Shown here: positions 1-64,000 of the stretch, one piece after another
How positions within the stretch are numbered: position 1 is the stretch's first letter
How the letters are laid out: every line of letters starts with the position of its first letter
Source: Gammaproteobacteria bacterium
GTDB lineage: Bacteria > Pseudomonadota > Gammaproteobacteria > Burkholderiales > Thiobacillaceae
Assembly: GCA_018831045.1 (NCBI GenBank)
Contig: JAHJRA010000044.1
Location: 20,731 to 84,730, forward strand
Direction: 5' to 3'
Length of the DNA stretch: 64,000 nt
Program-made: the position numbers and the translations under genes
Notes under the pieces: generated by a model
Database searches by the model: none
Told to the model about the DNA's origin: nothing
The model's input: only the letters and a program-made list of their open reading frames with translations

Positions 1-2
1 AC

Positions 3-1682
3 GGCTGGGCGCCTTACTTTGTCGAAGGCTCGGACCCCCTGACCATGCATGCCGCGATGGCCGGGGTGCTGGAGCAGTGCGTGCTGGAGATCCGCCGGAT
101 TCAGGATGAAGCCCGCGCCAGCGGCATTCCTGGCCGTCCGCGCTGGCCGATGATCGTGCTGCGCTCACCCAAAGGCTGGACCGGTCCTGCCGAGGTCGAT
201 GGCAAGAAAGTCGAGGGGTTCTGGCGTGCGCACCAAGTGCCGATTGCCGACGTGCGCAACAATCCGGCGCATCTGCAGCAACTGGAAGCCTGGCTGCACA
301 GTTACAGGCCGGATGAGCTGTTCGACGCGGCGGGTCGCCTGCGTCCCGAACTGAAGGCGCTGGCGCCCACGGGCAACCGTCGCATGAGCGCCAACCCGCA
401 TGCCAACGGCGGCCTGCTGCGGCGCGCGCTGCGCATGCCGGATTTCCGCGACTACGCAGCCGAGCTGCCCGGCCCCGGCAAGATCACGGCGGAAAACACC
501 CGCCCGCTGGGCAAGCTGCTGCGCGACGTGATGGCCGGGAACATGCACAATTTCCGCGTGTTCGGCCCGGACGAAAACGCGTCCAACAAGCTCGACAACC
601 TGTACGAAGTCACCCAAAAAACCTGGCTCGCCGATATCTATCCGGAAGACGCGGGCGGCAGCGAACTGTCGCCCGACGGCCGGGTGATGGAAATGCTGTC
701 CGAACACACCCTGGAAGGCTGGCTGGAAGGGTATCTGCTCACCGGCCGGCACGGCTTTTTCTCCACCTATGAAGCCTTCGTCCACATCATCGATTCGATG
801 TTCAACCAGCACGCCAAGTGGCTGGCGATGTCGAGCAAGGTGCCGTGGCGGGCGCCAGTGTCATCGCTCAACCTGCTGATCACTTCGACCGTCTGGCGCC
901 AGGACCACAACGGCTTCACCCATCAGGACCCGGGTTTTCTCGACGTGGTGGTGAACAAGAGTCCCGCCGTCACCCGCATCTACCTGCCGCCGGATGTGAA
1001 CACGCTGCTGGTGACCTCCGCCCAGTGTCTGGAGAGCACCGATCTCATCAACGTCATCGTCTGCGACAAGCAGAAGCACCTGCAGTACCTCGACATGAAC
1101 GCGGCGATCAAGCACTGCACCAAGGGCATCGGCATCTGGGAATGGGCCAGCAACGACGATGGGGCGGAACCCGACGTGGTGATGGCCAGCGCCGGCGACA
1201 TTCCCACCAAGGAAGCGCTGGCGGCGACGGTGCTGCTGCGCGAGCACTTCCCCGGTCTCAAGGTGCGCTTCATCAACGTGGTCGATCTGTACAAGCTGAC
1301 CCCGGCCAGTGAACACCCGCACGGGCTCAGCGACAAGGATTTCGACAGCCTGTTCACGCTCGACAAGCCGGTGATCTTCAACTTCCACGGCTATCCCTGG
1401 CTGATCCATCGCCTGGCCTACCGCCGCCACAATCATGACAACCTGCACGTGCGCGGCTACAAGGAAAAGGGCAGCATCAACACGCCGCTGGAACTGGCGA
1501 TCCAGAATGAGATCGACCGCTTCAGCCTCGCCATCGACGTGATCGACCGTATCCCCGCCCTGCGCGTGGCGGGTGCCCACGTCAAGGAAAAGCTGCGCGA
1601 CAGGCAGATCGAGTGCCGCAATTACGCGTATGAACACGGTGTCGACCTGCCCGAGGCGGATGCCTGGGTGTGGCCTTACTGA
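3..1682 (+). CDS. xfp: Phosphoketolase (XFP family), 5'-truncated by the window edge
   Basis: Frame is open from base 3. Motifs [49 protein letters not shown] and GYKEKG are typical of XFP. Confidence 0.95.
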
Positions 1683-1707
1683 CGCATTGCGCACCGGAAA
1701 GGCGACC

Positions 1708-4182
1708 ATGTCTGAATATGCCGAACGTTCCCTGCATACCCGTACCGCGCGGTCGGTCGATGCCTTGCGCCGCTCGTTTACAGACAACCTCTACTACCTC
1801 ACTGGGCGTTCGTTCGAGAAGGCGGCTCCCCACGACTTTTACACGGCGCTGGCCTACACCGTGCGTGATCGCATGCTGGAGCGCTACATCCTCACCAGCG
1901 AGCGCTACCGGCAGAACAGCAACCGCATGGTCTGCTATTTTTCGGCAGAGTTTTTGCTGGGGCCGCATCTGGGCAACAACATTCTCAATCTGGGCCTGCG
2001 CGACAACCTTGACGAAGCCTTGCGCGAACTGGGGCTGGATCTGGAAACCCTGCTGCAGCAGGAGCAGGAGCCGGGGCTGGGTAATGGCGGTCTGGGTCGC
2101 CTCGCCGCCTGTTATCTGGATTCGCTGGCCACGCTTGAAATCCCGGCGGTGGGTTACGGCATCCGCTACGAGTTCGGCCTGTTCGACCAGCACATCAAGG
2201 ATGGCTGGCAGGTGGAAGTGACCGATGCCTGGCTGCGCGACGGCAACCCCTGGGAGTTGCAGAACCGTCACCAGCGCTATCCGGTCAAGCTGGGCGGCCA
2301 TACCGAAACCTACCGCGACAGGCATGACCGCTTGCGGGTCAGGTGGACGTCCGACTGCACGGTCTACGGCGTGGCCTACGACACGCCCATCCTTGGCTAC
2401 GGCGTCAACAACGTCAACCTGCTGCGGCTGTGGAAATCGGAGGCGCACGATTCCTTCGATTTCCAGGCGTTCAATATCGGCAATTACTACGGCGCCGTCG
2501 AAGCCATGGTGATGGCCGAAAACCTGACCAAGGTGCTGTATCCCAACGACGACCCCGAGGCGGGCAAGGAACTGCGCCTCAAGCAGCAGTATTTCTTTGT
2601 GTCGTGTTCGCTGCAGGACATGGTGCGGATCACCCTGCGCGAGCTGGGCGACCTTGCGCGCTTTGCCGACAAATACGTTGCCCAGCTCAACGACACCCAT
2701 CCGGCCATTGCCGTGCCGGAGTTGATGCGCCTGCTGGTGGACGAGCACGGCTTCCCCTGGGAACAGGCGTGGGACATCACCCGCACGAGTTTCGCCTACA
2801 CCAACCACACGCTGTTGCCAGAGGCACTGGAGACCTGGCCGCTGGAGATGTTCCGACGCATCCTGCCGCGCCATCTCGAGATTATTTACGAGATCAACCG
2901 CCGTTTTCTCGACGAAGTGCGCATGCGCTTTCTTGACGACGAGACACGCATCGAGCGCATGTCGCTGATTGCCGAGGGACCTGTTCGAAGCGTTCGCATG
3001 GCGCATCTTGCCGCCGTCGGCAGCTTTTCCATCAATGGCGTGGCAGCCTTGCACACCGAGCTGCTGAAGACCACGATCCTGCGTGATTTTCACGAACTCT
3101 GGCCGGAAAAGTTCAACAACAAGACCAACGGCGTCACGCCGCGCCGCTTTGTCGCCCTGGCCAATCCGCCGCTGACCCGGCTGATCGAGGAGACCCTCGA
3201 CAGCGACTGGCTGCGCAAGCTGGAGTTGCTGCAGCGTCTGGAACCCTGGGCCGACGATGCGGCTTTCCGGACGCGCTGGAGGGAGGTCAAACTGATGGCC
3301 AAGCAGCAATTGGCCCGCTTCATCAGGGAAATTGTCGGGATTACGGTTGATCCTGCGTCGCTGTTCGATATCCAGGCCAAGCGCATTCATGAATACAAAC
3401 GCCAGCATCTGAACCTGCTGCACATTATCAGCCGCTATAGCCGCCTGAAGGGTAGCCCGAATGCGGATGCCGCGCCGCGCACCTTCATCTTTAGCGGCAA
3501 GGCTGCGCCCAGTTACCGGATGGCCAAGCTGATCATCAAGCTGATCCATGCCGTGGCCGACGTGGTGAACCGCGACCCGCAGGTCAACCAGCTGATGAAA
3601 GTGGTGTTCATCCCCGATTTCAATGTCAAGAATGCCCAGCGCATCTATCCGGCTGCCGACCTGTCCGAGCAGATTTCTACCGCCGGCAAGGAAGCCTCGG
3701 GTACCGGCAACATGAAATTCTCGATGAACGGCGCGCTCACCATCGGCACGCTGGATGGCGCCAACGTCGAGATCCGCGACGCGGTAGGGGAAGAAAATTT
3801 TTTCCTGTTCGGCCTGACAGCCGGGCAGGTACAGGCGCGGCTGGATCAGGGCTATGTACCCGGTCAGTTGATCGAGGCCGATCCCGAACTGCGGCATGCG
3901 CTTGACCTGATCGACTCCGGCCTGTTTTCGCATGGCGACCGGCAGTTGTTTGCGCCGCTCACGCGCAAACTGCGCGAGCAGGATCCGTATCTGGTCTGCG
4001 CCGACTACCGCGCGTATGTGGATTGCCAGGATACGGTCGACCGCCTGTATCGCGACGCCGAACGGTGGACCCGCACGTCCATCCTCAACGTGGCACGCAT
4101 CGGCCGTTTTTCATCCGACCGCGCCATTCATGAGTATGCCGAGGACATCTGGCGGGTTCGGGCGGTGCCCGTCAAAGGCTGA
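1708..4182 (+). CDS. glgP: Glycogen/starch/alpha-glucan phosphorylase
   Basis: GLGNGGLGRLAAC, QLNDTHP, NKTNGVTPRR, KRIHEYKRQ and the PLP-lysine motif EASGTGNMKF. Start placed at the ATG after the xfp stop. Confidence 0.97.
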   Translation: MSEYAERSLHTRTARSVDALRRSFTDNLYYLTGRSFEKAAPHDFYTALAYTVRDRMLERYILTSERYRQNSNRMVCYFSAEFLLGPHLGNNILNLGLRDNLDEALRELGLDLETLLQQEQEPGLGNGGLGRLAACYLDSLATLEIPAVGYGIRYEFGLFDQHIKDGWQVEVTDAWLRDGNPWELQNRHQRYPVKLGGHTETYRDRHDRLRVRWTSDCTVYGVAYDTPILGYGVNNVNLLRLWKSEAHDSFDFQAFNIGNYYGAVEAMVMAENLTKVLYPNDDPEAGKELRLKQQYFFVSCSLQDMVRITLRELGDLARFADKYVAQLNDTHPAIAVPELMRLLVDEHGFPWEQAWDITRTSFAYTNHTLLPEALETWPLEMFRRILPRHLEIIYEINRRFLDEVRMRFLDDETRIERMSLIAEGPVRSVRMAHLAAVGSFSINGVAALHTELLKTTILRDFHELWPEKFNNKTNGVTPRRFVALANPPLTRLIEETLDSDWLRKLELLQRLEPWADDAAFRTRWREVKLMAKQQLARFIREIVGITVDPASLFDIQAKRIHEYKRQHLNLLHIISRYSRLKGSPNADAAPRTFIFSGKAAPSYRMAKLIIKLIHAVADVVNRDPQVNQLMKVVFIPDFNVKNAQRIYPAADLSEQISTAGKEASGTGNMKFSMNGALTIGTLDGANVEIRDAVGEENFFLFGLTAGQVQARLDQGYVPGQLIEADPELRHALDLIDSGLFSHGDRQLFAPLTRKLREQDPYLVCADYRAYVDCQDTVDRLYRDAERWTRTSILNVARIGRFSSDRAIHEYAEDIWRVRAVPVKG

Positions 4183-4192
4183 AGCCTCGGCG

Positions 4193-4555
4193 CTACAAGC
4201 GGTTTGTCGTTGACGCTGTGGGTTGAGGGACGGACAGCAGGCTGTCGGTGAGCGTCTGCATGCATGCGACATGCCGCGCTTCGGCCTGCTGGAATGCAAC
4301 GATCAATTGTTCCGCTGCTGCGGTCAGACGGCTGCCCGCCGGATCACTTTGCACCAGCGGGGTTTGCCACGCGCTGTTCATGGCATCCACCGCATCCCAC
4401 GCCGCCTTGTAGCTCATCTTCATTGCCTTGGCCGCTTTGGAAATGGAGCCAGTTTCGCGGATGCGCTGCAACAGCTCGATCCGGCCGCGGCCGAGGAAGT
4501 TTTTGCCGTCGAGCGTGAGCCAGAAACGGCCATCGACTTTGAGTTGGGGATGCAT
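4193..4555 (-). CDS. ModE-family winged-helix regulator, N-terminal domain only
   Basis: GRGRIELLQRIRETGSISKAAKAMKMSYKAAWDAVDAMN matches the ModE HTH. No TOBE domain follows. Confidence 0.85.
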   Translation of the reverse strand: MHPQLKVDGRFWLTLDGKNFLGRGRIELLQRIRETGSISKAAKAMKMSYKAAWDAVDAMNSAWQTPLVQSDPAGSRLTAAAEQLIVAFQQAEARHVACMQTLTDSLLSVPQPTASTTNRL

Positions 4556-4635
4556 CGCCCGAGTGTAGCAAACGAGGCTTGCGTGTCTGCGCGTATATGG
4601 CCGAAAATCGAGCCTCCTATCCACGAGAGACCGCC

Positions 4636-5094
4636 ATGAAAAGAACCCTCGCTGCGTGCGTCCTGTTTGGCCTGTCGATGCCTGCGCTGGCAACGGATGC
4701 TTATTTCGTCCTGTTTAAAACGCAGGGGGATTTCTCGTTTGTGCGCGATTCGCTGCAAGTCGCGATCGAAGGCAAAGGACTGGTGATCAATCACACCAAC
4801 CAGATTGCCGGGATGCTGGAGCGTACCGGCAAGGATCTGGGCGCGACCCAACAGGTTTTTACGAATGGCGAGCAGTTCGAGTTTTGCAGTGCAACGATTT
4901 CGCGCGCGATGATGGAAGCCGATCCGCATGCGATCACGATGTGCCCATACATCGTTTCGGTGTACACGATTCCCGGCGACGCCAACGTGTACGTTGCTTA
5001 CCGCAAACCCGGCCCTACCCAGAACCCGGCGCTGCAAAAGGCGCTGGATCAGGTTGAAACGCTGTTGACCGAGATCATTGAAGAGGCGCTGTAA
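4636..5094 (+). CDS. Exported DUF302-family protein
   Basis: Signal peptide plus EFCSA...CPY motifs. Confidence 0.8.
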   Translation: MKRTLAACVLFGLSMPALATDAYFVLFKTQGDFSFVRDSLQVAIEGKGLVINHTNQIAGMLERTGKDLGATQQVFTNGEQFEFCSATISRAMMEADPHAITMCPYIVSVYTIPGDANVYVAYRKPGPTQNPALQKALDQVETLLTEIIEEAL

Positions 5095-5118
5095 GGCCTT
5101 TCATCCGGCACCGGTCAT

Positions 5119-6315
5119 TCAGCCCGGTTTGCCGTCAACCCTGGGGCGCAGCAGCATGGGCGCGTAGAGCGCCGCAAACAGGCCGAATGCCACTATCCAC
5201 AGAAATCCGGCGACCACGGTGCCGGCAAGATAGTCGGCCGGAACCAGCAGCGGCAAAGCGATGCGACTCAAGGCGGCGCAGTTGACCGCCATGAAAGCCA
5301 GTGTCATCAGCGGGGCGGGTTCCAGCATGCGTCCGGTGTGACCGAGCGATACCCGTGCCATCATGCCCAGGGTTAACGCGCCGATGGCACCTGCAGTGAA
5401 GGCATGCAGGGCGCTGCTGGCAGGGACATCCAGCCCGATGGCAGACAGCGTCATCAGGGCGAAGCCGAGCACGATCCAGGCATATCCCATGTGCAAAATC
5501 CACAACAAGGGCACTGACCACAGCTTGCCGGTGTACCAGCCTGCCAGCCGCACCCCGTGCATGACCGCAGCGACAGCGGCGAACAGCGCAGTGACCGGGG
5601 AAACCGGCGCAACCAGTGCCGCGGCCAGTGCACCGAGGGTGGCGACGGGCAGCAGGCGTTCGAGGAGGGGCCAGCGGCGGGCGCGGCTGCCGAGCTTATT
5701 GTCGGTAAAGCTGGGAATCACCCGTCCCCCCATCACCATCATCATGGCCACCACCGCATAGGCTGCAAGATGCAGTCCGGTTCGCGCCGTGCCGGTTGTC
5801 CAGCCCAGTGCATCGGCATGCACCAGCGCATTGGCAAAAGCCAGCGCCAGCAGCATGAGAGGGAAGGGGTAGTTGTGAAATTGCCTGGCCTTGAGGATGG
5901 GCACGGCCAGCACAGCCGCCAAAACTGGTAGAAAAGCCAGGTCGAGCCATGCCACCAGCCCGATCGGCAGACCCGGAATCAGAAATCCCAGTCGTCCCGC
6001 CAGCCACAGCAGGAACAGCGCCGCCAGCGGCGCGCCGGAAGGCATGCGGATGCCGGTCCAGTTCTGTGTGGCAGTAAGCAGGAAACCGGCGATGACCGCC
6101 ACGGCGAAGCCAAACAGCATTTCATGGCCGTGCCAGATGGCAGGCGGCAGTTCGGCGGGAATCAGACTGCCGTGCAGTACCGCCATCCACAAGCCCATCA
6201 GCAATAGGGAAAACAGGCCGGCAGCCAGAAAGAACGGCCGGAAACCCAGAGCAAAGGGTGCCCAGCGCAGAGGGGATGCGTGTTTGAGCGGGTCTTCGAT
6301 GTGCAGCAAGGCCAT
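5119..6315 (-). CDS. nnrS: NnrS family heme-copper membrane protein (NO stress)
   Basis: GFRPFFL, WHGHEMLFGF, GFLLTA.QNWTG, GGRVIPSFT and MMARVSLGHTGR. Confidence 0.93.
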   Translation of the reverse strand: MALLHIEDPLKHASPLRWAPFALGFRPFFLAAGLFSLLLMGLWMAVLHGSLIPAELPPAIWHGHEMLFGFAVAVIAGFLLTATQNWTGIRMPSGAPLAALFLLWLAGRLGFLIPGLPIGLVAWLDLAFLPVLAAVLAVPILKARQFHNYPFPLMLLALAFANALVHADALGWTTGTARTGLHLAAYAVVAMMMVMGGRVIPSFTDNKLGSRARRWPLLERLLPVATLGALAAALVAPVSPVTALFAAVAAVMHGVRLAGWYTGKLWSVPLLWILHMGYAWIVLGFALMTLSAIGLDVPASSALHAFTAGAIGALTLGMMARVSLGHTGRMLEPAPLMTLAFMAVNCAALSRIALPLLVPADYLAGTVVAGFLWIVAFGLFAALYAPMLLRPRVDGKPG

Positions 6316-6356
6316 GGTGTTTTCCGGGGTAAATACGTGAGGTGAGCAGGAAGGGG

Positions 6357-6674
6357 TCAGCCGGTGCTCCAGGCACGTGGCCGCCGCATGCCGGCGATTT
6401 TACAGGCTTGTTTCACGTAGCCGTACGGATAGAGCTGGAACAGTTTCTTCTGCGCTTCCTTGCCCACCCGCTCGGCCAGATGCTTGATGACGAAACGCGC
6501 ATCGGCGATGACCTGATGCTCCTCGTAGTATGCGCGCATGAAATGGATTGTGTCCCAGTGGTCATCGGTGAGCTGGATGTTCTCCTCCTCGGCGAGGGCG
6601 CGCGCCACGTCCTCGTTCCAGTCTGCGGGTTCGACCAGATAGCCTTCGGCATCGCGTTCGGGCAGGGTGCTCAT
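6357..6674 (-). CDS. TusE/DsrC/DsvC family protein lacking the C-terminal Cys (RspA-like)
   Basis: RDAEGYL...WNEDVA, LTDDHW..I.F.R.YY and LYPYGYVKQACKIAG; ends RPRAWSTG. AGGAGA RBS lies before the ATG at 6674. Confidence 0.88.
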   Translation of the reverse strand: MSTLPERDAEGYLVEPADWNEDVARALAEEENIQLTDDHWDTIHFMRAYYEEHQVIADARFVIKHLAERVGKEAQKKLFQLYPYGYVKQACKIAGMRRPRAWSTG

Positions 6675-6722
6675 CGGGATTCTCCTGTGTGTGGGTTCAT
6701 GCATTCTGACAGCCGGGTGGAC

Positions 6723-8270
6723 TCAGGTGCCGCCGCCGTGGAATTCGACGCCGGGCTGGCGTTCCGGCAGGTCGGCTACCAGCAACTCGCGCCGTGCGAT
6801 GGCCAGTGCCTCGACACTGGATGCGTTCAGATACGTTTTGGCATCGGACACAGCCGCCGCCAGCAACTCGGCTGCCAGCGCGTCGGGTTCGCGCCCCAGC
6901 GATCTGGCCAGCGCCCGCAGTTCGGTGCATGGATCCTGCGGCAGGCGGATTTCCAGCGGTTTTCCTTTGCTGGCGGCAAGCGGAACGGCGGCGGCCGCGC
7001 CCGGCTCGGCCAGTACCTGGCTCATCACGCGGGCGATCTGCGAGGCGGCTGACGGCAACGGGGTACCGGGCTGCAAGCGGATCTTGTTGATGAAATATTT
7101 CTCGAAATCGATCTTGGCCTGATGTACCCAACGGCCCTGGCGCATCCAGTTGATATCGCGCAAGGGCACCTGCGGCTCGGACAGATACGCGGCGCCGTTG
7201 TTGCCCATGTCAGAGAGCCACTTGGCGCGCTGTGGTACGTAGCTCACCAGCGGCGCGTCGCTGATCAGGGCGAGGATGTTCTGCACCACGATCTCGCCGG
7301 CTTTCGAAATCGAATACACCGAGTCGGGCGCACCCACCGGCACCGGCGTTTGATCGACCGCCGGTTGCGCCACGCAGGCGCCCAGCGCGAACACGTTGGG
7401 GTAATCGGGGTTGCGCAGGTATTCGTCCACCACCACCAGCCCGCGTTCGTTGACCAGTCCGGTTGCCGTCCGCACCCCGGGCACGCCGCCGAAAGCCGGC
7501 CAGACCATCGAATAGGCATAGGGCAGGGTGTGGGTCTGTTTTTCGTTGCCGGCTGCATCAAGCTCGATGACATGGAGGCTGTCCTTGTCGATGCGAACCA
7601 TGCGCGCATTGCAGATCACGCTGATCTTGGTGTCGACCAAGGCGGCGGTCACCGCACCGCGGCTGGCGCCTTCGCCACCGAGCCCGAGGTGGCCGGGCCA
7701 GGGTTCGGGCGTGACCAGGGTGATGGCCACCCGCTCGCGGATGTTGCGCCGCTTGAGGTCGGCGTCGATCAGGAAGGCATATTCGTAGAGCGGCCCCAGC
7801 ACGCTGGCGCCGGGTGCCGCGCCAATCACGATGGGTCCGGGATGGCGGACAAATTCGCGATAGGCGGCGAGCGCCTGCTCGGCCTGGTCGACGTGGATCA
7901 CCGAGTGGGTGTGCTCGGCCAGACCGGGGATGGCGTCGGTCAGCCCGGCCACCCCGGTGGCGATCAGCAGGGTGTCGTAGAACAGCACATCGCCGTTTTC
8001 CAGATCGACCTGGATGACATCGGGCTGGATGCGTTTGACTGCGCTGTGGATGAACTTGATGCCGCGCGATTCGAGACAGGGTCCGATCGGAAAGGCGATG
8101 TCGGACCGCTCGCGCCAGCCCATGGCAACCCACGGGTTCGACGGCACGAAATGGAAGTAGGGTTTGTCCGACACCACCGTCACTTCGTCGTGCGGGCCCA
8201 GCTTGGCTTTCAGGGCGTAGGCCGCGGTTACGCCCGCGATGCCGGCTCCGAGGATGACAACATGAGTCAT
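6723..8270 (-). CDS. Sulfide:quinone oxidoreductase homolog with catalytic Cys substitutions and a C-terminal extension
   Basis: GAGIAG FAD motif, FVPSNPWV, GRWVH.AK..FEKYF. Positions where SQRs have Cys read SVIHV, GASVLGP and AKWLSDMG. Confidence 0.85.
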   Translation of the reverse strand: MTHVVILGAGIAGVTAAYALKAKLGPHDEVTVVSDKPYFHFVPSNPWVAMGWRERSDIAFPIGPCLESRGIKFIHSAVKRIQPDVIQVDLENGDVLFYDTLLIATGVAGLTDAIPGLAEHTHSVIHVDQAEQALAAYREFVRHPGPIVIGAAPGASVLGPLYEYAFLIDADLKRRNIRERVAITLVTPEPWPGHLGLGGEGASRGAVTAALVDTKISVICNARMVRIDKDSLHVIELDAAGNEKQTHTLPYAYSMVWPAFGGVPGVRTATGLVNERGLVVVDEYLRNPDYPNVFALGACVAQPAVDQTPVPVGAPDSVYSISKAGEIVVQNILALISDAPLVSYVPQRAKWLSDMGNNGAAYLSEPQVPLRDINWMRQGRWVHQAKIDFEKYFINKIRLQPGTPLPSAASQIARVMSQVLAEPGAAAAVPLAASKGKPLEIRLPQDPCTELRALARSLGREPDALAAELLAAAVSDAKTYLNASSVEALAIARRELLVADLPERQPGVEFHGGGT

Positions 8271-8294
8271 TTCAGTCTCCTTGATTGATTAGCA

Positions 8295-8978
8295 TCAGCT
8301 GCGCGGACGCACCAGCTGCCAGGTGCGCACCAGGTAGGTCGTGGCAGCAAAACCGCTCCACACATGCACCAGACGGGTGAACGGGAAAATGAGGAAGATC
8401 GTCATGCCGAGGAACAGGTGGGTCTTGAAGATCCAGCCCGCGCCCGCCAGCAGTTCGACCGCCCCGCCACGGAAGGTGACGATGCGCTGCCCCCATTCGG
8501 CAAGCCGGATCATCATGCTGCCGTCGAGATGCTGCGCCGACAGCGGGATGGTGGCGAGGCCCAGCAGCAGCTGCAGCCACAGTAGCAGGAGGATCACGAT
8601 GTCGCTGGTTTTGGAGGTGGCGCGGATGCGCGGCTCGGTCAGCCGGCGGTGCAACAGCAGGGACAGCCCGATGAAGGCCAGCACGCCCGCAGCGCCGCCA
8701 GAAACCATGGCCAGGATCTGCTTGGCACCAGCGCTGATGAAGGGCTCATACAGAAAGTGCGGCGTCAGCATGCCGACGAAATGGCCGAAGAACAGGAACA
8801 GCACGCCGATGTGGAACAGGTTGCTGCCCAGCCGCAGCTGGCCGCGTCGCAACAGCTGCGACGAATCGCTTTTCCACGTGTACTGCTCGCGGTCGAAGCG
8901 GATCAGGCTGCCAAGGAAAAAAATCGACAGGGCAATGTATGGATAAATGCCGAACAGAAAAGTTTGTGAGTAGGACAT
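8295..8978 (-). CDS. narI: Respiratory nitrate reductase gamma subunit (cytochrome b)
   Basis: TWKSDSSQLL, FHIG..FLFFGH and FPFTRLVH heme-b histidines. Confidence 0.97.
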   Translation of the reverse strand: MSYSQTFLFGIYPYIALSIFFLGSLIRFDREQYTWKSDSSQLLRRGQLRLGSNLFHIGVLFLFFGHFVGMLTPHFLYEPFISAGAKQILAMVSGGAAGVLAFIGLSLLLHRRLTEPRIRATSKTSDIVILLLLWLQLLLGLATIPLSAQHLDGSMMIRLAEWGQRIVTFRGGAVELLAGAGWIFKTHLFLGMTIFLIFPFTRLVHVWSGFAATTYLVRTWQLVRPRS

Positions 8979-9002
8979 GATTTGATCCTCCAGGGGAATG
9001 CG

Positions 9003-9659
9003 TCAGGCAGCCGCCTGACGGTGCGGTTTCGGCATGTGCACCACGGCTATCTGCGGGACGGGGTTCATCAACGGCTCGACGCCATCCGTCGTCGGGCCGA
9101 ATAGCTCCATCGCCTCGTCCATGTCGCGCACCGGTGGCTCGGCCAGTTCCTGCGCTTGAACCGGTGACAGCGTTTCCAGCAACTGGAACGCGGTGGCGTA
9201 GGGGCTGCCATTGGCATCAAGCTTGCGGCCGATGGTGGCGAGCACGTGTACGGCATCGCCGAGCAGGACCAGGGCTTCGTCGGACGGCAGCAGCGACAGG
9301 AATTCAAGGAACAGCGGAACGTAATCCGGCAGCTCGGTGGCGCTGGCGTCGAAGTCGTGCTTCCAGTATTCCTCCAGCAGGTCGATCATCGCCGAGCCGC
9401 GATCGCGTGATTCGCCGTGAATGTGCTCGAACAGATGCAGCGAATGCGAAGGGTTGCGGTCGAAGGTGGCGACGTAGTTTTCCTGTAGCGGAATCAGTTC
9501 GGTTTGCTGGAGTTGCGCAAACAGCGGCGCCAGTTTGGTTTTGGCTTCGCTATTGAAATCAGCCTCGGCTGCCAGCGCATCTTCCAGCTCGGGCAAGGCT
9601 GCCAGCCAGTCGGACTCCGGATAGGTCAGCAGGATGGAAATAACTTTGAAGGTTTTCAT
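9003..9659 (-). CDS. narJ: Nitrate reductase molybdenum cofactor assembly chaperone
   Basis: SLHLFEHIHGESRDRGSAM and ELPDYVPLFLEF; lies between narH and narI. Confidence 0.96.
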   Translation of the reverse strand: MKTFKVISILLTYPESDWLAALPELEDALAAEADFNSEAKTKLAPLFAQLQQTELIPLQENYVATFDRNPSHSLHLFEHIHGESRDRGSAMIDLLEEYWKHDFDASATELPDYVPLFLEFLSLLPSDEALVLLGDAVHVLATIGRKLDANGSPYATAFQLLETLSPVQAQELAEPPVRDMDEAMELFGPTTDGVEPLMNPVPQIAVVHMPKPHRQAAA

Positions 9660-9670
9660 GGCATGGCTCC

Positions 9671-11215
9671 TTATCCGGTTTTCTTCTTGGCGTGCAGCTG
9701 CGACAGGTCGACCGGCACCGAATTCTTGCGGTTGCCGAACAGGCTGTTCTTGGAAACGCCGTCCGAGCAGCCGTTGCCGAAAGTGAAGCCGCAGCTCGAT
9801 TTTTCCTCGAAGGTGTTGAGTGCTTCTTCACGATGACCTGACGGAATGACGAAGCGGTCCTCGTAGTTGGCAATCGCGAGGTAGCGGTACATTTCGTCGG
9901 CCTGCGCGGAGGTCAGGCCCACCTGGTCGAGCGCGGCGGTATTGGGAATGCCTTCCACCGACTTGCCGCGCATGTAGGCGCGCATCGCCAGCAGGCGGTC
10001 GAGCGCGCTGACCACCGGTTGTTCCTTGCCGCCGGTCAGCAGGTTGGCGAGGTAGGTGATCGGGATGCGCAGCGATTTCGTATCGGGAATGATGCCGTTC
10101 ATCCCCATCTTGCCGGACTCGGCCGCGGCCTGGATCGGCGACAACGGCGGCACGTACCACACCATCGGCAGCGTCCGGTATTCCGGGTGCAGAGGGAAGG
10201 CGATCTTCCAGTCGATCGCCATCTTGTAGACCGGCGACTTCACCGCAGCGTCGAGCCAGGCTTCCGGGATGCCTTCGGCGCGCGCGGCGGCAATGACCGC
10301 AGGGTCGGACGGATCGAGGAAGATCTTCAGCTGCGCTTCGTAGAGTTCCTTCTCGTCGGGCACGCTGGCGGCTTCTTCGATGCGGTCGGCGTCATACAGG
10401 ATCACGCCCAGATAGCGGATGCGGCCGACGCAGGATTCCGAGCACACGGTCGGCTGACCCGCCTCGATGCGGGGATAGCAGAAGATGCACTTCTCGGCCT
10501 TGCCGGATTTCCAGTTGAAATAGATCTTCTTGTAGGGGCAGCCGGAGATGCACATGCGCCAGCCGCGGCACTTGTCCTGGTCGACCAGCACGATGCCGTC
10601 TTCCTCGCGCTTGTAGATTGAGCCCGAGGGGCAGGAGGCGACGCAGGTCGGGTTGAGGCAGTGCTCACACAGGCGCGGCAAATACATCAGGAAAGTGTTC
10701 TCGAACGTCGAGTGCATTTCCTTCTGCACGTTGTCGAAGTTCTTGTCGCGGCTGCGCGAGGAGAACTCGCCGCCGAGGTCGTCTTCCCAGTTGGGACCCC
10801 AGTTGATCTTCTCCATCTTCTTGCCGGTGATGGCCGAGATCGGGCGTGCGGTGGGCGGCGTTTCGGACAGCGGCGCCGTCTGCAGATGCTGATAGTCGAA
10901 CGTGAAGGGCTCGTAGTAGTCGTCGATTTCCGGCATGTTGGGATTGCTGAAAATGTTGGCGAGAATTTTCAGCTTGCTGCCCTGGCGCGGCACCAGCTTG
11001 CCGTCGCCCTTGAGCTTCCAGCCGCCGTTCCAGATGTCCTGGTTTTCCCACTGCTTGGGGTAGCCAATACCGGGTTTCGATTCGACGTTGTTGAACCACG
11101 CGTATTCCATGCCTTCGCGCGAGGTCCACACGTTCTTGCACGTAATCGAGCAGGTATGGCAGCCAATGCACTTGTCGAGGTTCAGCACCATCGCAATTTG
11201 GGCACGTACTTTCAT
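9671..11215 (-). CDS. narH: Respiratory nitrate reductase beta subunit
   Basis: MKVRAQIAMVLNLDKCIGCHTCS, CEHCLNPTCVASCP, CRGWRMCISGCP and CIFCYPR. Confidence 0.98.
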   Translation of the reverse strand: MKVRAQIAMVLNLDKCIGCHTCSITCKNVWTSREGMEYAWFNNVESKPGIGYPKQWENQDIWNGGWKLKGDGKLVPRQGSKLKILANIFSNPNMPEIDDYYEPFTFDYQHLQTAPLSETPPTARPISAITGKKMEKINWGPNWEDDLGGEFSSRSRDKNFDNVQKEMHSTFENTFLMYLPRLCEHCLNPTCVASCPSGSIYKREEDGIVLVDQDKCRGWRMCISGCPYKKIYFNWKSGKAEKCIFCYPRIEAGQPTVCSESCVGRIRYLGVILYDADRIEEAASVPDEKELYEAQLKIFLDPSDPAVIAAARAEGIPEAWLDAAVKSPVYKMAIDWKIAFPLHPEYRTLPMVWYVPPLSPIQAAAESGKMGMNGIIPDTKSLRIPITYLANLLTGGKEQPVVSALDRLLAMRAYMRGKSVEGIPNTAALDQVGLTSAQADEMYRYLAIANYEDRFVIPSGHREEALNTFEEKSSCGFTFGNGCSDGVSKNSLFGNRKNSVPVDLSQLHAKKKTG

Positions 11216-11260
11216 GTTTGACTCCTTGCCTGTCAGCAACCGGTGGCTGCTGGCTGTTAT

Positions 11261-11318
11261 AAAAACCCCGCACCGGAGAGAGGTGGCGCGGGTGAGGGCA
11301 GCGGGAGACGCCGCCCTC
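11261..11318 (-). terminator. Two tandem hairpins, the second followed by U5, in the narG-narH spacer
   Basis: On the mRNA: GAGGGCGGCG-tctcc-CGCTGCCCTC, then CCCGC(gcc)ACC-tctctcc-GGTGCGGG-g-TTTTT. Confidence 0.4.
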
Positions 11319-11333
11319 GAAACTTTTGTCTGT

Positions 11334-14300
11334 CTAGCGCTCGACCAGCGGGCCTTCCATCCAGTCCACCTTCTTCATCTTGCGTACGATCACGTATTCG
11401 TCGCGGTTGGAACCCACCGTGCCGTAGTAGTTGAAGCCGTAGGAAAGCTGCGCATAGCCGCCGATCATGTGCGTGGGCTTGGTGATGGTGCGCGTCACCG
11501 AGTTATGGATGCCGCCGCGGAAGCCGCTCACCTCCGCACCCGGCACGTTGATGATCTTTTCCTGCGCGTGGTACATCAGGCACATGCCCTTGGGCACGCG
11601 CTGGCTGACCACGACGCGCGCGGTCAGCGTGCCGTTGACGTTGAACACCTCGACCCAGTCGTTGTCGACCAGCCCGGCCTGCTTCGCCTCGATCTCGGAC
11701 ACCCAGACATGAGGGCCGCCGCGCGACAGCGTCAGCATGCGCAGGTTGTCGGTATAGGTGCTGTGGATGCCCCATTTCTGGTGCGGGGTGATCCAGTTGA
11801 GCACCAGCTCGTGGTTGCCGTTGGGCGTCTTACCCAGCATCGGCGCGATCGTCTTGGTGTCGACCGGCGGCTTGTAGACGCACAGGCCCTCGCCGAAATC
11901 CAGCATCCACTGGTGATCCTGGTAGAACTGCTGGCGGCCGGTCAGGGTACGCCACGGGATCAGCTCGTGGACGTTGGTGTAGCCGGCGTTGTACGACACG
12001 TGTTCCGATTCCAGCCCCGACCAGGTCGGCGACGAAATGATCTTGCGCGGCTGCGCCACGACGTCGCGGAAACGGATCTTGTCGTCCTCGCGCGGGATGG
12101 CCAGGTGCGTGTGGTCGCGGCCCGTGATCTTGGACAGCGCGTCCCAGGCTTTCACCGCTACCTGGCCGTTGGTTTCTGGTGCCAGCATGAGGATGACCTC
12201 GCAGGCGTCGATGGCCGACTCGATCTTCGGCAGGCCCAGGCTGATGCCCGCTTCGGTGACGGTGTAATTCAGTTCGCCCAGCTGCTGAACCTCATCTTCC
12301 GTGTTCCAGCTGATGCCCTTGCCGCCGTTGCCGATTTTGCTCAGCAGCGGCCCCAGCGAAGTGAACTTCTTGTAGGTGTCGCCGTAGTCGCGCGTCACCA
12401 CCGTCATGTTCGGCATGGTCTTGCCCGGGATGGCATCGACCTCGCCTTTTTTCCAGTCGCGCACGGCCATGCTCTGGCCCAGCTCGGACGGTGTGTCGTG
12501 CATCAGCGGCGTCAGCACCAGGTCTTTCTGCGTGCCGAGGTGAGTCGCTGCAAGCTCGGAAAACTTCTTCGCGATGGTCTTGTAGATTTCCCAGTCGGAT
12601 TTTGATTCCCACAGCGGTTGCACGGCTTCGCTCAAGGGATGGATGAAAGGGTGCATGTCCGAGGTATTGAGGTCGTCCTTCTCGTACCAGGTACACGACG
12701 GCAGCACGATGTCGGAATACAGACAGGTGGTGGACATGCGGAAATCGAGTGTCACCAACAGGTCGAGCTTGCCTTCGGCGCCCTTGTCATGCCACACCAC
12801 TTCCTTCGGCTTGGCCTCGCCGAGCTCACCCAGATCAGGCCCCAGCACCGCGTTCTGGGTGCCGAGCAGGTACTTGAGGAAATATTCGTGGCCCTTGCCG
12901 GACGAACCCAGGATGTTGGAGCGCCAGACGAACAGGTTGCGCGGGAAGTTCTTCGGGTTGTCCGGGTCTTCGCAGGAGAACTTGAGCGCGCCGCTCTGGA
13001 TCTGCTCGACCGCGTACTTGACCGGGTCGATGCCGGCGGCCTCGGCGGCCTGGGTGATCTCCAGCGGATTGGTTTCCAGTTGCGGCGCGGACGGCAGCCA
13101 GCCCATGCGCTCGGCACGCACGTTGAAATCGATCAGCCGGTAATCGCCCAGATCCTTGTTCGCGGTGGGCGACAGGATCTCGGACGCCGCCAGCTTCTCG
13201 TGGCGCCACTGGCTGGTGTGGGCATAGAAGTAGGACGTACCGTTCATCTGCCGCGATGGCCGGTGCCAGTCGAGACCGAACGCCAGCGGCGCCCAGCCGG
13301 TCTGTGGCCGCAGTTTTTCCTGCCCCACGTAATGCGCCCAGCCGCCGCCCGACTGGCCGATGCAGCCACACATCATCAGCATGTTGATGATGCCGCGGTA
13401 GATCATGTCGTTGTGGTACCAGTGGTTGAGCGCCGCGCCGAGGATGACCATCGACTTGCCGTGGGTCTTGTCGGCGTTGTCGGCGAACTCGCGCGCCACC
13501 GTGATGATGTCAGCACGCGGCACGCCGCAGTGCTTCTCGGCCCAGGCCGGGGTGTAGGGTACGTCGTCGTCGTAACTGGTGGGCAGGTTCGGCCCGCCAA
13601 GGCCGCGGTCGACGCCGTAGTTGGCCATGGTCAGGTCATAGACGGTGGCGATGCGCACGTCGCGACCACCGATGCTGATGACTTTGACCGGCAGATTGCG
13701 GCTGAGCAGGTCGGTGTGGTCGCCGCCGAAGTAGGGCAATGCCACTTCCACAACTTCGTCGTGATTGTCCAACAGGGTGAGCTGCGGCTTGACGTCCTTG
13801 CCCGAATAGCCGTCGCGCATTTCGAGGTTCCATGCACCGGACTGGCCCCAGCGGAAACCGATCGAGCCATTCGGCGCGACCAGGTAGCCGGTGTTTTCGT
13901 CGTACACCACCGTCTTCCATTCGGGATTGTTGTCCTGCCCCATGTTGCCGGTGAGATCCGAGGCACGCAGGTAGCGGTCGGCGATCAGCTTGCCTTCATG
14001 CTCCTTCAGCATCACCAGCATCGGCATGTCGTTGTACTGGCGGCAGTAGGTGTCGAAATACTCGCTGCGGTTCTTGTTGTGGAACTCGTTGAGGATGACG
14101 TGTCCCATCGCCAGTGCCAGCGCGGCATCGGTGCCCTGCCTGGGGGCGAGCCAGATATCGCCGAACTTGACCATCTCGCCATAATCCGACGACACCGCCA
14201 CCGTCTTGGTCCCCTTGTAGCGCACCTCGGTGTAGAAGTGGGCATCGGGGGTGCGCGTCTGCGGCACGTTGGAGCCCCATACCATCAGATAGGTCGAGTT

Positions 14301-15032
14301 GTACCAGTCGGCCGATTCCGGCACGTCGGTCTGCTCGCCCCACACCTGCGGGCTGGCCGGCGGCAGGTCGCAGTACCAGTCGTAGAACGACAAGGGGGTG
14401 CCGCCGATCAACGACAGATAACGCGAGCCGGCTGCGTAGCTCACCATCGACATGGCCGGAATCGGCGAGAAACCGGCGACGCGATCGGGACCGAATTCCT
14501 TGATGGTGAAGACGTTGGCGGCGGCGATCATTTCCGTCACCTCGTCCCACTTGGCGCGCACGAAACCGCCCAGGCCGCGCACCGACTTGTAGCGTCTGGC
14601 CTTTTCGGGCTTCTGGCTGATCGATTTCCAGGCTTCCACCGGGTCCATGGTCTTCCTTGCCTCACGCCACATCTCCATCAGGCGGCCACGGATCAGCGGA
14701 TATTTCACGCGCTGCGCCGAATACACGTACCAGGAATAGCTGGCGCCGCGCGGACAGCCGCGCGGTTCATGGTTGGGCAGATCGGCGCGGGTGCGCGGAT
14801 AGTCGGTCTGCTGGATTTCCCAGGTGATGAGGCCGTTCTTGACGAAGATTTTCCAGCTGCACGAGCCGGTGCAGTTCACCCCGTGAGTCGAACGCACCAC
14901 CTTGTCTTGCTGCCAGCGGCTGCGGTAGGCGTTTTCCCAGCTGCGGTCTTCTTTAACGACGGCACCATGGCCATCTGAAAATTCGGCGACGGTCTTCTTG
15001 AAGAAGGTCAATCTATCGAGAAAGTGACTCAT
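11334..15032 (-). CDS. narG: Respiratory nitrate reductase alpha subunit
   Basis: MSHFLDRL, STHGVNCTGSCSW (FS0), HEPRGCPRGAS, SFYDWYCDLP and TPHQKWGIHSTY. Confidence 0.99.
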   Translation of the reverse strand: MSHFLDRLTFFKKTVAEFSDGHGAVVKEDRSWENAYRSRWQQDKVVRSTHGVNCTGSCSWKIFVKNGLITWEIQQTDYPRTRADLPNHEPRGCPRGASYSWYVYSAQRVKYPLIRGRLMEMWREARKTMDPVEAWKSISQKPEKARRYKSVRGLGGFVRAKWDEVTEMIAAANVFTIKEFGPDRVAGFSPIPAMSMVSYAAGSRYLSLIGGTPLSFYDWYCDLPPASPQVWGEQTDVPESADWYNSTYLMVWGSNVPQTRTPDAHFYTEVRYKGTKTVAVSSDYGEMVKFGDIWLAPRQGTDAALALAMGHVILNEFHNKNRSEYFDTYCRQYNDMPMLVMLKEHEGKLIADRYLRASDLTGNMGQDNNPEWKTVVYDENTGYLVAPNGSIGFRWGQSGAWNLEMRDGYSGKDVKPQLTLLDNHDEVVEVALPYFGGDHTDLLSRNLPVKVISIGGRDVRIATVYDLTMANYGVDRGLGGPNLPTSYDDDVPYTPAWAEKHCGVPRADIITVAREFADNADKTHGKSMVILGAALNHWYHNDMIYRGIINMLMMCGCIGQSGGGWAHYVGQEKLRPQTGWAPLAFGLDWHRPSRQMNGTSYFYAHTSQWRHEKLAASEILSPTANKDLGDYRLIDFNVRAERMGWLPSAPQLETNPLEITQAAEAAGIDPVKYAVEQIQSGALKFSCEDPDNPKNFPRNLFVWRSNILGSSGKGHEYFLKYLLGTQNAVLGPDLGELGEAKPKEVVWHDKGAEGKLDLLVTLDFRMSTTCLYSDIVLPSCTWYEKDDLNTSDMHPFIHPLSEAVQPLWESKSDWEIYKTIAKKFSELAATHLGTQKDLVLTPLMHDTPSELGQSMAVRDWKKGEVDAIPGKTMPNMTVVTRDYGDTYKKFTSLGPLLSKIGNGGKGISWNTEDEVQQLGELNYTVTEAGISLGLPKIESAIDACEVILMLAPETNGQVAVKAWDALSKITGRDHTHLAIPREDDKIRFRDVVAQPRKIISSPTWSGLESEHVSYNAGYTNVHELIPWRTLTGRQQFYQDHQWMLDFGEGLCVYKPPVDTKTIAPMLGKTPNGNHELVLNWITPHQKWGIHSTYTDNLRMLTLSRGGPHVWVSEIEAKQAGLVDNDWVEVFNVNGTLTARVVVSQRVPKGMCLMYHAQEKIINVPGAEVSGFRGGIHNSVTRTITKPTHMIGGYAQLSYGFNYYGTVGSNRDEYVIVRKMKKVDWMEGPLVER

Positions 15033-15056
15033 TGTTTCGCTCCTTTGTCGCTCATG

Positions 15057-15132
15057 GTGAGCGGTTAGCAGTGAGCAGTGAGCGGTGGGGGGGAGTGGTT
15101 TTACCGTTTCCCGTTCACCGCTTACCGCTCAC
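15057..15132. repeat. Inverted arrays of 7-bp repeats forming a long hairpin between narK2 and narG
   Basis: gtgagcg-gttagca-gtgagca-gtgagcg at 15057-15084 faces ccgtttc-ccgttca-ccgctta-ccgctca at 15104-15131. Confidence 0.8.
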
Positions 15133-16739
15133 GGATTTTTAATCTCCGAACCCTTGCGCAGGTAGAACCACCAGTTCAGTACCAGACACACGGCGTAGAA
15201 AATGGCGAAGCCATACATCGCGTACTGCGGCGAACCGGCCTTGATCTGCTCGCCGATCACCACGGGGGCGATGAAGGCGCCGTAGGCGGCTACCGCCGAG
15301 GTCCAGCCCAGCACCGGCCCAGCCTGCACGCGGTCGAAAATGACGCCGACGGTGCGGAAGGTGGAGCCGTTGCCGATGCCGGTGGCGGCAAACAGCACCA
15401 CGAAGGTGACGATGAACTGGGTGAAGTACATCTCGGGCGTGGCCGACTGGTAGGCCTGCAGCATGATCCAGCCGGCGTAGGCAGAAGCCGCGACCATGAT
15501 GGCCGAGATGATCTGGGTGACGATGGAACCGCCGACCTTGTCCGAAATCCAGCCGCCCACCGGCCGGATCAGTGCGCCGACGAAGGGGCCGATCCAGGCG
15601 TATTGCAGCGCGGAAGGTGCATTGGGGTTCTTGATGTGCTCCCACATCCCGGTAGCGCCATTGAGGGTGTGGGTGTCGCCGAAGATCACCGTGATCGACA
15701 GTGGCAGCGCCATCGAAAAGCCGATGAAGGAACCGAAGGTGACGAGGTAAAGCGCCGTCATCGACCAAGTGTGCTTGTTGCTGAATATGGCGAACTGCTT
15801 GCTGATGTTTTCCTTCATCGCGCCGAAGGCCGCCAGCTTCATGATGATCAGTGTGCTGACGATGATGAGCGGCATCGCAAGCCACATGTTGAGGACGCCG
15901 AGGCCGGTGGGGGCGGGCAGGTAGAGATAGAGGCCGCCGATGGCGGGGACGAAGGCGAGGGTGTAGAGCCAGGTGACCTTGATGAAGGCCGCCAGGGTAT
16001 TGCCTGCATCAGGCGAGACCGGCCGCAGGTTGTTCATGCCGAACCAGGCAATGATGGCCAGCGGCACCAGCGATAGTACCCAGGCGAAACCGGCGTTCTG
16101 GATGAAGGTGGGGGTGCCGGCGAGAATCTTGCCGAAGATCCAGCCGCTGTCTTTCACCAGCGTCATCGGCTCGCCGCCCAATGTGCCGAACAGGCCGATT
16201 GTCATCACCAGCGGAATGATGATCTGCATGGTGGTGACGCCGAAGTTGCCCAAACCTGCATTGAGTCCCAGTGCGGTGCCCTGCAGGCGCTTGGGGAAAA
16301 AGGTGCTGATGTTGCTCATCGAGCTGGCGAAGTTGCCGCCGCCCACGCCTGACCACAGCGCCATCAACTGGAACGACCACAAGGGCCAGTCCTGATGCTG
16401 CAGCACGATGCCGGTGCCGATGGCAGGCGCCAGCAGCATTGCGGTGGTGAGGAAAATGACGTTGCGCCCACCCGCCAGGCGGATGAAGAAAGACGACGGA
16501 ATCCGCATCGTCGCGCCGGCCAGGCCGGAAATCGCCGTCAGGGTGAACAGTTCTTCCTTGCTGAAAGGAAATCCCAGGTTGGACATCTGCACCGCGATGA
16601 TTCCCCACATCAGCCACACGGCAAAACCGCACAGCAGCGCCGGCACCGAAATCCACAGATTGCGGTAGGCAATTTTCTTGCCGGTCGATTCCCAGAAGGT
16701 CGGGTCCTCCGGATTCCATTCCTTGATGTTGGTAGACAT
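15129..16739 (-). CDS. narK2: Nitrate/nitrite antiporter, NarK2 type (MFS)
   Basis: W.PEDPTFW..G..IA.RNLWIS, GGGNFASSMSNIS.FFP and GIGNGSTF. Confidence 0.9.
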   Translation of the reverse strand: MSTNIKEWNPEDPTFWESTGKKIAYRNLWISVPALLCGFAVWLMWGIIAVQMSNLGFPFSKEELFTLTAISGLAGATMRIPSSFFIRLAGGRNVIFLTTAMLLAPAIGTGIVLQHQDWPLWSFQLMALWSGVGGGNFASSMSNISTFFPKRLQGTALGLNAGLGNFGVTTMQIIIPLVMTIGLFGTLGGEPMTLVKDSGWIFGKILAGTPTFIQNAGFAWVLSLVPLAIIAWFGMNNLRPVSPDAGNTLAAFIKVTWLYTLAFVPAIGGLYLYLPAPTGLGVLNMWLAMPLIIVSTLIIMKLAAFGAMKENISKQFAIFSNKHTWSMTALYLVTFGSFIGFSMALPLSITVIFGDTHTLNGATGMWEHIKNPNAPSALQYAWIGPFVGALIRPVGGWISDKVGGSIVTQIISAIMVAASAYAGWIMLQAYQSATPEMYFTQFIVTFVVLFAATGIGNGSTFRTVGVIFDRVQAGPVLGWTSAVAAYGAFIAPVVIGEQIKAGSPQYAMYGFAIFYAVCLVLNWWFYLRKGSEIKNP

Positions 16740-16797
16740 GCTGACTTCCCCTTGTTAATTGACCAACGGAGCCGGACATCGCCCGCTCCGGGTTTGA

Positions 16798-18063
16798 CTA
16801 CTCCATCCGGTCTGCAAGCTGGACCCGCTTCAACTCCCGTGCCGCATCCATCGGACGCACTTCCGCCCAGTACATCCACATCAATGACACCCACACCACG
16901 CCGAACATCAGCATGAAGGCCGATGAGCGGATGCCGGTCAGGTCGACCAGCGCGCCGAACAGGATCGGCATCAGGAAACCGCCGAGGCCGCCGGCCAGAC
17001 CGACCACGCCGGACACCACGCCGATGTTGTCGGGGTAGTCGTCGGAGATGTACTTGAAGACCGAAGCCTTGCCGATGGCGAACACCACGCCGAGGCTGAA
17101 CAGGATGAGGGTGAACAGCGTTGCGTTCAGGCCGAAGTGGAAGGTGAACGGGCCGTTGACGGTCTGGATGGTGATGTCGCTCTGCGGGTAGGACAGGAAG
17201 AACAGGCAGATCAGCGCAATCCACAACACCCACCACGTCATGGTGTGGGCGCCGAACTTGTCGGAGAAATAGCCGCCGACCGCCCGCAGCAACCCACCTG
17301 GAATGCTGAAGGCAGCCGCCAGCAGCGCGGCGGTCTGGAGGTCGAAGCCGTATTCGCTGATGTAGTACTTGGTCATCCACAACGCCAGCGCCACATAGCC
17401 GCCGAACACGATCGAGTAATACTGGCTGTAGCGCCACACCCTGGGATCCTTGAAGGCGGCAAGCTGCTCGCGCAGAGTGACGGACTTGCCCACCGTGTGC
17501 CCGGGATCGCTGTAGGTGAAGAACCAGAACACGATGGCGGTCACCCCCATCAGCACCGCGTACACCTTCGGCACCATGGTCCAGCCGTAGCCGACCACGA
17601 TGATGGGCGCCAGCAGCTTGGTGAGTGCCGCGCCCGTGTTGCCGGCGCCGAAGATGCCCATTGCCAGGCCCTGCCGCTGCCTGGGAAACCAGCGCGCGCA
17701 GTAGGCAATTCCCACCGTGAACGAGCCGCCCGCCATGCCGACGAACAGTCCGGTCACCAGGAAGTGCCAGTACTGCGTCGCCCACGAAATCATCCAGATC
17801 GGGATGACCGTCGCCAGCATCAGGATGAAGAAGACGATGCGGCCGCCGAATTTATCGGTCCACATGCCCAGCGGCACGCGGATCAGCGAGCCGGTCAGCA
17901 CCGGGGTGGCGATCAGGATGCCGAATTCGGTTTCATTCAATCCCAGTTGTTGTTTGATGGGCACGCCGATCACGGCGAACATCATCCAGATCATGAAACA
18001 CACCGTGAATGCCAGTGTGCTCATGATGACGACCGACCATGCCTTGTAATGCTGCGTTGCCAT
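16798..18063 (-). CDS. narK1: Nitrate/proton symporter, NarK1 type (MFS)
   Basis: STLAFTVCF.IWMMF, PVLTGSLIRVPLG and GKASVFKYI.D.YP. Confidence 0.9.
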   Translation of the reverse strand: MATQHYKAWSVVIMSTLAFTVCFMIWMMFAVIGVPIKQQLGLNETEFGILIATPVLTGSLIRVPLGMWTDKFGGRIVFFILMLATVIPIWMISWATQYWHFLVTGLFVGMAGGSFTVGIAYCARWFPRQRQGLAMGIFGAGNTGAALTKLLAPIIVVGYGWTMVPKVYAVLMGVTAIVFWFFTYSDPGHTVGKSVTLREQLAAFKDPRVWRYSQYYSIVFGGYVALALWMTKYYISEYGFDLQTAALLAAAFSIPGGLLRAVGGYFSDKFGAHTMTWWVLWIALICLFFLSYPQSDITIQTVNGPFTFHFGLNATLFTLILFSLGVVFAIGKASVFKYISDDYPDNIGVVSGVVGLAGGLGGFLMPILFGALVDLTGIRSSAFMLMFGVVWVSLMWMYWAEVRPMDAARELKRVQLADRME

Positions 18064-18173
18064 GATCCCTCCAACCAGTAAACTTTAAGATGTGCATGTC
18101 CGAAGAGCTGATTGCACTGTATGCCTTTGCAGGAAGATGAAAAGCCCACAAAAGGAGGATGGTTGGCCTGATC

Positions 18174-18189
18174 TACCTCTGAATGGGTA
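18174..18189. promoter_or_regulatory. NarL 7-2-7 binding site between divergent narK1 and cytochrome c5
   Basis: TACCTCT-GA-ATGGGTA fits TACYYMT-N2-AKRRGTA at every specified position. narXL are in the window. Confidence 0.8.
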
Positions 18190-18446
18190 GCGGTGTTGTG
18201 TTGCTAACACATTGTTTGTTAATTGAAAGTTGTTGCGGAGGCACAGGTGGATACGCAGGCCTGGCGCGTTGGAGGTAGTCCTTCGGCGCTGTCAGGAGGC
18301 AATGCGGTGCGTGCTATATTTCAGCCATGCCGATGATGCGTGTCCGGCTTTTATTGACCCACACCCATGCAAATAAGGGTGGCAACCCAATCATCGGCTC
18401 CCTTATCCGAGGTCGTCCAAATGCCTCGACACTCCTGGAGGAACAA

Positions 18447-18866
18447 ATGAATAAAACTTCGATCATTCTGGCCGCTTCACTTGCGGTTTTGTTGAGTGCC
18501 TGCGGCAAGGAGGAAGCTGCTGTAACGGAGGCGCCTGCCCCCGCTCCAGCAGCAGCGGAAGCACCCGCACCGGTGGCGCCCATGGCGGAAGCACCGGCAC
18601 CGGTTGCCGAGAACCTTGTTGGCAAAAAGACATATGGCAATGTCTGCTCAATGTGCCATGCGTCTGGCGCAGCAGGCGCGCCGAAGCCCGGCGACAAGGC
18701 TGACTGGGGACCGCGCATCGCGCAGGGCATGGATATGCTTCACAAACACGCGATAGAAGGGTTCACTGGTGCTAAAGGCGTGATGCCTGCACGTGGCGGA
18801 TCCGCAACGCTGTCGGATGACGACGTCAAGGCTGCCGTGGACTATATGGTCGAGCTGTCAAAATAA
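18447..18866 (+). CDS. Lipoprotein cytochrome c5 with Ala/Pro-rich tether
   Basis: Lipobox LLSAC, linker EAPAPAPAAAEAPAP, CSMCH heme motif, MPARGG distal Met. GGAGGA RBS. Confidence 0.9.
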   Translation: MNKTSIILAASLAVLLSACGKEEAAVTEAPAPAPAAAEAPAPVAPMAEAPAPVAENLVGKKTYGNVCSMCHASGAAGAPKPGDKADWGPRIAQGMDMLHKHAIEGFTGAKGVMPARGGSATLSDDDVKAAVDYMVELSK

Positions 18867-18898
18867 GCAGTCAACGCGCCCGGGTGTGGCGGGATAGC

Positions 18899-18937
18899 AA
18901 AAAAGCGGAGGAGACATTCGTCTCCCCCGCTTTTTTT
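18899..18937. terminator. Bidirectional intrinsic terminator between cytochrome c5 and the nos operon end
   Basis: AAAAAAGCGGAGGAGAC-attc-GTCTCCCCCGCTTTTTTT. Confidence 0.85.
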
Positions 18938-19073
18938 ATGGCTACCCCTTGCCATGCGGTTATGGTCGATTCGCTGCATGGGGTGTCCGGTCAGCGAATA
19001 GCTGCGGCCAGGGAGAATTCACATCAAGTGATGCCCGGTACAAATCGGCCTGTCCTGATTGAGCGCAGAGGCG

Positions 19074-19682
19074 TCAGTGAGCGTGGTGCACGTTATGGTT
19101 CAGGTGTTGCAACAGATCAGGCGTAATCTGGTTGAACAATAAAACCTTTCCCCCCTTGCTGCGGGTCAGGCTGGCGGCTGACTCCTGGCTGGAAAACGCG
19201 GGAAGATCAGCGTTGCGCATCGGTCCAAAGGCACTGGAGCCATACACGAACCAGGCCGTTTTAGCGTCAATCGATCGTCCGGTTTCAAAGTCGGTTACAT
19301 AGCTGACGGCGACGTCATCGAGCGTGTGCCCCCGGTTGTAACGCTCAACGCGTTGCAGAAAAGCAAACAGGTCTACCGGCGAGTCGAAGTGATGGCTTGC
19401 ACCCTCCTTGAAAATGATTTGCGCAGCCCAGCGCGGGTGACGGGCCGGGTACATGCCGCATACCGGGCAGCGGGCAGAGGCGGGGGCTGGTCGGGCATCG
19501 AGCATGGCCAGGCCGGAAGCCGGGTCGTAGGGGCTTGCCGGGGCAACAATGCACAGCTCGTTGTCGATCGAATCGGGGTGGCGGCTTGCCAGGTTGTCTT
19601 GCGGCAACAGCAGAACGGCAGCGATGGCGGCGGCGAAACCGATGCCCAGCCATTCCAGCCGTGATGGGGCGAGCCGCATCAA
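19074..19682 (-). CDS. NosL-family protein, second paralog
   Basis: CPVCGMYP..HP.WAAQI, HFDSPVDLF and GSSAFGPM; N-terminal hydrophobic segment. Confidence 0.82.
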   Translation of the reverse strand: MMRLAPSRLEWLGIGFAAAIAAVLLLPQDNLASRHPDSIDNELCIVAPASPYDPASGLAMLDARPAPASARCPVCGMYPARHPRWAAQIIFKEGASHHFDSPVDLFAFLQRVERYNRGHTLDDVAVSYVTDFETGRSIDAKTAWFVYGSSAFGPMRNADLPAFSSQESAASLTRSKGGKVLLFNQITPDLLQHLNHNVHHAH

Positions 19683-20044
19683 GAGAGCGCCGGAATCCCG
19701 AGCATGGGGTCGTCGAGCAAGGCGCGGATCAGACTACTCACGTTGTCTGCCGGGGACGTGTCGGCGCGGGTGATTGGGTCTGCGACGATGTGGCCAGCCG
19801 CATCGTGCAAATGGTTGGGAAAAGTGGCCAGGCCTTGGTGCAAGGGCGCGGTGTCGATTCCGGAGGTCGCATCGCCATAGACCCAGCGCAGCGAATAGGC
19901 ATCGGTTGCGGCATAGCGCACTTCCAGCGTCACGCCATTTTTCAGGCGGATGATCATGGCGTCCTGTTTCTGTTCGACCGGGAACTCGAGATCGTTCCCA
20001 AAGTGCGCATCGATTGCTACGCCGAGTTCAAGATGAAGGCTCAT
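19679..20044 (-). CDS. DUF6516/TumE-like protein
   Basis: GIDTAPLHQGLATFPNHLH resembles the D.APHH..L.TFP.H.H motif. ATGA overlaps at both ends. Confidence 0.6.
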   Translation of the reverse strand: MSLHLELGVAIDAHFGNDLEFPVEQKQDAMIIRLKNGVTLEVRYAATDAYSLRWVYGDATSGIDTAPLHQGLATFPNHLHDAAGHIVADPITRADTSPADNVSSLIRALLDDPMLGIPALS

Positions 20045-20313
20045 TTCTGATTCGCCTCCTTCAGACATTCGGCGAGCGTGGCACGGACTTCTTCGCGGGT
20101 GTCGGCAAGAATTCTGGCTGCCAGATAGTGCTCATAGGCCGGATGCTCAGTCACTTTTCCAGACTGGATCTGCTGCAGCAGATCCATCTCGTTTTCGGCA
20201 TCATGCTGCTTGAGAATGGCATGGTGATTTTCCCGCAGCTCATAGGCCAGCCGGGACAACTGTTCGATTTCCGTTGCGGTCTCGAACGCGACGTGTTCAA
20301 AGAATTCGACCAT
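20041..20313 (-). CDS. Small hypothetical protein (90 aa), possible antitoxin-like partner
   Basis: ORF starts 5 nt after the nosL stop with an AGGAG RBS and contains IQSGKVTEHPAYEHYL. It lies within the ORF track entry 20041..20781. Confidence 0.7.
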   Translation of the reverse strand: MVEFFEHVAFETATEIEQLSRLAYELRENHHAILKQHDAENEMDLLQQIQSGKVTEHPAYEHYLAARILADTREEVRATLAECLKEANQK

Positions 20314-20318
20314 GATGT

Positions 20319-20840
20319 TTACATGCTCCTGTCGTGAAGGGCGCCGCCGTCGAGCACCACCATGTCGGGGGTAATGTCGGCGAAACGATAAAGTTTTCCG
20401 CCATGCTCGGCGGCAAACTGGGTGGCATCTTTTTCCAGCGCGAAGCTGGCGATCGTTGGCCCCATGGAGCCGAGCCGTTTGCTGCCATACACGTAGTAGG
20501 CGGTCTTTGCGTCGATCCAGTGGTCCCGCGGCTGGTCCCAGTCTGTCTTGCCCATGTCCTGCACGAAAATACCGCGCACGGCCCGAACCTGTTCGGGATT
20601 GAGAAACATGTGGAACATTTCCACCGTGTCGCAGAAGTAATCCGGCTCGGCCTGCCCGGCATAATGAATCTGTGCCTTGGGGCCGGGATAGTCGGCGAGC
20701 AGCATGCCGTCCAGGCTGCAGGATGTGCCCTGATTGATCGCGAGGGGAACCACTGCGATTTCGGTTGCGGATTGCCCGCAACCCGCCAGTGCGGTGACAG
20801 CAAAGGCGGCGAGAATAAACTTATGTCGTACAGGTTTCAT
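20319..20840 (-). CDS. nosL: Nitrous oxide reductase accessory lipoprotein NosL
   Basis: Lipobox LAGC, CSLDGM..ADYPGPKAQ, YFCDT and GSMGP; follows nosY. Confidence 0.92.
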   Translation of the reverse strand: MKPVRHKFILAAFAVTALAGCGQSATEIAVVPLAINQGTSCSLDGMLLADYPGPKAQIHYAGQAEPDYFCDTVEMFHMFLNPEQVRAVRGIFVQDMGKTDWDQPRDHWIDAKTAYYVYGSKRLGSMGPTIASFALEKDATQFAAEHGGKLYRFADITPDMVVLDGGALHDRSM

Positions 20841-21652
20841 TTGCGGAATCTCCAGCTTGCAATACCTAGGGGCGCGGCTATCCAGGCGAGCATCACCAGA
20901 CCCAGCAGCCAGGGGTTGGCCAGGGCGGGCGGGAAAACAGTCGTCAGGCCATACAGGGTGCGAACGTCGTCGAGGGCAAAGACATTCAGGATGCGGAACA
21001 CGTCAGCGGGATTGGCCAGCAGCAGATAGGGGAAAATCTCGCCGCCCCACTGACCGCCGGTCACGACCAGCGCGCCGAGCAGCAGCAGGTCGAACACCAG
21101 CACGAAGAAAAACCAGAGTGCAATCGCGAGCCCGGAAGCGCGTGTGCGGTCACTGGCAAACACCGACAGCATCACCGCGAGGCTCAGGAAGGCGCAGCCC
21201 AGCAATACCGAACTGAACATGAAGCCGACGTAATGGAACAGCGCATTGAGATCGAGCTGCGGCGACAGTACGATTCCCGCCACACCAAAGCCGGCCACGG
21301 TGGAAAAGGTCAGCGCAGCAGCAAGCCCGAAATATTTGCCGAGCAGGATTTCCAGCCGGGTGATCGGCATCGACAGCAGCAGGTCGAGCGAGCCGCGTTC
21401 GCGTTCCCCTACGATGGCGTCGAAGCCCAGGATCAGCGCAATCAACGGGATCAGATAAATGACGAGGCTCACCAGGCTGGCAATGGTGACGTCGATCGCG
21501 TGAAAGCCGACGGAGCCCTGCTGCGCCGCGCCGAAGTAGGCGATGACCAGTGCGAAGGCGGTGAATACCAGGGCCACGGCCAGCACCCAGCGATTGCGGA
21601 TGCGGTCCCAGAATTCCTTGCTGGCGAGGGTGGTGATTTGTTTGATTTCCAT
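20837..21652 (-). CDS. nosY: NosY ABC transporter permease
   Basis: IVGERERGSLDLLLSMP and NPADVFRILN. Confidence 0.93.
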   Translation of the reverse strand: MEIKQITTLASKEFWDRIRNRWVLAVALVFTAFALVIAYFGAAQQGSVGFHAIDVTIASLVSLVIYLIPLIALILGFDAIVGERERGSLDLLLSMPITRLEILLGKYFGLAAALTFSTVAGFGVAGIVLSPQLDLNALFHYVGFMFSSVLLGCAFLSLAVMLSVFASDRTRASGLAIALWFFFVLVFDLLLLGALVVTGGQWGGEIFPYLLLANPADVFRILNVFALDDVRTLYGLTTVFPPALANPWLLGLVMLAWIAAPLGIASWRFRK

Positions 21653-21661
21653 GCCCGCCCT

Positions 21662-22597
21662 TTAGTCCGAAAAGCCGAAGAACACGTCTTCGAGCGAGGG
21701 TTCGCGCACGCTCAGGTCGCGTACGCGTCCACCCAGTGCGGCAAGTGCTTCGATCACTGCCATTTTGTTTTCGCGCTGGCAGGGCACGGTCAGATGATCG
21801 GCGTGCGTCTCGATTGCGCCGACAGGCAGATGGGCAAGCGCTGCGCGCACTGCAGCGAAATCCTCCGGCGCGGTGCGCACGGTAAACCACAGCGGCAGCT
21901 CCATCTGCTCGCGCAAGGCCTGCACCGTGCCGCTGGCCTGTATCTTGCCGGCGGTCATGATGGCCAGGCGATCCACCCGTTCCTGGATCTCGGCGAGGAT
22001 GTGGGAGGTGATCACCATCGTCACGCCTTCGCTGCGAAGCTGCCGCAGGATCGCGTAGAAGCTGCGGATCGCCTCCGGGTCGAGTCCGGAAGTCGGCTCG
22101 TCGAGAAACAGGATGCGCGGCTTGCCGAGCAGCGCCTGGGCAAAGCCGAGCCGTTGGCGCATGCCCTTGGAGTATTCGCGCACCCGCCGCCGGGCCGCCT
22201 GCGCCAGACCGACGCGTTCGAGCGCCGCGCCGCTTTCGGCCGGTGACACGCCTTTCAGGCGCGAAAAGAAATGCAGCGTTTCAAGCCCGGTGAGGTTGTC
22301 GTAGAGCACGACATTTTCCGGCAGGTAGCCAATTGTGCGCCGCACCGCGCGAAAATTGCCGCCGCTCACCTGTGCGCCATCGATGCGGATTTCGCCCGCA
22401 GTGGCGGGGATCAGGCCGAGCATCATCTTGAACATCGTGCTCTTGCCGGCGCCGTTGTGGCCAATGAGGCCGAACAGTTCACCGGCGCGAATATCGAGGT
22501 CGACGCCATCGACCGCATGAATCGGCCCGTAGTGCTTGTGCACGCCGCGCGCGACGATGACCGCAGTCCCCGTTTCAGTTTGTGTCTCAGTTTGCAT
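21662..22597 (-). CDS. nosF: NosF ABC transporter ATPase
   Basis: Walker A GHNGAGKST, YSKGMRQRLG and LDEPT. Confidence 0.93.
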   Translation of the reverse strand: MQTETQTETGTAVIVARGVHKHYGPIHAVDGVDLDIRAGELFGLIGHNGAGKSTMFKMMLGLIPATAGEIRIDGAQVSGGNFRAVRRTIGYLPENVVLYDNLTGLETLHFFSRLKGVSPAESGAALERVGLAQAARRRVREYSKGMRQRLGFAQALLGKPRILFLDEPTSGLDPEAIRSFYAILRQLRSEGVTMVITSHILAEIQERVDRLAIMTAGKIQASGTVQALREQMELPLWFTVRTAPEDFAAVRAALAHLPVGAIETHADHLTVPCQRENKMAVIEALAALGGRVRDLSVREPSLEDVFFGFSD

Positions 22598-23876
22598 AAT
22601 GGAAGTAACGGCTACGCCATTGGCCCCAGTCAGATTGGTACGGTTGCATCACGGGGGTGGGATCGACGACGCTTGGCGCGCGCAACAGCGGGAACTGCTG
22701 GCTGACCAGCCGCAGCGTCTGTACCGCCGGGCTGGCGAGCAGCAGCTTCATCATCGGGTGTTGCCAGGACAGGCGGTCGACCAGGTCGTTGGCCTCGTAT
22801 TGCACGTCGCCGATGCCGTCGCCGTTGCGATCCCAGCCCACATAATTGCTCCAGTAGTTGCCACGGCCCTTGCCCCATACCACGTCCTGGCTGGCGACGT
22901 ATTTGATCTGGGTACGGTTTGAGATGAAGTCATTGCCGGTGACCTGGTTGTGGATCGAACCCGCCGCCAGATGCACGCCTGTGGTGTTGTCTACGATCAG
23001 GTTGTTGCGCAGGATGTTGTACTCGGCGTCGTAGATGAAGAAACCGCGTTCATTGCCCGCCACAATGTTGCCCTCGATGACCGAGTCCTGAATGGTGCGC
23101 AGCATGATGCCATGATCCGAATTGCCCCAGGCGCGGTTATTGCGCACCACCTGATGGCGGGTCATCATCAGCGCGAGGCCGCCCCGGTTGTGGTACGAGT
23201 CGTTGCTTTCCCACACGTTGTAGTGGGAGTTCATGTAGTGGGTGCCGTAGCGGGAATGGTGGATGCGGTTGCCGCGGAATACCGCGTGGTGCGATACGTC
23301 GACGTAGATGCCGTCGCGCACGAAGCTGATGTTGTTGCCGATGATCTGCGCGCCTTCGGTGTTATAGAGCTGGATGCCGTTGCCGCGCCGGGGGGATCGA
23401 TAATCGCGCTTGCCGGTGATGACATTGTTGCGGATCTCGACGTTCTTGACCGACTGGATATAAATGCCGAACAGGTTGTAGGTCAGGTCGCAGTTGCGCA
23501 CCGCCGCGCGATGCGCCCCCGGCTTGATGAAAATGCCGGCATTCTGGTCGATCAGTTCATCGCCCGAATCACGCACGATCAACCCATCGACAACCACATC
23601 CTCTGCGGTGATCCGGATCGTGTCGCCCTTGAAGCCGCCGCTCAGGGTAGGGCGGTCAATCCCTTTCAGCATCAAGGGTTTGTCGATCACCAGTTGCTCC
23701 TGGTAATAGCCTTTTTCCACCCGGATCACGTCACCGGGCGAAGCCTGCGCAATCGCCGCAGCGATGGACTGCCCTGTCTGCACGGTCAGTTCGGCAGCAT
23801 CCCCGCTTCCCGCTGCCAGCAAGCATAACCATGCAGCCGCAAGCGGGGGGGGGCGGTAGCGCATCAATACAGCCAT
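22587..23876 (-). CDS. nosD: NosD periplasmic maturation protein
   Basis: RGNGIQLYN, RDGIYVDVS, RYGTHYM and GNYWSNY.GWD..GDGIGD. The start may be the ATG near 23864. Confidence 0.93.
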   Translation of the reverse strand: MAVLMRYRPPPLAAAWLCLLAAGSGDAAELTVQTGQSIAAAIAQASPGDVIRVEKGYYQEQLVIDKPLMLKGIDRPTLSGGFKGDTIRITAEDVVVDGLIVRDSGDELIDQNAGIFIKPGAHRAAVRNCDLTYNLFGIYIQSVKNVEIRNNVITGKRDYRSPRRGNGIQLYNTEGAQIIGNNISFVRDGIYVDVSHHAVFRGNRIHHSRYGTHYMNSHYNVWESNDSYHNRGGLALMMTRHQVVRNNRAWGNSDHGIMLRTIQDSVIEGNIVAGNERGFFIYDAEYNILRNNLIVDNTTGVHLAAGSIHNQVTGNDFISNRTQIKYVASQDVVWGKGRGNYWSNYVGWDRNGDGIGDVQYEANDLVDRLSWQHPMMKLLLASPAVQTLRLVSQQFPLLRAPSVVDPTPVMQPYQSDWGQWRSRYFHYAN

Positions 23877-26545
23877 TGCAATGCTGGCAGGCCTTGCAGG
23901 AAGTCCAGTACCCCCGCGCCTTTCATGATCAGGAACAGGGCGGCGGCGATCAGCAGGTTTTTGAACGCCACGTAGGCGGCCATGTCAGCCCAGGATGCCG
24001 GAACCAGATTGCGCCCCCACCACGGGCCGTCCTTGACGTAGGGTTTGCAGCGCATGCGTATCACCATTTCGTACACACTCCAGGCCAGCCACCAGCCGAG
24101 GATGATGCCGGGGCCGACACTGCCGGCCGCACCGAGCACCCACACCCAGGTCACCAGTATGGTGAGGGCGAACGTGGCTGCCTGCAGCAGAACCGGCTGC
24201 TGGAATACCTTGCGGCTCCAGGGGAACGCGTGGTCGAAGAACTCCTGCCCGATGAAGGCGGGCAGGCTTTGCCGAGCTGCAGCAGCAGGCGCCACGACGA
24301 CCGGGATGATGGGAATGAAGTAGCCGTCCGAACCGATCGCGGTCAGCGGCTCCCCGGCCTTGGTGCGGCGCTTGCGCTCCTGCGCCAGCGGTGGGCAGGC
24401 GTGGTCGTCGTAATACAGCACCTGGCAGTCCAGACACAGCAGGCATTCACGCTGGTCAATGCGGCCCGAATCGTCGATGGCCTGGGATCCGCAGCCCACC
24501 TGGCACGCGGCGCAAGGGCCACATTCCTGCTTGCGCTTGAGCCCCCACCAGCGGAACGTCGAGGGCACGGCAAGCGCTGCGCCGAGCGGGCACAGATACT
24601 TGCAGAACGGGCGCTCGAAAAAAGCCGAAGCGACAATCAAGACCGTCCAGAAAGTGACGAAAGGCCAGGAGCGGTTCCACACCCCGACCAGAAAAGTGGT
24701 TTTGAAGGGCTCGATTTCGGCGAGCTTTTCCGCCAGCCCGATGGAATAGAACGACACCGCGAGCAAAATCGCAAAGATGCCGTACTTGATCCATTTCAGG
24801 CGGTCATGCCAGTTTTGCGGCAGCAAATGGCGCTGATAGCGCTTGAGGCCCAGTTTGCCGGCCGCATGGTAGACCAGCTCGGCGAGCGAACCGTAGGGGC
24901 ACATCCAGCCGCAGAACATCCCGCGTCCCCAGAAGAAAACCGAGACGACAATGAAAATCCAGAACAGGAAGACGAACGGATCGGACAGGAACAATTCCCA
25001 GCGCCACTCGAACAGGATGGCGTGGAACCAGGTCAGCACCTGCGTGATGGACGGCACGGCCAGCAGGTAAAACCCGACGAATCCGATCGACGTAGCCCAT
25101 AGCAGGTATTTCGGGATGTCCTTCCAGCGCTTGTCTTTCATGGTTGAGCGACGAACCAGCTTGTCGCGCAATGCATACACCGTTCCCGCTGCGGTGAGCC
25201 AGAGCAGAAACAGGATGACCTCGATCTTGCGGGTTTTCCAGACGGTCACCCAGGTCGCTTCCGGCTTGATGATTTCCGGCCGGCCGCCTTCCAGATAGCG
25301 GCTGGGCAGCCAGTATTCCTGGTCGAAGTTGACGAAGGTCTTGGCGCGGGTTTGCCGATCCATCTTGTTGGCCAGAAACACCAGACTCCAGGGATAGGCC
25401 GCACTGAATGTGGGTGAACGGATGATGAAGATGGCCGATTCCCGGTAAGCGGGTGCACCGGCTGCCTTGATGTCGTAGAGATTGAGGTAGTCCAGATCGC
25501 GGAAGGTGGTGGTGTCGATATCCTGCGACACCTGCACCCGGTCATAAATCCCGCCGCGCACAAAACCCGATCCCTTGAATGATTCCACCCCGCTGGCGAT
25601 GATGAAAATGGCATGTTCGTTGGGCTTGAGCCGGGACATCAGGCTTTCGTAGACGGCGTCGCCGAGCACGCTGCGCCCAACTCCCGGTGCATTGAGGTAG
25701 CCAAAATGCATATCGATGTAGGGCTGGTCGGAGCGGGGCATCCCGACCGCCTCGGTACTGACCTGGATGCGCTGGACGCTGCCTTCCTTGACCAGCTCAT
25801 CCCAATCCAGTTTGCCTTCGACCGGCCTGAACTTCGCCTGCGGCAGCACGGTGGGTTCGATGATGCCCACCTGCTTTGCAACGGCCAGACCGCTGCGAAG
25901 AATGACCTGGTTTTGGGCAATCACGGTCACGGTCGCCCCGGTGATGGCGTCCAGGCCGATCACGCCCTGATTCGGACGCCCTGCGCCCACTTCGATCTTT
26001 GAACCGACAAACTTGCCGAGGTACTGCTTGATGAACTTGGTGAGCTCCTTTTCCGGAATGCCCAGCAGCAGGATCGGTTCAGAGTGTTTGAGCACCCGAA
26101 CGCCGGTGACGATGCCCTGGGTATCCATGCCAATCAGGGTCACGACAGGTTTGCCTGAATAGGCAGGGATGTCGACGATGTCGGTGGAGAGAAAGACGTA
26201 ACCAATCAGCTTGCGATCGTTTTCCTTCCCAGGATCGCCTTTATTGCCGTGGTCCTCTTTTTCGTCGTGACCGTTCTTCCTGCCGTGATCTCCTTTCTCG
26301 CCAGGGTCGCCTCTCCTGCTCTGGTAGGCCTCGACATAGGCTGGCTTGCCCATGCGGTGGGAAAAGCTGTCGGCGCCGGGCAGCACCTCCTTGCACGGGA
26401 CGTACGCGCAGAGGTCTGGGTCGGTGGACAACTGGACGGGCAGGGGCGCCTCATAACTTCCACTTTCGCCAACGGCCAGACCCCACGCGCAGATCAGGCA
26501 AAGCCCTGCCAGGAAACGGGTAAAAAAACCGGGGAGATAAGTCAT
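23864..26545 (-). CDS. nosR: NosR FMN/Fe-S membrane electron-transfer protein
   Basis: YSGKP, LDAITGATVT (FMN-threonine), CGWMCPYG, FCKYLCPLG, CGPCAACQVGC and CLLCLDC. Confidence 0.95.
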   Translation of the reverse strand: MTYLPGFFTRFLAGLCLICAWGLAVGESGSYEAPLPVQLSTDPDLCAYVPCKEVLPGADSFSHRMGKPAYVEAYQSRRGDPGEKGDHGRKNGHDEKEDHGNKGDPGKENDRKLIGYVFLSTDIVDIPAYSGKPVVTLIGMDTQGIVTGVRVLKHSEPILLLGIPEKELTKFIKQYLGKFVGSKIEVGAGRPNQGVIGLDAITGATVTVIAQNQVILRSGLAVAKQVGIIEPTVLPQAKFRPVEGKLDWDELVKEGSVQRIQVSTEAVGMPRSDQPYIDMHFGYLNAPGVGRSVLGDAVYESLMSRLKPNEHAIFIIASGVESFKGSGFVRGGIYDRVQVSQDIDTTTFRDLDYLNLYDIKAAGAPAYRESAIFIIRSPTFSAAYPWSLVFLANKMDRQTRAKTFVNFDQEYWLPSRYLEGGRPEIIKPEATWVTVWKTRKIEVILFLLWLTAAGTVYALRDKLVRRSTMKDKRWKDIPKYLLWATSIGFVGFYLLAVPSITQVLTWFHAILFEWRWELFLSDPFVFLFWIFIVVSVFFWGRGMFCGWMCPYGSLAELVYHAAGKLGLKRYQRHLLPQNWHDRLKWIKYGIFAILLAVSFYSIGLAEKLAEIEPFKTTFLVGVWNRSWPFVTFWTVLIVASAFFERPFCKYLCPLGAALAVPSTFRWWGLKRKQECGPCAACQVGCGSQAIDDSGRIDQRECLLCLDCQVLYYDDHACPPLAQERKRRTKAGEPLTAIGSDGYFIPIIPVVVAPAAAARQSLPAFIGQEFFDHAFPWSRKVFQQPVLLQAATFALTILVTWVWVLGAAGSVGPGIILGWWLAWSVYEMVIRMRCKPYVKDGPWWGRNLVPASWADMAAYVAFKNLLIAAALFLIMKGAGVLDFLQGLPALQWLY
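26222..26311 (-). repeat. Five degenerate 18-bp (hexapeptide) repeats inside nosR
   Basis: GDPGEK-GDHGRK-NGHDEK-EDHGNK-GDPGKE. Confidence 0.75.
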
Positions 26546-26588
26546 GAAAGAATCAGAAGGCCTCGCTGTATCGCTACTGAACAAGCAC

Positions 26589-26616
26589 AAAAAAGGCAGC
26601 GTCCTTGCGGACGCTG
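26589..26616 (-). terminator. Intrinsic terminator between nosZ and nosR
   Basis: Minus strand CAGCGTCC-gcaa-GGACGCTG-cc-TTTTTT. Confidence 0.7.
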
Positions 26617-26674
26617 ATTTGCCACCTGGATGACCGAAACTACTCGTCCCCTTTACCGGGAACGGGGGCGCTGT

Positions 26675-28609
26675 TCAGGCCTCGACAATCATGCGGCTGC
26701 GCATTTCCAGGTGCAGGGCATGACAGAAGTTGGTGCAGTAGCACCAGTAGACGCCTGGTTTGTCGACCGTGAACGTGACCGACTTGGTTTCCTGCGGATT
26801 GACGATGAACTGGATGTCATATTTTGGAATAGCGAAGCCATGGGTCAGATCTTCCACCTTGTCATGGTTGGTCAGGATGATGGTCACCTCATCGCCCTTC
26901 TTGAGCTTGAATTCCCGCAGGCTGAAGGTCGGCGCCTGGCTGGTGAGCTTGACCGTCACCTTTTTCCCGTTGCGGAAAACACCCGAATCCTTGGGGTCCA
27001 TCACCGCCAGCGGGAACTCGTCAAGGTTGTAGATCTGCCGTGTCTTGATGATGTCACGACGGACGATGATCGAGTCGTGCGGCTCCGAGTACACCGAGTG
27101 GTCGGCCACCAGCTTCATCTTGTCGCCGCTGATGTCGATCATCTGTGCGGTCTCGGCATGCAACGGACCCACGGGCAGGAACCTGTCCTTGGAGAACTTG
27201 TTGTCCGAAATGAAGTACTTGCCATCCGATTCCCTGGTTTCACCCATGGAGGTGAAGCCGTGGCCCGGCTGGTAATGCACGTCGATGCGGTCCAGCACCA
27301 CCTTGGCTGCCTTGTCGCCCTTGAACGCCTTGATCGCGGCTTCCACGTTCCATTTCACGATCTGGCTGTCGAGGAACAGCGTGGTGTAGGCGTTGCCCTT
27401 GTTGTCAAAGCCGGTGTGCAGCGGACCGAGGCCAATCTCGGGCTCGGCCACCACTGCATCGCGCGCCTTGGCCAGATCACCGTCGAACCATTTCAGCACC
27501 TGGGCATGCTCGATGACCGAAGCCGTAGGTGAAAGCTTGCCCGCGCAGGCGTAATACTTGCCGTCCGGAGTGATGTTCACGCCGTGCGGGTTTTTCGGGA
27601 TCGGCACATAACACACCAGCGCGGTTTTCGGATCCTGGTTGGCGGCCCGCGTGCCGTCCACGACCGGCACCTTGGAACTGCCGATGGTGGTTGCCTTGCC
27701 GGCTTTCACTGCTTCTTCGATGCGGGCCACGTTGAAGAACAGGCAGGCATCCATCTCGGCTGACATGGTTTCTTCGTAATGGACGCCCATTTCGGTGTTG
27801 TACTGGTTGGTCGCCGCCAGCTTGCCGTCGTAGGAGCTCGCCACCAGGTCGCAGTTGCCGTCGATCAGCACCTGCCAGCGTACGTCCAGGGTGTTGGAAT
27901 CGACACAGGTGAACAGTGACTTGTACTTGCTGCCGTCTTCCAGATCGCGCCCATCGTTGGGCAGCGGAATCGAGAACTCGGCGCCGCAGAACACCCGGGT
28001 GGTGTGATTGATGGTGGCGTCGACCGGGTCGCGCTTGTCGGTAAAGGTGCCGTGGAAGCCCTGGATGTTGGGGATTTCCGTGATCTTGTCGCATTCCATG
28101 GTGTCCATCCGGACGCGCGCCAGACGGCCATGAATTTTGTCGTTCACGAACATGTATTTGCCGTCGTAGGTGCCGTCGGCGTAAGACTGGTGCACATGGT
28201 GGGTATCGCCGGTGGTGTATTTCGGCGTGCCGTCCGGCTTGGTTCCGAGGATGGCCTTGGATTCGTTGGTGATGCCCCAGCCCACCAGGCAGTCCATGTT
28301 GAAGACCGGGATGCGCTTCAGTTCGCGACCGGATGGCAGGCCGTAGATGCGCACTTCGCCGGAATGGCCACCGCTGGAAAATGAGTAATATTCATCGAGT
28401 TGACCGGGTGGCACCTCGTATTTGCTGACTTCGGCCGCATCGACCCGGGCGCCCGGAGCGGCTGCCGTGGGTGCTGACTCCTTGTTGCAGGCAGTCAGAC
28501 CGACCGAAAGTCCCACGCCGGAGAGTCCCACCAAGGCGGTGGTGTTCAGAAATTTGCGGCGATTCATATCCGGCTGGGGGGTGAGTGTTTTGTTGTCGCC
28601 CTGTGTCAT
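26675..28609 (-). CDS. nosZ: Clade I (Tat-dependent) nitrous oxide reductase
   Basis: MNRRKFL Tat motif, GDTHH, PHG, PLH, HYQPGH, EPHD (CuZ) and CTNFCHALHLEM (CuA). Confidence 0.99.
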   Translation of the reverse strand: MTQGDNKTLTPQPDMNRRKFLNTTALVGLSGVGLSVGLTACNKESAPTAAAPGARVDAAEVSKYEVPPGQLDEYYSFSSGGHSGEVRIYGLPSGRELKRIPVFNMDCLVGWGITNESKAILGTKPDGTPKYTTGDTHHVHQSYADGTYDGKYMFVNDKIHGRLARVRMDTMECDKITEIPNIQGFHGTFTDKRDPVDATINHTTRVFCGAEFSIPLPNDGRDLEDGSKYKSLFTCVDSNTLDVRWQVLIDGNCDLVASSYDGKLAATNQYNTEMGVHYEETMSAEMDACLFFNVARIEEAVKAGKATTIGSSKVPVVDGTRAANQDPKTALVCYVPIPKNPHGVNITPDGKYYACAGKLSPTASVIEHAQVLKWFDGDLAKARDAVVAEPEIGLGPLHTGFDNKGNAYTTLFLDSQIVKWNVEAAIKAFKGDKAAKVVLDRIDVHYQPGHGFTSMGETRESDGKYFISDNKFSKDRFLPVGPLHAETAQMIDISGDKMKLVADHSVYSEPHDSIIVRRDIIKTRQIYNLDEFPLAVMDPKDSGVFRNGKKVTVKLTSQAPTFSLREFKLKKGDEVTIILTNHDKVEDLTHGFAIPKYDIQFIVNPQETKSVTFTVDKPGVYWCYCTNFCHALHLEMRSRMIVEA

Positions 28610-28897
28610 GATTGCCTGGCTCCCTATGTCAAGTTAACGGCTAACTGTCGGTTCGTGGATGGCAAGCAGCTATCCGGACCGTAAAAAAATGGCGGGATGT
28701 ATGTACCCGCTACTGCGTCAATATGTCGCACACGCAGATTAGCAAATATTGGGATAGATAAATCGAGTTATCCGGGGGGACAGGTAGCCAATACTCGCGT
28801 GGTAAGCCGCCTGTGTTTTCACTTAACCGTTAGGCAATGACTAACTTATTGTTTTATCGATAACATTTTCTTCGCGCGTGACGTCATAGCGGGCCTA

Positions 28898-28913
28898 TAC
28901 CTCTTTGGAGGTA
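28898..28913. promoter_or_regulatory. NarL 7-2-7 site between divergent nosZ and narX
   Basis: TACCTCT-TT-GGAGGTA, one mismatch to consensus. Confidence 0.7.
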
Positions 28914-29074
28914 CCCATTAATATTGGTCTGTTCATCCCGTCCGGATCAGAAGCAAACCTAAAATCAAACGCCGGTATGGGCTGTTTGCGCTGGCGTGAA
29001 ACTAGGCTGGCGCAAAGACTCTGCATTTATTAGCTGGAAAAAAAGCGCAATATCCGCGCAACAGGGAATATGCG

Positions 29075-31021
29075 TTGATTGCATGGAGAAAACGCGTGCG
29101 CCATTTATTGGGGAATAAACTGCAGAACTCGCTGCTTTTGCGGCTGGGGGGCATGTTTTTTGCCATTACCGTGCTGGCAGTGGCCAGCATGTTCACCTCC
29201 TGGATGGTGGCGGAAACCACCCAGGGCAGCGGCCAGGCGATCAACGTGGCGGGCAGTCTGCGGATGCAGAGCTGGCGCATGGCCTCGATCCATCAACGTT
29301 TGGTGCAAACCGGCAAACCCGCATACCAGGCAAGCCTGCAACAGGCCATCGGCCGGTTTGAACATGACCTCAATGGGGCGCCCATTCTGGCGGTTCTGCC
29401 GGACGATGAAACCGCACCGTTGAAGCAGATTTACCGGCAGGTAGTCAGCCAGTGGCATACGCAAATCAAACCCGGACTAGCCGATCCGGCAGCCGCGTCT
29501 GCTGCAATGGATCCGTCGGTGCTGGATCAAATCCCTGCATTCGTCGCCCGCATCAACGATCTGGTCAAACAGATCGAGAATGCCGCTGAAGCAAAAATCC
29601 TGGTCATGCGCGTCATCCTCGGCGCGGCGGTCATTGCCACGCTGCTGGTGGTGATTCTGTCCATCTATCTGGTCAACCAGATTCTGGTTCACCCGCTGCG
29701 CGACCTGCTGGGCCTGGCTGATCGCATCGGCCAGGGTGACCTGGCGGCACGCACCGATCTGGCAGGCGAAGACGAGATCGGGCGGTTGGGGCAGGCTTTC
29801 AACCATATGGCGGAAGACCTCTCCCGGCTGTATCAGAATCTGGAAGCGCGGGTGGCGGAAAAAACGGCAGAACTGACCATCGCCAACCGTTCGCTGGAGC
29901 TGCTCTACCATTCGATCGCGCGGCTGTACAACGGCCCGGTGGCGCCGGACACCTACGCCATTCTGCTGAAGGATCTGGAAAACGTGCTGGGCGTCGGCCA
30001 CGGGCTGGCCTGTCTGGTCGAGGCCGGCAACACGACGCAGGCCCGGATCATCGCCAGCACGCTGCGTCCGGACAGTGGCGATGTCGATATGTGCGGGCTG
30101 ATGAGTTGCGCCGAATGCATGGCGCATCAGACCCTGACCGTACACCGGCTGCAGAATGACCGGCGTGTACTGTCGCTACCGCTCAGGGACACCGAACAGC
30201 ATTACGGCGTGCTGCAACTGGAGATGCCGCCCGGCAAGGAACTGGCGCCCTGGCAGACCCAGTTGCTGGATGCCCTGTCGCGCCATATCGGCATCGCCAT
30301 CGGCACTGCGCGGCGCGCCGAACAAAGCCGCCGCGTGTCCTTGCTGGAAGAGCGTGCCGCGTTGGCGCGCGAACTGCATGACTCGCTGGCGCAGTCGCTG
30401 GCCTACATGAAAATCCAGGTCAGCCGCCTGAAGCCGTTGCTGCCCGCGCCCGACCCCGTCAAGACCCAATCTGGCGCCGGCAACGAGGCGGGCGCCGTGC
30501 TGGCCGAGCTGCGCGAAGGGCTCAACAGTGCCTATCGCCAGCTGCGCGAACTGCTCACCACCTTCCGCCTGCGCATCGAGGGCACCGGGCTGGCGGCCGC
30601 GCTGGAAAAAACAGTGTCTGAATTTTCCAGTCGGGGCGCGATTCCCATCACGCTGGAGGCGCACCTGGCGGGCTGCACGCTTAGTCCAAACGAGGAAATC
30701 CATGCCCTGCAAATCGTGCGCGAGGCGCTGTCCAATGTATTGAACCATGCGCGGGCCAGCCAGGCAGAAGTCAGCGTGCTGTGCAACAGCGACGGCTCGG
30801 TATCGGCCACCGTCACCGATGACGGCATCGGCCTTCAGCAAAGTGCAGGCGTGCATCATTACGGCATGACTATCATGGACGAGCGGGCGAAAAACCTGGG
30901 CGGGCAACTGAGCGTCGAGAACTTGCCCGCATTGGGCACCCGTGTGACCCTGCATTTCATGCCGGCCAGCCACCGCGAGCCCATCATTCCCATTCACCCT
31001 GTACACCCCAACAACGCATGA
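29075..31021 (+). CDS. narX: Nitrate/nitrite sensor histidine kinase
   Basis: P-box AINVAGSLRMQSWR, HAMP, ARELHDSLAQSL and DDGIG. The TTG start is uncertain. Confidence 0.93.
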   Translation: MIAWRKRVRHLLGNKLQNSLLLRLGGMFFAITVLAVASMFTSWMVAETTQGSGQAINVAGSLRMQSWRMASIHQRLVQTGKPAYQASLQQAIGRFEHDLNGAPILAVLPDDETAPLKQIYRQVVSQWHTQIKPGLADPAAASAAMDPSVLDQIPAFVARINDLVKQIENAAEAKILVMRVILGAAVIATLLVVILSIYLVNQILVHPLRDLLGLADRIGQGDLAARTDLAGEDEIGRLGQAFNHMAEDLSRLYQNLEARVAEKTAELTIANRSLELLYHSIARLYNGPVAPDTYAILLKDLENVLGVGHGLACLVEAGNTTQARIIASTLRPDSGDVDMCGLMSCAECMAHQTLTVHRLQNDRRVLSLPLRDTEQHYGVLQLEMPPGKELAPWQTQLLDALSRHIGIAIGTARRAEQSRRVSLLEERAALARELHDSLAQSLAYMKIQVSRLKPLLPAPDPVKTQSGAGNEAGAVLAELREGLNSAYRQLRELLTTFRLRIEGTGLAAALEKTVSEFSSRGAIPITLEAHLAGCTLSPNEEIHALQIVREALSNVLNHARASQAEVSVLCNSDGSVSATVTDDGIGLQQSAGVHHYGMTIMDERAKNLGGQLSVENLPALGTRVTLHFMPASHREPIIPIHPVHPNNA

Positions 31022-31677
31022 ATCCAGCCGAACCCCAAACCCTCCTGATCGTCGATGACCACCCGTTGTTTCGCAAAGGGGTGATCCAGCTGATCCTGGC
31101 CGCGCCCGAATTCCGTCTGGTGGGTGAAGCCGCCAGCGGCAAGGAAGGCATGGCGCTCGCCCGCAGCCTGCACCCCGACATGATCCTGCTCGACCTCAAC
31201 ATGAAGGACATGAACGGGATCGAGGTACTGAAAAAACTGAAGGACGACGGGCTCGATGCGCGCATCATCATGCTGACCGTGTCCGATCATGTGGACGACC
31301 TGATGGCCGCCCTGCAGGCCGGTGCCGATGGCTATCTGCTGAAGGACATGGAGCCGGAGGACCTGATGCCGCAACTGGTCGAGGCGGCGCACGGCAAAAT
31401 CACCATCAGCGCGAGCCTCACGCAATTGCTGGTGACTTCACTGCGCGAGAAAAGCCGCCCCTTGAGCCCGGCAGAAGCCGGATTGACCGACCAGGAAAAC
31501 CGCATCCTCGAACACCTGATCGACGGCAAGAGCAACAAGCTGATTGCCCGCGACATGGACATTGCCGAGGGTACGGTGAAAGTGCATGTCAAACACCTGC
31601 TGAAGAAACTCAATCTGCGCTCGCGCGTGGAAGCTGCGGTGTGGGCGGATCGCTGCCGCCGCCAGAACAAAACATGA
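31018..31677 (+). CDS. narL: NarL response regulator
   Basis: REC domain (DDHPLFRKG, LLDLNM) and LuxR HTH (SNKLIAR..IAEGTVKVHVK..LKKL). Confidence 0.93.
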   Translation: MNPAEPQTLLIVDDHPLFRKGVIQLILAAPEFRLVGEAASGKEGMALARSLHPDMILLDLNMKDMNGIEVLKKLKDDGLDARIIMLTVSDHVDDLMAALQAGADGYLLKDMEPEDLMPQLVEAAHGKITISASLTQLLVTSLREKSRPLSPAEAGLTDQENRILEHLIDGKSNKLIARDMDIAEGTVKVHVKHLLKKLNLRSRVEAAVWADRCRRQNKT

Positions 31678-31741
31678 GCGCGATCAATGGCATGGCCCCG
31701 CGCTAAAATGCCGGCATGATTTCACGCCCCGTCTCCCCGTC

Positions 31742-32116
31742 ATGACCGCATTCCTTGCCGTGGGCATCGGCGCGGCACTCGGTGCCTGGCTGCGCTGGGG
31801 GCTGGGCTTGTGGCTTAACCCGGCCTATCCCGCCATGCCGCTCGGCACGCTCGCCGCCAATCTGCTGGGCGGCTATTTCATTGGATTGATCATCGCCTGG
31901 TTTGCTGAACACCCCGGGCTGCCGCCCGAAGCGCGACTGTTCCTGATCACTGGTCTGCTCGGCGGACTCACCACGTTTTCCACCTTTTCCGCTGAAGTGG
32001 TCACGACGCTGATGCGTGGCCTCTGGCTGACGGGCGGCTTGATTGCCGTGGCCCACATGATCGGTTCCTTCCTGGCGACCGGGCTGGGCTTCTACACCAT
32101 GAGGCTATTCAAATGA
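31742..32116 (+). CDS. crcB: Fluoride efflux channel CrcB/Fluc
   Basis: GAALGAWLRW, GTLAANLLG and GGLTTFSTFS. Confidence 0.95.
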   Translation: MTAFLAVGIGAALGAWLRWGLGLWLNPAYPAMPLGTLAANLLGGYFIGLIIAWFAEHPGLPPEARLFLITGLLGGLTTFSTFSAEVVTTLMRGLWLTGGLIAVAHMIGSFLATGLGFYTMRLFK

Positions 32117-32424
32117 ACTGCGTGTGTCTGCAACTCTTCGTCACTGAATCCAGCCGCCATCACGGCAAGCTCACCTACGAATGGCTGCTCGATACCGCGC
32201 AGCACATCGGGATCGCCGGCGGTTCGGTGTTTCAGGCCATCGCGGGATTCGGGCGGCACGGTCGGCACGATGTGGGATTTTTTGAACTGGCGGGAGAACT
32301 GCCAGTGGTGGTCGAGTTTTTCGTCGAGCCGGCCGTGGCTGATCAATTGCTGCAAGCCATCGGGGAAGCCGGGCTGAAACTGGTGTACACCAGACTGCCT
32401 GCCGAAATGGGCATCACTGCCTGA
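32113..32424 (+). CDS. DUF190 (PII-like) protein
   Basis: GIAGGSVFQAIAGFG and LPVVVEF; usual partner of crcB. Confidence 0.85.
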   Translation: MNCVCLQLFVTESSRHHGKLTYEWLLDTAQHIGIAGGSVFQAIAGFGRHGRHDVGFFELAGELPVVVEFFVEPAVADQLLQAIGEAGLKLVYTRLPAEMGITA

Positions 32425-32457
32425 AGCAGGCTAACCTGAACCGTGCCTATCTGAATT

Positions 32458-33207
32458 GTGCTCGATCAACTGATCCTGTTCGCCGCCTCGCTGGCGGCGA
32501 ATTTTTTTTCGGCCCTGTCTGGCGGCGGCGCCGGGCTGATCCAGTTTCCCATGCTGATTTTTCTGGGGCTGAGCTTCGGCACCGCGCTTGCCACCCACAA
32601 GATCGCCAGCGTCGCGCTGGGTTTGGGCGCCACGCTGCGGCACCTCAGGGAATCGCATCTCGAACGCCGCTTCTCGCTGATCATTCTGGGCGCCGGCCTG
32701 CCCGGCGTGGTGCTGGGCGCGCTCACCATCCTGCATATTCCCGAGCACGCCGCCACGCTGGCGCTGGGCGTGCTGACGCTGGGTCTGGGGCTGTATTCGG
32801 TATTCAAGCCCCGGCTCGGCATGGACCATGCGCCTCGAAACCAGCAGGGCAGGGCGCTCGCGGGCGGCATGGCGGGGCTGTTCGTGGTCGGCTTTCTCAA
32901 CGGTTCGATCACCAGCGGTACGGGGCTGTTTCTCACGATCTGGCTGATCCGCTATTTCGGCCTCGACTACACCCGCGCGGTCGCCTACACGCTGATTCTC
33001 TGCGGCCTGGTGTGGAACGGCACCGGCGCGCTGGTGCTGGGTGTCATCGGCACCGTGGCGTGGGGCTGGATGCCGGCGCTGCTGGCCGGTTCGATCATCG
33101 GCGGCTACCTTGGCAGCCACCTGGCGATCAAGAAGGGCAACCTGTGGATCAAGCGCGCGTTTGAAATCGTCACCATTCTGATTGGCCTGAAGCTGATCTT
33201 CGGCTAA
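32458..33207 (+). CDS. TauE/SafE (TSUP) family exporter
   Basis: GGGAGLI.FP, ALATHK and G..NGSITSGTG; several TM helices. Confidence 0.85.
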   Translation: MLDQLILFAASLAANFFSALSGGGAGLIQFPMLIFLGLSFGTALATHKIASVALGLGATLRHLRESHLERRFSLIILGAGLPGVVLGALTILHIPEHAATLALGVLTLGLGLYSVFKPRLGMDHAPRNQQGRALAGGMAGLFVVGFLNGSITSGTGLFLTIWLIRYFGLDYTRAVAYTLILCGLVWNGTGALVLGVIGTVAWGWMPALLAGSIIGGYLGSHLAIKKGNLWIKRAFEIVTILIGLKLIFG

Positions 33208-34802
33208 TCGTCGCTGAGGTGAATGCGGTTGCGGCCGCCGTGCTTGGCCTGATACAGCGCCTGGTCGGCAGCCTTGATCAGCGCATCGCCGGTTTGGGCG
33301 AGAGGATAGGTGGCGATGCCGGCGCTGATGGTGGTCAAAAAGTGACTGTCGCCGTGCGGGTGATGGATTTGCGAGAAGTCGTGGCGGATGCGTTCCATGA
33401 TGGCGAGCGCCTGTTCGGCATCGGCGTGCGGCAGGCCAATCAGGAATTCCTCGCCGCCGTAACGGCAGATCATGTCGTGCTTGCGCAGGCGCTGCTTAAG
33501 CAGCCACGACAGGCTGCGAATGACCTGGTCGCCGGTTGGGTGACCGTAGCGGTCGTTGACCTGCTTGAAATGGTCGATGTCCAGCATCACCACGGATAGG
33601 AACCCGCCCTCGTGCACGATGCCGGACAACAGGACTTCCAGCATGTTTTTGCCGCTGGAGTGGTTGAGCAGGCCGGTCAGGCTGTCGTGGTACATCGAGC
33701 GCCGTAGCGCGCGGTACCGCTCGATCTTGCTCTTGACGATGGTGTTGAGGAAAACCGGGTTGAACGGCTTGGTGAGGAAATGATCGCCGCCGAGGCGCAT
33801 GGCGTCGACCTGCAGCGCGACGTTGGTTTCACCCGACAGGTAGACGATCGGGATGCTGAGAAATTCGCAGTGCTGGCGGATGATGCGCGCGACTTCGACG
33901 CCGGTGCAGTTGGGCATGTACATGTCCATCAGGATCAGGTCCGGATTGAACTGCTTGAGCGCGTTGAGGGTTTCGCGCGGGTCGTTGACGATATGCGATT
34001 CGATCTGGATTTCGGCCAGGCTGCGATGGATGAGGTGGCTGGCGGTTTTGGAGTCTTCGACGATCAGCACGCGGTAGGCTTCCTGATCGTGGCGCTCGTT
34101 CAGCTCCATGATGTGCTCGACGATGGCGTGCGTGGGCCGGCCCTTGAGCAGGCAGCTATCGCTGCCGCTCTTCAGCGCCTGCTGCAATTGCCCAAAGTCG
34201 GATTCGACTTCGAGGCAGATCAGCTGCCCCATCGCGTACTGTTGCCGTAGCGTCTGGATCCGCTCATGCCATTCGGCTTCGGGTAGGCCACTCATGTCGA
34301 GCAGCAGCAAAGGGGCGGTGTCCACGCTTTCCGCCATCGGCTGATCCCAGGTTCGGAATTCGGTTGCCATGCCGAAATAGCCCAGCTGCACCAGCAAGTC
34401 GGCCCAGGCGTCCGGATCGCGCCCGATCAGCCAGGCCTGGACGCTGCGCATGCTTTGCGGAGCAATGACGACGGGGTCGCGGGACAGGGTGTCGAGATTG
34501 TTATGGGCACGCGCTTCGGTCAGCCGGGTCAGCTCGTTGATGCGCTCATTCAGGTCGTCCTGAGCGGCTTGCGGCAAGGGGTGCGTGACATCCTGCGCAA
34601 AATGCGCCAGCGTGACCTGTTCCAGCTGGTGGCTGGCGTGATGCAGGGCGGCGATGCCCTTGTCGATCAGAAATTCGGTAAAACTGTTGATCGATATGGC
34701 CAGTTCGACAAAGTTTTCGACATTGGGTGTCGCCAGATAACGCTGCCAGGTATCCGTCAAGGCCTTGTTTTTTTGCAGCAGCGCTTCGGGCGAACAGAGC
34801 AT
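33204..34802 (-). CDS. Response-regulator diguanylate cyclase (helical N-terminus, degenerate REC, REC, GGEEF)
   Basis: LIVEDS, LILMDMYMP, DSLTGLLNH, DIDHFK and RKHD...YGGEEF. Confidence 0.9.
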   Translation of the reverse strand: MLCSPEALLQKNKALTDTWQRYLATPNVENFVELAISINSFTEFLIDKGIAALHHASHQLEQVTLAHFAQDVTHPLPQAAQDDLNERINELTRLTEARAHNNLDTLSRDPVVIAPQSMRSVQAWLIGRDPDAWADLLVQLGYFGMATEFRTWDQPMAESVDTAPLLLLDMSGLPEAEWHERIQTLRQQYAMGQLICLEVESDFGQLQQALKSGSDSCLLKGRPTHAIVEHIMELNERHDQEAYRVLIVEDSKTASHLIHRSLAEIQIESHIVNDPRETLNALKQFNPDLILMDMYMPNCTGVEVARIIRQHCEFLSIPIVYLSGETNVALQVDAMRLGGDHFLTKPFNPVFLNTIVKSKIERYRALRRSMYHDSLTGLLNHSSGKNMLEVLLSGIVHEGGFLSVVMLDIDHFKQVNDRYGHPTGDQVIRSLSWLLKQRLRKHDMICRYGGEEFLIGLPHADAEQALAIMERIRHDFSQIHHPHGDSHFLTTISAGIATYPLAQTGDALIKAADQALYQAKHGGRNRIHLSDD

Positions 34803-34988
34803 TTTCGGGATTCCATGCCTTCTGGTTCGAGAGGGCGGATATTAAATTGTTTTATGAACTAAGCGCGTTTGTCATTATAAACAGTATGGGCATGCGCTGT
34901 GAATGCAAATCCGGATGCGAACACTCCGAGGGGCACCGTTGGCGGCCTGTGCTGTGATATCTTCAAAGTTGATTCGGGGAGTTCAGGC

Positions 34989-35516
34989 GTGTTCAAAAAA
35001 CAGTGGCCGGCGTTTGTGCTGGCATTCGTATTGCCGCTCGTGGCGGTGTTCTGGTGGTGGGGCGGATTCAGCCCGGTGAGCGTGAGCGAAACCGAAGCGG
35101 GACCCTATCGGTATGCCTATCTTGATTACGAAGGGCCGATCAACAATATGCGCAAACCCCAGCGCACCGTGCTGGAAAAGTTCACCGAGGACAAGGTGGC
35201 GGCGGGCGATACGATCAATGTGATTCTGAGCGACCCGCGGGCGAGCCACGGCAAGGTGCGTGCGCACGTCGGTTACACCCTGAGCGAAACTGCGCCGATC
35301 CCGTCCGGGTTGAAGGAAGGCCGCATTGAAGCGCGCCCGGTATATGCGGCGCAAGTGCATGCGGCAGTCTTGCTGGCGCCGTCGAAAGCCTATCAGGCGC
35401 TGGCCGATACGTTGGAATCACAAGGCAAGACCCTCACGATGCCGGCCGTCGAGCTGTACCGGCCGGCCGGCCAGAGCAACCGGGTGGGCCATTTCACGCT
35501 GGAAATGAATCGTTAA
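34989..35516 (+). CDS. Membrane-anchored GyrI-like small-molecule-binding protein
   Basis: N-terminal TM, GPY.YAY..YEG, then a GyrI-like pattern. GTG start inferred. Confidence 0.55.
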   Translation: MFKKQWPAFVLAFVLPLVAVFWWWGGFSPVSVSETEAGPYRYAYLDYEGPINNMRKPQRTVLEKFTEDKVAAGDTINVILSDPRASHGKVRAHVGYTLSETAPIPSGLKEGRIEARPVYAAQVHAAVLLAPSKAYQALADTLESQGKTLTMPAVELYRPAGQSNRVGHFTLEMNR

Positions 35517-35522
35517 ATTCCT

Positions 35523-36443
35523 ATGGCTTTTTTTACCGTCCTTGCTGCCGTCGCCCTTGAGCATCTGCGCCCTCTGCGGCAGCCGCTGCCGCACTATCAG
35601 CAGTATGCGCGCTTCACGCAATGGCTGGAACACCGTTTCAATGCGAATGCGTTCAGTCACGGCGCCATTGCCTGGGGCCTGGCGGTGGCGCCGCTGTTGC
35701 TGGGTGTGTGGCTGATTGATCGCCTGCTTGGAGGCGTCAGCCCGTTCCTGGGCTGGGTGTGGAATGTGGCTGTGCTGTATTTCACGCTGGGTTTCAAATA
35801 CTTCAGCGACGACGCCGAGCGCATCGCCCGACTGCTGCGGGCAGGCGACCTGGACGGCGCGCGTGCGCAGCTCATTGCCAGCCGCGGCGGCGATGCCAGC
35901 CAGTTCAGCGCCGATGAAATCGCGCGCGTCACCATCGAGCAGGTCATGGCGGCGAGTCACCGCCAGATGTTCGGCGTGCTGATCTGGTTTGTGCTGCTGG
36001 TTCCGTTCGGCCCCGTCGGCGCCATTCTGTTTCGCACCGCGTCGATTCTGGCGCGGCGCTGGGCCACGACCCAGGGCCAATTCGGCGTGTTTGCGCAGCG
36101 CGTGTTTCATGCAATCAACTGGTTGCCGGTCCGGCTGACCGGCTTGACCTATGCCATCGCGGGCAATTTCGAGGACGCCACCTTTTGCTGGCGTACCCAG
36201 GCTGAGGCCTGGCTCGAGCCGGAAGACGGCGTGGTGCTGGCCGCCGGTGCAGGCGCGATGGGCGTGCGCCTGGGGCAGTCGATCAATGTTGGCGGGGAAA
36301 CCGTATGGCGCCCCGAACTGGGCAGCGCCCAGACCGAGCCGGATGCCGATAGCATCGACAGCGCAGTCAGTATGATCTGGCGCGGACTGGTGATCTGGAT
36401 GGTGGCGGGCCTGCTGGTCGTGATCGCGGGATGGGTGACCTGA
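35523..36443 (+). CDS. CobD/CbiB-family membrane protein
   Basis: LYFTLGF, W.P.RLT..TYAIAGNFEDA and AAGAGAMGVRLG. Confidence 0.8.
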   Translation: MAFFTVLAAVALEHLRPLRQPLPHYQQYARFTQWLEHRFNANAFSHGAIAWGLAVAPLLLGVWLIDRLLGGVSPFLGWVWNVAVLYFTLGFKYFSDDAERIARLLRAGDLDGARAQLIASRGGDASQFSADEIARVTIEQVMAASHRQMFGVLIWFVLLVPFGPVGAILFRTASILARRWATTQGQFGVFAQRVFHAINWLPVRLTGLTYAIAGNFEDATFCWRTQAEAWLEPEDGVVLAAGAGAMGVRLGQSINVGGETVWRPELGSAQTEPDADSIDSAVSMIWRGLVIWMVAGLLVVIAGWVT

Positions 36444-36450
36444 TCCTGCC

Positions 36451-37689
36451 ATGCTGAATGCGTTGTGGGTGGGCTTTTTTGTCGCCGCCTTTGTCATTGC
36501 TTTGTTCAAACTGCTGGTGCTGGGTGATGCCGGGGTGTTTGCCGCCTTGGTCAAGGCGCTGTTCGACAGCAGCAAAACCGCATTCGAGATTGCCCTCGGC
36601 CTGACCGGGGTAATGGCACTATGGCTCGGCGTGATGAAAATCGGCGAGCGGGCGGGCATGCTCGACCTGCTCACGCGTGGCCTCGCGCCGCTGTTCAGGC
36701 GCCTGTTTCCCGACGTCCCCGCCAACCATCCGGCGCTCGGCGCGATGACCATGAACATGGGCGCCAACATGCTGGGACTCGACAATGCCGCCACGCCACT
36801 GGGCATCAAGGCGATGCAGGAACTGCAAAAACTCAATCCCACACCCGATATTGCCAGCGACGCGCAGATCCTGTTTCTGGTGATCAACACCGCCTCGGTC
36901 ACCCTGTTGCCGGTGACCATCTTCACCTTCCGCGCGCAGCTGGGCGCGGCCGATCCGACCGACGTGTTCGTGCCGTTGCTCATCACCACTTACATCGGCA
37001 CGCTGTGCGGGCTGCTGGTCACCGGGATGTACCAGCGCCTGCAGCTGTGGAACCGCGTCACCCTGGCGTATCTGGGCGGCGCGACCGCGCTGATCGGCGG
37101 GCTGGTGGCGTACTTCAGCAGCCTCGATGCGGCGGAGATGACGCGGCAGTCGTCCATTTTGAGTAATGTGTTGCTGTTCAGCCTGATCGTGACCTTTTTG
37201 CTGATGGCGGTGCGGCGCCGGGTCAACGCTTACGAGGCGTTCATCGAAGGCGCAAAGGAAGGCTTTCACACGGCGGTCACGATCATTCCGTATCTTGTCG
37301 CCATGCTGGTGGCGATTGCGGTGTTTCGCGCCAGTGGTGCGCTGGACCTGTTGATGAACGCGGTGCGCGATGGTGTGCTGGCGCTCGGGTTCGACGCCCG
37401 CTGGGTCGACGCGCTGCCCACCGCCTTGATGAAACCTTTTTCGGGCAGCGGCGCGCGCGCCATGATGATCGATACCATGCAAACCCACGGCGCGGATTCC
37501 TTCGCCGGTCGTCTCGCCTCCATTGTGCAGGGCAGCACTGAAACCACGTTTTATGTCCTGGCGGTGTACTTCGGCGCGGTCGGCATCAAGCGCGTGCGTC
37601 ACGCCGTCACCTGTGGTCTGATAGCCGATGCGGCGGGCATTATTGCCGCCATTGGCATGGCTTATCTCTTTTTTGGCGCCATCGCATGA
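36451..37689 (+). CDS. SpmA-SpmB fusion (nucleoside recognition/Gate domain) membrane protein
   Basis: ANMLGLDNAATPLG, KPFSGSGAR and GSTETTFYVLAVYFG. Confidence 0.88.
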   Translation: MLNALWVGFFVAAFVIALFKLLVLGDAGVFAALVKALFDSSKTAFEIALGLTGVMALWLGVMKIGERAGMLDLLTRGLAPLFRRLFPDVPANHPALGAMTMNMGANMLGLDNAATPLGIKAMQELQKLNPTPDIASDAQILFLVINTASVTLLPVTIFTFRAQLGAADPTDVFVPLLITTYIGTLCGLLVTGMYQRLQLWNRVTLAYLGGATALIGGLVAYFSSLDAAEMTRQSSILSNVLLFSLIVTFLLMAVRRRVNAYEAFIEGAKEGFHTAVTIIPYLVAMLVAIAVFRASGALDLLMNAVRDGVLALGFDARWVDALPTALMKPFSGSGARAMMIDTMQTHGADSFAGRLASIVQGSTETTFYVLAVYFGAVGIKRVRHAVTCGLIADAAGIIAAIGMAYLFFGAIA

Positions 37690-37699
37690 CCCGCTTCGC

Positions 37700-39184
37700 A
37701 TGAAAACTTACGACACGCTTGCCGCCGTCGATCTCGGCTCCAACTCCTTCCGTCTTGAAGTGGTGCGGGTGGCAGGTGATCAGTTGTATCCGCTCGATTC
37801 CCTGAAGGAAACCGTGCGCCTCGCTGGTGGCCTGACCGACGATAAACAGCTCGACGAAGCCACCCAGACGCGCGCGCTGGCCTGCCTGCACCGTTTTGGA
37901 GAACGCCTGCGCGGCTTGTCGCCGGAAGCCATCCGCTGCGTCGGCACCTCTTCGTTACGGATCGCAAAGAATGCCGATGTGTTCATTCCCAAGGCCGAAA
38001 TTGCCCTGGGTCATCCCATCGAAATCGTCGCCGGACGTGAAGAAGCACGGCTGATTTATCTGGGCGTCGCGCATTCGTTGACGGCCTCTCCCGACAAGCG
38101 GCTGGTGGTCGACATTGGCGGCGGTTCCACCGAGTTCATTATTGGCCAGGGGCTCAAGCCGCTGGCGCGCGAAAGCCTGCACATGGGCTGCGTCAATTTC
38201 TCGCGGCGTTTTTTTGCCGATGGCGTGCTCGACAAAGCTGCGCTAAAAGCCGCCGAAATGGCCGCGCGCGCCGAAGTCGAGCGCATCACCCAGGAATTTG
38301 CCCACGGCAACTGGCAGCAGGCGATCGGCTCATCCGGCACCGCACGTGCGCTGCGCGAAATCCTCGAACTCAACGGCCTTTCCGAAAATGGCATCACCGC
38401 GCAGGGTCTGGCGCAGCTGCGCGGCCTGATGGTCAAGGCCGGGCATATCGACGCGCTCGACCTGGCGGGGCTGACACGCGACCGTCGCCCGGTGATTGCC
38501 GGCGGCTTTGCCATCATGATGGGTCTGTTTTCCGAGCTTGGCATCGAGCAGATGGACGTGGCCGAAACCGCAATGCGCGAAGGCATTCTGTACGACCTGC
38601 TGGGGCGCTTTCATAAACAGGACATGCGCGAAGCGACGGTCGACGAGTTCATGCGCCGCTACCACATCGACAACCAGCAGGCCGCGCGCGTCAACCGCGT
38701 GGCGCTCAAGCTGCTGAGTGCGGCAGGTGCCGAAGCGGCCAGCGAAAACGACGTGCAGTTTCTCGACTGGACTGCGCGGCTGCATGAAATTGGCCTGTCG
38801 GTGTCGCATGGCGGCTATCACCGTCATTCCGCCTACATTTTGGAAAATGCCGACATGCCAGGGTTTTCGCGCTCGGACCAGTCGCGTCTGGCGCTGCTGG
38901 CGCGCGCCCAGCGGGGCGCCCTCAACAAACTGCCGGAATTTGCCCCGGAAGCCGGCTTGCCGGACAGCGACCGTCTGCTGGTGTGGCTGTTGCGTCAGGC
39001 CGTGATTCTTTGCCGCAACCGAGCCGAACCGCGTTTACCCGACATCAAGGTGGAGGCCACCAGCAAGCGTTTCCGTCTTACCTTGCCCGAGGGCTGGCTG
39101 GAGCGCCGTCCCCTGACGCAGCGCGCGCTGGAAGACGAGTCCGTGCACTGGCACGCGGTGGGGATCAAGTTCCTGTTTGCCTGA
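37700..39184 (+). CDS. ppx: Exopolyphosphatase Ppx/GppA
   Basis: AAVDLGSNSF, GREEARLIYLG, DIGGGSTE, LHEIG and HRHSAY. Confidence 0.93.
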   Translation: MKTYDTLAAVDLGSNSFRLEVVRVAGDQLYPLDSLKETVRLAGGLTDDKQLDEATQTRALACLHRFGERLRGLSPEAIRCVGTSSLRIAKNADVFIPKAEIALGHPIEIVAGREEARLIYLGVAHSLTASPDKRLVVDIGGGSTEFIIGQGLKPLARESLHMGCVNFSRRFFADGVLDKAALKAAEMAARAEVERITQEFAHGNWQQAIGSSGTARALREILELNGLSENGITAQGLAQLRGLMVKAGHIDALDLAGLTRDRRPVIAGGFAIMMGLFSELGIEQMDVAETAMREGILYDLLGRFHKQDMREATVDEFMRRYHIDNQQAARVNRVALKLLSAAGAEAASENDVQFLDWTARLHEIGLSVSHGGYHRHSAYILENADMPGFSRSDQSRLALLARAQRGALNKLPEFAPEAGLPDSDRLLVWLLRQAVILCRNRAEPRLPDIKVEATSKRFRLTLPEGWLERRPLTQRALEDESVHWHAVGIKFLFA

Positions 39185-39193
39185 ACCAGCAGC

Positions 39194-39922
39194 TTATTTG
39201 GCGTATTTCGCCTGCATGACCTGTGCGGGAATGGCAGGCTTGATCTCGGGTTCCAGTACCTCTTCCGGTTCGCAGCGATCAAGGTGATAGAGCGCGACCA
39301 CCAGACCCACTGACGAAAGCAGCAGGAAATACGGCCCAAACAACCAGAACACCAGCGGAACCGCAAAAAGGAAGGCGCGCATGCCGATGGCAAACATGTT
39401 GCCCGCCCGTTGCAGACGCCGCGCAACGGCCTTGGGTGTGAAGTTATGGTGGGCGCCTTGTTCAGGCACGTTCACCATGAACACGACATGGTTGGCCAGG
39501 CGCACCGACATGGCGAAGGCGAAGAAGGCCACGATGAAATCCAGCAGCAGGAACATCACCTTGATGATCCACAGCTCGGTCGCAAATGATCCCTTGACGC
39601 TCAATGCATGCCAGCTTTGCGCAATGTTCTCGGCTTGGCCCGACAGGGTGAGCGTGCCGATGATGAGCAGCGCAGCGGTCGATGCCATGAGCGAGGAGCC
39701 CATGATGAAGTTGCGCATGGTCTGCACCGCCATCACGTCCTTGGACGGGGTGCGCATGATGTGCTCCACCCACAGGCTGCGCGCCAGCGCGTTGACGCCA
39801 TGGATGGTGTAGGTGGCGTTCGAGCGCACCTTCATATTGAGAAAACCGTAATACGTGGCCACGATGGCGGCGCTGACGGAGAACGCCATCAAATCGGTTT
39901 CAAAGTCGGCAAATGTAGCCAT
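39194..39922 (-). CDS. DUF599 family membrane protein
   Basis: AVQTMRN..M.SSLMAST, F...GMRAF.F..P..FW.FGP. Confidence 0.85.
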   Translation of the reverse strand: MATFADFETDLMAFSVSAAIVATYYGFLNMKVRSNATYTIHGVNALARSLWVEHIMRTPSKDVMAVQTMRNFIMGSSLMASTAALLIIGTLTLSGQAENIAQSWHALSVKGSFATELWIIKVMFLLLDFIVAFFAFAMSVRLANHVVFMVNVPEQGAHHNFTPKAVARRLQRAGNMFAIGMRAFLFAVPLVFWLFGPYFLLLSSVGLVVALYHLDRCEPEEVLEPEIKPAIPAQVMQAKYAK

Positions 39923-39925
39923 GTC

Positions 39926-40123
39926 TTATACCGCGCCCTGAATGTATCCGTGAACCGGCGCAGCTTCGGGCCCCGGGGCCGCCACTTTATGGCGTGCGGT
40001 TTCGCGAGCAGGAGGAGATCTATCTGGCGCGTCAAGCTGGCGCAGCAGGGCGTGGAATTCCCCCAGATTGCTGACGTTGGCGAAAGACAGGGCATTGAGA
40101 ATTTTGTTGGCGAGAGTGTTCAT
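39926..40123 (-). CDS. Small hypothetical protein (65 aa)
   Basis: ORF ends 3 nt before the DUF599 start and lies downstream of a sigma54-like promoter. Confidence 0.45.
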   Translation of the reverse strand: MNTLANKILNALSFANVSNLGEFHALLRQLDAPDRSPPARETARHKVAAPGPEAAPVHGYIQGAV

Positions 40124-40162
40124 GGGGCGACTCGGTCCAGGGGGTTGTGATGTCATGAACAA

Positions 40163-40178
40163 AGCACGATGCGTTCCA
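40163..40178 (-). promoter_or_regulatory. Sigma54 (-24/-12) promoter
   Basis: Minus strand TGGAAC-GCATC-GTGCT, with correct GG-N10-GC spacing. Confidence 0.6.
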
Positions 40179-40242
40179 TGTTTATATCTTGTTGTTTCTA
40201 AATGACTATCAGGATCGTTGCCTGGGAGGCGGTTATGCGTTG

Positions 40243-40352
40243 TGTTGCATTACGCAACTCACGCTGTTTGAGCTGTGTTTTTATTCATATGTATTTAAAG
40301 GAATAATGCAGTTTTAGTGACGGATTTGAAGATTTGCAACGAATGTTGCAAA
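40243..40352. promoter_or_regulatory. Candidate enhancer palindromes for the adjacent sigma54 activator
   Basis: GTTGC-attac-GCAAC (40244-40258) and TTTGCAAC-gaat-GTTGCAAA (40333-40352) flank an AT-rich tract. Confidence 0.45.
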
Positions 40353-40385
40353 ATGCATCTATATTGTTTTTGTTGCTGCAAATAA

Positions 40386-41890
40386 ATGCCCCCTGCGCCG
40401 GTTTCAAGTCAAAAATCGCCTTCGCGCCATTCCCTGCGGGGGAAAATCACGCTGGGCTATTACGCGGTGGCGGCGATCATTTTGGTGGCCTCGCTGTTTT
40501 TCGTCGGCGAGCTGCGCACGCTGGAAGCGCGCGTGGTACTGGGTCAGCGTGCCACGGATCTGTTCAACACGGTGCTCGAGATTCGCCGTTTCGAACGTAA
40601 TTATTTCCTCCATCATCAAGCTGCCGATCTGGCGGAAAACGGCCGATACATCCAGCTGGCGCAGGAAATGCTCATGGCCAACCGTGCGGATTTCGTGGCC
40701 ATTGCGCCTGAAGCACGCCTGAGCCAGTTGCACACCCGCCTCACCCGCTATCAAGGCCAGATGGCAGCCCTGACCGCCGTCGATCCGCAGCAGCTCGATG
40801 CGCTCGAACCGCAAGTGCGCCAGCTTGGACAGCGCGTCGTCGCCATCGCCGAGGCGCTGGCCGAAACCGAACGGCACCAGATCCAATCCACTCTGGTTTC
40901 TTTTCGCACGCTGCTGCTGGGCGTCATTTTGAGCATGGCGCTGTTGATCGTGGTGATCGGCCGCGTGCTGTCGCAACGGGTGGTCAAGCCGCTGAAAGAA
41001 ATGGAATCCAGCGTGGCGGCCATTTCTGCCGACCACCGCGAAACCTTGCTGGCACCGTCGAACGATCGTGAAATCCTGTCCATCATCGCGGCCTTTAACC
41101 ACATGCTGCAGGAACTGGACCTGCGGCAAAAATCGCTCATGCGATCGGAGCGGATGGTGTCGCTCGGAACCATGCTGTCCGGCGTGGCACATGAATTGAA
41201 CAACCCGTTGTCGAATATTTCGAGTTCCTGCCAGATCCTGCTGGAAGAGGAGGGCGAATGCGACGCAGCGACGCAGCGACGCTATCTGGAGCAGATTGAT
41301 CAGCAGACTGAGCGGGCACGCAGCATCGTCCATTCGCTGCTGGATTTTTCGCGCGAGCGGGCATTTCGCAAGGAAGCCGTGTTGCTGCGACCGCTGGTGG
41401 CGCAAACGGTCGGTTTTGTGCGCGGCGAGGTGTCAGCCAAATCGGTGGTGCAGTTGTCCATTGCCGAGGATCTGAGCGTGCCGGCCGATGCCCAGCGCTT
41501 GCAGCAGGTATTCGTCAATCTGATCCGCAATGCCATGGAAGGCCTGGGGCCGCAGGGACGAATGGATATTTCCGCGCAGCTTGTGCACGCCAGCGAGCCG
41601 CCTGCGGGCACCGCGCTCGGCGAGGGATGCGGCAAGCAAGGCACCATGGTGGAAATTCGTGTGACGGACAACGGGCCGGGCATCGCGCCGGATCTTTTGC
41701 CGCGCATATTCGACCCGTTTTTCACCACCAAAGATGTCGGTCATGGCATGGGGCTTGGGTTGTTTGTGGCCTATGAAATTGTCGACGAGCACGGTGGTTG
41801 CATCGCCGTGCAGAGCACACTGGGGCAGGGTGCGACGTTCTGCATCCGTCTGCCCGCAACCGACGCAAGCCATAACACGGGAGCGTTTTA

Positions 41891-41891
<1 letters not shown>
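40386..41891 (+). CDS. HAMP sensor histidine kinase (NtrB-like)
   Basis: Two TMs, SGVAHELNNPL, QVFVNLIRNA, DNGPG, FFTTK and GMGLGL. Confidence 0.92.
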
Positions 41892-43255
<1,364 letters not shown>

Positions 43256-43322
43256 CGGTCCGGCAACGGAAGACGTTCAGGTGTAGAAGTTCAGACCTGA
43301 TCAACCGGTAATCACTTGCTGC

Positions 43323-44066
43323 TCATTTTGAACTTCGGACGGCTGGGAGCAGGCGCTTGTACTCGTCTTTAACCGCCGCATAACATTCACATGCCCGCTT
43401 TTCAAGCTTGCGGCGATTCACCACCGTGATGCGACCGCGTCCGCGTTCGATCAAGCCATCTTTCTGCAACAGCCCAACGGTTTGCGTCACGCTTTCCCGG
43501 CGGACACCCAACAGCCGCCCGATCATCTGTTGCGTGATCTCTAATTCATTGCCATGCAGTCTATCGATGCTCATCAACAGCCAGCGGCACATTTGCTGAT
43601 CCAGTGTGTGGTGCTGGTTGCACACGGCCGTTTGAGAGGTCTGGCAAATCATGGCCTGCGTGAAAAGCAATGCCAGGTCTTGGAGTTGGCCGCCTAGCGC
43701 GAATTCTCGTTGCATCACTTTTCGGCTGAGTCGATAAGCCTTGCCTGGGCTTTGCACTTCCGTGCTGCTCGGCATGCTTTCGCCCCCCATGAAAATGGAA
43801 ATCCCGACCAACCCCTCGTTGCCCACCAGAGCGGTTTCGCTAAAGCCTCCGTTTTCCAGGGCATAAATGAGCGAAACAATGCCGCTGATCGGAAAGTATA
43901 GGTATTTCACATGGTCACCCGACTCGAACATCGTCCATCCCAATGGCATGTCAACGAGTTCAAGATCGGGCAATAGGCGCTCGTAATCCTGCGCGGGCAG
44001 CGCTGCCAAGAGGCAGTTTTGCTTGGGATCTGGGAGCAAGGTCTCGGCTGCTGCCTTTTTTGACAT
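43323..44066 (-). CDS. Crp/Fnr family transcriptional regulator
   Basis: VGNEG, ACNQHH..QQ.CRWLL and LGVRRESVT HTH. Confidence 0.9.
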   Translation of the reverse strand: MSKKAAAETLLPDPKQNCLLAALPAQDYERLLPDLELVDMPLGWTMFESGDHVKYLYFPISGIVSLIYALENGGFSETALVGNEGLVGISIFMGGESMPSSTEVQSPGKAYRLSRKVMQREFALGGQLQDLALLFTQAMICQTSQTAVCNQHHTLDQQMCRWLLMSIDRLHGNELEITQQMIGRLLGVRRESVTQTVGLLQKDGLIERGRGRITVVNRRKLEKRACECYAAVKDEYKRLLPAVRSSK

Positions 44067-44231
44067 ATCCGGTTTCTTCAGGTGTGGGGTTGGTTGAATG
44101 GGCGTGAGTTTTAGCTTGATGATGCGCCGCTTGCTGATTTTAGCCTGCGCCTCCTTTGGCGGACCATCGGCAGGGACGCTGCGGGTGCGCAAAATCGTCG
44201 TGTCATGCCGTACCGCTTGAAAAATGGCCGC

Positions 44232-45938
44232 TCAATGCTGTGCCGCGGCGTGCGCCTCAGCATGCTCGCTCACATGATGCACCATGCTGTTAGCCAGTTC
44301 CCGTTCCCCCACCAGCACCTCGACAGCGTGTTCGCGGCGCAGCAGCGCGGCTTCGTCCTCGCTGTGGCTGCGCACGATGACGTGGATGCGCGGGTTGAGG
44401 GTGCGCGCAATCTCGATCATCTTGCGGGCCTTGAACGTGTCGGGCGTGGCGATCACCAGCATTTGCGCGCGTGCGACATGCGCCTGGATCAACACCGCCG
44501 GCTCGAACGCATCGCCGACGACCGCGTGAATACCGCGCCAACGCAGTTTCTCGACGGCCTCGCGCTGCTGCTCGGCGACCACATAGGGCAGGCCGCGTTC
44601 GTCAAGCGCCTCGGCGATGCGCTGCCCCACCCGGCCGAATCCCACCAGCACCACGTGGCCGCTCAGGGAGTGGGACGCGACGTCGGCGGGCAGCTCGGCC
44701 AGCGGGTCGTCGCGCTGTTCCAGTTCGCGCGCGCGGCGGGAGCGTGAGCGGATCCAGGCCTGCGCCGGCTCCACCATCTGGAATACCAGCGGATTGAGCG
44801 CGATCGAAATCAGCGCGCCTGCCAGGATCAGGCTTTGTCCTGCTACCGGCAGCACGCCGAGCGTGACGCCCAGCCCGGCCAGGATGAACGAGAACTCGCC
44901 GATCTGCGCAAGGCTGGCGGACACCGTGAGCGCGGTGTTGAGCGGATAGCGGAACGCCAGCACCAGCAAAAATGCTGCCAGCGATTTGCCGAATATGATG
45001 ATGGCAACCACGGCCAGCACTTGCAGCGGCTGCTCCATCAGCACGCGCGGATCGAACAGCATGCCCACCGCGACGAAGAACAGCACCGCGAACGCATCGC
45101 GCAGCGGCAGCGACTCCTCGGCGGCGCGGTAGCTCAACGCCGATTCGCGCAGCACCATGCCGGCAAAGAATGCCCCCAGCGCGAACGACACGCCGAACAG
45201 CGCCGCCGAGCCGTAGGCGATGCCGAGTGCGGCGGCCACCACGCACAGCGTGAACAGTTCGCGCGAACCGGTCCGGGCCACCTGCCACAGCAGCCAGGGG
45301 AAAAGCCGCCGTCCCACCACCAGCATCAGCGCAATGAACAGCGCCACCTGGCCGAGCGTGATCGCCAGCGTGGCCAGCAGGTTGCCTTCGTGCGCTGTCG
45401 CCGTGCTACCGCCGAACATGCCTGCGAGCGGGGGCAGCAATACCAGCACCAGCACCATTACCAGGTCTTCGACCACCAGCCAGCCCACCGCGATGCGGCC
45501 ATTCGGCGTCGCCAGCACGCCCCGGCTTTCCAGCGCCTTCAGCAGCACCACCGTGCTCGCTACCGAGAGCGACAGGCCGAACACGATTCCGGCCATCAGG
45601 TCCCAGCCCCACCAGGTGGCCAGGCCCATGCCCATCAGGGTGGCCACCGCGATCTGCACCACCGCACCGGGCAGCGCGATCTTCTTTACCGACAGCAGAT
45701 CGTCGAGCGAAAAATGCAGTCCCACGCCGAACATCAGCAGCATCACCCCGATTTCGGCCAGCTGTCCTGCCAGCGCGGTATCGGCAACGAAACCGGGCGT
45801 GAAGGGCCCGATCAGGATGCCGGCGAGCAGATAACCCACCAGCGCGGGCAGCCTCAGGCGAACGGCGATGAAACCGAAGACCAGCGCCAGCCCCAGTGCG
45901 GCGGCAATCGTGGTGATGAGGTCGACACTGTGCGGCAT
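44232..45938 (-). CDS. ybaL: YbaL-family CPA2 cation:proton antiporter with TrkA-N domain
   Basis: LAEIGVMLLMFGVGLHFS, LSVASTVV, LRDAFAVLFFV and GFGRVG. Confidence 0.9.
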   Translation of the reverse strand: MPHSVDLITTIAAALGLALVFGFIAVRLRLPALVGYLLAGILIGPFTPGFVADTALAGQLAEIGVMLLMFGVGLHFSLDDLLSVKKIALPGAVVQIAVATLMGMGLATWWGWDLMAGIVFGLSLSVASTVVLLKALESRGVLATPNGRIAVGWLVVEDLVMVLVLVLLPPLAGMFGGSTATAHEGNLLATLAITLGQVALFIALMLVVGRRLFPWLLWQVARTGSRELFTLCVVAAALGIAYGSAALFGVSFALGAFFAGMVLRESALSYRAAEESLPLRDAFAVLFFVAVGMLFDPRVLMEQPLQVLAVVAIIIFGKSLAAFLLVLAFRYPLNTALTVSASLAQIGEFSFILAGLGVTLGVLPVAGQSLILAGALISIALNPLVFQMVEPAQAWIRSRSRRARELEQRDDPLAELPADVASHSLSGHVVLVGFGRVGQRIAEALDERGLPYVVAEQQREAVEKLRWRGIHAVVGDAFEPAVLIQAHVARAQMLVIATPDTFKARKMIEIARTLNPRIHVIVRSHSEDEAALLRREHAVEVLVGERELANSMVHHVSEHAEAHAAAQH

Positions 45939-46104
45939 AGTAAAAAATCGGCAGACGTTCCGTCACGCGAGGATGACTTCGAGTTTACAGGATGCGCCGC
46001 GCTCAATTTGGACGCTGCGCATCGGCGTGCGCCTGGTCACGGCACTGGCTGATTCGTCACGCGGGGCTAGAATAAAGGACAGATTTGTCCTGGAAATGCA
46101 TGCC

Positions 46105-49100
46105 ATGACCACCACGCTTCACCCGCAAGGGGTAGGCCGTGGTTCTAAAGACGCTGACGCGTCAAGAACCACGCTCACTATCGACGGCAACGAGGCCGTT
46201 GCCCGCATGGCCTACCTCGGCAACGAGGTGGTTGCGATCTACCCCATCACGCCCGCGTCAAGCATGGGCGAATGGGCCGACGAATGGGCATCACAGGGCC
46301 GGACCAATTTGTGGGGTGCGGTGCCGACCATCATCGAAATGCAGTCGGAAGGCGGTGCCGCCGGCGCATTGCACGGCGCGCTCACGTCAGGCGCGCTGGC
46401 GACGAGCTTTACCGCCAGCCAGGGCTTGCTGTTGATGATCCCCAACCTGTACAAGATCGCCGGCGAGTTGACGCCGTTTGTGTTGCATGTGGCAGCGCGG
46501 ACGCTGGCGACGCACGCACTGTCGATCTTTGGCGACCAGTCCGACGTCATGGCCTGCCGCGCCACCGGTTGCGCCATGCTCGCCGCAAACTCGCCGCAGG
46601 AGGCGCAGGATTTCGCGGTCATCGCGCAGGCGGCCACGCTGGCCGGGCGCATCCCGGTGATCCATTTCTTCGACGGCTTCCGCACCTCGCACGAGGTGGC
46701 GAAGATCACCGCGGTGGACGCCGATAGCGTGCGCGCCATGCTCGATGCTGATTTGATCGCGGCGCATCGCGCCCGCGCGCTGTCACCCGAGCACCCGGTG
46801 CTGCGCGGCACCTCGCAGAATCCGGACGTGTTTTTCCAGTCGCGCGAACGTGCCAATCCGTTCTACGACAGCTTTCCGCAGCTCGTGCAGGACGCGATGG
46901 ACCGCTTTGGCGAGCTCACCGGGCGCCATTACAAACTGTTCGAGTATGTCGGCGCGGCCGACGCCGAGCGCGTCATCGTGCTGATGGGGTCTGGTGCCGA
47001 GACGGTGCACGAGACGGTCGATCATCTGCTGGCCCGCGGCGAAAAAGTGGGGGTGTTGAAGGTGCGGCTGTACCGGCCATTTTCGCCAACTGCATTGCTG
47101 GACGCGCTACCGCACACCGCAACAGCCATCGCCGTGCTCGACCGTTGCAAGGAGCCGGGCGCCGACGGCGAGCCGCTCTACAAGGACGTGGTGACCGCAC
47201 TGGCGCAGGCGGCGGCGGACGGCGCGCGCAGCATGCCGCGTGTCATCGGCGGCCGCTATGGCCTGGCGAGCAAGGAATTCACGCCCGGCATGGTGAAATC
47301 GGTGTTCGATGAGCTGTCGCGTTCTGCACCCAAACGTCAGTTCACCGTCGGCATCCACGACGACCTCACCCACCTGTCGCTGCCGTGGGACGAGACGTTC
47401 CGCACCGACGCGTCGCGCCAACTGCAGCACGCCGTGTTCTGGGGGCTGGGCGCAGACGGCACGGTGTCGGCCAACAAGAACTCAATCAAGATTCTCGGCG
47501 AAGCCACCGACCTGCAGGCGCAGGGCTACTTCGTCTACGACTCGAAGAAGTCTGGTGCGGTGACGGTGTCGCACCTGCGCTTTGGTCCGGCGGCGATCCG
47601 TTCCACCTATCTGATCGAGGCGGGCATGGCCGGCTTCGTCGCCTGCCATCAGCCGGTGTTCGTCGAGCGCTATGACCTGTTGGCACATGCCGCACCCGAT
47701 GGCGTGTTTCTGCTCAATACCCCGGCGCCGCCGGATCAGGTGTGGGATACCTTGCCCGAGACCCTGCGCGCGCAGATCCGCGACAAGCGCCTGCAGCTGT
47801 GGGTGATCGACGCCTACGCCGTGGCCGCCAAGGCCGGCATGGGGCGGCGCATCAACACCATCATGCAGACCTGCTTCTTCGCCATCTCCGGCATCCTGCC
47901 GAAAGACGCGGCGATCGCCGCGATCAAGCATGCGGTCGACAAGACCTACGGCAAAAAGAGCAAGCGCCTGGTCGAGCTGAATTACCGCGCCATCGACACG
48001 ACGCTGGCGGAGTTGCATCAGCTTGTTATCCCGCCGGCTGGCGAAGCCGAAAAACCGCCTGAGCTGAGCCCCGCAGTGGGAACGGCCGCGCCCATTCCCG
48101 ACTTCGTGCGCGACCTCACCCTGCCGATCTACCAGGGCCACGGCGACCGCCTGCCGGTGTCGATGCTGCCCGCAGACGGCACCTACCCGCTCGGCACCGC
48201 GCAATACGAAAAGCGCAACATCGCGCTGGAAATCCCGGTGTGGGAAGCCGACATTTGCACCCAGTGCGGCAAGTGCGTGTTCGTCTGCCCGCACAGTGCG
48301 ATCCGCGCGCGCGCCTTCAGCGCTGACGCCGCAACCAGTGCGCCGCCGACCTTCAAGTACGTGCCGGCGAAGAGCAAGGACCTGCCCGCTGGCACCCACA
48401 TCAGCTACCAGGTGGCGCCGGAGGATTGCACCGGCTGCGGCGACTGCGTCGAAGCCTGCCCAATTCACGACAAGTCGAATGTTTCTCGCCGCGCGGTGAA
48501 CATGGCGCCGGTCGCTCCCTTGCGCGATCAGGAGCGCGACAACTTCACCTTCTTCCTGCGCCTGCCCGAGTTCGACCGCAGCCTGATCAAACACGGCACC
48601 CTTCCGGGTTCGATGCTGCTCGATCCCTTGTTCGAGTTTTCCGGTGCCTGCGCCGGCTGCGGCGAAACGCCCTACATCCGTCTTGCAACACAACTGTTCG
48701 GCGACCGCATGCTGGTCGCCAACGCCACCGGGTGTTCGTCGATCTACGGCGGCAATTTGCCGTCCACCCCCTACACGGTGAACGGCGCCGGGCGCGGTCC
48801 GGCGTGGAGCAATTCGCTGTTCGAGGACAACGCCGAATTCGGCCTGGGCATGCGGCTCGCTGCCGACCAGTTGATGGCGTATGCGAAACAGCTGGTGCGT
48901 GAACAGGCGAACGACATCGGTGGCGACCTGGCCGAGGCGCTGGTCAGCGCCGACCAGCGCGAGGAGGCCGGCATAGTCGAACAGCGCGGCCGGGTCGCGC
49001 TGCTGCTCGACAAACTGGCTACGTCGAAGCACCCGCGCACCAGGGAACTCGTCAGTGTCGCCGAATGGCTGATCCGCCGCTCGGTGTGGATCATCGGCGG

Positions 49101-49746
49101 CGACGGCTGGGCCTACGACATCGGCTACGGGGGCCTCGACCACGTGCTGGCACTGCCGTACGACGTCAACATTCTGGTGCTCGACACCGAGGTGTACTCC
49201 AACACCGGCGGGCAAACTTCAAAGGCGACGCCGATCGGCGCAGTCGCCAAGTTCTCCGCCGGCGGCAAGGCCACCGCGAAGAAAGACCTCGCCAAGCTCG
49301 CCAGCGACTACAGCCACGTGTATGTGGCGACGGTGGCTTACGGCGCCAAGGATACCCAGACCCTGCGCGTGTTCCACGAAGCCGAGGCCTACGACGGCCC
49401 CTCGCTGATCGTCGCCTACAGCCCCTGCATTGCCCACGGCTACGACCTGCTCTACAACCAGCGCCAGCAGGAGATGGCGGTGAAGAGCGGGCACTGGCCG
49501 CTGATCCGCTTCGACCCGCGTCTGGCGGAGGCGGGCGGCAACCCCTTCAAGCTCGATTCCGCCGCGCCGAGCCAGCCGATCGAGGCCTTCATGGAGTCGG
49601 AAACCCGCTTCGCCATGCTGCAGCGCAGCCACCCCGAAGCCGCGCAACATTTTCTGGACCAGGCGCAGCAGGACGCCGAGCGGCGCTTCAGGATGTATCA
49701 GGACATGGCACAGGGCCATGCCGACGAATCGAAACCCGGAGCCTGA
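46105..49746 (+). CDS. nifJ: Pyruvate:ferredoxin (flavodoxin) oxidoreductase, single-chain NifJ type
   Basis: YPITP, MQSEGGAAG, CTQCGKC...CP, CTGCGDC...CP, CAGCGETPY, GGDGWAYDIG and DTEVYSNTGGQ. Start is 46096 or 46105. Confidence 0.96.
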   Translation: MTTTLHPQGVGRGSKDADASRTTLTIDGNEAVARMAYLGNEVVAIYPITPASSMGEWADEWASQGRTNLWGAVPTIIEMQSEGGAAGALHGALTSGALATSFTASQGLLLMIPNLYKIAGELTPFVLHVAARTLATHALSIFGDQSDVMACRATGCAMLAANSPQEAQDFAVIAQAATLAGRIPVIHFFDGFRTSHEVAKITAVDADSVRAMLDADLIAAHRARALSPEHPVLRGTSQNPDVFFQSRERANPFYDSFPQLVQDAMDRFGELTGRHYKLFEYVGAADAERVIVLMGSGAETVHETVDHLLARGEKVGVLKVRLYRPFSPTALLDALPHTATAIAVLDRCKEPGADGEPLYKDVVTALAQAAADGARSMPRVIGGRYGLASKEFTPGMVKSVFDELSRSAPKRQFTVGIHDDLTHLSLPWDETFRTDASRQLQHAVFWGLGADGTVSANKNSIKILGEATDLQAQGYFVYDSKKSGAVTVSHLRFGPAAIRSTYLIEAGMAGFVACHQPVFVERYDLLAHAAPDGVFLLNTPAPPDQVWDTLPETLRAQIRDKRLQLWVIDAYAVAAKAGMGRRINTIMQTCFFAISGILPKDAAIAAIKHAVDKTYGKKSKRLVELNYRAIDTTLAELHQLVIPPAGEAEKPPELSPAVGTAAPIPDFVRDLTLPIYQGHGDRLPVSMLPADGTYPLGTAQYEKRNIALEIPVWEADICTQCGKCVFVCPHSAIRARAFSADAATSAPPTFKYVPAKSKDLPAGTHISYQVAPEDCTGCGDCVEACPIHDKSNVSRRAVNMAPVAPLRDQERDNFTFFLRLPEFDRSLIKHGTLPGSMLLDPLFEFSGACAGCGETPYIRLATQLFGDRMLVANATGCSSIYGGNLPSTPYTVNGAGRGPAWSNSLFEDNAEFGLGMRLAADQLMAYAKQLVREQANDIGGDLAEALVSADQREEAGIVEQRGRVALLLDKLATSKHPRTRELVSVAEWLIRRSVWIIGGDGWAYDIGYGGLDHVLALPYDVNILVLDTEVYSNTGGQTSKATPIGAVAKFSAGGKATAKKDLAKLASDYSHVYVATVAYGAKDTQTLRVFHEAEAYDGPSLIVAYSPCIAHGYDLLYNQRQQEMAVKSGHWPLIRFDPRLAEAGGNPFKLDSAAPSQPIEAFMESETRFAMLQRSHPEAAQHFLDQAQQDAERRFRMYQDMAQGHADESKPGA

Positions 49747-49747
49747 C

Positions 49748-50761
49748 ATGATCGATCTTTCCACCGACTACCTTGGCCTCACGCTCAAGAACCCGCTGGT
49801 GCCCTCGGCCTCGCCGCTGTCGCGCGACTTCGACACCGCATTGCGCCTGGAAGACGCCGGCGCCGCCGCGCTGGTGATGTATTCCCTGTTCGAGGAGGAA
49901 TTGCGGGCGGAAGACGCGATGATGGATCGCTTCCTGCTGCACGCCGGCATCGGGCACGGCGAGGCGGATGGGTTCCTGCCCGATGTCGGCGATTCTCAGG
50001 GCGGGCTGGAACGCTATCTGTCGCATCTGCATCAGCTCAAGCGGCGGCTGGAGATTCCCGTGGTCGCCAGCCTCAACGGCGTCTCCCCGTCCGGCTGGGT
50101 GGCGCTCGGCCGCGAATTGCAACAGGCCGGTGCCGATGCCCTCGAGCTCAACGTCTATCACGTGGCGGCCGACATGCAGCACGCCGGCACCGAAGTGGAG
50201 GCCCGCTACATCGAGCTGCTGACCGAACTGCGTCAGGTGGTCAGCCTGCCCATCGTGATGAAGCTGTCGCCGTATTTTTCCTCGCTGCCGCATTTCGTGA
50301 AGCAGCTGGAAATGGCTGGGGCGAACGGTGTCGCGCTGTTCAATCGCTTCTACCAGCCCGACATCGACCTCGAAGCATTACGCATGGTCGATCAGCTGCA
50401 TCTGTCGCATCCCGACGAGGCGCTGCTGCGCATCCGCTGGATCGCCATCCTGCATGGCCGCACCCGCCTCACGCTGGCGGCCACCGGTGGCGTTCACGGC
50501 CTGGACGAAACCCTGAAACTGCTGCTGGCCGGCGCCGATGTGGTGCATCTCGCTTCCTGCCTGCTGCAGCACGGGCCCGGCAAGCTGACCGAAATCCTGG
50601 CGTTTTTGCAGAACTGGATGGAAGCAAAGGAATATGAATCGGTCGCGCAACTGAAAGGCAGCATGAGCCAGCAAAACCTGCCCGATCCTTCGGTGGTGGC
50701 GCGTGCGAGTTATTTGCGCGTGCTGGACAGCTTTACGACGCGGCCGGGCGTGTGGTCCTGA
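49748..50761 (+). CDS. Dihydroorotate dehydrogenase-like FMN protein
   Basis: YLGL.LKNPLV.SASP, SLFEE, KLSPYF, FNRFYQPDID and ATGGV. Confidence 0.88.
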   Translation: MIDLSTDYLGLTLKNPLVPSASPLSRDFDTALRLEDAGAAALVMYSLFEEELRAEDAMMDRFLLHAGIGHGEADGFLPDVGDSQGGLERYLSHLHQLKRRLEIPVVASLNGVSPSGWVALGRELQQAGADALELNVYHVAADMQHAGTEVEARYIELLTELRQVVSLPIVMKLSPYFSSLPHFVKQLEMAGANGVALFNRFYQPDIDLEALRMVDQLHLSHPDEALLRIRWIAILHGRTRLTLAATGGVHGLDETLKLLLAGADVVHLASCLLQHGPGKLTEILAFLQNWMEAKEYESVAQLKGSMSQQNLPDPSVVARASYLRVLDSFTTRPGVWS

Positions 50762-50899
50762 ATCGGCCTCGGCTACAGGCTCACAGCCCCAGTTCCGCAT
50801 CGGTCGCGCTGTGTTCCTGCTTGCTCTGGACCAGAAGGGGCGACGATAGCCTGAACAGTCAGCCGTCGGCGCGGGCCGAGTGGAACCCGGCTCCCCGGT

Positions 50900-52111
50900 T
50901 CATGCGGCTTTCGTGAACAAATCGACCCGGATGGGCATGTGGAAAGTCACCCCCTCGGGGGTCATGTGCTGATTGAATTTCGTGCGCACGGTGTCGATCA
51001 GCTCGGGCGATAACGAGTGGTCGGTGTGCGTCACCTTGAGGATGCGGTCCTCATACTGCCTGAAATCCGCAAAGTGCATCGGCTGCAGAAAAAAGGTCTG
51101 TTTCAGCAGCGACAGCTTGTGTGTGGAAACCGCCTTCAGCTCTGCCGCAAACGCCGCATCGCGCACGGCTTTTTCGTCGTGGAACAGCCGCAGGATGTCG
51201 TTGAATTCGCCGGCGTAAACCGGTTCCGAAATATAAGCCATGCCCCCCGGTTTCAATACCCGGTGAATCTCGGTCAGCGCGTCGTCCATCAGGTCGGTGG
51301 GAACGTGATGCAGCGACTTGAACATCATCACGATGTCGAAGCACGCGTCCGCAGCCGGGATGGCCTCGGCGCCGCCAAACTCGAAGCGGATATTGGCGGG
51401 CGCATCCGATGCCTGGTTGTCGGCGAGCTGGATCGTGTCCACTTCCAGTGCCAGCACCGAAGCCGCCGTCTGGGCAAGCAGCCGGGTCTTGTCCGCCTTG
51501 CCGCAACCGAGTTCGAGCACGTTCGCGCCCGGCAGGGTCAGCAGTTCGTTGAGCAGGTCTTTCTCGTCGGCTACGAGGCTGACATCAGGGTCTGCGATTC
51601 GCATTTCGTTGGGGGTCATATCAAGGTTTGAATTTGAAGGGAGTACCGGGCAGGTTAGCTCAGTCTGGCGCCTGTTATTGAACAAAAAATCAAACCTCTT
51701 TTTTAGGGAGGGTTGATTGCGCCGGGGCGGGACGGACCACCATGTGGCTGCGACGATCAGCCCAAACAGGGTGTAGACCAGCGTGAATACCCAGCCAGGC
51801 GCCTCGAAGTAAAGCACGTTCTGCAGCCAATACTCGATGAAGCTTCCTGAGTAGGTTGTTTCCCGGGCCCTGGCGCGCAACCACATTTCAATCGCGGTCA
51901 GTGGGCACGCTGCGCCAAGCCAGGATTGGGCGACCACCACCGTGATGGCGGCCAGGTGCGCCAGACGGAACCACAGAGACCTGACCCAGCGCCAGTCGCG
52001 CCAGCTGCCCACGACAATGAAGACAAGCCCGCCCACGACAAACACGACGAAGGCGAGGTGCACAAACAGCACCGCATCGGCGAGGAGCTGATAGGGCGGG
52101 ATGACGCTCAC
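50900..52111 (-). CDS. In-frame DUF2784 membrane domain plus class I SAM methyltransferase (probably two genes read as one ORF)
   Basis: N-terminal LADAVLFVHLAF...CPLT (DUF2784); C-terminal VLELGCGKA...SLHHVP; low-complexity linker containing a terminator-like hairpin. Confidence 0.7.
   Translation of the reverse strand: MSVIPPYQLLADAVLFVHLAFVVFVVGGLVFIVVGSWRDWRWVRSLWFRLAHLAAITVVVAQSWLGAACPLTAIEMWLRARARETTYSGSFIEYWLQNVLYFEAPGWVFTLVYTLFGLIVAATWWSVPPRRNQPSLKKRFDFLFNNRRQTELTCPVLPSNSNLDMTPNEMRIADPDVSLVADEKDLLNELLTLPGANVLELGCGKADKTRLLAQTAASVLALEVDTIQLADNQASDAPANIRFEFGGAEAIPAADACFDIVMMFKSLHHVPTDLMDDALTEIHRVLKPGGMAYISEPVYAGEFNDILRLFHDEKAVRDAAFAAELKAVSTHKLSLLKQTFFLQPMHFADFRQYEDRILKVTHTDHSLSPELIDTVRTKFNQHMTPEGVTFHMPIRVDLFTKAA
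51681..51718 (-). terminator. Terminator-like hairpin in the DUF2784-methyltransferase linker
   Basis: Minus strand AATCAACCCTC-cctaaaaaa-GAGGTTTGATT-TTTTGTT. Confidence 0.5.
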
Positions 52112-52209
52112 AAGCCGTGCCCGATGTCCGGATGAACCGCGGGTCCCGTTAATCGGAATTCAATTCCGCTGTGGGTGTGCGTCACGGATGTCATGTCTTG
52201 TGGCCGGGA

Positions 52210-52863
52210 TCAGGGATGACGCGCGCGCTGGGCCGTCATCAAAAACACCGGGTAGTCCCGTGTCCCGCGCTCGCGTTCCTTGGCAATGCTGAACACGGGC
52301 TGGAACCGGATATCGGAAAAACCGGCTTGTGTAGCGCGCCGTCCCAGGTCGGCCTGCTCGAAGCCGTGGTGAACGTCGACCTCGAGGCCGTGGAAGGAGC
52401 CGTCTTCCCGATCGAGGTCGGCGATGCACAGATAGCCGCCGGGCTGCAGCAAGTCGTGGAAGATGCGCAGGATGGCATCGGTGTCGGGCACATGGTGCAG
52501 CGTCATTGCGGTGACGATCAGGTCGAATCTTTCGGAGGGGGCCGGGTCGCTCAGCAGATCCAGCTGCAGCGGCGTCATGTTGCGCACCCCTTGCGCAGCG
52601 ATTTTTTCTTTCACCACCTCCAGCATGCCGCTCGAACTGTCTGCCAGCAGGATCGCGCCGAGTTCATCCTTGAGCGGAAACGACAGCAGGCCGGTGCCGC
52701 AGCCGTAATCGAGCGCGCGCATCCGGGGATGCAAGGGCACGGCTTGCCGGATGGCCTGCGCGATTTTCAGTCCGCGTTCCCGGAACACCGGGTTGTCGTC
52801 CCATAGACGGGCCTTGCTGTCGAAATGTGCAGCGTCGAGCTGGGTGGGGGGCGTGTCGGTCAT
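52210..52863 (-). CDS. Class I SAM-dependent methyltransferase
   Basis: FDSKARLWD, LDYGCGTG and MTLHHVPD. Confidence 0.88.
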   Translation of the reverse strand: MTDTPPTQLDAAHFDSKARLWDDNPVFRERGLKIAQAIRQAVPLHPRMRALDYGCGTGLLSFPLKDELGAILLADSSSGMLEVVKEKIAAQGVRNMTPLQLDLLSDPAPSERFDLIVTAMTLHHVPDTDAILRIFHDLLQPGGYLCIADLDREDGSFHGLEVDVHHGFEQADLGRRATQAGFSDIRFQPVFSIAKERERGTRDYPVFLMTAQRARHP

Positions 52864-52877
52864 GGTGAGGCAAGGTT

Positions 52878-54014
52878 TCAAATGGATTGGGTCTGGTTGC
52901 GGCCCAGGGCCTTGGCCTTGTAAAGCGCCTGGTCTGCGCGGGTCTGCAAAGCCGCCAGCGAGTCATCCTGGCCCAGCCATTCCGAAATGCCAATACTGAC
53001 TGACCAGGCGATCGGCTGGCCTGTTTTCCCTGCCTGGTGCAAGCGGTCTGCTGTGAGCGTGGCGTGTTCGGCATCCGTGTCCGGGAGGATGGCCATGAAT
53101 TCATCGCCGCCAAAACGCGTGAGCCGGTCAGTCTCCCGGAGTGCGGTTTTGGCCTTGCCGGAAAAATCGACCAGCACCTTGTCGCCCTCGAGATGGCCGT
53201 GCGTGTCGTTGATGTTCTTGAAATTGTCCAGATCGATGAGCATGATCGACAGCTTGTTGCCGTGTCGTTTGGTCCAGGCAATTTCCCGCTGCAATTCCTC
53301 CATCGCCGCTTTTTTGTTGAGGCATTGCGTCAGGTCGTCGTAGCGGCTGATGAATTCCAGGTCCCGGTGCAGTTTTTCAGCCGCGAGCAAGATGAGGCTG
53401 ATCGTTCCGAGCGGAATCGTGATGGAAGGAATGGCGAGATAGACAAGCTGCGGAATCGATGGGTCGAACACACCAACAGGCGGGTCGAATCCCAGCATCA
53501 AGCCGCCCAGCCGGATGAGCTTGGGCACGATCAGGATAACCAGCGAAGCAACCAGAATATGGCGTCCTGTCGTTGGGGGCAGTTTCTTCAGCACAAAAAC
53601 CAGCTGATCGAGAATGACGACGAGGGTGAATGCACTCATCGTCGCAATCCGCATCCCGATATTCGAGTGGATGAAGGTGAACCACACAAACAGCGAAACA
53701 TAGGCAAGCACGAACAAAACCAGCGCCACCCGGTTCGACCGGGGTGGCGCCCCTGCAAACTTCCTGACGCCCTGATTCATCATCATGAAGCCGATCAGGA
53801 TCATCAGATTGGCCAACACAATGCTGAATGCGTCCGGAATCACGCCCCTGGCAATGAACAGCGGCAGACTGAGTCCGATGACGAGCGCGGCCGCACTCCA
53901 TTCGGTCAGACCGCGAATGTTTTTGGGATAGGTCTTCGCAATCGTGAACAGGATCGCGCCCATGGCCAGGGCCACAAAACACGAGATCGTCAGGATTATC
54001 AGGGGGGCATTCAT
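52878..54014 (-). CDS. Membrane-bound diguanylate cyclase
   Basis: Multi-TM N-terminus, DDLTQCLN, DLDNFK and RETD...FGGDEF. Confidence 0.9.
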   Translation of the reverse strand: MNAPLIILTISCFVALAMGAILFTIAKTYPKNIRGLTEWSAAALVIGLSLPLFIARGVIPDAFSIVLANLMILIGFMMMNQGVRKFAGAPPRSNRVALVLFVLAYVSLFVWFTFIHSNIGMRIATMSAFTLVVILDQLVFVLKKLPPTTGRHILVASLVILIVPKLIRLGGLMLGFDPPVGVFDPSIPQLVYLAIPSITIPLGTISLILLAAEKLHRDLEFISRYDDLTQCLNKKAAMEELQREIAWTKRHGNKLSIMLIDLDNFKNINDTHGHLEGDKVLVDFSGKAKTALRETDRLTRFGGDEFMAILPDTDAEHATLTADRLHQAGKTGQPIAWSVSIGISEWLGQDDSLAALQTRADQALYKAKALGRNQTQSI

Positions 54015-54130
54015 GGGGGTGGCTTGTGTGCTGCCAGGTCGATTGCTGCATCGGATGCAATGCTCGTCCTGGATGAGTCGGGACAGAAACCGCCATTATC
54101 CTAGGGAAATGCCTGGTGTGTTTCAGCTCG

Positions 54131-54682
54131 CTACAGTCGATTTGTTCCACGACCAGAAATATTCGGGTCTGGCTGATCCGGATTTTGCAGCACGGTCGCC
54201 CAGCGTGTCAGCTTTTCTTCAAACGGCATGGCCGCATGGGCCGGACTGGTGGACGGCAGCGTTGCGTAGCGGATGGCGCGCAGGGTGGCGGGCAAGCCGG
54301 GCAGCACGAGCCGCCGGTAGAGGTCGGCCGCCTTGCCGCCGTTGAAGCAGATCAAACCGACATCCGGATGGGATTCGATGAACGCAGCGAGTTCGTTCGG
54401 CACCACGCTCGAATGCACGATCGCGGCGTCGAGGCTGCCCGGCCGTTGCGCAGAAGCGCAGACATCCCACAGGGCGATCCTGTTTTGTACCAGGCGTTGC
54501 ATGCGATCGGCGTAGGGCCATTCCGGGCCTGCATCAAAGAGGCGTCCCATGATTTTCCAGAACGCGTTTTGCGGCTGGGCGTAGTACTGCTGCCGCTGCA
54601 GCGATACCTGTCCGGGCAGGCTGCCGAGAATCAGCACCCGCGCGTGCAAGTCGGCAATGGGCGGGAAACACTTGTCATGCAT
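54131..54682 (-). CDS. Uracil-DNA glycosylase superfamily, DNA-deoxyinosine glycosylase (HDG/Mug-like)
   Basis: LILGSLPG..SL..QYYA.P.NAFW, GSLDAAI and LPSTSPA. Confidence 0.88.
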   Translation of the reverse strand: MHDKCFPPIADLHARVLILGSLPGQVSLQRQQYYAQPQNAFWKIMGRLFDAGPEWPYADRMQRLVQNRIALWDVCASAQRPGSLDAAIVHSSVVPNELAAFIESHPDVGLICFNGGKAADLYRRLVLPGLPATLRAIRYATLPSTSPAHAAMPFEEKLTRWATVLQNPDQPDPNISGRGTNRL

Positions 54683-55532
54683 AGACTGACTCGCTCCGCG
54701 CAAAACCCGTCAGCCGCACATCCACGCTGAGCGACAGCGCCGTCAGCGCAGCGGCCTGTGCGCGGCCCTCGGCGCTGGCACGGTAGAGATGCGGCGTCAT
54801 GGTCAGCAGATCGGCAATCTGTTCGGCATGGGTCAGTTCGATCGAGAAGCGCAGTGATTCCGTCGGCAAGCGGCTGAAGCCTGCGGGCGTGTGCAGCTCG
54901 GCCGTGCGTTCCGGTTTCAGACTGGGGTAGATGATTTCGCGCAGTTCGCGCAGATGGTCCGGCCCGGCGTCGACCTGCAACAGTCGACCGCCCGGCTTCA
55001 ACACCCGCGCAAACTCCGCATATACCGGGAAGCCGAACATGCACAGCACGCGGTCCAGCGTGCCCGGCAGCACCGGCAGATTGGCGTTGCTGCCCACCAC
55101 CCAGTTAGGTCGCCTGTCCTGTTTGGCCGCCGACAGCACCGCCCACTTGGAAATATCCAGCCCCAGCAATGCCAGCGTTTGACCCTCCGGCACCGCTGCC
55201 GCCAACTGGCGCAGGTAATAGCCCTCGCCACAGCCAGCATCGAGACAACTGATGCTTGCGTCAGCAGGCAGATCGGCCAGAACCGCCCGGCTCACCGCTG
55301 CGGCAATCGGCTGGTAAAAGCCGGCCGTCAGAAAATGCCGCCGCGCCGCGATCATCTCCTTGCTGTCGCCCGGGTCGCGTGAGCGCTTGTTTTGCACCGG
55401 TAACAGATTCGTGTAGCCCTGGCTGGCGATGTCGAAACTGTGGCCGGCCGCGCAGCGCCAGGCGGAACCGGTGCAATGCAAGGGTGTGCCGTCCAGCGGA
55501 CAGGCCAGTGCCTGGAATGGGGTGATGCTCAT
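54675..55532 (-). CDS. RlmA-like putative RNA methyltransferase
   Basis: Zn motif CPLD...C..GHSFD, GYTNLLP, ARR.FL..GFY and LDAGCGEGYY. Confidence 0.88.
   Translation of the reverse strand: MSITPFQALACPLDGTPLHCTGSAWRCAAGHSFDIASQGYTNLLPVQNKRSRDPGDSKEMIAARRHFLTAGFYQPIAAAVSRAVLADLPADASISCLDAGCGEGYYLRQLAAAVPEGQTLALLGLDISKWAVLSAAKQDRRPNWVVGSNANLPVLPGTLDRVLCMFGFPVYAEFARVLKPGGRLLQVDAGPDHLRELREIIYPSLKPERTAELHTPAGFSRLPTESLRFSIELTHAEQIADLLTMTPHLYRASAEGRAQAAALTALSLSVDVRLTGFARSESVYA
55453..55494. repeat. Direct repeat copy A (5' end of rlmA-like gene)
   Basis: 38 of 42 bases identical to 56581-56622. Confidence 0.85.
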
Positions 55533-55720
55533 TGACTATGGTCCAGACAGCTTATGGTGTGCGCTAATTTAGTGCGAAAACCGTCATTTTTCTGGCTTAT
55601 TCGAAACTTTAACGATGTACTGGTTATGGGGCTTGTAAACATATTTACGCCAACTATGCTTGATTTCGCATTTGGGTTTTTCTGTTGCATTGGGCCAGTT
55701 CGTTATTCAAGGGGCACGCC

Positions 55721-56545
55721 ATGAAACTGCATCGAACATTGTTCGGATTCACGCTTGTTACCGTTGCAGTTCTCGTCGGCAATCAGGCCCATGCGACCGC
55801 CACACTCGGCGGGGTGGTGTCCCTCGTCGGAGGCTCTGGTGCCTGTAATTTCAGCCAGCTGGTTCCGCTGAACACCCAGCAGGATACCTTTGTGCTCAAC
55901 GGAGCGACCGGTTGTCTGGGCACTTCATCCAGCGTCGATCTGCATGGAGAGGCGGCGACCGGTACGATCGGCCTGCGCGCGACGTCGAGTGGCAACGGGT
56001 TGGGTAGCAGTCAAGCTGCAGCACAAGTGTATTACAGCGACCATTGGCTGCTTACGCCACCAGCAGGTTTGGCTAATGGAACGTACAGCATTCCCGTCTC
56101 ACTCACGCTGGGGGGCAACATTTCTCCCGGGGCATTGTACGGTTTTCAATTTAACCGTTTTCTGGACTACAGCTTGTCGGTACGTGATTTATACGCAGGG
56201 ATATCTCCCTCAACCCTGTTCAGTGTTAACGGCTCGATTTCCACTACCGGGGCGTTTACACAAACCTTCAACGGCAATGTGAATTTCCGCTATTTCGGTC
56301 CAGGTTCAGCCTTGCCGATGACTGCCGAGGTTATCGCCAGCCTTTCCCTGCCTGGCTTGAATGAGGGTGTCGTCGATTTCTACAATACGGCGTCGATTTC
56401 GATGCAGCTACCGTCTGGGTTTTCGGCCGCCACCTCATCGGGGCTACCCTTGGTTTTCCCGCCCGTGCCTGAGCCACGCACTAGCGCGATGATGTTAGTG
56501 GGCCTCGGGCTTCTTGCATGGCGTGGGCGTCACCCGTACACGTAA
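55721..56545 (+). CDS. PEP-CTERM sorting-domain surface protein
   Basis: Signal peptide, S/T/G-rich body, C-terminal VPEP-hydrophobic helix-RGRH. Confidence 0.9.
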   Translation: MKLHRTLFGFTLVTVAVLVGNQAHATATLGGVVSLVGGSGACNFSQLVPLNTQQDTFVLNGATGCLGTSSSVDLHGEAATGTIGLRATSSGNGLGSSQAAAQVYYSDHWLLTPPAGLANGTYSIPVSLTLGGNISPGALYGFQFNRFLDYSLSVRDLYAGISPSTLFSVNGSISTTGAFTQTFNGNVNFRYFGPGSALPMTAEVIASLSLPGLNEGVVDFYNTASISMQLPSGFSAATSSGLPLVFPPVPEPRTSAMMLVGLGLLAWRGRHPYT

Positions 56546-56580
56546 GGCAAAGGGCATCAATAGGCGAAGCACATTGCGCA

Positions 56581-56634
56581 CAGCGCCAGGCGGAACCGGT
56601 GTGATGCAAGGGCCTGCCGTCCGCTTCATTGACT
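56581..56634. repeat. Direct repeat copy B: decayed remnant of the rlmA-like 5' end
   Basis: 42-bp match, then tcattgact (same as 55529-55537, spanning the rlmA ATG) after an apparent internal deletion. Confidence 0.8.
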
Positions 56635-56644
56635 CATTCACCGT

Positions 56645-58705
56645 TCAAAACGCCATATGGTAAGCCGTTGCCAGCCACATGTCGGGCGCTGCGCCTTCGG
56701 TCGTCACATTCAGCATGAGCGAAGCCGTGCCTCGCCCTAGCTTGCCTTCCACGCCGCCGCCCGCGCGCAGCCAGGTTTGCTTGTTGTCGGTGCCGGCAAT
56801 ATCGAAACCGAACAGACCCACTACCTGACCCCGGGTGTTGGCCTGATTTTCCTGAAACAGGTGGGCGGCTTCGATGATGCCAATCAGCCGCATGGAACCG
56901 GCAAGCGGATGGCTGCCATTGGCGCCGATGCGCAACTGCGTCGCCTTGTTCGTGCGCGCGTCGTAAGCCACCGGAAAGCCGCCGCCGGTTTCGGTGTAGG
57001 CATCCGTGCGCGTTTCGCTGTGGCTCAGGTCGGCGTAGGGCGTGGCGCTGATCTGCCCGAACGACAGCGCAGCATCCCAGTCGAGCCGGGCGCGCAGTCC
57101 CCAGGTGGACGTATCGGCATTGCCGTCGGACGTCGTCGGCAAACCCGCATTCAGATAGCCGCGGCGAACCTCCGCCTCGCCCCACATGCCGTAGGCAGCA
57201 AATGTCGCCCATAGCTTCTGCGGCAGCGGCAGCAAGGCCTCGGCCATCAAATAGGTGCCATCGGATTGGGCTTCGCCCGCCAGCGCGAAATTTTGTTTGC
57301 TCCAGGCTTGCCCCAGCGACAGATTGAGCTGCACGCTGCCCAGGTTTGCCCCGCCCCCCAGCTCGGCCGCACCCAGATCGCCGTCGCGCGTGTCGTGGTT
57401 GTCTGTGCCCCAATCGCCCGATACCCAGATAACCTTTTTCCCCGCGGCCACCCGGCGCGCCAGCGGCCGGCTGTGCTCGCCATGCATCACCAGATTGCTC
57501 ATGCCAAGCGTCATGTCGCCCGCACGGCTGGCTTCAAGCAGACTTTGCTGCAAGCCGGCCAGGCTGACCGAGCCACTGCCCACAGCCGACACGCGCGCCA
57601 GAAAGGCTTCGGTGCCAGACGGGCCGCCGTACGATTCCCCGACAACCGTACTGCCATCCGCCGAAACGTCCGTGGCACTGGCCAGTCGATAGCCCGGCGC
57701 GACAGTCACGCCTGCGGCCGAGAGCCAGTCGGTCACGCTTTGCATCCCGCCCGCCTGCGTCCAGCGGAACGCCTGCTGGTGGTTGCTGGCGTTAACGCCG
57801 CGTCCCACCACGACTGAGCCATCGCTGTTCACGCCATTGGCAACACTGTCGAATACCCCGCCAGCCAGATCGCCGAGGCCCACGATCCCGCCCGCCTGGG
57901 TCCAGCGGAACGCCTCCTGGCCGTTGGCGCTCGTGCTATATCCCACCACCACCGAGCCATTGCCACTCACGCCGAAGGCTTCACTGAAGAAAGACCCGCC
58001 GGCCAGATCGCCGAGGCCCACCATCCCGCCCGCCTGGGTCCAGCGGAATGCCTCATAGCCGCTGGCGCTGCGGCCCATTCCCACCACGACCGAGCCATCG
58101 TCGTTCACGCCGAGGCCGACACTGTAAAAGCTTCCGCCTGCCAGATCGCCGAGACCCACCATCCCGCCCACCTGCGTCCAGCGGAACGCCTCATAGGCGA
58201 AGCTGCCGTTTTTGCCATATCCCACCACGACCGACCCATCGCCGTTTGTGGCGAAAGCCTCACTTTCGAATTGTCCGCCCGGCAGATCGCCGAGGCCCAC
58301 GATCCCGCCCGCCTGCGTCCAGCGGAACGCCTCAAAGTTGCTGCCCGCGTTACTGCGTCCACGTCCCACCACCACCGCGCCATCGCCGCTCACGCCGTTG
58401 GCCAGGCTTTCGAATATTCCTCCCGCCAGATCGCCCAGGCCCACCATGCCGCCCGCCTGCGTCCAGCGGGTCGCCTCGTAGCCGCTGGCACCGGTGCTGC
58501 GCCCCACCACAACGGTGCCGTCATCGCTCACGCCAGTGGCATAACTTGTAAATCCCCCGCCTGTCAGATCGCCCAGTGGCGTGAATTCGGATGCGCCGAC
58601 TGCCAGCGGGGCAAGGCAGGCCACATATAGTGCGGCCCGCAACAAGGTCAGGGTGAGTTTGGGCTGGAATGAAGAAACCAAGCCGGTAGAACGGATGGAG
58701 TGCAT
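56645..58705 (-). CDS. Autotransporter with HAF-like extracellular repeat passenger
   Basis: Seven ~46-aa repeats (GLGDLAGG.F.S.A.GV..DGSVVVG...EAFRWTQAGG), a beta-barrel-like C-terminus and terminal Phe. Confidence 0.85.
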   Translation of the reverse strand: MHSIRSTGLVSSFQPKLTLTLLRAALYVACLAPLAVGASEFTPLGDLTGGGFTSYATGVSDDGTVVVGRSTGASGYEATRWTQAGGMVGLGDLAGGIFESLANGVSGDGAVVVGRGRSNAGSNFEAFRWTQAGGIVGLGDLPGGQFESEAFATNGDGSVVVGYGKNGSFAYEAFRWTQVGGMVGLGDLAGGSFYSVGLGVNDDGSVVVGMGRSASGYEAFRWTQAGGMVGLGDLAGGSFFSEAFGVSGNGSVVVGYSTSANGQEAFRWTQAGGIVGLGDLAGGVFDSVANGVNSDGSVVVGRGVNASNHQQAFRWTQAGGMQSVTDWLSAAGVTVAPGYRLASATDVSADGSTVVGESYGGPSGTEAFLARVSAVGSGSVSLAGLQQSLLEASRAGDMTLGMSNLVMHGEHSRPLARRVAAGKKVIWVSGDWGTDNHDTRDGDLGAAELGGGANLGSVQLNLSLGQAWSKQNFALAGEAQSDGTYLMAEALLPLPQKLWATFAAYGMWGEAEVRRGYLNAGLPTTSDGNADTSTWGLRARLDWDAALSFGQISATPYADLSHSETRTDAYTETGGGFPVAYDARTNKATQLRIGANGSHPLAGSMRLIGIIEAAHLFQENQANTRGQVVGLFGFDIAGTDNKQTWLRAGGGVEGKLGRGTASLMLNVTTEGAAPDMWLATAYHMAF
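57600..58590 (-). repeat. Intragenic ~138-bp tandem repeats (6 conserved, 1 divergent)
   Basis: Recurring ccagatcgccgaggccca and gtccagcggaacgcct. Confidence 0.85.
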
Positions 58706-58910
58706 GGGTTTCCTTGGCTTGAAGGGAAAGAACTTCCGGGGACACGATGCCGTCGGTTGGCGGCATCGTTGGATGTAACGTGTTAACGCGTCAAACCCGG
58801 CGTTCTTGAGGAGACAGACAAAGGCCGGGCTGAGTCGAGTCTTTAGCTGCTTACCCTAACTGCATCAAGACAAGGCTTGCTACCCCATGAATGCATACCG
58901 GATAACGGAA

Positions 58911-59291
58911 CTACGCCGGGGCTTGCAATGCCGCCTTCATTGCCTGCTCTGACACCGGATAGGTCAACACGGCATGGATGGGAAACAGCTCCAGCAGCTT
59001 GCCGATATGGGGTTCTTCGCGAGGCTGCACGAACACGATCACCTTCGCCTGCGGCGCAAAGCGTTGCAAGGTCCGGATCGTGACGTCCAGGTTCGAGACG
59101 TTTGCACCGGCGTAGTTGTTGCCCCAGCCGTAGACGAATTCCCCGACGAAGAAATCGGGCGGCTGCTTCTGCAACGCCCGGTGGAGATTGCGCGCCGTGT
59201 CGAAGCGCTCAGCCACGATGTCCAGCTTCTGGTACAGGGCACTGAAGTCGGGTGGGAAGGGGGATTCGATCAGGGAAAAAAGTGTTGGCAT
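58911..59291 (-). CDS. Hypothetical protein with receiver-like alpha/beta pattern
   Basis: Clean ORF with codon usage like its neighbours; PDFFVGEF and GWGNNYAG.NVSNLDV. Confidence 0.7.
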   Translation of the reverse strand: MPTLFSLIESPFPPDFSALYQKLDIVAERFDTARNLHRALQKQPPDFFVGEFVYGWGNNYAGANVSNLDVTIRTLQRFAPQAKVIVFVQPREEPHIGKLLELFPIHAVLTYPVSEQAMKAALQAPA

Positions 59292-59635
59292 GCTGCGGGC
59301 GTTTACGTCGGAACGCATTGATTATCGTCCTGACAGGCTCGCGCAGGGAATGGGGCATGCACTTTTTTCCGATGCGGCTCTCCGTAATGCAAGTCACCGC
59401 CTCTGCTGTTTGATTGCCATCGCGCACGCTTTGCATGCACTGGCGGCGGGGCAGGCGAGGGAGGGGACGGCAACTCAGCCAGACTGCGCAAACGACTGCA
59501 CAGACCAGGAAAGTGCCATCAGTCATGAGGCCAGGCTCGAATGGTTTTCATGGCGAAAATCAATTCAGTCTGGCCCCTTTGAATTTCGTCAGTGACCAGG
59601 CAGGCGGGCGGGTCGGTGGGGTGACGCGCACGTCC

Positions 59636-60046
59636 TTACCCGACCGTGCCTTTCTTGGGATGCGGCAAGCTGAAAACGATGGATTGCCGTTCTAACTTGT
59701 CCCCCTTGCAGATGAAGGTGTCAGTCGCGAACGGGAAGACGCGATGCTTCGACTCGGCGTGCCATGTGATGACGATCATGTCGTGCCGGGCGTGCAGCGT
59801 ATCGAGGGTCAGCCCCGGCGAGTCGCCGTTGTCGATGATGCCGAACTCCGCGAGCAGGCCGCCGTAGAGTGCGCGGATCTGCTCCAGGCCTTCGAATACG
59901 CCATCCGGCGTGATCACGATCGAGGGTTCACCGAAGTCGTTCATTACCGCGTCGAGGTTGCCGGCGTTGAAGGCTGCGACGTGTCGCTCGAAGAGGGCCT
60001 GTGCCTGCTGTTCCCGGGTTGTGTGGGTCTGTGTACGTGTGAGCAT
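59636..60046 (-). CDS. SnoaL/NTF2-like protein
   Basis: H.AAFNAG.LDAVM.D, G.EQIRA.Y and DTFI. AGGAGG RBS. Confidence 0.8.
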   Translation of the reverse strand: MLTRTQTHTTREQQAQALFERHVAAFNAGNLDAVMNDFGEPSIVITPDGVFEGLEQIRALYGGLLAEFGIIDNGDSPGLTLDTLHARHDMIVITWHAESKHRVFPFATDTFICKGDKLERQSIVFSLPHPKKGTVG

Positions 60047-60113
60047 GATGCCTCCTGCTTGCATGTGCCGGCGGGCGGGCCGCTTGACCGGCGACCCCGT
60101 CGGCGTTGCTGGG

Positions 60114-60983
60114 TTACTTCCGCGTGATTACCACTTCCAGGTACTCGCTGGGGACAACCAGCGAGTGTGTCCCGCCGACGTTCAGGCGCTCAAGCAACGC
60201 GCCGATGTCCTGGGTCAGTCTCGCCTGACGATCGGGATCAAGCGCGGCGTACACCTTGTAGGTCGGCCCGTAGAAGTTGCGGAACACCTCGATCCAGTGC
60301 GCGGGAGATTGATAGCGGAAGTTGAATCGGCGCCGCTCGCTGCGGATGTCGGTGGCATCCGGGCCGAACAGCTCGACGATGCGCGGCTCGGTTCCCCACA
60401 ACATCGGGGATTGCAGGCCTGCCGGCGGCGGCACATAGGAGGCAATCAGGCGAAAGAGGTCGCCGATGAAGCCTTCGGGTGTCCAGCTCGCCAGGCCGAT
60501 GCGGCCACCGCTGCGCACCACGCGCGTCAATTCGCGCGCCGCGCTTACCTGGTCGGGCGCGAACATCACGCCGAACGTGGACAGCGCGACATCGAAGGCA
60601 CCGTCGGCAAATGGCAAGTCTTCTGCATCGGCTGTCTGGAACCGGACATCCAGTCTATTGGCGCGGGCGCGCTCGGCGCCTCTTTCGAGCAGATCCGGCA
60701 CATAGTCGGTCGAGGTCACGTGCGCAAAGCGGCGCGCTGCCGCCAGCGTGGCATTGCCATTGCCTGCGGCCACGTCCAGCACCTGCTCGCCGGCGCACAG
60801 GTCTACCGCTTCCGCCAGATGTTCGCCGACGATCTGCAGCGTCGTGCCGACGATGGCATAGTCGCCGCTGGCCCAAGTGGCCTGCTGGCGCTGCTTGATC
60901 GCGCTGAAATCAACTTGGGCTTGGCCGGGAGGAGGGGTCCGGCCTGATGCGGCCGGGGTGCAAGCATTCAGTTCGTGATTCAT
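60114..60983 (-). CDS. Class I SAM-dependent methyltransferase
   Basis: QQATWASGDY, LDVAAGNGN, DAEDLPF, FGVMFAPD and SEYLEV. Confidence 0.9.
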   Translation of the reverse strand: MNHELNACTPAASGRTPPPGQAQVDFSAIKQRQQATWASGDYAIVGTTLQIVGEHLAEAVDLCAGEQVLDVAAGNGNATLAAARRFAHVTSTDYVPDLLERGAERARANRLDVRFQTADAEDLPFADGAFDVALSTFGVMFAPDQVSAARELTRVVRSGGRIGLASWTPEGFIGDLFRLIASYVPPPAGLQSPMLWGTEPRIVELFGPDATDIRSERRRFNFRYQSPAHWIEVFRNFYGPTYKVYAALDPDRQARLTQDIGALLERLNVGGTHSLVVPSEYLEVVITRK

Positions 60984-61035
60984 TTTGATTCTCCTGATGA
61001 GTGGAAAAAACCTGCTGACTGATGATTTGCCGTGC

Positions 61036-61269
61036 TCACATGCCGACCAGGCGGGCGTCGAATCCGCGGCGCACGACGGCGTGGAGGATGTGCTGCGTGT
61101 CGGTCTGCTCCGCATCGAAGTCCACGAGCAGCAGACGCGACGTCCGCGGGCTCACCCATACCCGGCTGACGCCCTGCAGGCAGCCAAGTTCGCTGACCAG
61201 TTCGTCGCCGGATTGCTGGCTGAGCGTCTGCCTGACGTCTACCAGGATGTTTCCCAGGGTTGCTTTCAT
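61036..61269 (-). CDS. Small HMA/ferredoxin-like fold protein without CxxC
   Basis: GVSRVWVS...LLVDFD...IL.AV...GF.A.L pattern. GGAGAG RBS. Confidence 0.6.
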   Translation of the reverse strand: MKATLGNILVDVRQTLSQQSGDELVSELGCLQGVSRVWVSPRTSRLLLVDFDAEQTDTQHILHAVVRRGFDARLVGM

Positions 61270-61545
61270 GATGACTCTCCTTGTTCGGATGAATGGGGCT
61301 GGCCGGGCCGGTCTTTCGTTGTCGGGCCGGCCTGTTTGCGTGCCGTCGAGTGTTCCCGGTGAGGCTTCACAGGCTGCGTTGTCCTTGCGTCATCGCCGCT
61401 CAACCAGCGACACCATTGTCTCGAATATGCTTTATTGATACTTCACCCTGCGTCGCGCAAACATGCCCGGGCGTCCGGGATTCGCGGGCCACTTGATTGC
61501 GTGTCCGCGCTTTCTGATCGAACGTCCGTCGAAAGGACCCTGCCC

Positions 61546-62547
61546 ATGAGCCGAGACACACTTTCCGATCTGCTGCGTGCCGTGCGTGTGCGCGGTGCGG
61601 TGTTCTATTACGTGAGTTGCAGCGAGCCGTGGTCCACGGAGGCGCCGCCGGCCAGCGAGATCGCCGAGGCGGTGATGCCGGGCTGCGAGCATGTCATCGA
61701 GTACCACATGATCGCCAAGGGAAGCGCCTGGGCCGCGGTCTCGGGCCAGCCGCCGGTGAAACTGGGCGCCGGGGACATCGTCATGTTCCCGCAGGGCGAT
61801 CGCCACGTCCTGTCGAGCGCACCGGGCATCGAGCCGCTGCGCCGCACGGCCGAGTGGGTTTTTTCCACCCGCAACGTCCCCAAGCCCATGCCGATAGCCT
61901 TTCATCATGGCGTGGTCGAGCCCGGGTCACCGCTACCCGTCGAAGCGGCAGACATGGTTGCCATATGCGGCTTCCTCGGCTGCGACCTGCGGCCGTTCAA
62001 TCCCTTGATCACGGCGCTGCCGCGCGTCCTGCATCTGCCGGCAGAGCGCGCCAGCGGCTGGGCCGGTCGCGTGATCGAACAGGCGGTCGTCGAGTCCAAC
62101 AGCCCACGGCCCGGCGGCGACGCCGTGCTCGAACGGCTGGCGGAGATGATGTTCGTCGACGCCGCCCGCCGCTATCTCGACAATCTGCCCGAGGATGCGA
62201 CGGGCTGGCTTGCCGGCTTGCGCGACCGCTTTGTCGGCAAGGCGCTTGAACTCATGCACGCGCATCCCGATCGCGACTGGACCGTCGATGATCTCGCCCG
62301 TGAAGTCGGCTTGTCGCGTTCCGCCCTGCATGAGCGCTTCATGCAATACCTGGGCGATCCGCCGATGCACTACCTGGCCAACTGGCGCATCCAGCGAGGC
62401 AGCCGGCTGTTGCGGGAATCGAATCGCACCGTGGCGACCATTGCCCTGGAAGTGGGCTATGAGTCCGAAGCCGCCTTTTCGCGCGCGTTCAAGCGCATGG
62501 TCGGCATGCCGCCGGCAGCGTGGAAAAAGGCGCAAGCCAGCCGATAA
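61546..62547 (+). CDS. AraC family regulator with Cupin_6 domain
   Basis: D.LSDLL, YHMIAKG, WTVDDLAREVGLSRS and GYESEAAFSRAFKR. Confidence 0.92.
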   Translation: MSRDTLSDLLRAVRVRGAVFYYVSCSEPWSTEAPPASEIAEAVMPGCEHVIEYHMIAKGSAWAAVSGQPPVKLGAGDIVMFPQGDRHVLSSAPGIEPLRRTAEWVFSTRNVPKPMPIAFHHGVVEPGSPLPVEAADMVAICGFLGCDLRPFNPLITALPRVLHLPAERASGWAGRVIEQAVVESNSPRPGGDAVLERLAEMMFVDAARRYLDNLPEDATGWLAGLRDRFVGKALELMHAHPDRDWTVDDLAREVGLSRSALHERFMQYLGDPPMHYLANWRIQRGSRLLRESNRTVATIALEVGYESEAAFSRAFKRMVGMPPAAWKKAQASR

Positions 62548-62791
62548 CCCGTGGCTTGGACGCGGGGAACGTTGCATGGGCAGGCAATAAAGTGCGGCTG
62601 GGGAAGCCTGATCAGAAAACCGTCATCCGCGCTGAGTGATCACCCTTCAAGCCTGAACGCGGGATCGGGTCATGCATTGCCGTACCGCATTGCAAGAGCC
62701 GGTCCCGATTTTTCGTGAGTCCGATTTCTCGAAATACACGACGAATTCGTAGGCTATTCTGAGTAGTCAATTCAGCCAAAGGAGTGAACAC

Positions 62792-63094
62792 ATGAGCCAA
62801 AACCAACGTATCGAACAGAAATTCGATTTCTATGAATCACACCTGAAGCATATCGATGAACTTTTGGAACGCTCCAGCAAAGGCGTAACCAATCGTCCGG
62901 AACATGCGGATATCCACGCACAGATAACGACCCTGAAAAATGAACGCGATCAGTACGCCAAGCACATTGATACGTTGAAACAGGGGTCTATTGCCGATAT
63001 GCAGGAAAAAATGATTGAAGGGGCTGGCCCAATGGGTGTGTGGGATGCGCTCGCCCAGCAATTGGAGAAACTGGTTGAGCGTATTGAACGCTAG
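62792..63094 (+). CDS. Hypothetical helical protein (100 aa)
   Basis: AGGAG RBS, AT-richer codon usage, coiled-coil character. Confidence 0.7.
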   Translation: MSQNQRIEQKFDFYESHLKHIDELLERSSKGVTNRPEHADIHAQITTLKNERDQYAKHIDTLKQGSIADMQEKMIEGAGPMGVWDALAQQLEKLVERIER

Positions 63095-63287
63095 GGAAGC
63101 GCGATCGGCGAGTCCGTCCGCACCTTCCTCGGGGAAACGGCGCAGCCGTTTGCAGGCGGTGCGCACGCTGCCCCCGCCCCAGTTCCCTGGGTATGCCCCG
63201 AGTGAACCCCCAGCTGTGAAATCACACCCGGGGCAGCGATCGCTTTAACAGGATCGGGTTTGCTTCCCCGGCGTTCATCCCGAAGGC

Positions 63288-63665
63288 TTAATCGCCCTGT
63301 TCAACTGCTTTCGCCTGCCACAGTGCAAAAGTGGCGCCGGTGGGATCGGTCAGGATGCTCAGCCAGCCATACCCCGCCACCTCCATCACATCCTGGCAAA
63401 TGCATGCACCAAGCGACTTGGCCTTCTCGGTGGCGGCAATGACATCGTCCACGCCGACATAGGCCAGCCAGTGTGGTGGCACGTCCGCGGCCGGCATACC
63501 CATCATCCCGCCGCCGACGCCATCACCGACATCGATCATGGTGTAGGCGCTGCCGTCTGGCATGAGCAGGTCCTGCAGTTTCCAGTCGAACAGCGTGGAA
63601 TAAAACGCCTTGGCCTTGGCGAGATCGCCGGTATGCAGTTCGACATGCATGAAAGGATTTGCCAT
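63288..63665 (-). CDS. VOC/glyoxalase family protein
   Basis: HVEL.T.D...AKAFY..LFDW, HWLAYVGVDD and DPTGATFALWQ. Confidence 0.92.
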   Translation of the reverse strand: MANPFMHVELHTGDLAKAKAFYSTLFDWKLQDLLMPDGSAYTMIDVGDGVGGGMMGMPAADVPPHWLAYVGVDDVIAATEKAKSLGACICQDVMEVAGYGWLSILTDPTGATFALWQAKAVEQGD

Positions 63666-63924
63666 GTTCGTTTCTCCTTTGAATCAGGTAACGCCGATCA
63701 GCCATCCAGGCGCCAGAAGACGACGTCCGCATGAAGCGCCAGGCCGCCTGGGGTGAACGACAAGGGGAAAGTTCAGTTTAGGTCAGGCCAGCGGAACTGG
63801 CACGACAGGGTGGACACACCCACCTGATCAGGGTGGTCTACGATTCGAATTCCACCCGTAGAGGCCACGCCCAGGTCGCCGGAATCTAGCGAGCCGTCGC
63901 CCGCCGTCACAAAGGAGTGATCCC

Positions 63925-64000
63925 ATGAACCACGAACACGTATTGCAAACCACGATCGACGACCTGGTGCAGACAGGGCGCGGCATTCTCGCCGCCGACG
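63925..64000 (+). CDS. Fructose-bisphosphate aldolase class I, 3'-truncated by the window edge
   Basis: AAGGAG RBS, then MNHEHVLQTTIDDLVQTGRGILAAD (G+GILAADE motif). Confidence 0.75.
   Translation, partial: MNHEHVLQTTIDDLVQTGRGILAAD

Follow-up and report, generated by a model that had tools for sequence, protein, structure and literature searches.

Nine consecutive genes, narK1-narK2-narGHJI-pSQR-dsrC-like-nnrS, lie on the minus strand of the 64,000-nt stretch of DNA analysed here (the window). We use pSQR as the name for the 515-aa homologue of sulfide:quinone oxidoreductase (SQR) encoded directly after narI. The gaps within the string were 24-97 nt. Those from narI through pSQR and dsrC-like to nnrS measured 24, 48, and 41 nt, and the interval from narI to nnrS contained nothing resembling a terminator. 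As shown in Table 1, a family was assigned to every product using Pfam and NCBIfam, and NarGHJI had the canonical order, with four of four subunits above the NCBIfam equivalog cut-offs. The first-pass annotation had described a co-oriented string with short gaps, and both order and strand were as described. It had also mentioned an sqr/dsrC pair beside nar in Thiobacillus denitrificans, and the same arrangement was found in strains RG and DSM 12475 (loci L007 and L044). A further ATG lies upstream of the dsrC-like gene at 6704 and has no RBS.

Table 1. Positions of the genes, protein domains, and regulatory features in the window.
Feature	Position	Strand	Evidence
NarL-type 7-2-7 inverted heptamer pair TACCCAT-TC-AGAGGTA	18174..18189	.	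111 nt upstream of narK1
narK1, NarK-family MFS nitrate/nitrite transporter	16798..18063	-	Pfam MFS_1; NCBIfam TIGR00886, below cut-off
narK2, NarK/NarU-like transporter	15129..16739	-	Pfam and NCBIfam
narG, nitrate reductase alpha subunit	11334..15032	-	TIGR01580 2188 bits, cut-off 1084
narH, nitrate reductase beta subunit	9671..11239	-	TIGR01660 944 bits, cut-off 524
narJ, assembly chaperone	9003..9659	-	TIGR00684 112 bits, cut-off 59
narI, gamma subunit (di-haem b, quinol-oxidising)	8295..8978	-	TIGR00351 289 bits, cut-off 106
pSQR, full gene, 515 aa	6723..8270	-	Pfam/NCBIfam family assignment
pSQR residues 1-400, SQR-fold flavoprotein domain	7071..8270	-	phmmer vs 3kpk/3t2y E 1e-103; Foldseek 3sxi/3t31 E 2e-45
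pSQR residues 436-499, ribbon-helix-helix (RHH)-like module	6774..6965	-	AF2 domain model pLDDT 84; Foldseek
pSQR C-terminal tail ...PGVEFHGGGT	6726..6758	-	F510, G513 invariant in family; low AF2 confidence
dsrC-like gene, DsrC/TusE-family protein, 105 aa	6357..6674	-	Pfam DsrC (PF04358) 115 bits
nnrS, haem/copper membrane protein of NO-responsive regulons	5119..6315	-	Pfam NnrS PF05940 388.5 bits, cut-off 28, residues 21-392
narX-narL two-component system	29075..31677	+	NarX PilJ/HAMP/GAF/HisKA_3/HATPase domains; 219-aa ORF with receiver and LuxR-type HTH

A perfect NarL site had been claimed ahead of the cluster, and it was unique in the window: the 7-2-7 motif TACCCATTCAGAGGTA had a single match in 64 kb, and none was expected in shuffles. 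A near-identical copy of the palindrome CTACCnnnTTnGGAGGTAG occupied the corresponding position in two further Thiobacillus contigs (L095 and L102). Besides the NarL palindrome, the alignment of nar promoters contained two conserved blocks, both short. The 7-2-7 site is probably recognised by the narX-narL system encoded in the window.

We then surveyed the synteny of pSQR. The narI-pSQR pair was the conserved core: two distant clades shared it with about 80 species of Thiobacillaceae. pSQR was located directly 3' of narI in all Thiobacillaceae species loci with upstream DNA except L059, and also in L095-L103. In the distant clades (40-49% identity, named Steroidobacteraceae), the order narGHJI-(ppiC)-pSQR was found in L082, L088, L091, and L093. 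pSQR was present without nar in L059 and L085. The RBS block AAGGAGACTGAAATG was conserved ahead of pSQR, and the narI-pSQR spacers consisted of this RBS and REP-like hairpin inserts, with no promoter-like element. Of the proposed nine-gene unit, narI-pSQR was thus kept, whereas the distant clades had neither dsrC nor nnrS.

Cysteine loss and an added domain in pSQR

pSQR showed about 50% identity to the A. ferrooxidans SQR over residues 1-404, and it had the same two-Rossmann fold and FAD motifs as type I SQRs (A. ferrooxidans 3T31/3KPK and A. aeolicus 3HYV). The FAD motifs were intact (G8, G10, G13, D35, and G297), and G8, G10, and G13 of the GxGxxG motif were invariant in the pSQR family. 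The catalytic cysteines were different. C128, C160, and C356 of the A. ferrooxidans enzyme aligned with I125, V157, and W351 of pSQR, and a Cys was found at any of the three positions in 0/40 family members (diverse, down to 40% identity). The sulfide chamber of the family was occupied by Ile, Val/Ile, and Trp, and no conserved polar or redox residue was found in place of the lost cysteines in the 40 members. His132 was also replaced, by Q/E/D. The earlier statement that pSQR had lost its sulfur-chemistry Cys was therefore confirmed for all three positions in every member. Judging from these alignments, pSQR cannot oxidise sulfide by the known Cys-based mechanism.

A relocated catalytic role was considered for Cys299, which is present in 40/40 members, and was rejected, since SQR relatives that keep C160 and C356 (P0125) also have a Cys there. 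Its position matches the G-D-C of NDH-2 enzymes. Intermediates that have C160 but no C356 also exist among SQR relatives. An NDH-2-like NADH dehydrogenase was rejected as well, because the second glycine-rich motif was not conserved (RVPTIGP in one clade). The lack of conservation of this second-Rossmann motif suggests that NAD(P)H is not the electron donor of pSQR. Neither an NAD(P)H motif nor a signal peptide was found in pSQR.

The equivalents of E166, H198, K391, and F394 of type I SQR were kept in pSQR. Among the 40 family members, the FAD motifs, E163, H194, and K386 (39/40) were present, and F389 was found in 37/40. In the quinone pocket, the equivalents of F41, P43, Y323, and F394 were retained, and three positions were altered in the family (F357 to L/I/V, N353 to R, and G322 changed); we take the roles of these residues to be those in the published SQR structure. 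The loop equivalent to that of Cys356 was a low-confidence region of the AF2 model. The last amphipathic membrane helix of SQR (Y411 and K417) had no counterpart in pSQR, and a linker and an RHH-like domain of ~90 aa were found in its place. Unlike that of type I SQR, the pSQR gene sits within a nar operon.

The extra C-terminal domain was acidic, had an invariant F-x-G-G tail, and was present in all 40 family members. Its RHH-like module comprised the strand PLEIRLP, helices 445-457 and 462-478, and a third helix at 483-499, and the monomer AF2 model of the domain showed two helices and an extended N-terminal segment. The top Foldseek matches were all RHH proteins (TacA2, CdbA, the PutA DNA-binding domain, CopG, and Arc), with E values of at least 0.2, probability 0.7-0.96, and target TM 0.64-0.81. 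No significant Pfam or PDB sequence match was found for the C-terminal domain of the window pSQR, and a profile search with 33 members gave single faint matches (TacA1 0.008, RHH_10 0.08, and RHH_1 1.8). Thus, of the RHH assignment made in the first-pass annotation, the fold resemblance stood, although the module was undetectable by sequence. The conserved FAD motifs, together with a C-terminal domain in which F510 and G513 are invariant across the 40 sequences, indicate that pSQR is under purifying selection and not in decay.

Two known systems resemble this arrangement. In PutA, a flavoenzyme carries a fused RHH DNA-binding domain, and the protein moves between DNA and membrane according to the redox state of its flavin. 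Judging from sequence and model, pSQR likewise joins an RHH-like module to a flavoprotein within a single chain, and this flavoprotein would be membrane-peripheral and linked to quinone; the PutA DNA-binding domain (2JXG) was among the top structural matches. However, the flavin domains are unrelated (PRODH barrel versus SQR fold), and PutA has its RHH at the N-terminus, pSQR at the C-terminus. The RHH antitoxins TacA, AtaR, and KacA, whose C-terminal tails bind partners, are the second likeness: in pSQR, too, a helix and then a conserved tail follow an RHH-like core, and TacA2 was the best Foldseek match over the whole C-terminal domain, with weak statistics. In contrast to these antitoxins, pSQR has no toxin partner, and its RHH-like domain is attached to a flavoprotein of 400 aa.

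DNA binding has been shown for PutA, whereas for the RHH-like domain of pSQR it is doubtful, because the domain is net acidic (mean net charge -4.5), its strand residues vary between clades, and the F-x-G-G tail is its most conserved feature. No candidate RHH operator was found in the narI-pSQR spacers or in the nar promoter alignment, where no repeat set was obvious. We also asked whether the -GG- tail might be a sulfur-carrier end of the ThiS/MoaD type, and rejected this since the domain is helical and not beta-grasp.

The DsrC-like protein, nnrS, and an NsrR-type operator

The dsrC-like product scored 99.5 bits against TIGR03342 (cut-off 53.5). Against the TusE equivalog NF008562 it scored 77.6 bits, below the cut-off of 191, and it had no C-terminal Cys. 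In an alignment to A. vinosum DsrC (1YX3), CysB was retained in an ACKIAG context; only the penultimate CysA was gone, and the protein ended in ...ACKIAGMRRPRAWSTG. The earlier claim that the DsrC-like protein had lost its sulfur-chemistry Cys was therefore right for CysA, but not for CysB. Unlike that of A. vinosum DsrC, the C-terminal arm was basic and Trp-containing (...M[KR]RPRAWSTG), and the terminus PYGYVKQACKIAGM[KR]RPRAWSTG was near-invariant in Thiobacillaceae. At three loci, the DsrC-like protein adjoining pSQR had no Cys at all. The homologue search gave only Thiobacillus-type sequences of at least 78% identity, distant members being outside its reach.

We take 'RspA-like' to denote a DsrC-family protein without the catalytic C-terminal Cys. 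With a DsrC fold domain and no CysA, the protein of the window fits this family. The family name RspA is used, and the CysA motif AGLPKPTG-C of DsrC is defined, in PMC8477390. The protein had neither CysA nor that motif, so it is not a bona fide DsrC.

The gene neighbourhood differed from that of DsrC and TusE: nar, nnrS, and an NsrR-type operator accompanied the dsrC-like gene in place of dsr or tus genes. NnrS is a member of NO-responsive regulons (PMC1274295). The palindrome GATGTATCATGGATGCTTC upstream of dsrC-like fits the NsrR consensus gATGyAT-N5-ATrCATc. Such palindromes preceded dsrC-like in at least 18 species loci, and of the 22 NsrR-like sites in 1.2 Mb of loci, 18 lay 57-80 nt upstream of dsrC-like. 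No NsrR-like site with up to 2 mismatches was found in the 64-kb window. In L100 and L103, dsrC-like adjoined the norCB-nirS cluster, after which L100 had a second dsrC-like and nnrS pair. These results suggest that dsrC-like and nnrS are a separate unit in many relatives, probably under NO control.

RNA data bore on both ends of the string. Stranded reads of T. denitrificans were continuous over narI and pSQR with similar depth, and narI-pSQR was bridged by RNA contigs in three further runs. The dsrC-like RNA was >100-fold above pSQR (depth 2460-2990 versus about 20), with about 36% of the T. denitrificans dsrC-like reads deriving from a paralogue. The nnrS depth was 90-320. The dsrC-like transcript had a sharp 5' end at L044:10606 (145 molecules) and 3' ends at 10991; the 5' end could be a processing site. 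Co-transcription with nar, as previously proposed for the whole string, thus agreed with the continuous narI-pSQR RNA but not with the separate 5' end and level of dsrC-like in T. denitrificans. One 16.8-kb RNA contig of uniform depth (X4) was set aside because it looks like DNA carry-over.

A nar operon ending in pSQR and a possible nitrosative-stress module

With somewhat more confidence than doubt, we read the locus as two separable parts: a nar operon that ends in pSQR, and a nitrosative-stress module of dsrC-like and nnrS. In the first part, narK1K2GHJI would be driven from the NarL-type promoter, with pSQR as the conserved last member. pSQR would be a retooled SQR-family flavoprotein with the FAD fold, part of the quinone pocket, a dimerising RHH-like module, and the tail. 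We infer that it binds FAD and quinone at the cytoplasmic face of the membrane, where its flavin would equilibrate with the quinone pool. From there, the quinone redox state might be relayed by the RHH-like module and tail to DNA or a partner protein, in a PutA- or antitoxin-like manner, and tune Nar-dependent respiration. We propose this whole reading of pSQR, from its membrane location to the relay, tentatively, with doubt outweighing belief. If pSQR does sense how reduced the quinones are, the PutA principle would have a second example, built on another enzyme fold.

In the second part, dsrC-like and nnrS would serve the denitrification island as a nitrosative-stress module, with their own promoter under an NsrR-type operator in many Thiobacillus. 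In the window, where this operator is absent, read-through from nar/pSQR most likely covers both genes, which may simply be nar-driven. Given the predicted NsrR control and the very high dsrC-like expression, part of the DsrC family seems to have a role outside sulfur metabolism and related to NO. A bolder form of the proposal, to which we give only a small chance, is that pSQR is a one-component redox sensor whose flavin reads the quinone pool beside NarGHI and which, as PutA does, switches its RHH-like module between membrane and DNA (or a partner), so that nitrate respiration would feed back directly on gene expression, and that the CysA-less DsrC-like protein is a new, highly expressed member of the NsrR regulon.

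A possible although unlikely alternative is that pSQR works as a Nar-dedicated quinone reductase or quinol oxidase with a non-sulfide substrate or a protein partner at the remodelled re-face, the RHH-like domain serving for dimerisation or docking only. Thermus thermophilus has an analogue, the nitrate-specific NADH dehydrogenase Nrc. The strictly conserved FAD motifs and flavin-side residues in an SQR/NDH-2 fold, the obligate narI neighbour in three clades, and a conserved tail that suggests partner docking are consistent with such an enzyme. However, the pocket is lined by I, V/I, and W with no polar or redox replacement for the cysteines, the NAD(P)H motif is absent, and pSQR has no conserved partner besides Nar, dsrC-like being absent from the distant clades.

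Genes of this family carry the annotation 'sulfide:quinone oxidoreductase' in Thiobacillus, related genomes, and metagenomes, and are therefore counted as sulfide-oxidation capacity. Their products cannot work by the known sulfide chemistry, and the genes belong with the nitrate reductase operon, which changes how sulfur-driven denitrifiers should be annotated and modelled. In denitrifiers abundant in the environment, NarGHI would then have a conserved flavoprotein partner that is so far uncharacterised, a gap in a well-studied enzyme system. Two papers of 2006 reportedly found two similar sqr and dsrC copies up under denitrifying conditions in T. denitrificans, and are said to have assigned both genes to sulfur oxidation, one as sulfide:quinone oxidoreductase and the other as dsrC. 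A literature search returned no account of the cysteine loss, added domain, wider nar linkage, or NsrR-type site of these genes, and nothing relevant on Tbd1407-1409, SQR with RHH, or nar with sqr and dsrC.

The first-pass annotation had proposed a single NarL-driven operon of nine genes, the final three acting as a signalling arm from Nar/quinone status to the expression of sulfur-oxidation genes or NO protection. DsrC-family proteins have been proposed as regulators. The compact spacing, with no internal terminator or NsrR site in the window, fits a single operon, and so do a metatranscriptome contig of a 95%-identical relative that covers pSQR-dsrC-like-nnrS and one T. denitrificans study in which RNA contig depths were similar from nar through nnrS. 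Nevertheless, we consider a single operon with an arm to sulfur-oxidation genes quite improbable. The pSQR/dsrC-like/nnrS trio is not conserved as a unit, and dsrC-like has its own 5' end and expression level, as well as an NO-type operator in many relatives. No sulfur-metabolism target is indicated, nothing ties the genes to the regulation of sulfur oxidation, and the DsrC-like proteins free of Cys beside pSQR at three loci also count against a sulfur arm. The NO half of the proposal is better supported for dsrC-like/nnrS because of the separate 5' end, the RNA level, and the palindrome in relatives.

That pSQR is an inert leftover, a copy of sqr that was duplicated, lost its activity, and rides in the operon, is very improbable. 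T. denitrificans carries several sqr copies and every catalytic cysteine has been lost, but conservation extends over the full length of the protein down to 40% identity in at least three clades, and the FAD motifs are invariant; invariant residues also occur in the added domain, the RBS is conserved, and the gene is transcribed.

Gene order and the cysteine-less SQR homologue

Nine co-oriented ORFs are closed downstream by a convergent DUF302 gene (table). All four Nar subunits exceeded their NCBIfam equivalog cut-offs, and pSQR, the product of the gene directly after narI, was assigned by Pfam and NCBIfam to the pyridine-nucleotide-disulfide-oxidoreductase family (515 aa). From narI onward, the successive spacers measure 24, 48 and 41 nt, the second assuming that the DsrC-like protein starts at the ATG at 6674, with an AGGAGA ribosome-binding site. 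A scan of the window found no terminator-like hairpin from narI to nnrS. Upstream of narK1 lies a perfect NarL 7-2-7 site, TACCCATTCAGAGGTA, which occurs once in 64 kb, where none is expected by chance. The palindrome CTACCnnnTTnGGAGGTAG was found at equal distance in two further Thiobacillus contigs. The first-pass annotation of a NarL site ahead of a short-gapped nar-to-nnrS string was therefore borne out. The nosZRDFYL cluster sits between narX-narL and nar; therefore, the whole region is a denitrification island of a Thiobacillus species.

Features of the denitrification island and its flanks in the window
Feature	Position	Strand	Remarks
narX	29075-31021	+	narX-narL, 29075-31677
narL	31018-31677	+	
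nosZ	28609-26675	-	first of nos cluster
nosR, nosD, nosF, nosY, nosL	down to 19074	-	in this order after nosZ
Small c-type cytochrome	18730-18314	-	without Pfam match
Nine-ORF string	18063-5119	-	two NarK-type transporters, NarG, NarH, NarJ, NarI, pSQR, DsrC-family protein, NnrS (Pfam, NCBIfam)
DUF302 ORF	4579-5094	+	signal-like N-terminus
LysR-HTH/ModE-N-like ORF	4693-4193	-	overlaps DUF302 ORF by ~115 nt
Phosphoketolase, glycogen phosphorylase	45-4182		downstream of cluster

Residues 1-404 of pSQR aligned end to end to A. ferrooxidans SQR (E 1e-103), and its AlphaFold model superposed on SQR structures (E 2e-45). In the alignment, C128, C160 and C356 of A. ferrooxidans SQR correspond to I125, V157 and W351 of pSQR, and His132 corresponds to Q129. 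The loss of the sulfur-chemistry cysteines, first noticed in this one protein, extended to the family: among 40 long-form sequences, down to 40% identity, none had Cys at any of the three positions, which were occupied by I/V/L/M/T, V/I/L/T and W/R. The hydrophobic fillings (I, V/I and W) point to closure of what was once the sulfide chamber. The FAD motif residues G8, G10, G13, D35 and G297 and the flavin-environment residues E163, H194, K386 and the F394 equivalent were invariant or nearly so. Such conservation across the alignment indicates purifying selection on a flavoprotein rather than gene decay.

NAD(P)H was rejected as the donor because the family does not keep the second Rossmann glycine motif (one clade has RVPTIGP). 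Cys299 is invariant, and it was not read as a relocated active-site residue because catalytic SQR relatives such as P0125 also carry Cys there. Three normal-length homologues (P0127, P0130 and P0131; alignment A1) kept Cys160 with Tyr or Trp at the Cys356 position and may stand as intermediates on the way from catalytic SQR to the cysteine-less family. Another homologue, P0122 (403 aa), is cysteine-less and lacks the C-terminal domain.

That domain (~436-515) follows a low-confidence linker, has no counterpart in SQR and gave no match by sequence to Pfam or PDB. Modelled alone (33 homologues, pLDDT 84), it consisted of an extended stretch (PLEIRLP) followed by two helices and then a third. The top Foldseek matches were all ribbon-helix-helix (RHH) proteins (TacA2, CdbA, the PutA DNA-binding domain, StnY, CopG, Arc and AmrZ), with probabilities of 0.7-0.96 and target TM-scores of 0.64-0.81, but E-values were no lower than 0.2, in keeping with the small size of the domain. 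The proposed RHH is thus reasonable as a fold assignment, short of established family membership. Nearly all members have a net acidic domain (mean -4.5), its strand residues vary from clade to clade, and conservation on its surface is highest at the extreme tail, V-x-F-[EH]-G-G-[AG]-[PT], where F510 and G513 are invariant. These properties argue against simple DNA binding. The pattern resembles that of RHH antitoxins, which dimerise by the RHH and grip a partner by the C-terminal tail. In locus L059, the otherwise conserved tail was altered to VAFLGGET.

Linkage and transcription of pSQR with nar

A scan of species-representative genomes yielded 80 pSQR loci, all from Thiobacillus or Thiobacillaceae. 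In every locus with upstream sequence except L059, narI directly preceded pSQR on the same strand. The dsrC-like gene came next in most loci and was usually followed by nnrS, which in some lay kilobases away, was swapped or was missing. More distant clades (40-49% identity) came from metagenomes; relatives of one, the P0123 clade, are named Steroidobacteraceae by their sources. Here narGHJI, sometimes with a PpiC-type isomerase, preceded pSQR in four of the five loci whose upstream DNA was long enough to show it, and neither dsrC nor nnrS followed it in L082 or L091, the two loci for which the downstream side was read. pSQR stood without adjacent nar in L059 and L085 (regions 9008-10561 and 3122-3200, respectively). 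Only the last ~26 codons of a ppiC-type gene remain ahead of pSQR in L085, which suggests that nar was secondarily lost there. Conservation of the neighbourhood, on which the earlier proposal depended, thus held across clades for narI-pSQR but not for the pSQR/dsrC-like/nnrS trio, and these gene orders indicate that Nar-pSQR is the conserved association.

In the narI-pSQR spacer, the ribosome-binding block AAGGAGACTGAAATG is almost invariant, and longer spacers add only REP-like GC-rich hairpins. These elements (40-200 nt, CCCCTCTCCCCAACCCTCTCCC...GGGGCGAGGGGGCGAAGGC), sometimes in tandem, were inserted in L011, L017, L021, L026, L030, L035, L038, L044, L049, L065 and others with the block undamaged; the window spacer has none.

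The RNA runs come from relatives of the window strain, none an exact strain match. Metatranscriptome contigs from ~95% identical relatives span nnrS, dsrC-like and the pSQR 3' end, and also cover the pSQR start to the narI stop; they are weak evidence for transcript continuity because contigs can contain DNA. Stranded raw reads from pure-culture T. denitrificans (run X27) were mapped to the DSM 12475 locus, L044. Sense coverage was unbroken over the narI-pSQR junction at 39x (narI 11-44x, pSQR ~20x). A sharp 5' boundary at L044:10606 (145 molecules) was followed by the dsrC-like gene at 2460-2990x; 3' ends clustered at 10991, and nnrS was at 90-320x. In three runs from another study, RNA contigs bridged narI-pSQR and pSQR-dsrC-like at roughly equal depth. 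Thus, pSQR behaves as part of the nar transcript, and dsrC-like can have separate, much stronger expression.

The dsrC-like gene of T. denitrificans is followed by two GC-rich hairpins (L044 10944-11040). The second (CCGGGCCGGGCATGCCCGGCCC) precedes a T-run, which accords with the clustering of 3' ends at 10991 and with the fall in RNA depth. In the window, the 41-nt spacer between dsrC-like and nnrS lacks such a hairpin. About 36% of X27 reads over the T. denitrificans dsrC-like gene carried C>G at L044:10757, probably by cross-mapping from a second near-identical, also highly expressed paralogue.

An NsrR-type operator before dsrC-like

The T. denitrificans spacer contains GATGTATCATGGATGCTTC, 14-32 nt upstream of the 5' end at L044:10606, which fits the NsrR consensus gATGyAT-N5-ATrCATc (Rodionov et al., PMC1274295). 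The same work lists nnrS as a member of regulons that respond to NO or nitrite. Across 1.2 Mb of locus sequence we found 22 NsrR-like sites with at most two mismatches, 18 of them 57-80 nt upstream of a DsrC-like start. The pSQR-dsrC-like spacers fell into a long class (66-132 nt), mostly with the palindrome, and a short class (35-64 nt) without it; the window is of the short class, with no NsrR-like site anywhere in it. In the Thiobacillus contigs L100 and L103, norCB and nirS come after the dsrC-like gene that follows pSQR. L100 then has a second dsrC-like and nnrS pair, and L103 has an nnrS at its end. A TonB-dependent receptor and a truncated globin lie between nirS and the second pair in L100 (11661-21551), and a second nirS-like gene and the same receptor lie before the terminal nnrS in L103 (11661-21569), where several nar genes are in fragments, possibly from long-read frameshifts. 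The DsrC-like C-terminus, ...ACKIAGM[KR]RPRAWSTG, is nearly invariant. Three loci instead encode a version entirely free of cysteine; thiol chemistry is therefore probably not what matters in this protein.

Possible roles of pSQR

Our preferred reading is that the string comprises a nar operon, whose conserved last gene would encode a re-purposed SQR-family flavoprotein, and a putative dsrC-like/nnrS nitrosative-stress module packed directly behind it in the window genome. The pSQR flavin would still talk to quinone with no substrate, and would be joined to an RHH-like module for dimerising and docking, working like PutA, where a quinone-linked flavin and such a module share one protein. Quinone-pool-coupled sensing or signalling is a tentative role, to which we give clearly less than an even chance. 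We consider a Nar-dedicated enzyme with another donor roughly as likely. The conservation of the family rules out an inert relic. Nitrate-induced control of sulfur-oxidation genes, as first suggested, found no support.

In T. denitrificans, sqr and dsrC reportedly lie beside nar, and two similar copies are said to be induced under denitrifying conditions. The gene order that we found in strains RG and DSM 12475 is in line with this reported arrangement. In the searchable literature we found nothing on the pSQR cysteine loss or added RHH-like domain, on the family in nar operons outside Thiobacillus, or on an NsrR-type site before dsrC-like. The cluster is a variation on known kinds: the SQR family, flavoprotein-RHH fusions and DsrC-like proteins. 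This matters in practice because current annotations label pSQR genes as sulfide:quinone oxidoreductases, and they are counted as such.

A DUF302 gene also adjoins pSQR in the nar-less L059 (5085-5588), and a phosphoketolase and a transaldolase/PGI fusion lie near pSQR in the distant locus L091 (12154-17507).

Follow-up and report, generated by a model that had tools for sequence, protein, structure and literature searches.

The window, i.e. the whole stretch of 64,000 nucleotides analyzed here, contains on the reverse strand an open reading frame of 515 codons (6723..8270), whose product comprises a flavoprotein body related to sulfide:quinone oxidoreductase (SQR) and a C-terminal extension, termed here the "tail". 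The gene, which we refer to as psSQR, belongs to a block of co-oriented genes. Directly upstream, across a gap of 24 nt, lies narI (8295..8978, reverse strand; Nitrate_red_gam match with an E-value of 2e-76), and 18 nt downstream lies a DsrC/TusE-like gene (6357..6704, reverse strand; DsrC match, E-value 3e-33), while the final gene of the block is nnrS (5119..6315, reverse strand; NnrS match, E-value 5e-116). The DsrC-like protein has an invariant C-terminal arm of its own. A metatranscriptome contig covering positions 5671-6955 reaches from nnrS across the DsrC-like gene into the tail.

The body (residues 1-404; 7059..8270, reverse strand) is delimited by a match to Pyr_redox_2 (E-value 6e-21) and by alignment to SQR: in a phmmer search against the PDB sequences it aligns to residues 1-409 of the 434 residues of the enzyme from Acidithiobacillus (A.) ferrooxidans (3kpk_A, E-value 1.6e-103), with about 50% identity to 3kpk/3t2y over these 404 residues. 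Like the type I SQRs (A. ferrooxidans 3kpk/3t2y, Aquifex 3hyv), psSQR possesses the N-terminal GxGxxG motif, equivalents of E166, H198 and F394, and an amphipathic C-terminal helix at the same place. Type I enzymes need Cys128, Cys160 and Cys356 (A. ferrooxidans numbering) to oxidize sulfide; in the window protein these positions are occupied by I, V and W, and in addition H132 is replaced by Q and F357 by L. Conservation was assessed in 73 full-length orthologs from different species, with identity measured to the window protein. The three cysteine columns contain I/L/V/M/T, V/I and W, with cysteine in none of the 73 sequences, whereas the equivalents of E166, H198 and F394 are invariant. Catalytic cysteines are likewise missing from every tail-bearing protein in which the active-site region can be read. 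The label "pseudo-SQR", given to this protein in an earlier sequence-only reading of the locus, is thus borne out, and judging by these replacements psSQR is unable to oxidize sulfide by the known mechanism. It also differs from type I SQRs in its genomic setting, a nar operon instead of a neighborhood of sulfur genes, and in carrying about 85-90 additional C-terminal residues.

Modular anatomy of the tail

The extension (residues 405-515) is present in all 73 orthologs. The segment to which the sequence-only reading had drawn attention, 6723-7075, encodes residues 399-515 and the stop codon, with 7076 as its upper limit when read in frame, and the string quoted there, PLEIRLPQDPCTELRALARSLGREPDALAAELLAAAV, is indeed found at residues 438-474 of the 515-residue frame. 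The extension of some 115 residues after FEKYFINK is real, but the net addition amounts to about 85-90 residues, because a genuine type I SQR continues for about 25 residues beyond FEKYFI(R/N)K; the first 20 or so residues of the "extension" (405-424) replace the C-terminal amphipathic helix of SQR.

The tail is modular and consists of an amphipathic helix, an Ala/Pro/Gly linker, a strand-helix-helix-helix domain and a C-terminal peptide, LPERQPGVEFHGGGT. The amphipathic region (residues 405-424, PSAASQIARVMSQVL; 6999..7058, reverse strand) sits where the C-terminal membrane helix of SQR lies in a chain that runs to residue 434, and is predicted as a helix at 411-421 in the AF2 model of the full-length protein. 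It is followed by a hypervariable linker (residues 425-437; 6960..6998, reverse strand), which varies in length, shows 27% identity (entropy 2.54) among the 73 orthologs and has pLDDT below 50 in the same model. The folded domain begins with a putative ribbon strand, LEIRLPQ (residues 439-445; 6936..6956, reverse strand), in which hydrophobic residues alternate; the variants LEIRL, LEIPV, LRVPV and VQAPI are found in different clades, with the alternation kept in all of them, and in the AF2 monomer model the segment is extended and unpaired (pLDDT about 65). Helix 1 (residues 447-458, PCTELRALARSL; 6897..6932, reverse strand; residues 12-23 of the AF2 model of the tail alone, pLDDT about 90) contains the near-invariant L451 and A453. 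Helix 2 (residues 462-478, PDALAAELLAAAVSDAK; 6837..6887, reverse strand; tail-model residues 27-43, pLDDT 92-95) harbors the motif LAA.LL.AA..DA, the best-conserved part of the folded domain, free-standing forms included. The sequence-only reading missed both helix 3 (residues 483-499; 6774..6824, reverse strand; tail-model residues 48-64), in which R493, R494 and L497 are invariant among close orthologs, and the C-terminal peptide (residues 501-515; 6726..6770, reverse strand).

No other part of the protein is as strongly conserved as this peptide. Its 15 residues are 98% identical (entropy 0.11) among the 73 orthologs, compared to 77% identity for the tail domain as a whole (438-515) and 81% for the SQR body (entropy 0.68). 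The consensus is LPE(R/N)QPGVEFHGGGT, although some members end in GGAP or GGST. We found no second copy of the motif either in the window or in any of 86 loci. The AF2 model of the tail alone shows the strand-helix-helix-helix domain at pLDDT 82, with the peptide as coil (pLDDT about 58-77, below 50 for the last three residues); the full-length model, calculated with 50 close homologs, reaches pLDDT 51, which is too low for a fold comparison or for deciding whether the tail docks onto its own flavoprotein; it shows no confident docking. An invariant peptide modeled as low-confidence coil is best read as the signature of a short binding motif.

The tail family is small. An exhaustive phmmer search yielded only 17 clusters at 50% identity, and two further homology searches, with profiles of divergent and of free-standing tails, retrieved only 4 and 12 proteins, respectively, with no new domain architectures; the family is therefore narrow. 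We found no description in the literature of the psSQR protein (Tbd_1407), of a Cys-less SQR in nar operons, or of the tail module.

Relationship to ribbon-helix-helix proteins

The sequence-only reading assigned the tail to the ribbon-helix-helix (RHH) superfamily (CopG/Arc/MetJ). RHH proteins are obligate intertwined homodimers with a two-stranded antiparallel ribbon. The topology agrees with this assignment: an alternating-hydrophobic strand ([LIVM]-x-[IVA]-x-[LVI]), a helix, a short turn and a second helix are found in all clades; in the AF2 model of the tail, residues 1-11 are extended and followed by the two confidently predicted helices (12-23 and 27-43, pLDDT about 90), and the spacing G-x4-5-L..(E)LL..A fits the helix-2 pattern of the superfamily. 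Matches in the expected register were also obtained with an NCBIfam model of a RelB-like antitoxin (found in 4 of 24 members at 16-17 bits, where the cut-off is 50) and, by hhalign, with CopG and ParD, all of them below significance. In a Foldseek comparison of the tail model with the PDB, RHH proteins (AmrZ, CdbA, TacA2, Arc, VapB, CopG) lead the ranking and account for 9 of the 11 top matches, but none of the E-values is better than 1.7, with query-normalized TM-scores of 0.26-0.40 and rmsd of 5.5-10.5 Å. A Foldseek search of BFVD gave nothing significant, with a few RHH or antitoxin entries scattered through the list. No RHH family of Pfam, and no other meaningful Pfam family, was matched by the window tail, three variants or the 24 members (E-values up to 10 for RHH), and a family profile compared with all PDB sequences found no RHH protein at E-values up to 10. 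A tblastn search with two tail variants for phrog_5333-like proteins in 50,697 phage genomes gave no match. The tail domain may thus fold like an RHH protein, as topology and register suggest; since every structural and profile match is below significance, the fold is not established.

Within the superfamily, the closest parallel is offered by antitoxins of the RelB/ParD type, which combine an N-terminal RHH domain with a C-terminal partner-binding region. The tail likewise has an extra helix and a C-terminal peptide after its RHH-like core. A type II antitoxin as such is ruled out, as there is no toxin gene nearby: the neighbors are narI and the DsrC-like gene or ppiC, and no toxin-like ORF was found near the gene. 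The tail further departs from the superfamily in being fused to the C-terminus of a membrane flavoprotein, and in the acidic character of its domain and the composition of its ribbon, which is not DNA-like.

Association with the nar operon and possible roles of the tail

The genomic neighborhood was compared in 80 loci, kept from one-genome-per-species representatives. The order NarJ-NarI-psSQR is retained in nearly all loci long enough to display it, and the arrangement narJ-narI-(ppiC)-psSQR with the tail reaches down to 51% identity. The DsrC-like gene is directly downstream in Thiobacillus-type loci and absent from a clade at about 52% identity. Both Chitinivorax genomes encode a free-standing tail of 109 residues in the order narGHJI-ppiC-tail. 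Their sequence runs colinear with the C-terminal 109 residues of the fusion; it starts with the amphipathic helix of the 405-424 region and keeps the C-terminal peptide as LPENQPGTEFVAGGT. In the 16-18 kb read around these copies no flavoprotein or SQR-like gene was called; therefore, the tail stays at the end of nar even where no flavoprotein adjoins it. The same 16-18 kb flanks of the Chitinivorax nar operons contain no sulfur-oxidation genes. The evidence thus ties the tail to narGHJI, with or without the flavoprotein, and not to the sulfur or quinone context in which the sequence-only reading had placed it. The flavoprotein gene itself is best read, with some reserve, as a constant accessory member of the respiratory nitrate reductase operon.

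We tentatively propose that the tail combines an RHH-like pairing domain with a partner-capturing C-terminal peptide and is tied to the respiratory nitrate reductase. The extension would be an autonomous, membrane-proximal module on a catalytically dead SQR paralog, in which the amphipathic helix descends from the membrane anchor of SQR and is followed by a flexible linker. We infer that the RHH-like part would form a two-stranded ribbon and thereby join both tails of an SQR-type dimer, as in RHH antitoxins, and that the invariant C-terminal peptide would fold onto a conserved partner protein. The likeliest partner would be a component of NarGHI or a maturation factor, so that the tail would fasten the quinone-binding flavoprotein to the nitrate reductase. 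An RHH-like core followed by an extra helix and a C-terminal peptide is the layout of RelB/ParD-type antitoxins, and the sole library matches are in register with such proteins. An acidic core and variable outward-facing ribbon residues would fit a structural role better than the reading of DNA, and overall the tail looks more like a protein-docking module than like a DNA-binding sensor. Several points count against this proposal: a regulator of nar would be expected to show the same synteny, an RHH domain without DNA binding would itself be unusual, the matches to RHH proteins are all below significance, and one free-standing homolog (P0137, on two near-identical contigs) is located between genes for an ABC transporter and an MCP, not beside nar.

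The DNA-binding alternative, originally suggested as a one-component sensor, would make the tail a true RHH domain within a switch. By means of its FAD, the Cys-less flavoprotein would sense how far the quinone pool is reduced, and it would shuttle from membrane to operator and back to control nar or other genes of respiration. To our knowledge, trifunctional PutA (proline dehydrogenase) stands alone as a well-studied fusion of a flavoprotein with an RHH domain. It resembles psSQR as a peripheral-membrane, quinone-reducing flavoprotein connected by a linker to a small domain of the RHH type, and it is documented to switch between DNA and the membrane upon reduction of its flavin (PMC5293562). 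The RHH-like topology with its weak in-register matches, the loss of the cysteines while E166, H198, F394 and the FAD motif stay, as would befit an enzyme turned sensor, and a position within the nar operon that would permit autoregulation all agree with such a switch. In PutA, however, the RHH domain is N-terminal and basic and binds the put operators, and the enzyme is active, whereas the psSQR tail is C-terminal and acidic, its DNA binding is putative, and the body lacks the catalytic cysteines.

Recognition of DNA by RHH proteins relies on polar or basic side chains of the ribbon and on a phosphate anchor at the N-terminus of helix 2. In the tail, the strand-helix 1-helix 2 core has a median net charge of -1 and a median pI of 5.6 (4.9 for the whole tail domain); the outward ribbon residues are E/R/P and vary between clades, with one Glu conserved and Pro frequent; in free-standing forms (PVQAPIG, MQVPITT) the strand is devoid of basic residues; and helix 2 starts with E-P-D, E-E-N or SDP instead of S/T/N/K. 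The lack of a Pfam RHH match also speaks against a DNA-binding domain, as does the fact that conservation peaks in the C-terminal peptide, which has no bearing on contacts between ribbon and DNA. Three upstream regions were inspected for operators, those of narG in both Chitinivorax genomes and that of narK in the window. They show only an FNR-like palindrome and conserved blocks and no RHH-style repeat array, a result that is not decisive. The sequence thus lends no support to a DNA-binding one-component sensor, and we consider a PutA-like switch unlikely. Similarly doubtful is a broader version, in which a membrane-tethered pseudo-enzyme derived from SQR would read the redox state of the quinone pool and relay it via a dimeric RHH-like tail to DNA, in the manner of PutA, or to a Nar component or regulator captured by the C-terminal peptide, tuning nitrate respiration in sulfur-oxidizing denitrifiers.

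An intramolecular role is improbable. Here the C-terminal peptide would reach through the linker into the vacant sulfide/quinone site of its own protein and serve as an autoinhibitor, a gate or a ligand-presenting arm, by analogy to the arm of DsrC in DsrAB. The restriction of the tail to Cys-less bodies, the pairing of a long flexible linker with an invariant, His- and Glu-containing terminal peptide, and the arm of the adjacent DsrC-like protein are in keeping with this idea. As in the swinging arm of DsrC/TusE, a short, invariant, flexible peptide ends a small helical domain, but the peptide of the tail lacks cysteine, and the two proteins differ in fold and share no sequence similarity. 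Moreover, the free-standing Chitinivorax copies keep the peptide with no SQR-like gene called in the 16-18 kb read around them, and the full-length AF2 model gives no confident docking.

It is very improbable that the tail is a carrier activated at its C-terminal glycines, in which removal of the terminal Thr would expose a Gly-Gly-Gly carboxylate for activation (e.g. as a thiocarboxylate, like in ThiS/MoaD) and for sulfur carriage or conjugation. The invariant ...GGGT ending and the sulfur-relay (DsrC/TusE-like) neighbor in Thiobacillus speak for this reading. Against it, the loci show neither E1-like nor JAMM genes, GGAP or GGST replaces the usual ending in some members, and free-standing forms are found in nar operons of Chitinivorax, with no sulfur-oxidation genes in the flanks of 16-18 kb. 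The predicted fold is helical and not a beta-grasp, by which a ThiS/MoaD-like carrier is ruled out. Finally, a functionless tail, either low-complexity or disordered read-through or a gene-calling artifact, is hardly credible in spite of the Ala-rich composition and the lack of a Pfam family, given the confidently predicted helices, the independent free-standing genes and the maintenance of the tail in 73 of 73 species-level orthologs at the level of the enzyme body with an invariant terminal peptide, a conservation that excludes a frameshift or read-through artifact.

In aquifers, sediments and wastewater, Thiobacillus and related bacteria drive a denitrification that is linked to sulfur and iron, and their nar operons all contain a gene that databases name "sulfide:quinone oxidoreductase". 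Metabolic reconstructions that count the psSQR gene as SQR are probably wrong. The 109-residue version from Chitinivorax offers a simple system for studying the module alone. For T. denitrificans, a genetic system is cited in PMC3753534. Once known, the partner or operator of the tail would bring to light a hitherto undescribed element, be it an accessory subunit or tether of NarGHI or a redox-sensing switch of anaerobic respiration.

The Cys-less SQR-like body and its C-terminal tail

The 515-residue protein encoded on the minus strand at 6723..8270 is covered end to end over residues 1-404 by the A. ferrooxidans SQR (3kpk/3t2y; E ~1e-103, ~50% identity), the alignment reaching residues 1-409 of the 434 in that chain. 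The catalytic Cys128, Cys160 and Cys356 (A. ferrooxidans numbering) are aligned with Ile, Val and Trp, and His132 and Phe357 are replaced by Gln and Leu. The protein keeps the GxGxxG motif at its N-terminus as well as residues equivalent to Glu166, His198 and Phe394. None of 73 full-length orthologues from one-genome-per-species representatives has a Cys at any of the three positions, and all of them carry Trp in place of Cys356, as do more distant tail-bearing fragments (P0122, P0124, P0126 and P0130). The label "pseudo-SQR" (psSQR), given to the protein in the sequence-only reading, is therefore correct. Such proteins are annotated in databases as "sulfide:quinone oxidoreductase" or as "FAD-dependent oxidoreductase", and the 2006 T. 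denitrificans genome paper reportedly lists Tbd_1407 as an SQR. The numbering of narH as Tbd_1404 in T. denitrificans (PMC3753534) places the psSQR orthologue at Tbd_1407. In the literature we found no paper noting the missing cysteines, the tail, or its nar-linked free-standing form.

The tail comprises an amphipathic helix, an Ala/Pro/Gly linker, a strand-helix-helix-helix domain and a C-terminal peptide. The earlier estimate of ~115 extra residues has to be lowered to a net addition of ~85-90, since genuine SQR itself continues ~25 residues beyond the FEKYFI(R/N)K motif; the string PLEIRLPQDPCTELRALARSLGREPDALAAELLAAAV quoted in the sequence-only reading is indeed present, at residues 438-474. 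Among the 120 nearest relatives in the databases (80-99% identity, almost exclusively Thiobacillus), nearly all carry the full-length tail, the few exceptions being truncated or frameshifted entries, and among the 73 orthologues it is 51-100% identical. Scored against the window protein, identity and entropy in this set are 81% and 0.68 for the SQR body (residues 1-398), 53% and 1.49 for segment 399-424, 27% and 2.54 for the linker (residues 425-437, variable also in length), 75-78% and 0.83-1.11 for the strand and helices 1 and 2, and 61% and 1.05 for helix 3. The last 15 residues, LPERQPGVEFHGGGT, are the most conserved stretch in the entire psSQR (98% and 0.11). This conservation excludes an artefact; the extension is real and modular.

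Linkage to the nar operon and free-standing tails

In the window, a co-oriented block runs from narK1-narK2-narG-narH-narJ-narI through psSQR with its tail to a DsrC-like gene and nnrS, with gaps of 24 and 18 nt flanking psSQR and no terminator signals above chance. According to tblastn analysis of 80 loci from species representatives, the NarJ-NarI-psSQR+tail order is found in essentially every locus long enough to reveal it. Thiobacillus-type loci have the DsrC-like gene and usually nnrS downstream of psSQR; in a clade of ~52% identity, comprising Sulfuriferula and several Burkholderiales MAGs, narI and psSQR are separated by a gene for a PpiC-type isomerase, and the DsrC-like gene is absent downstream. 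One locus (MGZO01000086.1, Hydrogenophilales bacterium RIFOXYD1_FULL_62_11) encodes psSQR, DsrC-like and NnrS proteins 97-99% identical to those of the window, which therefore probably derives from this Thiobacillus-like groundwater organism or one very closely related to it. A metatranscriptome contig from a related strain covers nnrS, the DsrC-like gene and the tail, which suggests their co-transcription, though such libraries can contain DNA.

The DsrC/TusE-like gene (6357..6704, minus strand, 18 nt 3' of psSQR) encodes the C-terminal arm YGYVKQACKIAGM[RK]RPRAWSTG in 61 of 63 orthologues, with a single Cys kept 13 residues from the C-terminal end. The penultimate Cys typical of DsrC/TusE is missing, which sets the protein apart from the standard DsrC of sulfur relays. 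Just beyond nnrS, 4193..5094 contains two genes that overlap as called, one on the minus strand for a ModE/LysR-type HTH protein and one on the plus strand for a DUF302 protein; because the HTH match does not begin until residue 72, the former probably starts later than called. An 869-aa ORF at 1573..4182 (plus strand) is a glycogen/carbohydrate phosphorylase (E = 0), and the 783-aa ORF overlapping it (1582..3933, minus strand) has no family match and is probably spurious.

An exhaustive phmmer search with the tail against 1.8 billion cluster representatives yielded only 17 clusters, namely fragments or full-length psSQR fusions and a few small proteins; two additional profile searches revealed no other architectures. 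Four free-standing proteins of 109 residues (P0129, P0135, P0137 and P0138; P0135 from C. tropicus reaches this length via an in-frame upstream extension) align colinearly with the C-terminal 109 residues of the fusion protein, starting at the amphipathic helix. Chitinivorax sp. B and C. tropicus share the order narGHJI-ppiC-tail, and no flavoprotein gene was called within the 16-18 kb locus. This makes the tail an autonomous module, which stays at the end of the nar operon without an adjacent flavoprotein gene. P0137 (L002/L003, 8001-8330) is not beside nar; its gene comes after an ABC transporter and is convergent with an MCP gene on the other side.

In both Chitinivorax loci, long near-identical blocks, GGCTAGTGCCAATGC.CTGATCTGTCAGCACTTC and ATAAGCTTCCAGCAT, precede narG (L001 ~190-400; L086 ~1150-1310) and are candidates for a conserved leader or a regulatory element; an FNR-like palindrome lies at 190-216 of L001. 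In P0136 (127 aa, from 770-nt metagenome contigs) the first ~85 residues of psSQR are joined directly to the last ~40 of the tail. The protein represents an assembly chimera or else an internal deletion that arose naturally.

Relationship of the tail to ribbon-helix-helix proteins

The extension had been likened to ribbon-helix-helix (RHH) domains. The tail cannot be assigned to a known RHH family: neither the window tail nor any in a set of 24 diverse members has a Pfam match, a search of all PDB sequences with the family profile found no RHH, and the NCBIfam RelB-like antitoxin model, whose positions 1-43 align in register with tail residues 7-49, scores only 16-17 bits (cut-off 50) and matches 4/24 members. 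In hhalign comparisons with CopG and ParD, strand is aligned with strand and helix with helix (P = 0.017 and 0.12). The strongest library match obtained was phrog_5333, a 64-residue profile of a phage family annotated in PHROG as of unknown function, which matches 13 of the 24 tails over the strand and all three helices (best E 7.9e-5; residues ~440-495, window ~6786..6953); a tblastn scan of phage genomes turned up none of the family's members.

The AF2 model of full-length psSQR with a shallow alignment is poor (pLDDT 51; helices 411-421, 449-457, 462-480 and 483-499). For the 80-residue tail alone, with an alignment of 11 diverse tails, pLDDT rises to 82: residues 436-446 are extended (~65), helices span 447-458, 462-478 and 483-499 (~90), and in the coil after helix 3 confidence drops to <50 at the C-terminal end. 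Foldseek searches with this model gave no significant match in PDB (best E 1.7) or BFVD; nine of the first 11 PDB matches are nevertheless RHH proteins (AmrZ, CdbA three times, TacA2, Arc twice, VapB Rv0300 and CopG). An RHH-like topology is plausible and, on balance, somewhat more likely than not.

Possible role of the tail

The sequence-only reading proposed a one-component sensor that binds DNA, and here the sequence argues against it. Buried hydrophobics alternate along the strand and are kept (LEIRL, LEIPV, LRVPV, VQAPI, VSAPV); its outward-facing residues (Glu, Arg or Pro) differ from clade to clade, and the strand of free-standing tails has no basic residue. The N-terminus of RHH helix 2 normally anchors DNA phosphate through S/T/N/K, but the tails have E-P-D, E-E-N or S-D-P. 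The strand-a1-a2 core has a median net charge of -1 (pI 5.6) and the entire tail domain -4 (pI 4.9), in contrast to +4 and +3 (pI 9.5-10) for Arc and CopG. These features also weigh against the main rival, a redox switch in which the tail would bind DNA as in PutA, as does the placement of the strongest constraint on the C-terminal peptide, which has no part in ribbon-DNA recognition. Such a switch is attractive because PutA is a real precedent for a flavoenzyme with an RHH domain (PMC5293562), and because a Cys-less enzyme retaining flavin and quinone residues resembles a sensor; nevertheless, we consider it unlikely. Less probable still is an intramolecular arm, with the tail acting on psSQR's own vacant site, and a C-terminal glycine carrier is very improbable.

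We tentatively favor, at somewhat less than even odds, an RHH-like pairing domain combined with a C-terminal peptide that captures a NarGHI-connected partner. The RHH-like part would pair the tails of the two subunits in an SQR-type dimer, the amphipathic helix together with the linker would hold the module at the membrane surface, and the invariant peptide, predicted to be unstructured, would serve as a short binding motif for a conserved partner, for which a Nar subunit, NarJ or the nar-linked isomerase are candidates. psSQR with its tail may be described as an RHH-like module on a flavoprotein, whose layout resembles that of RHH antitoxins and would be used for docking.
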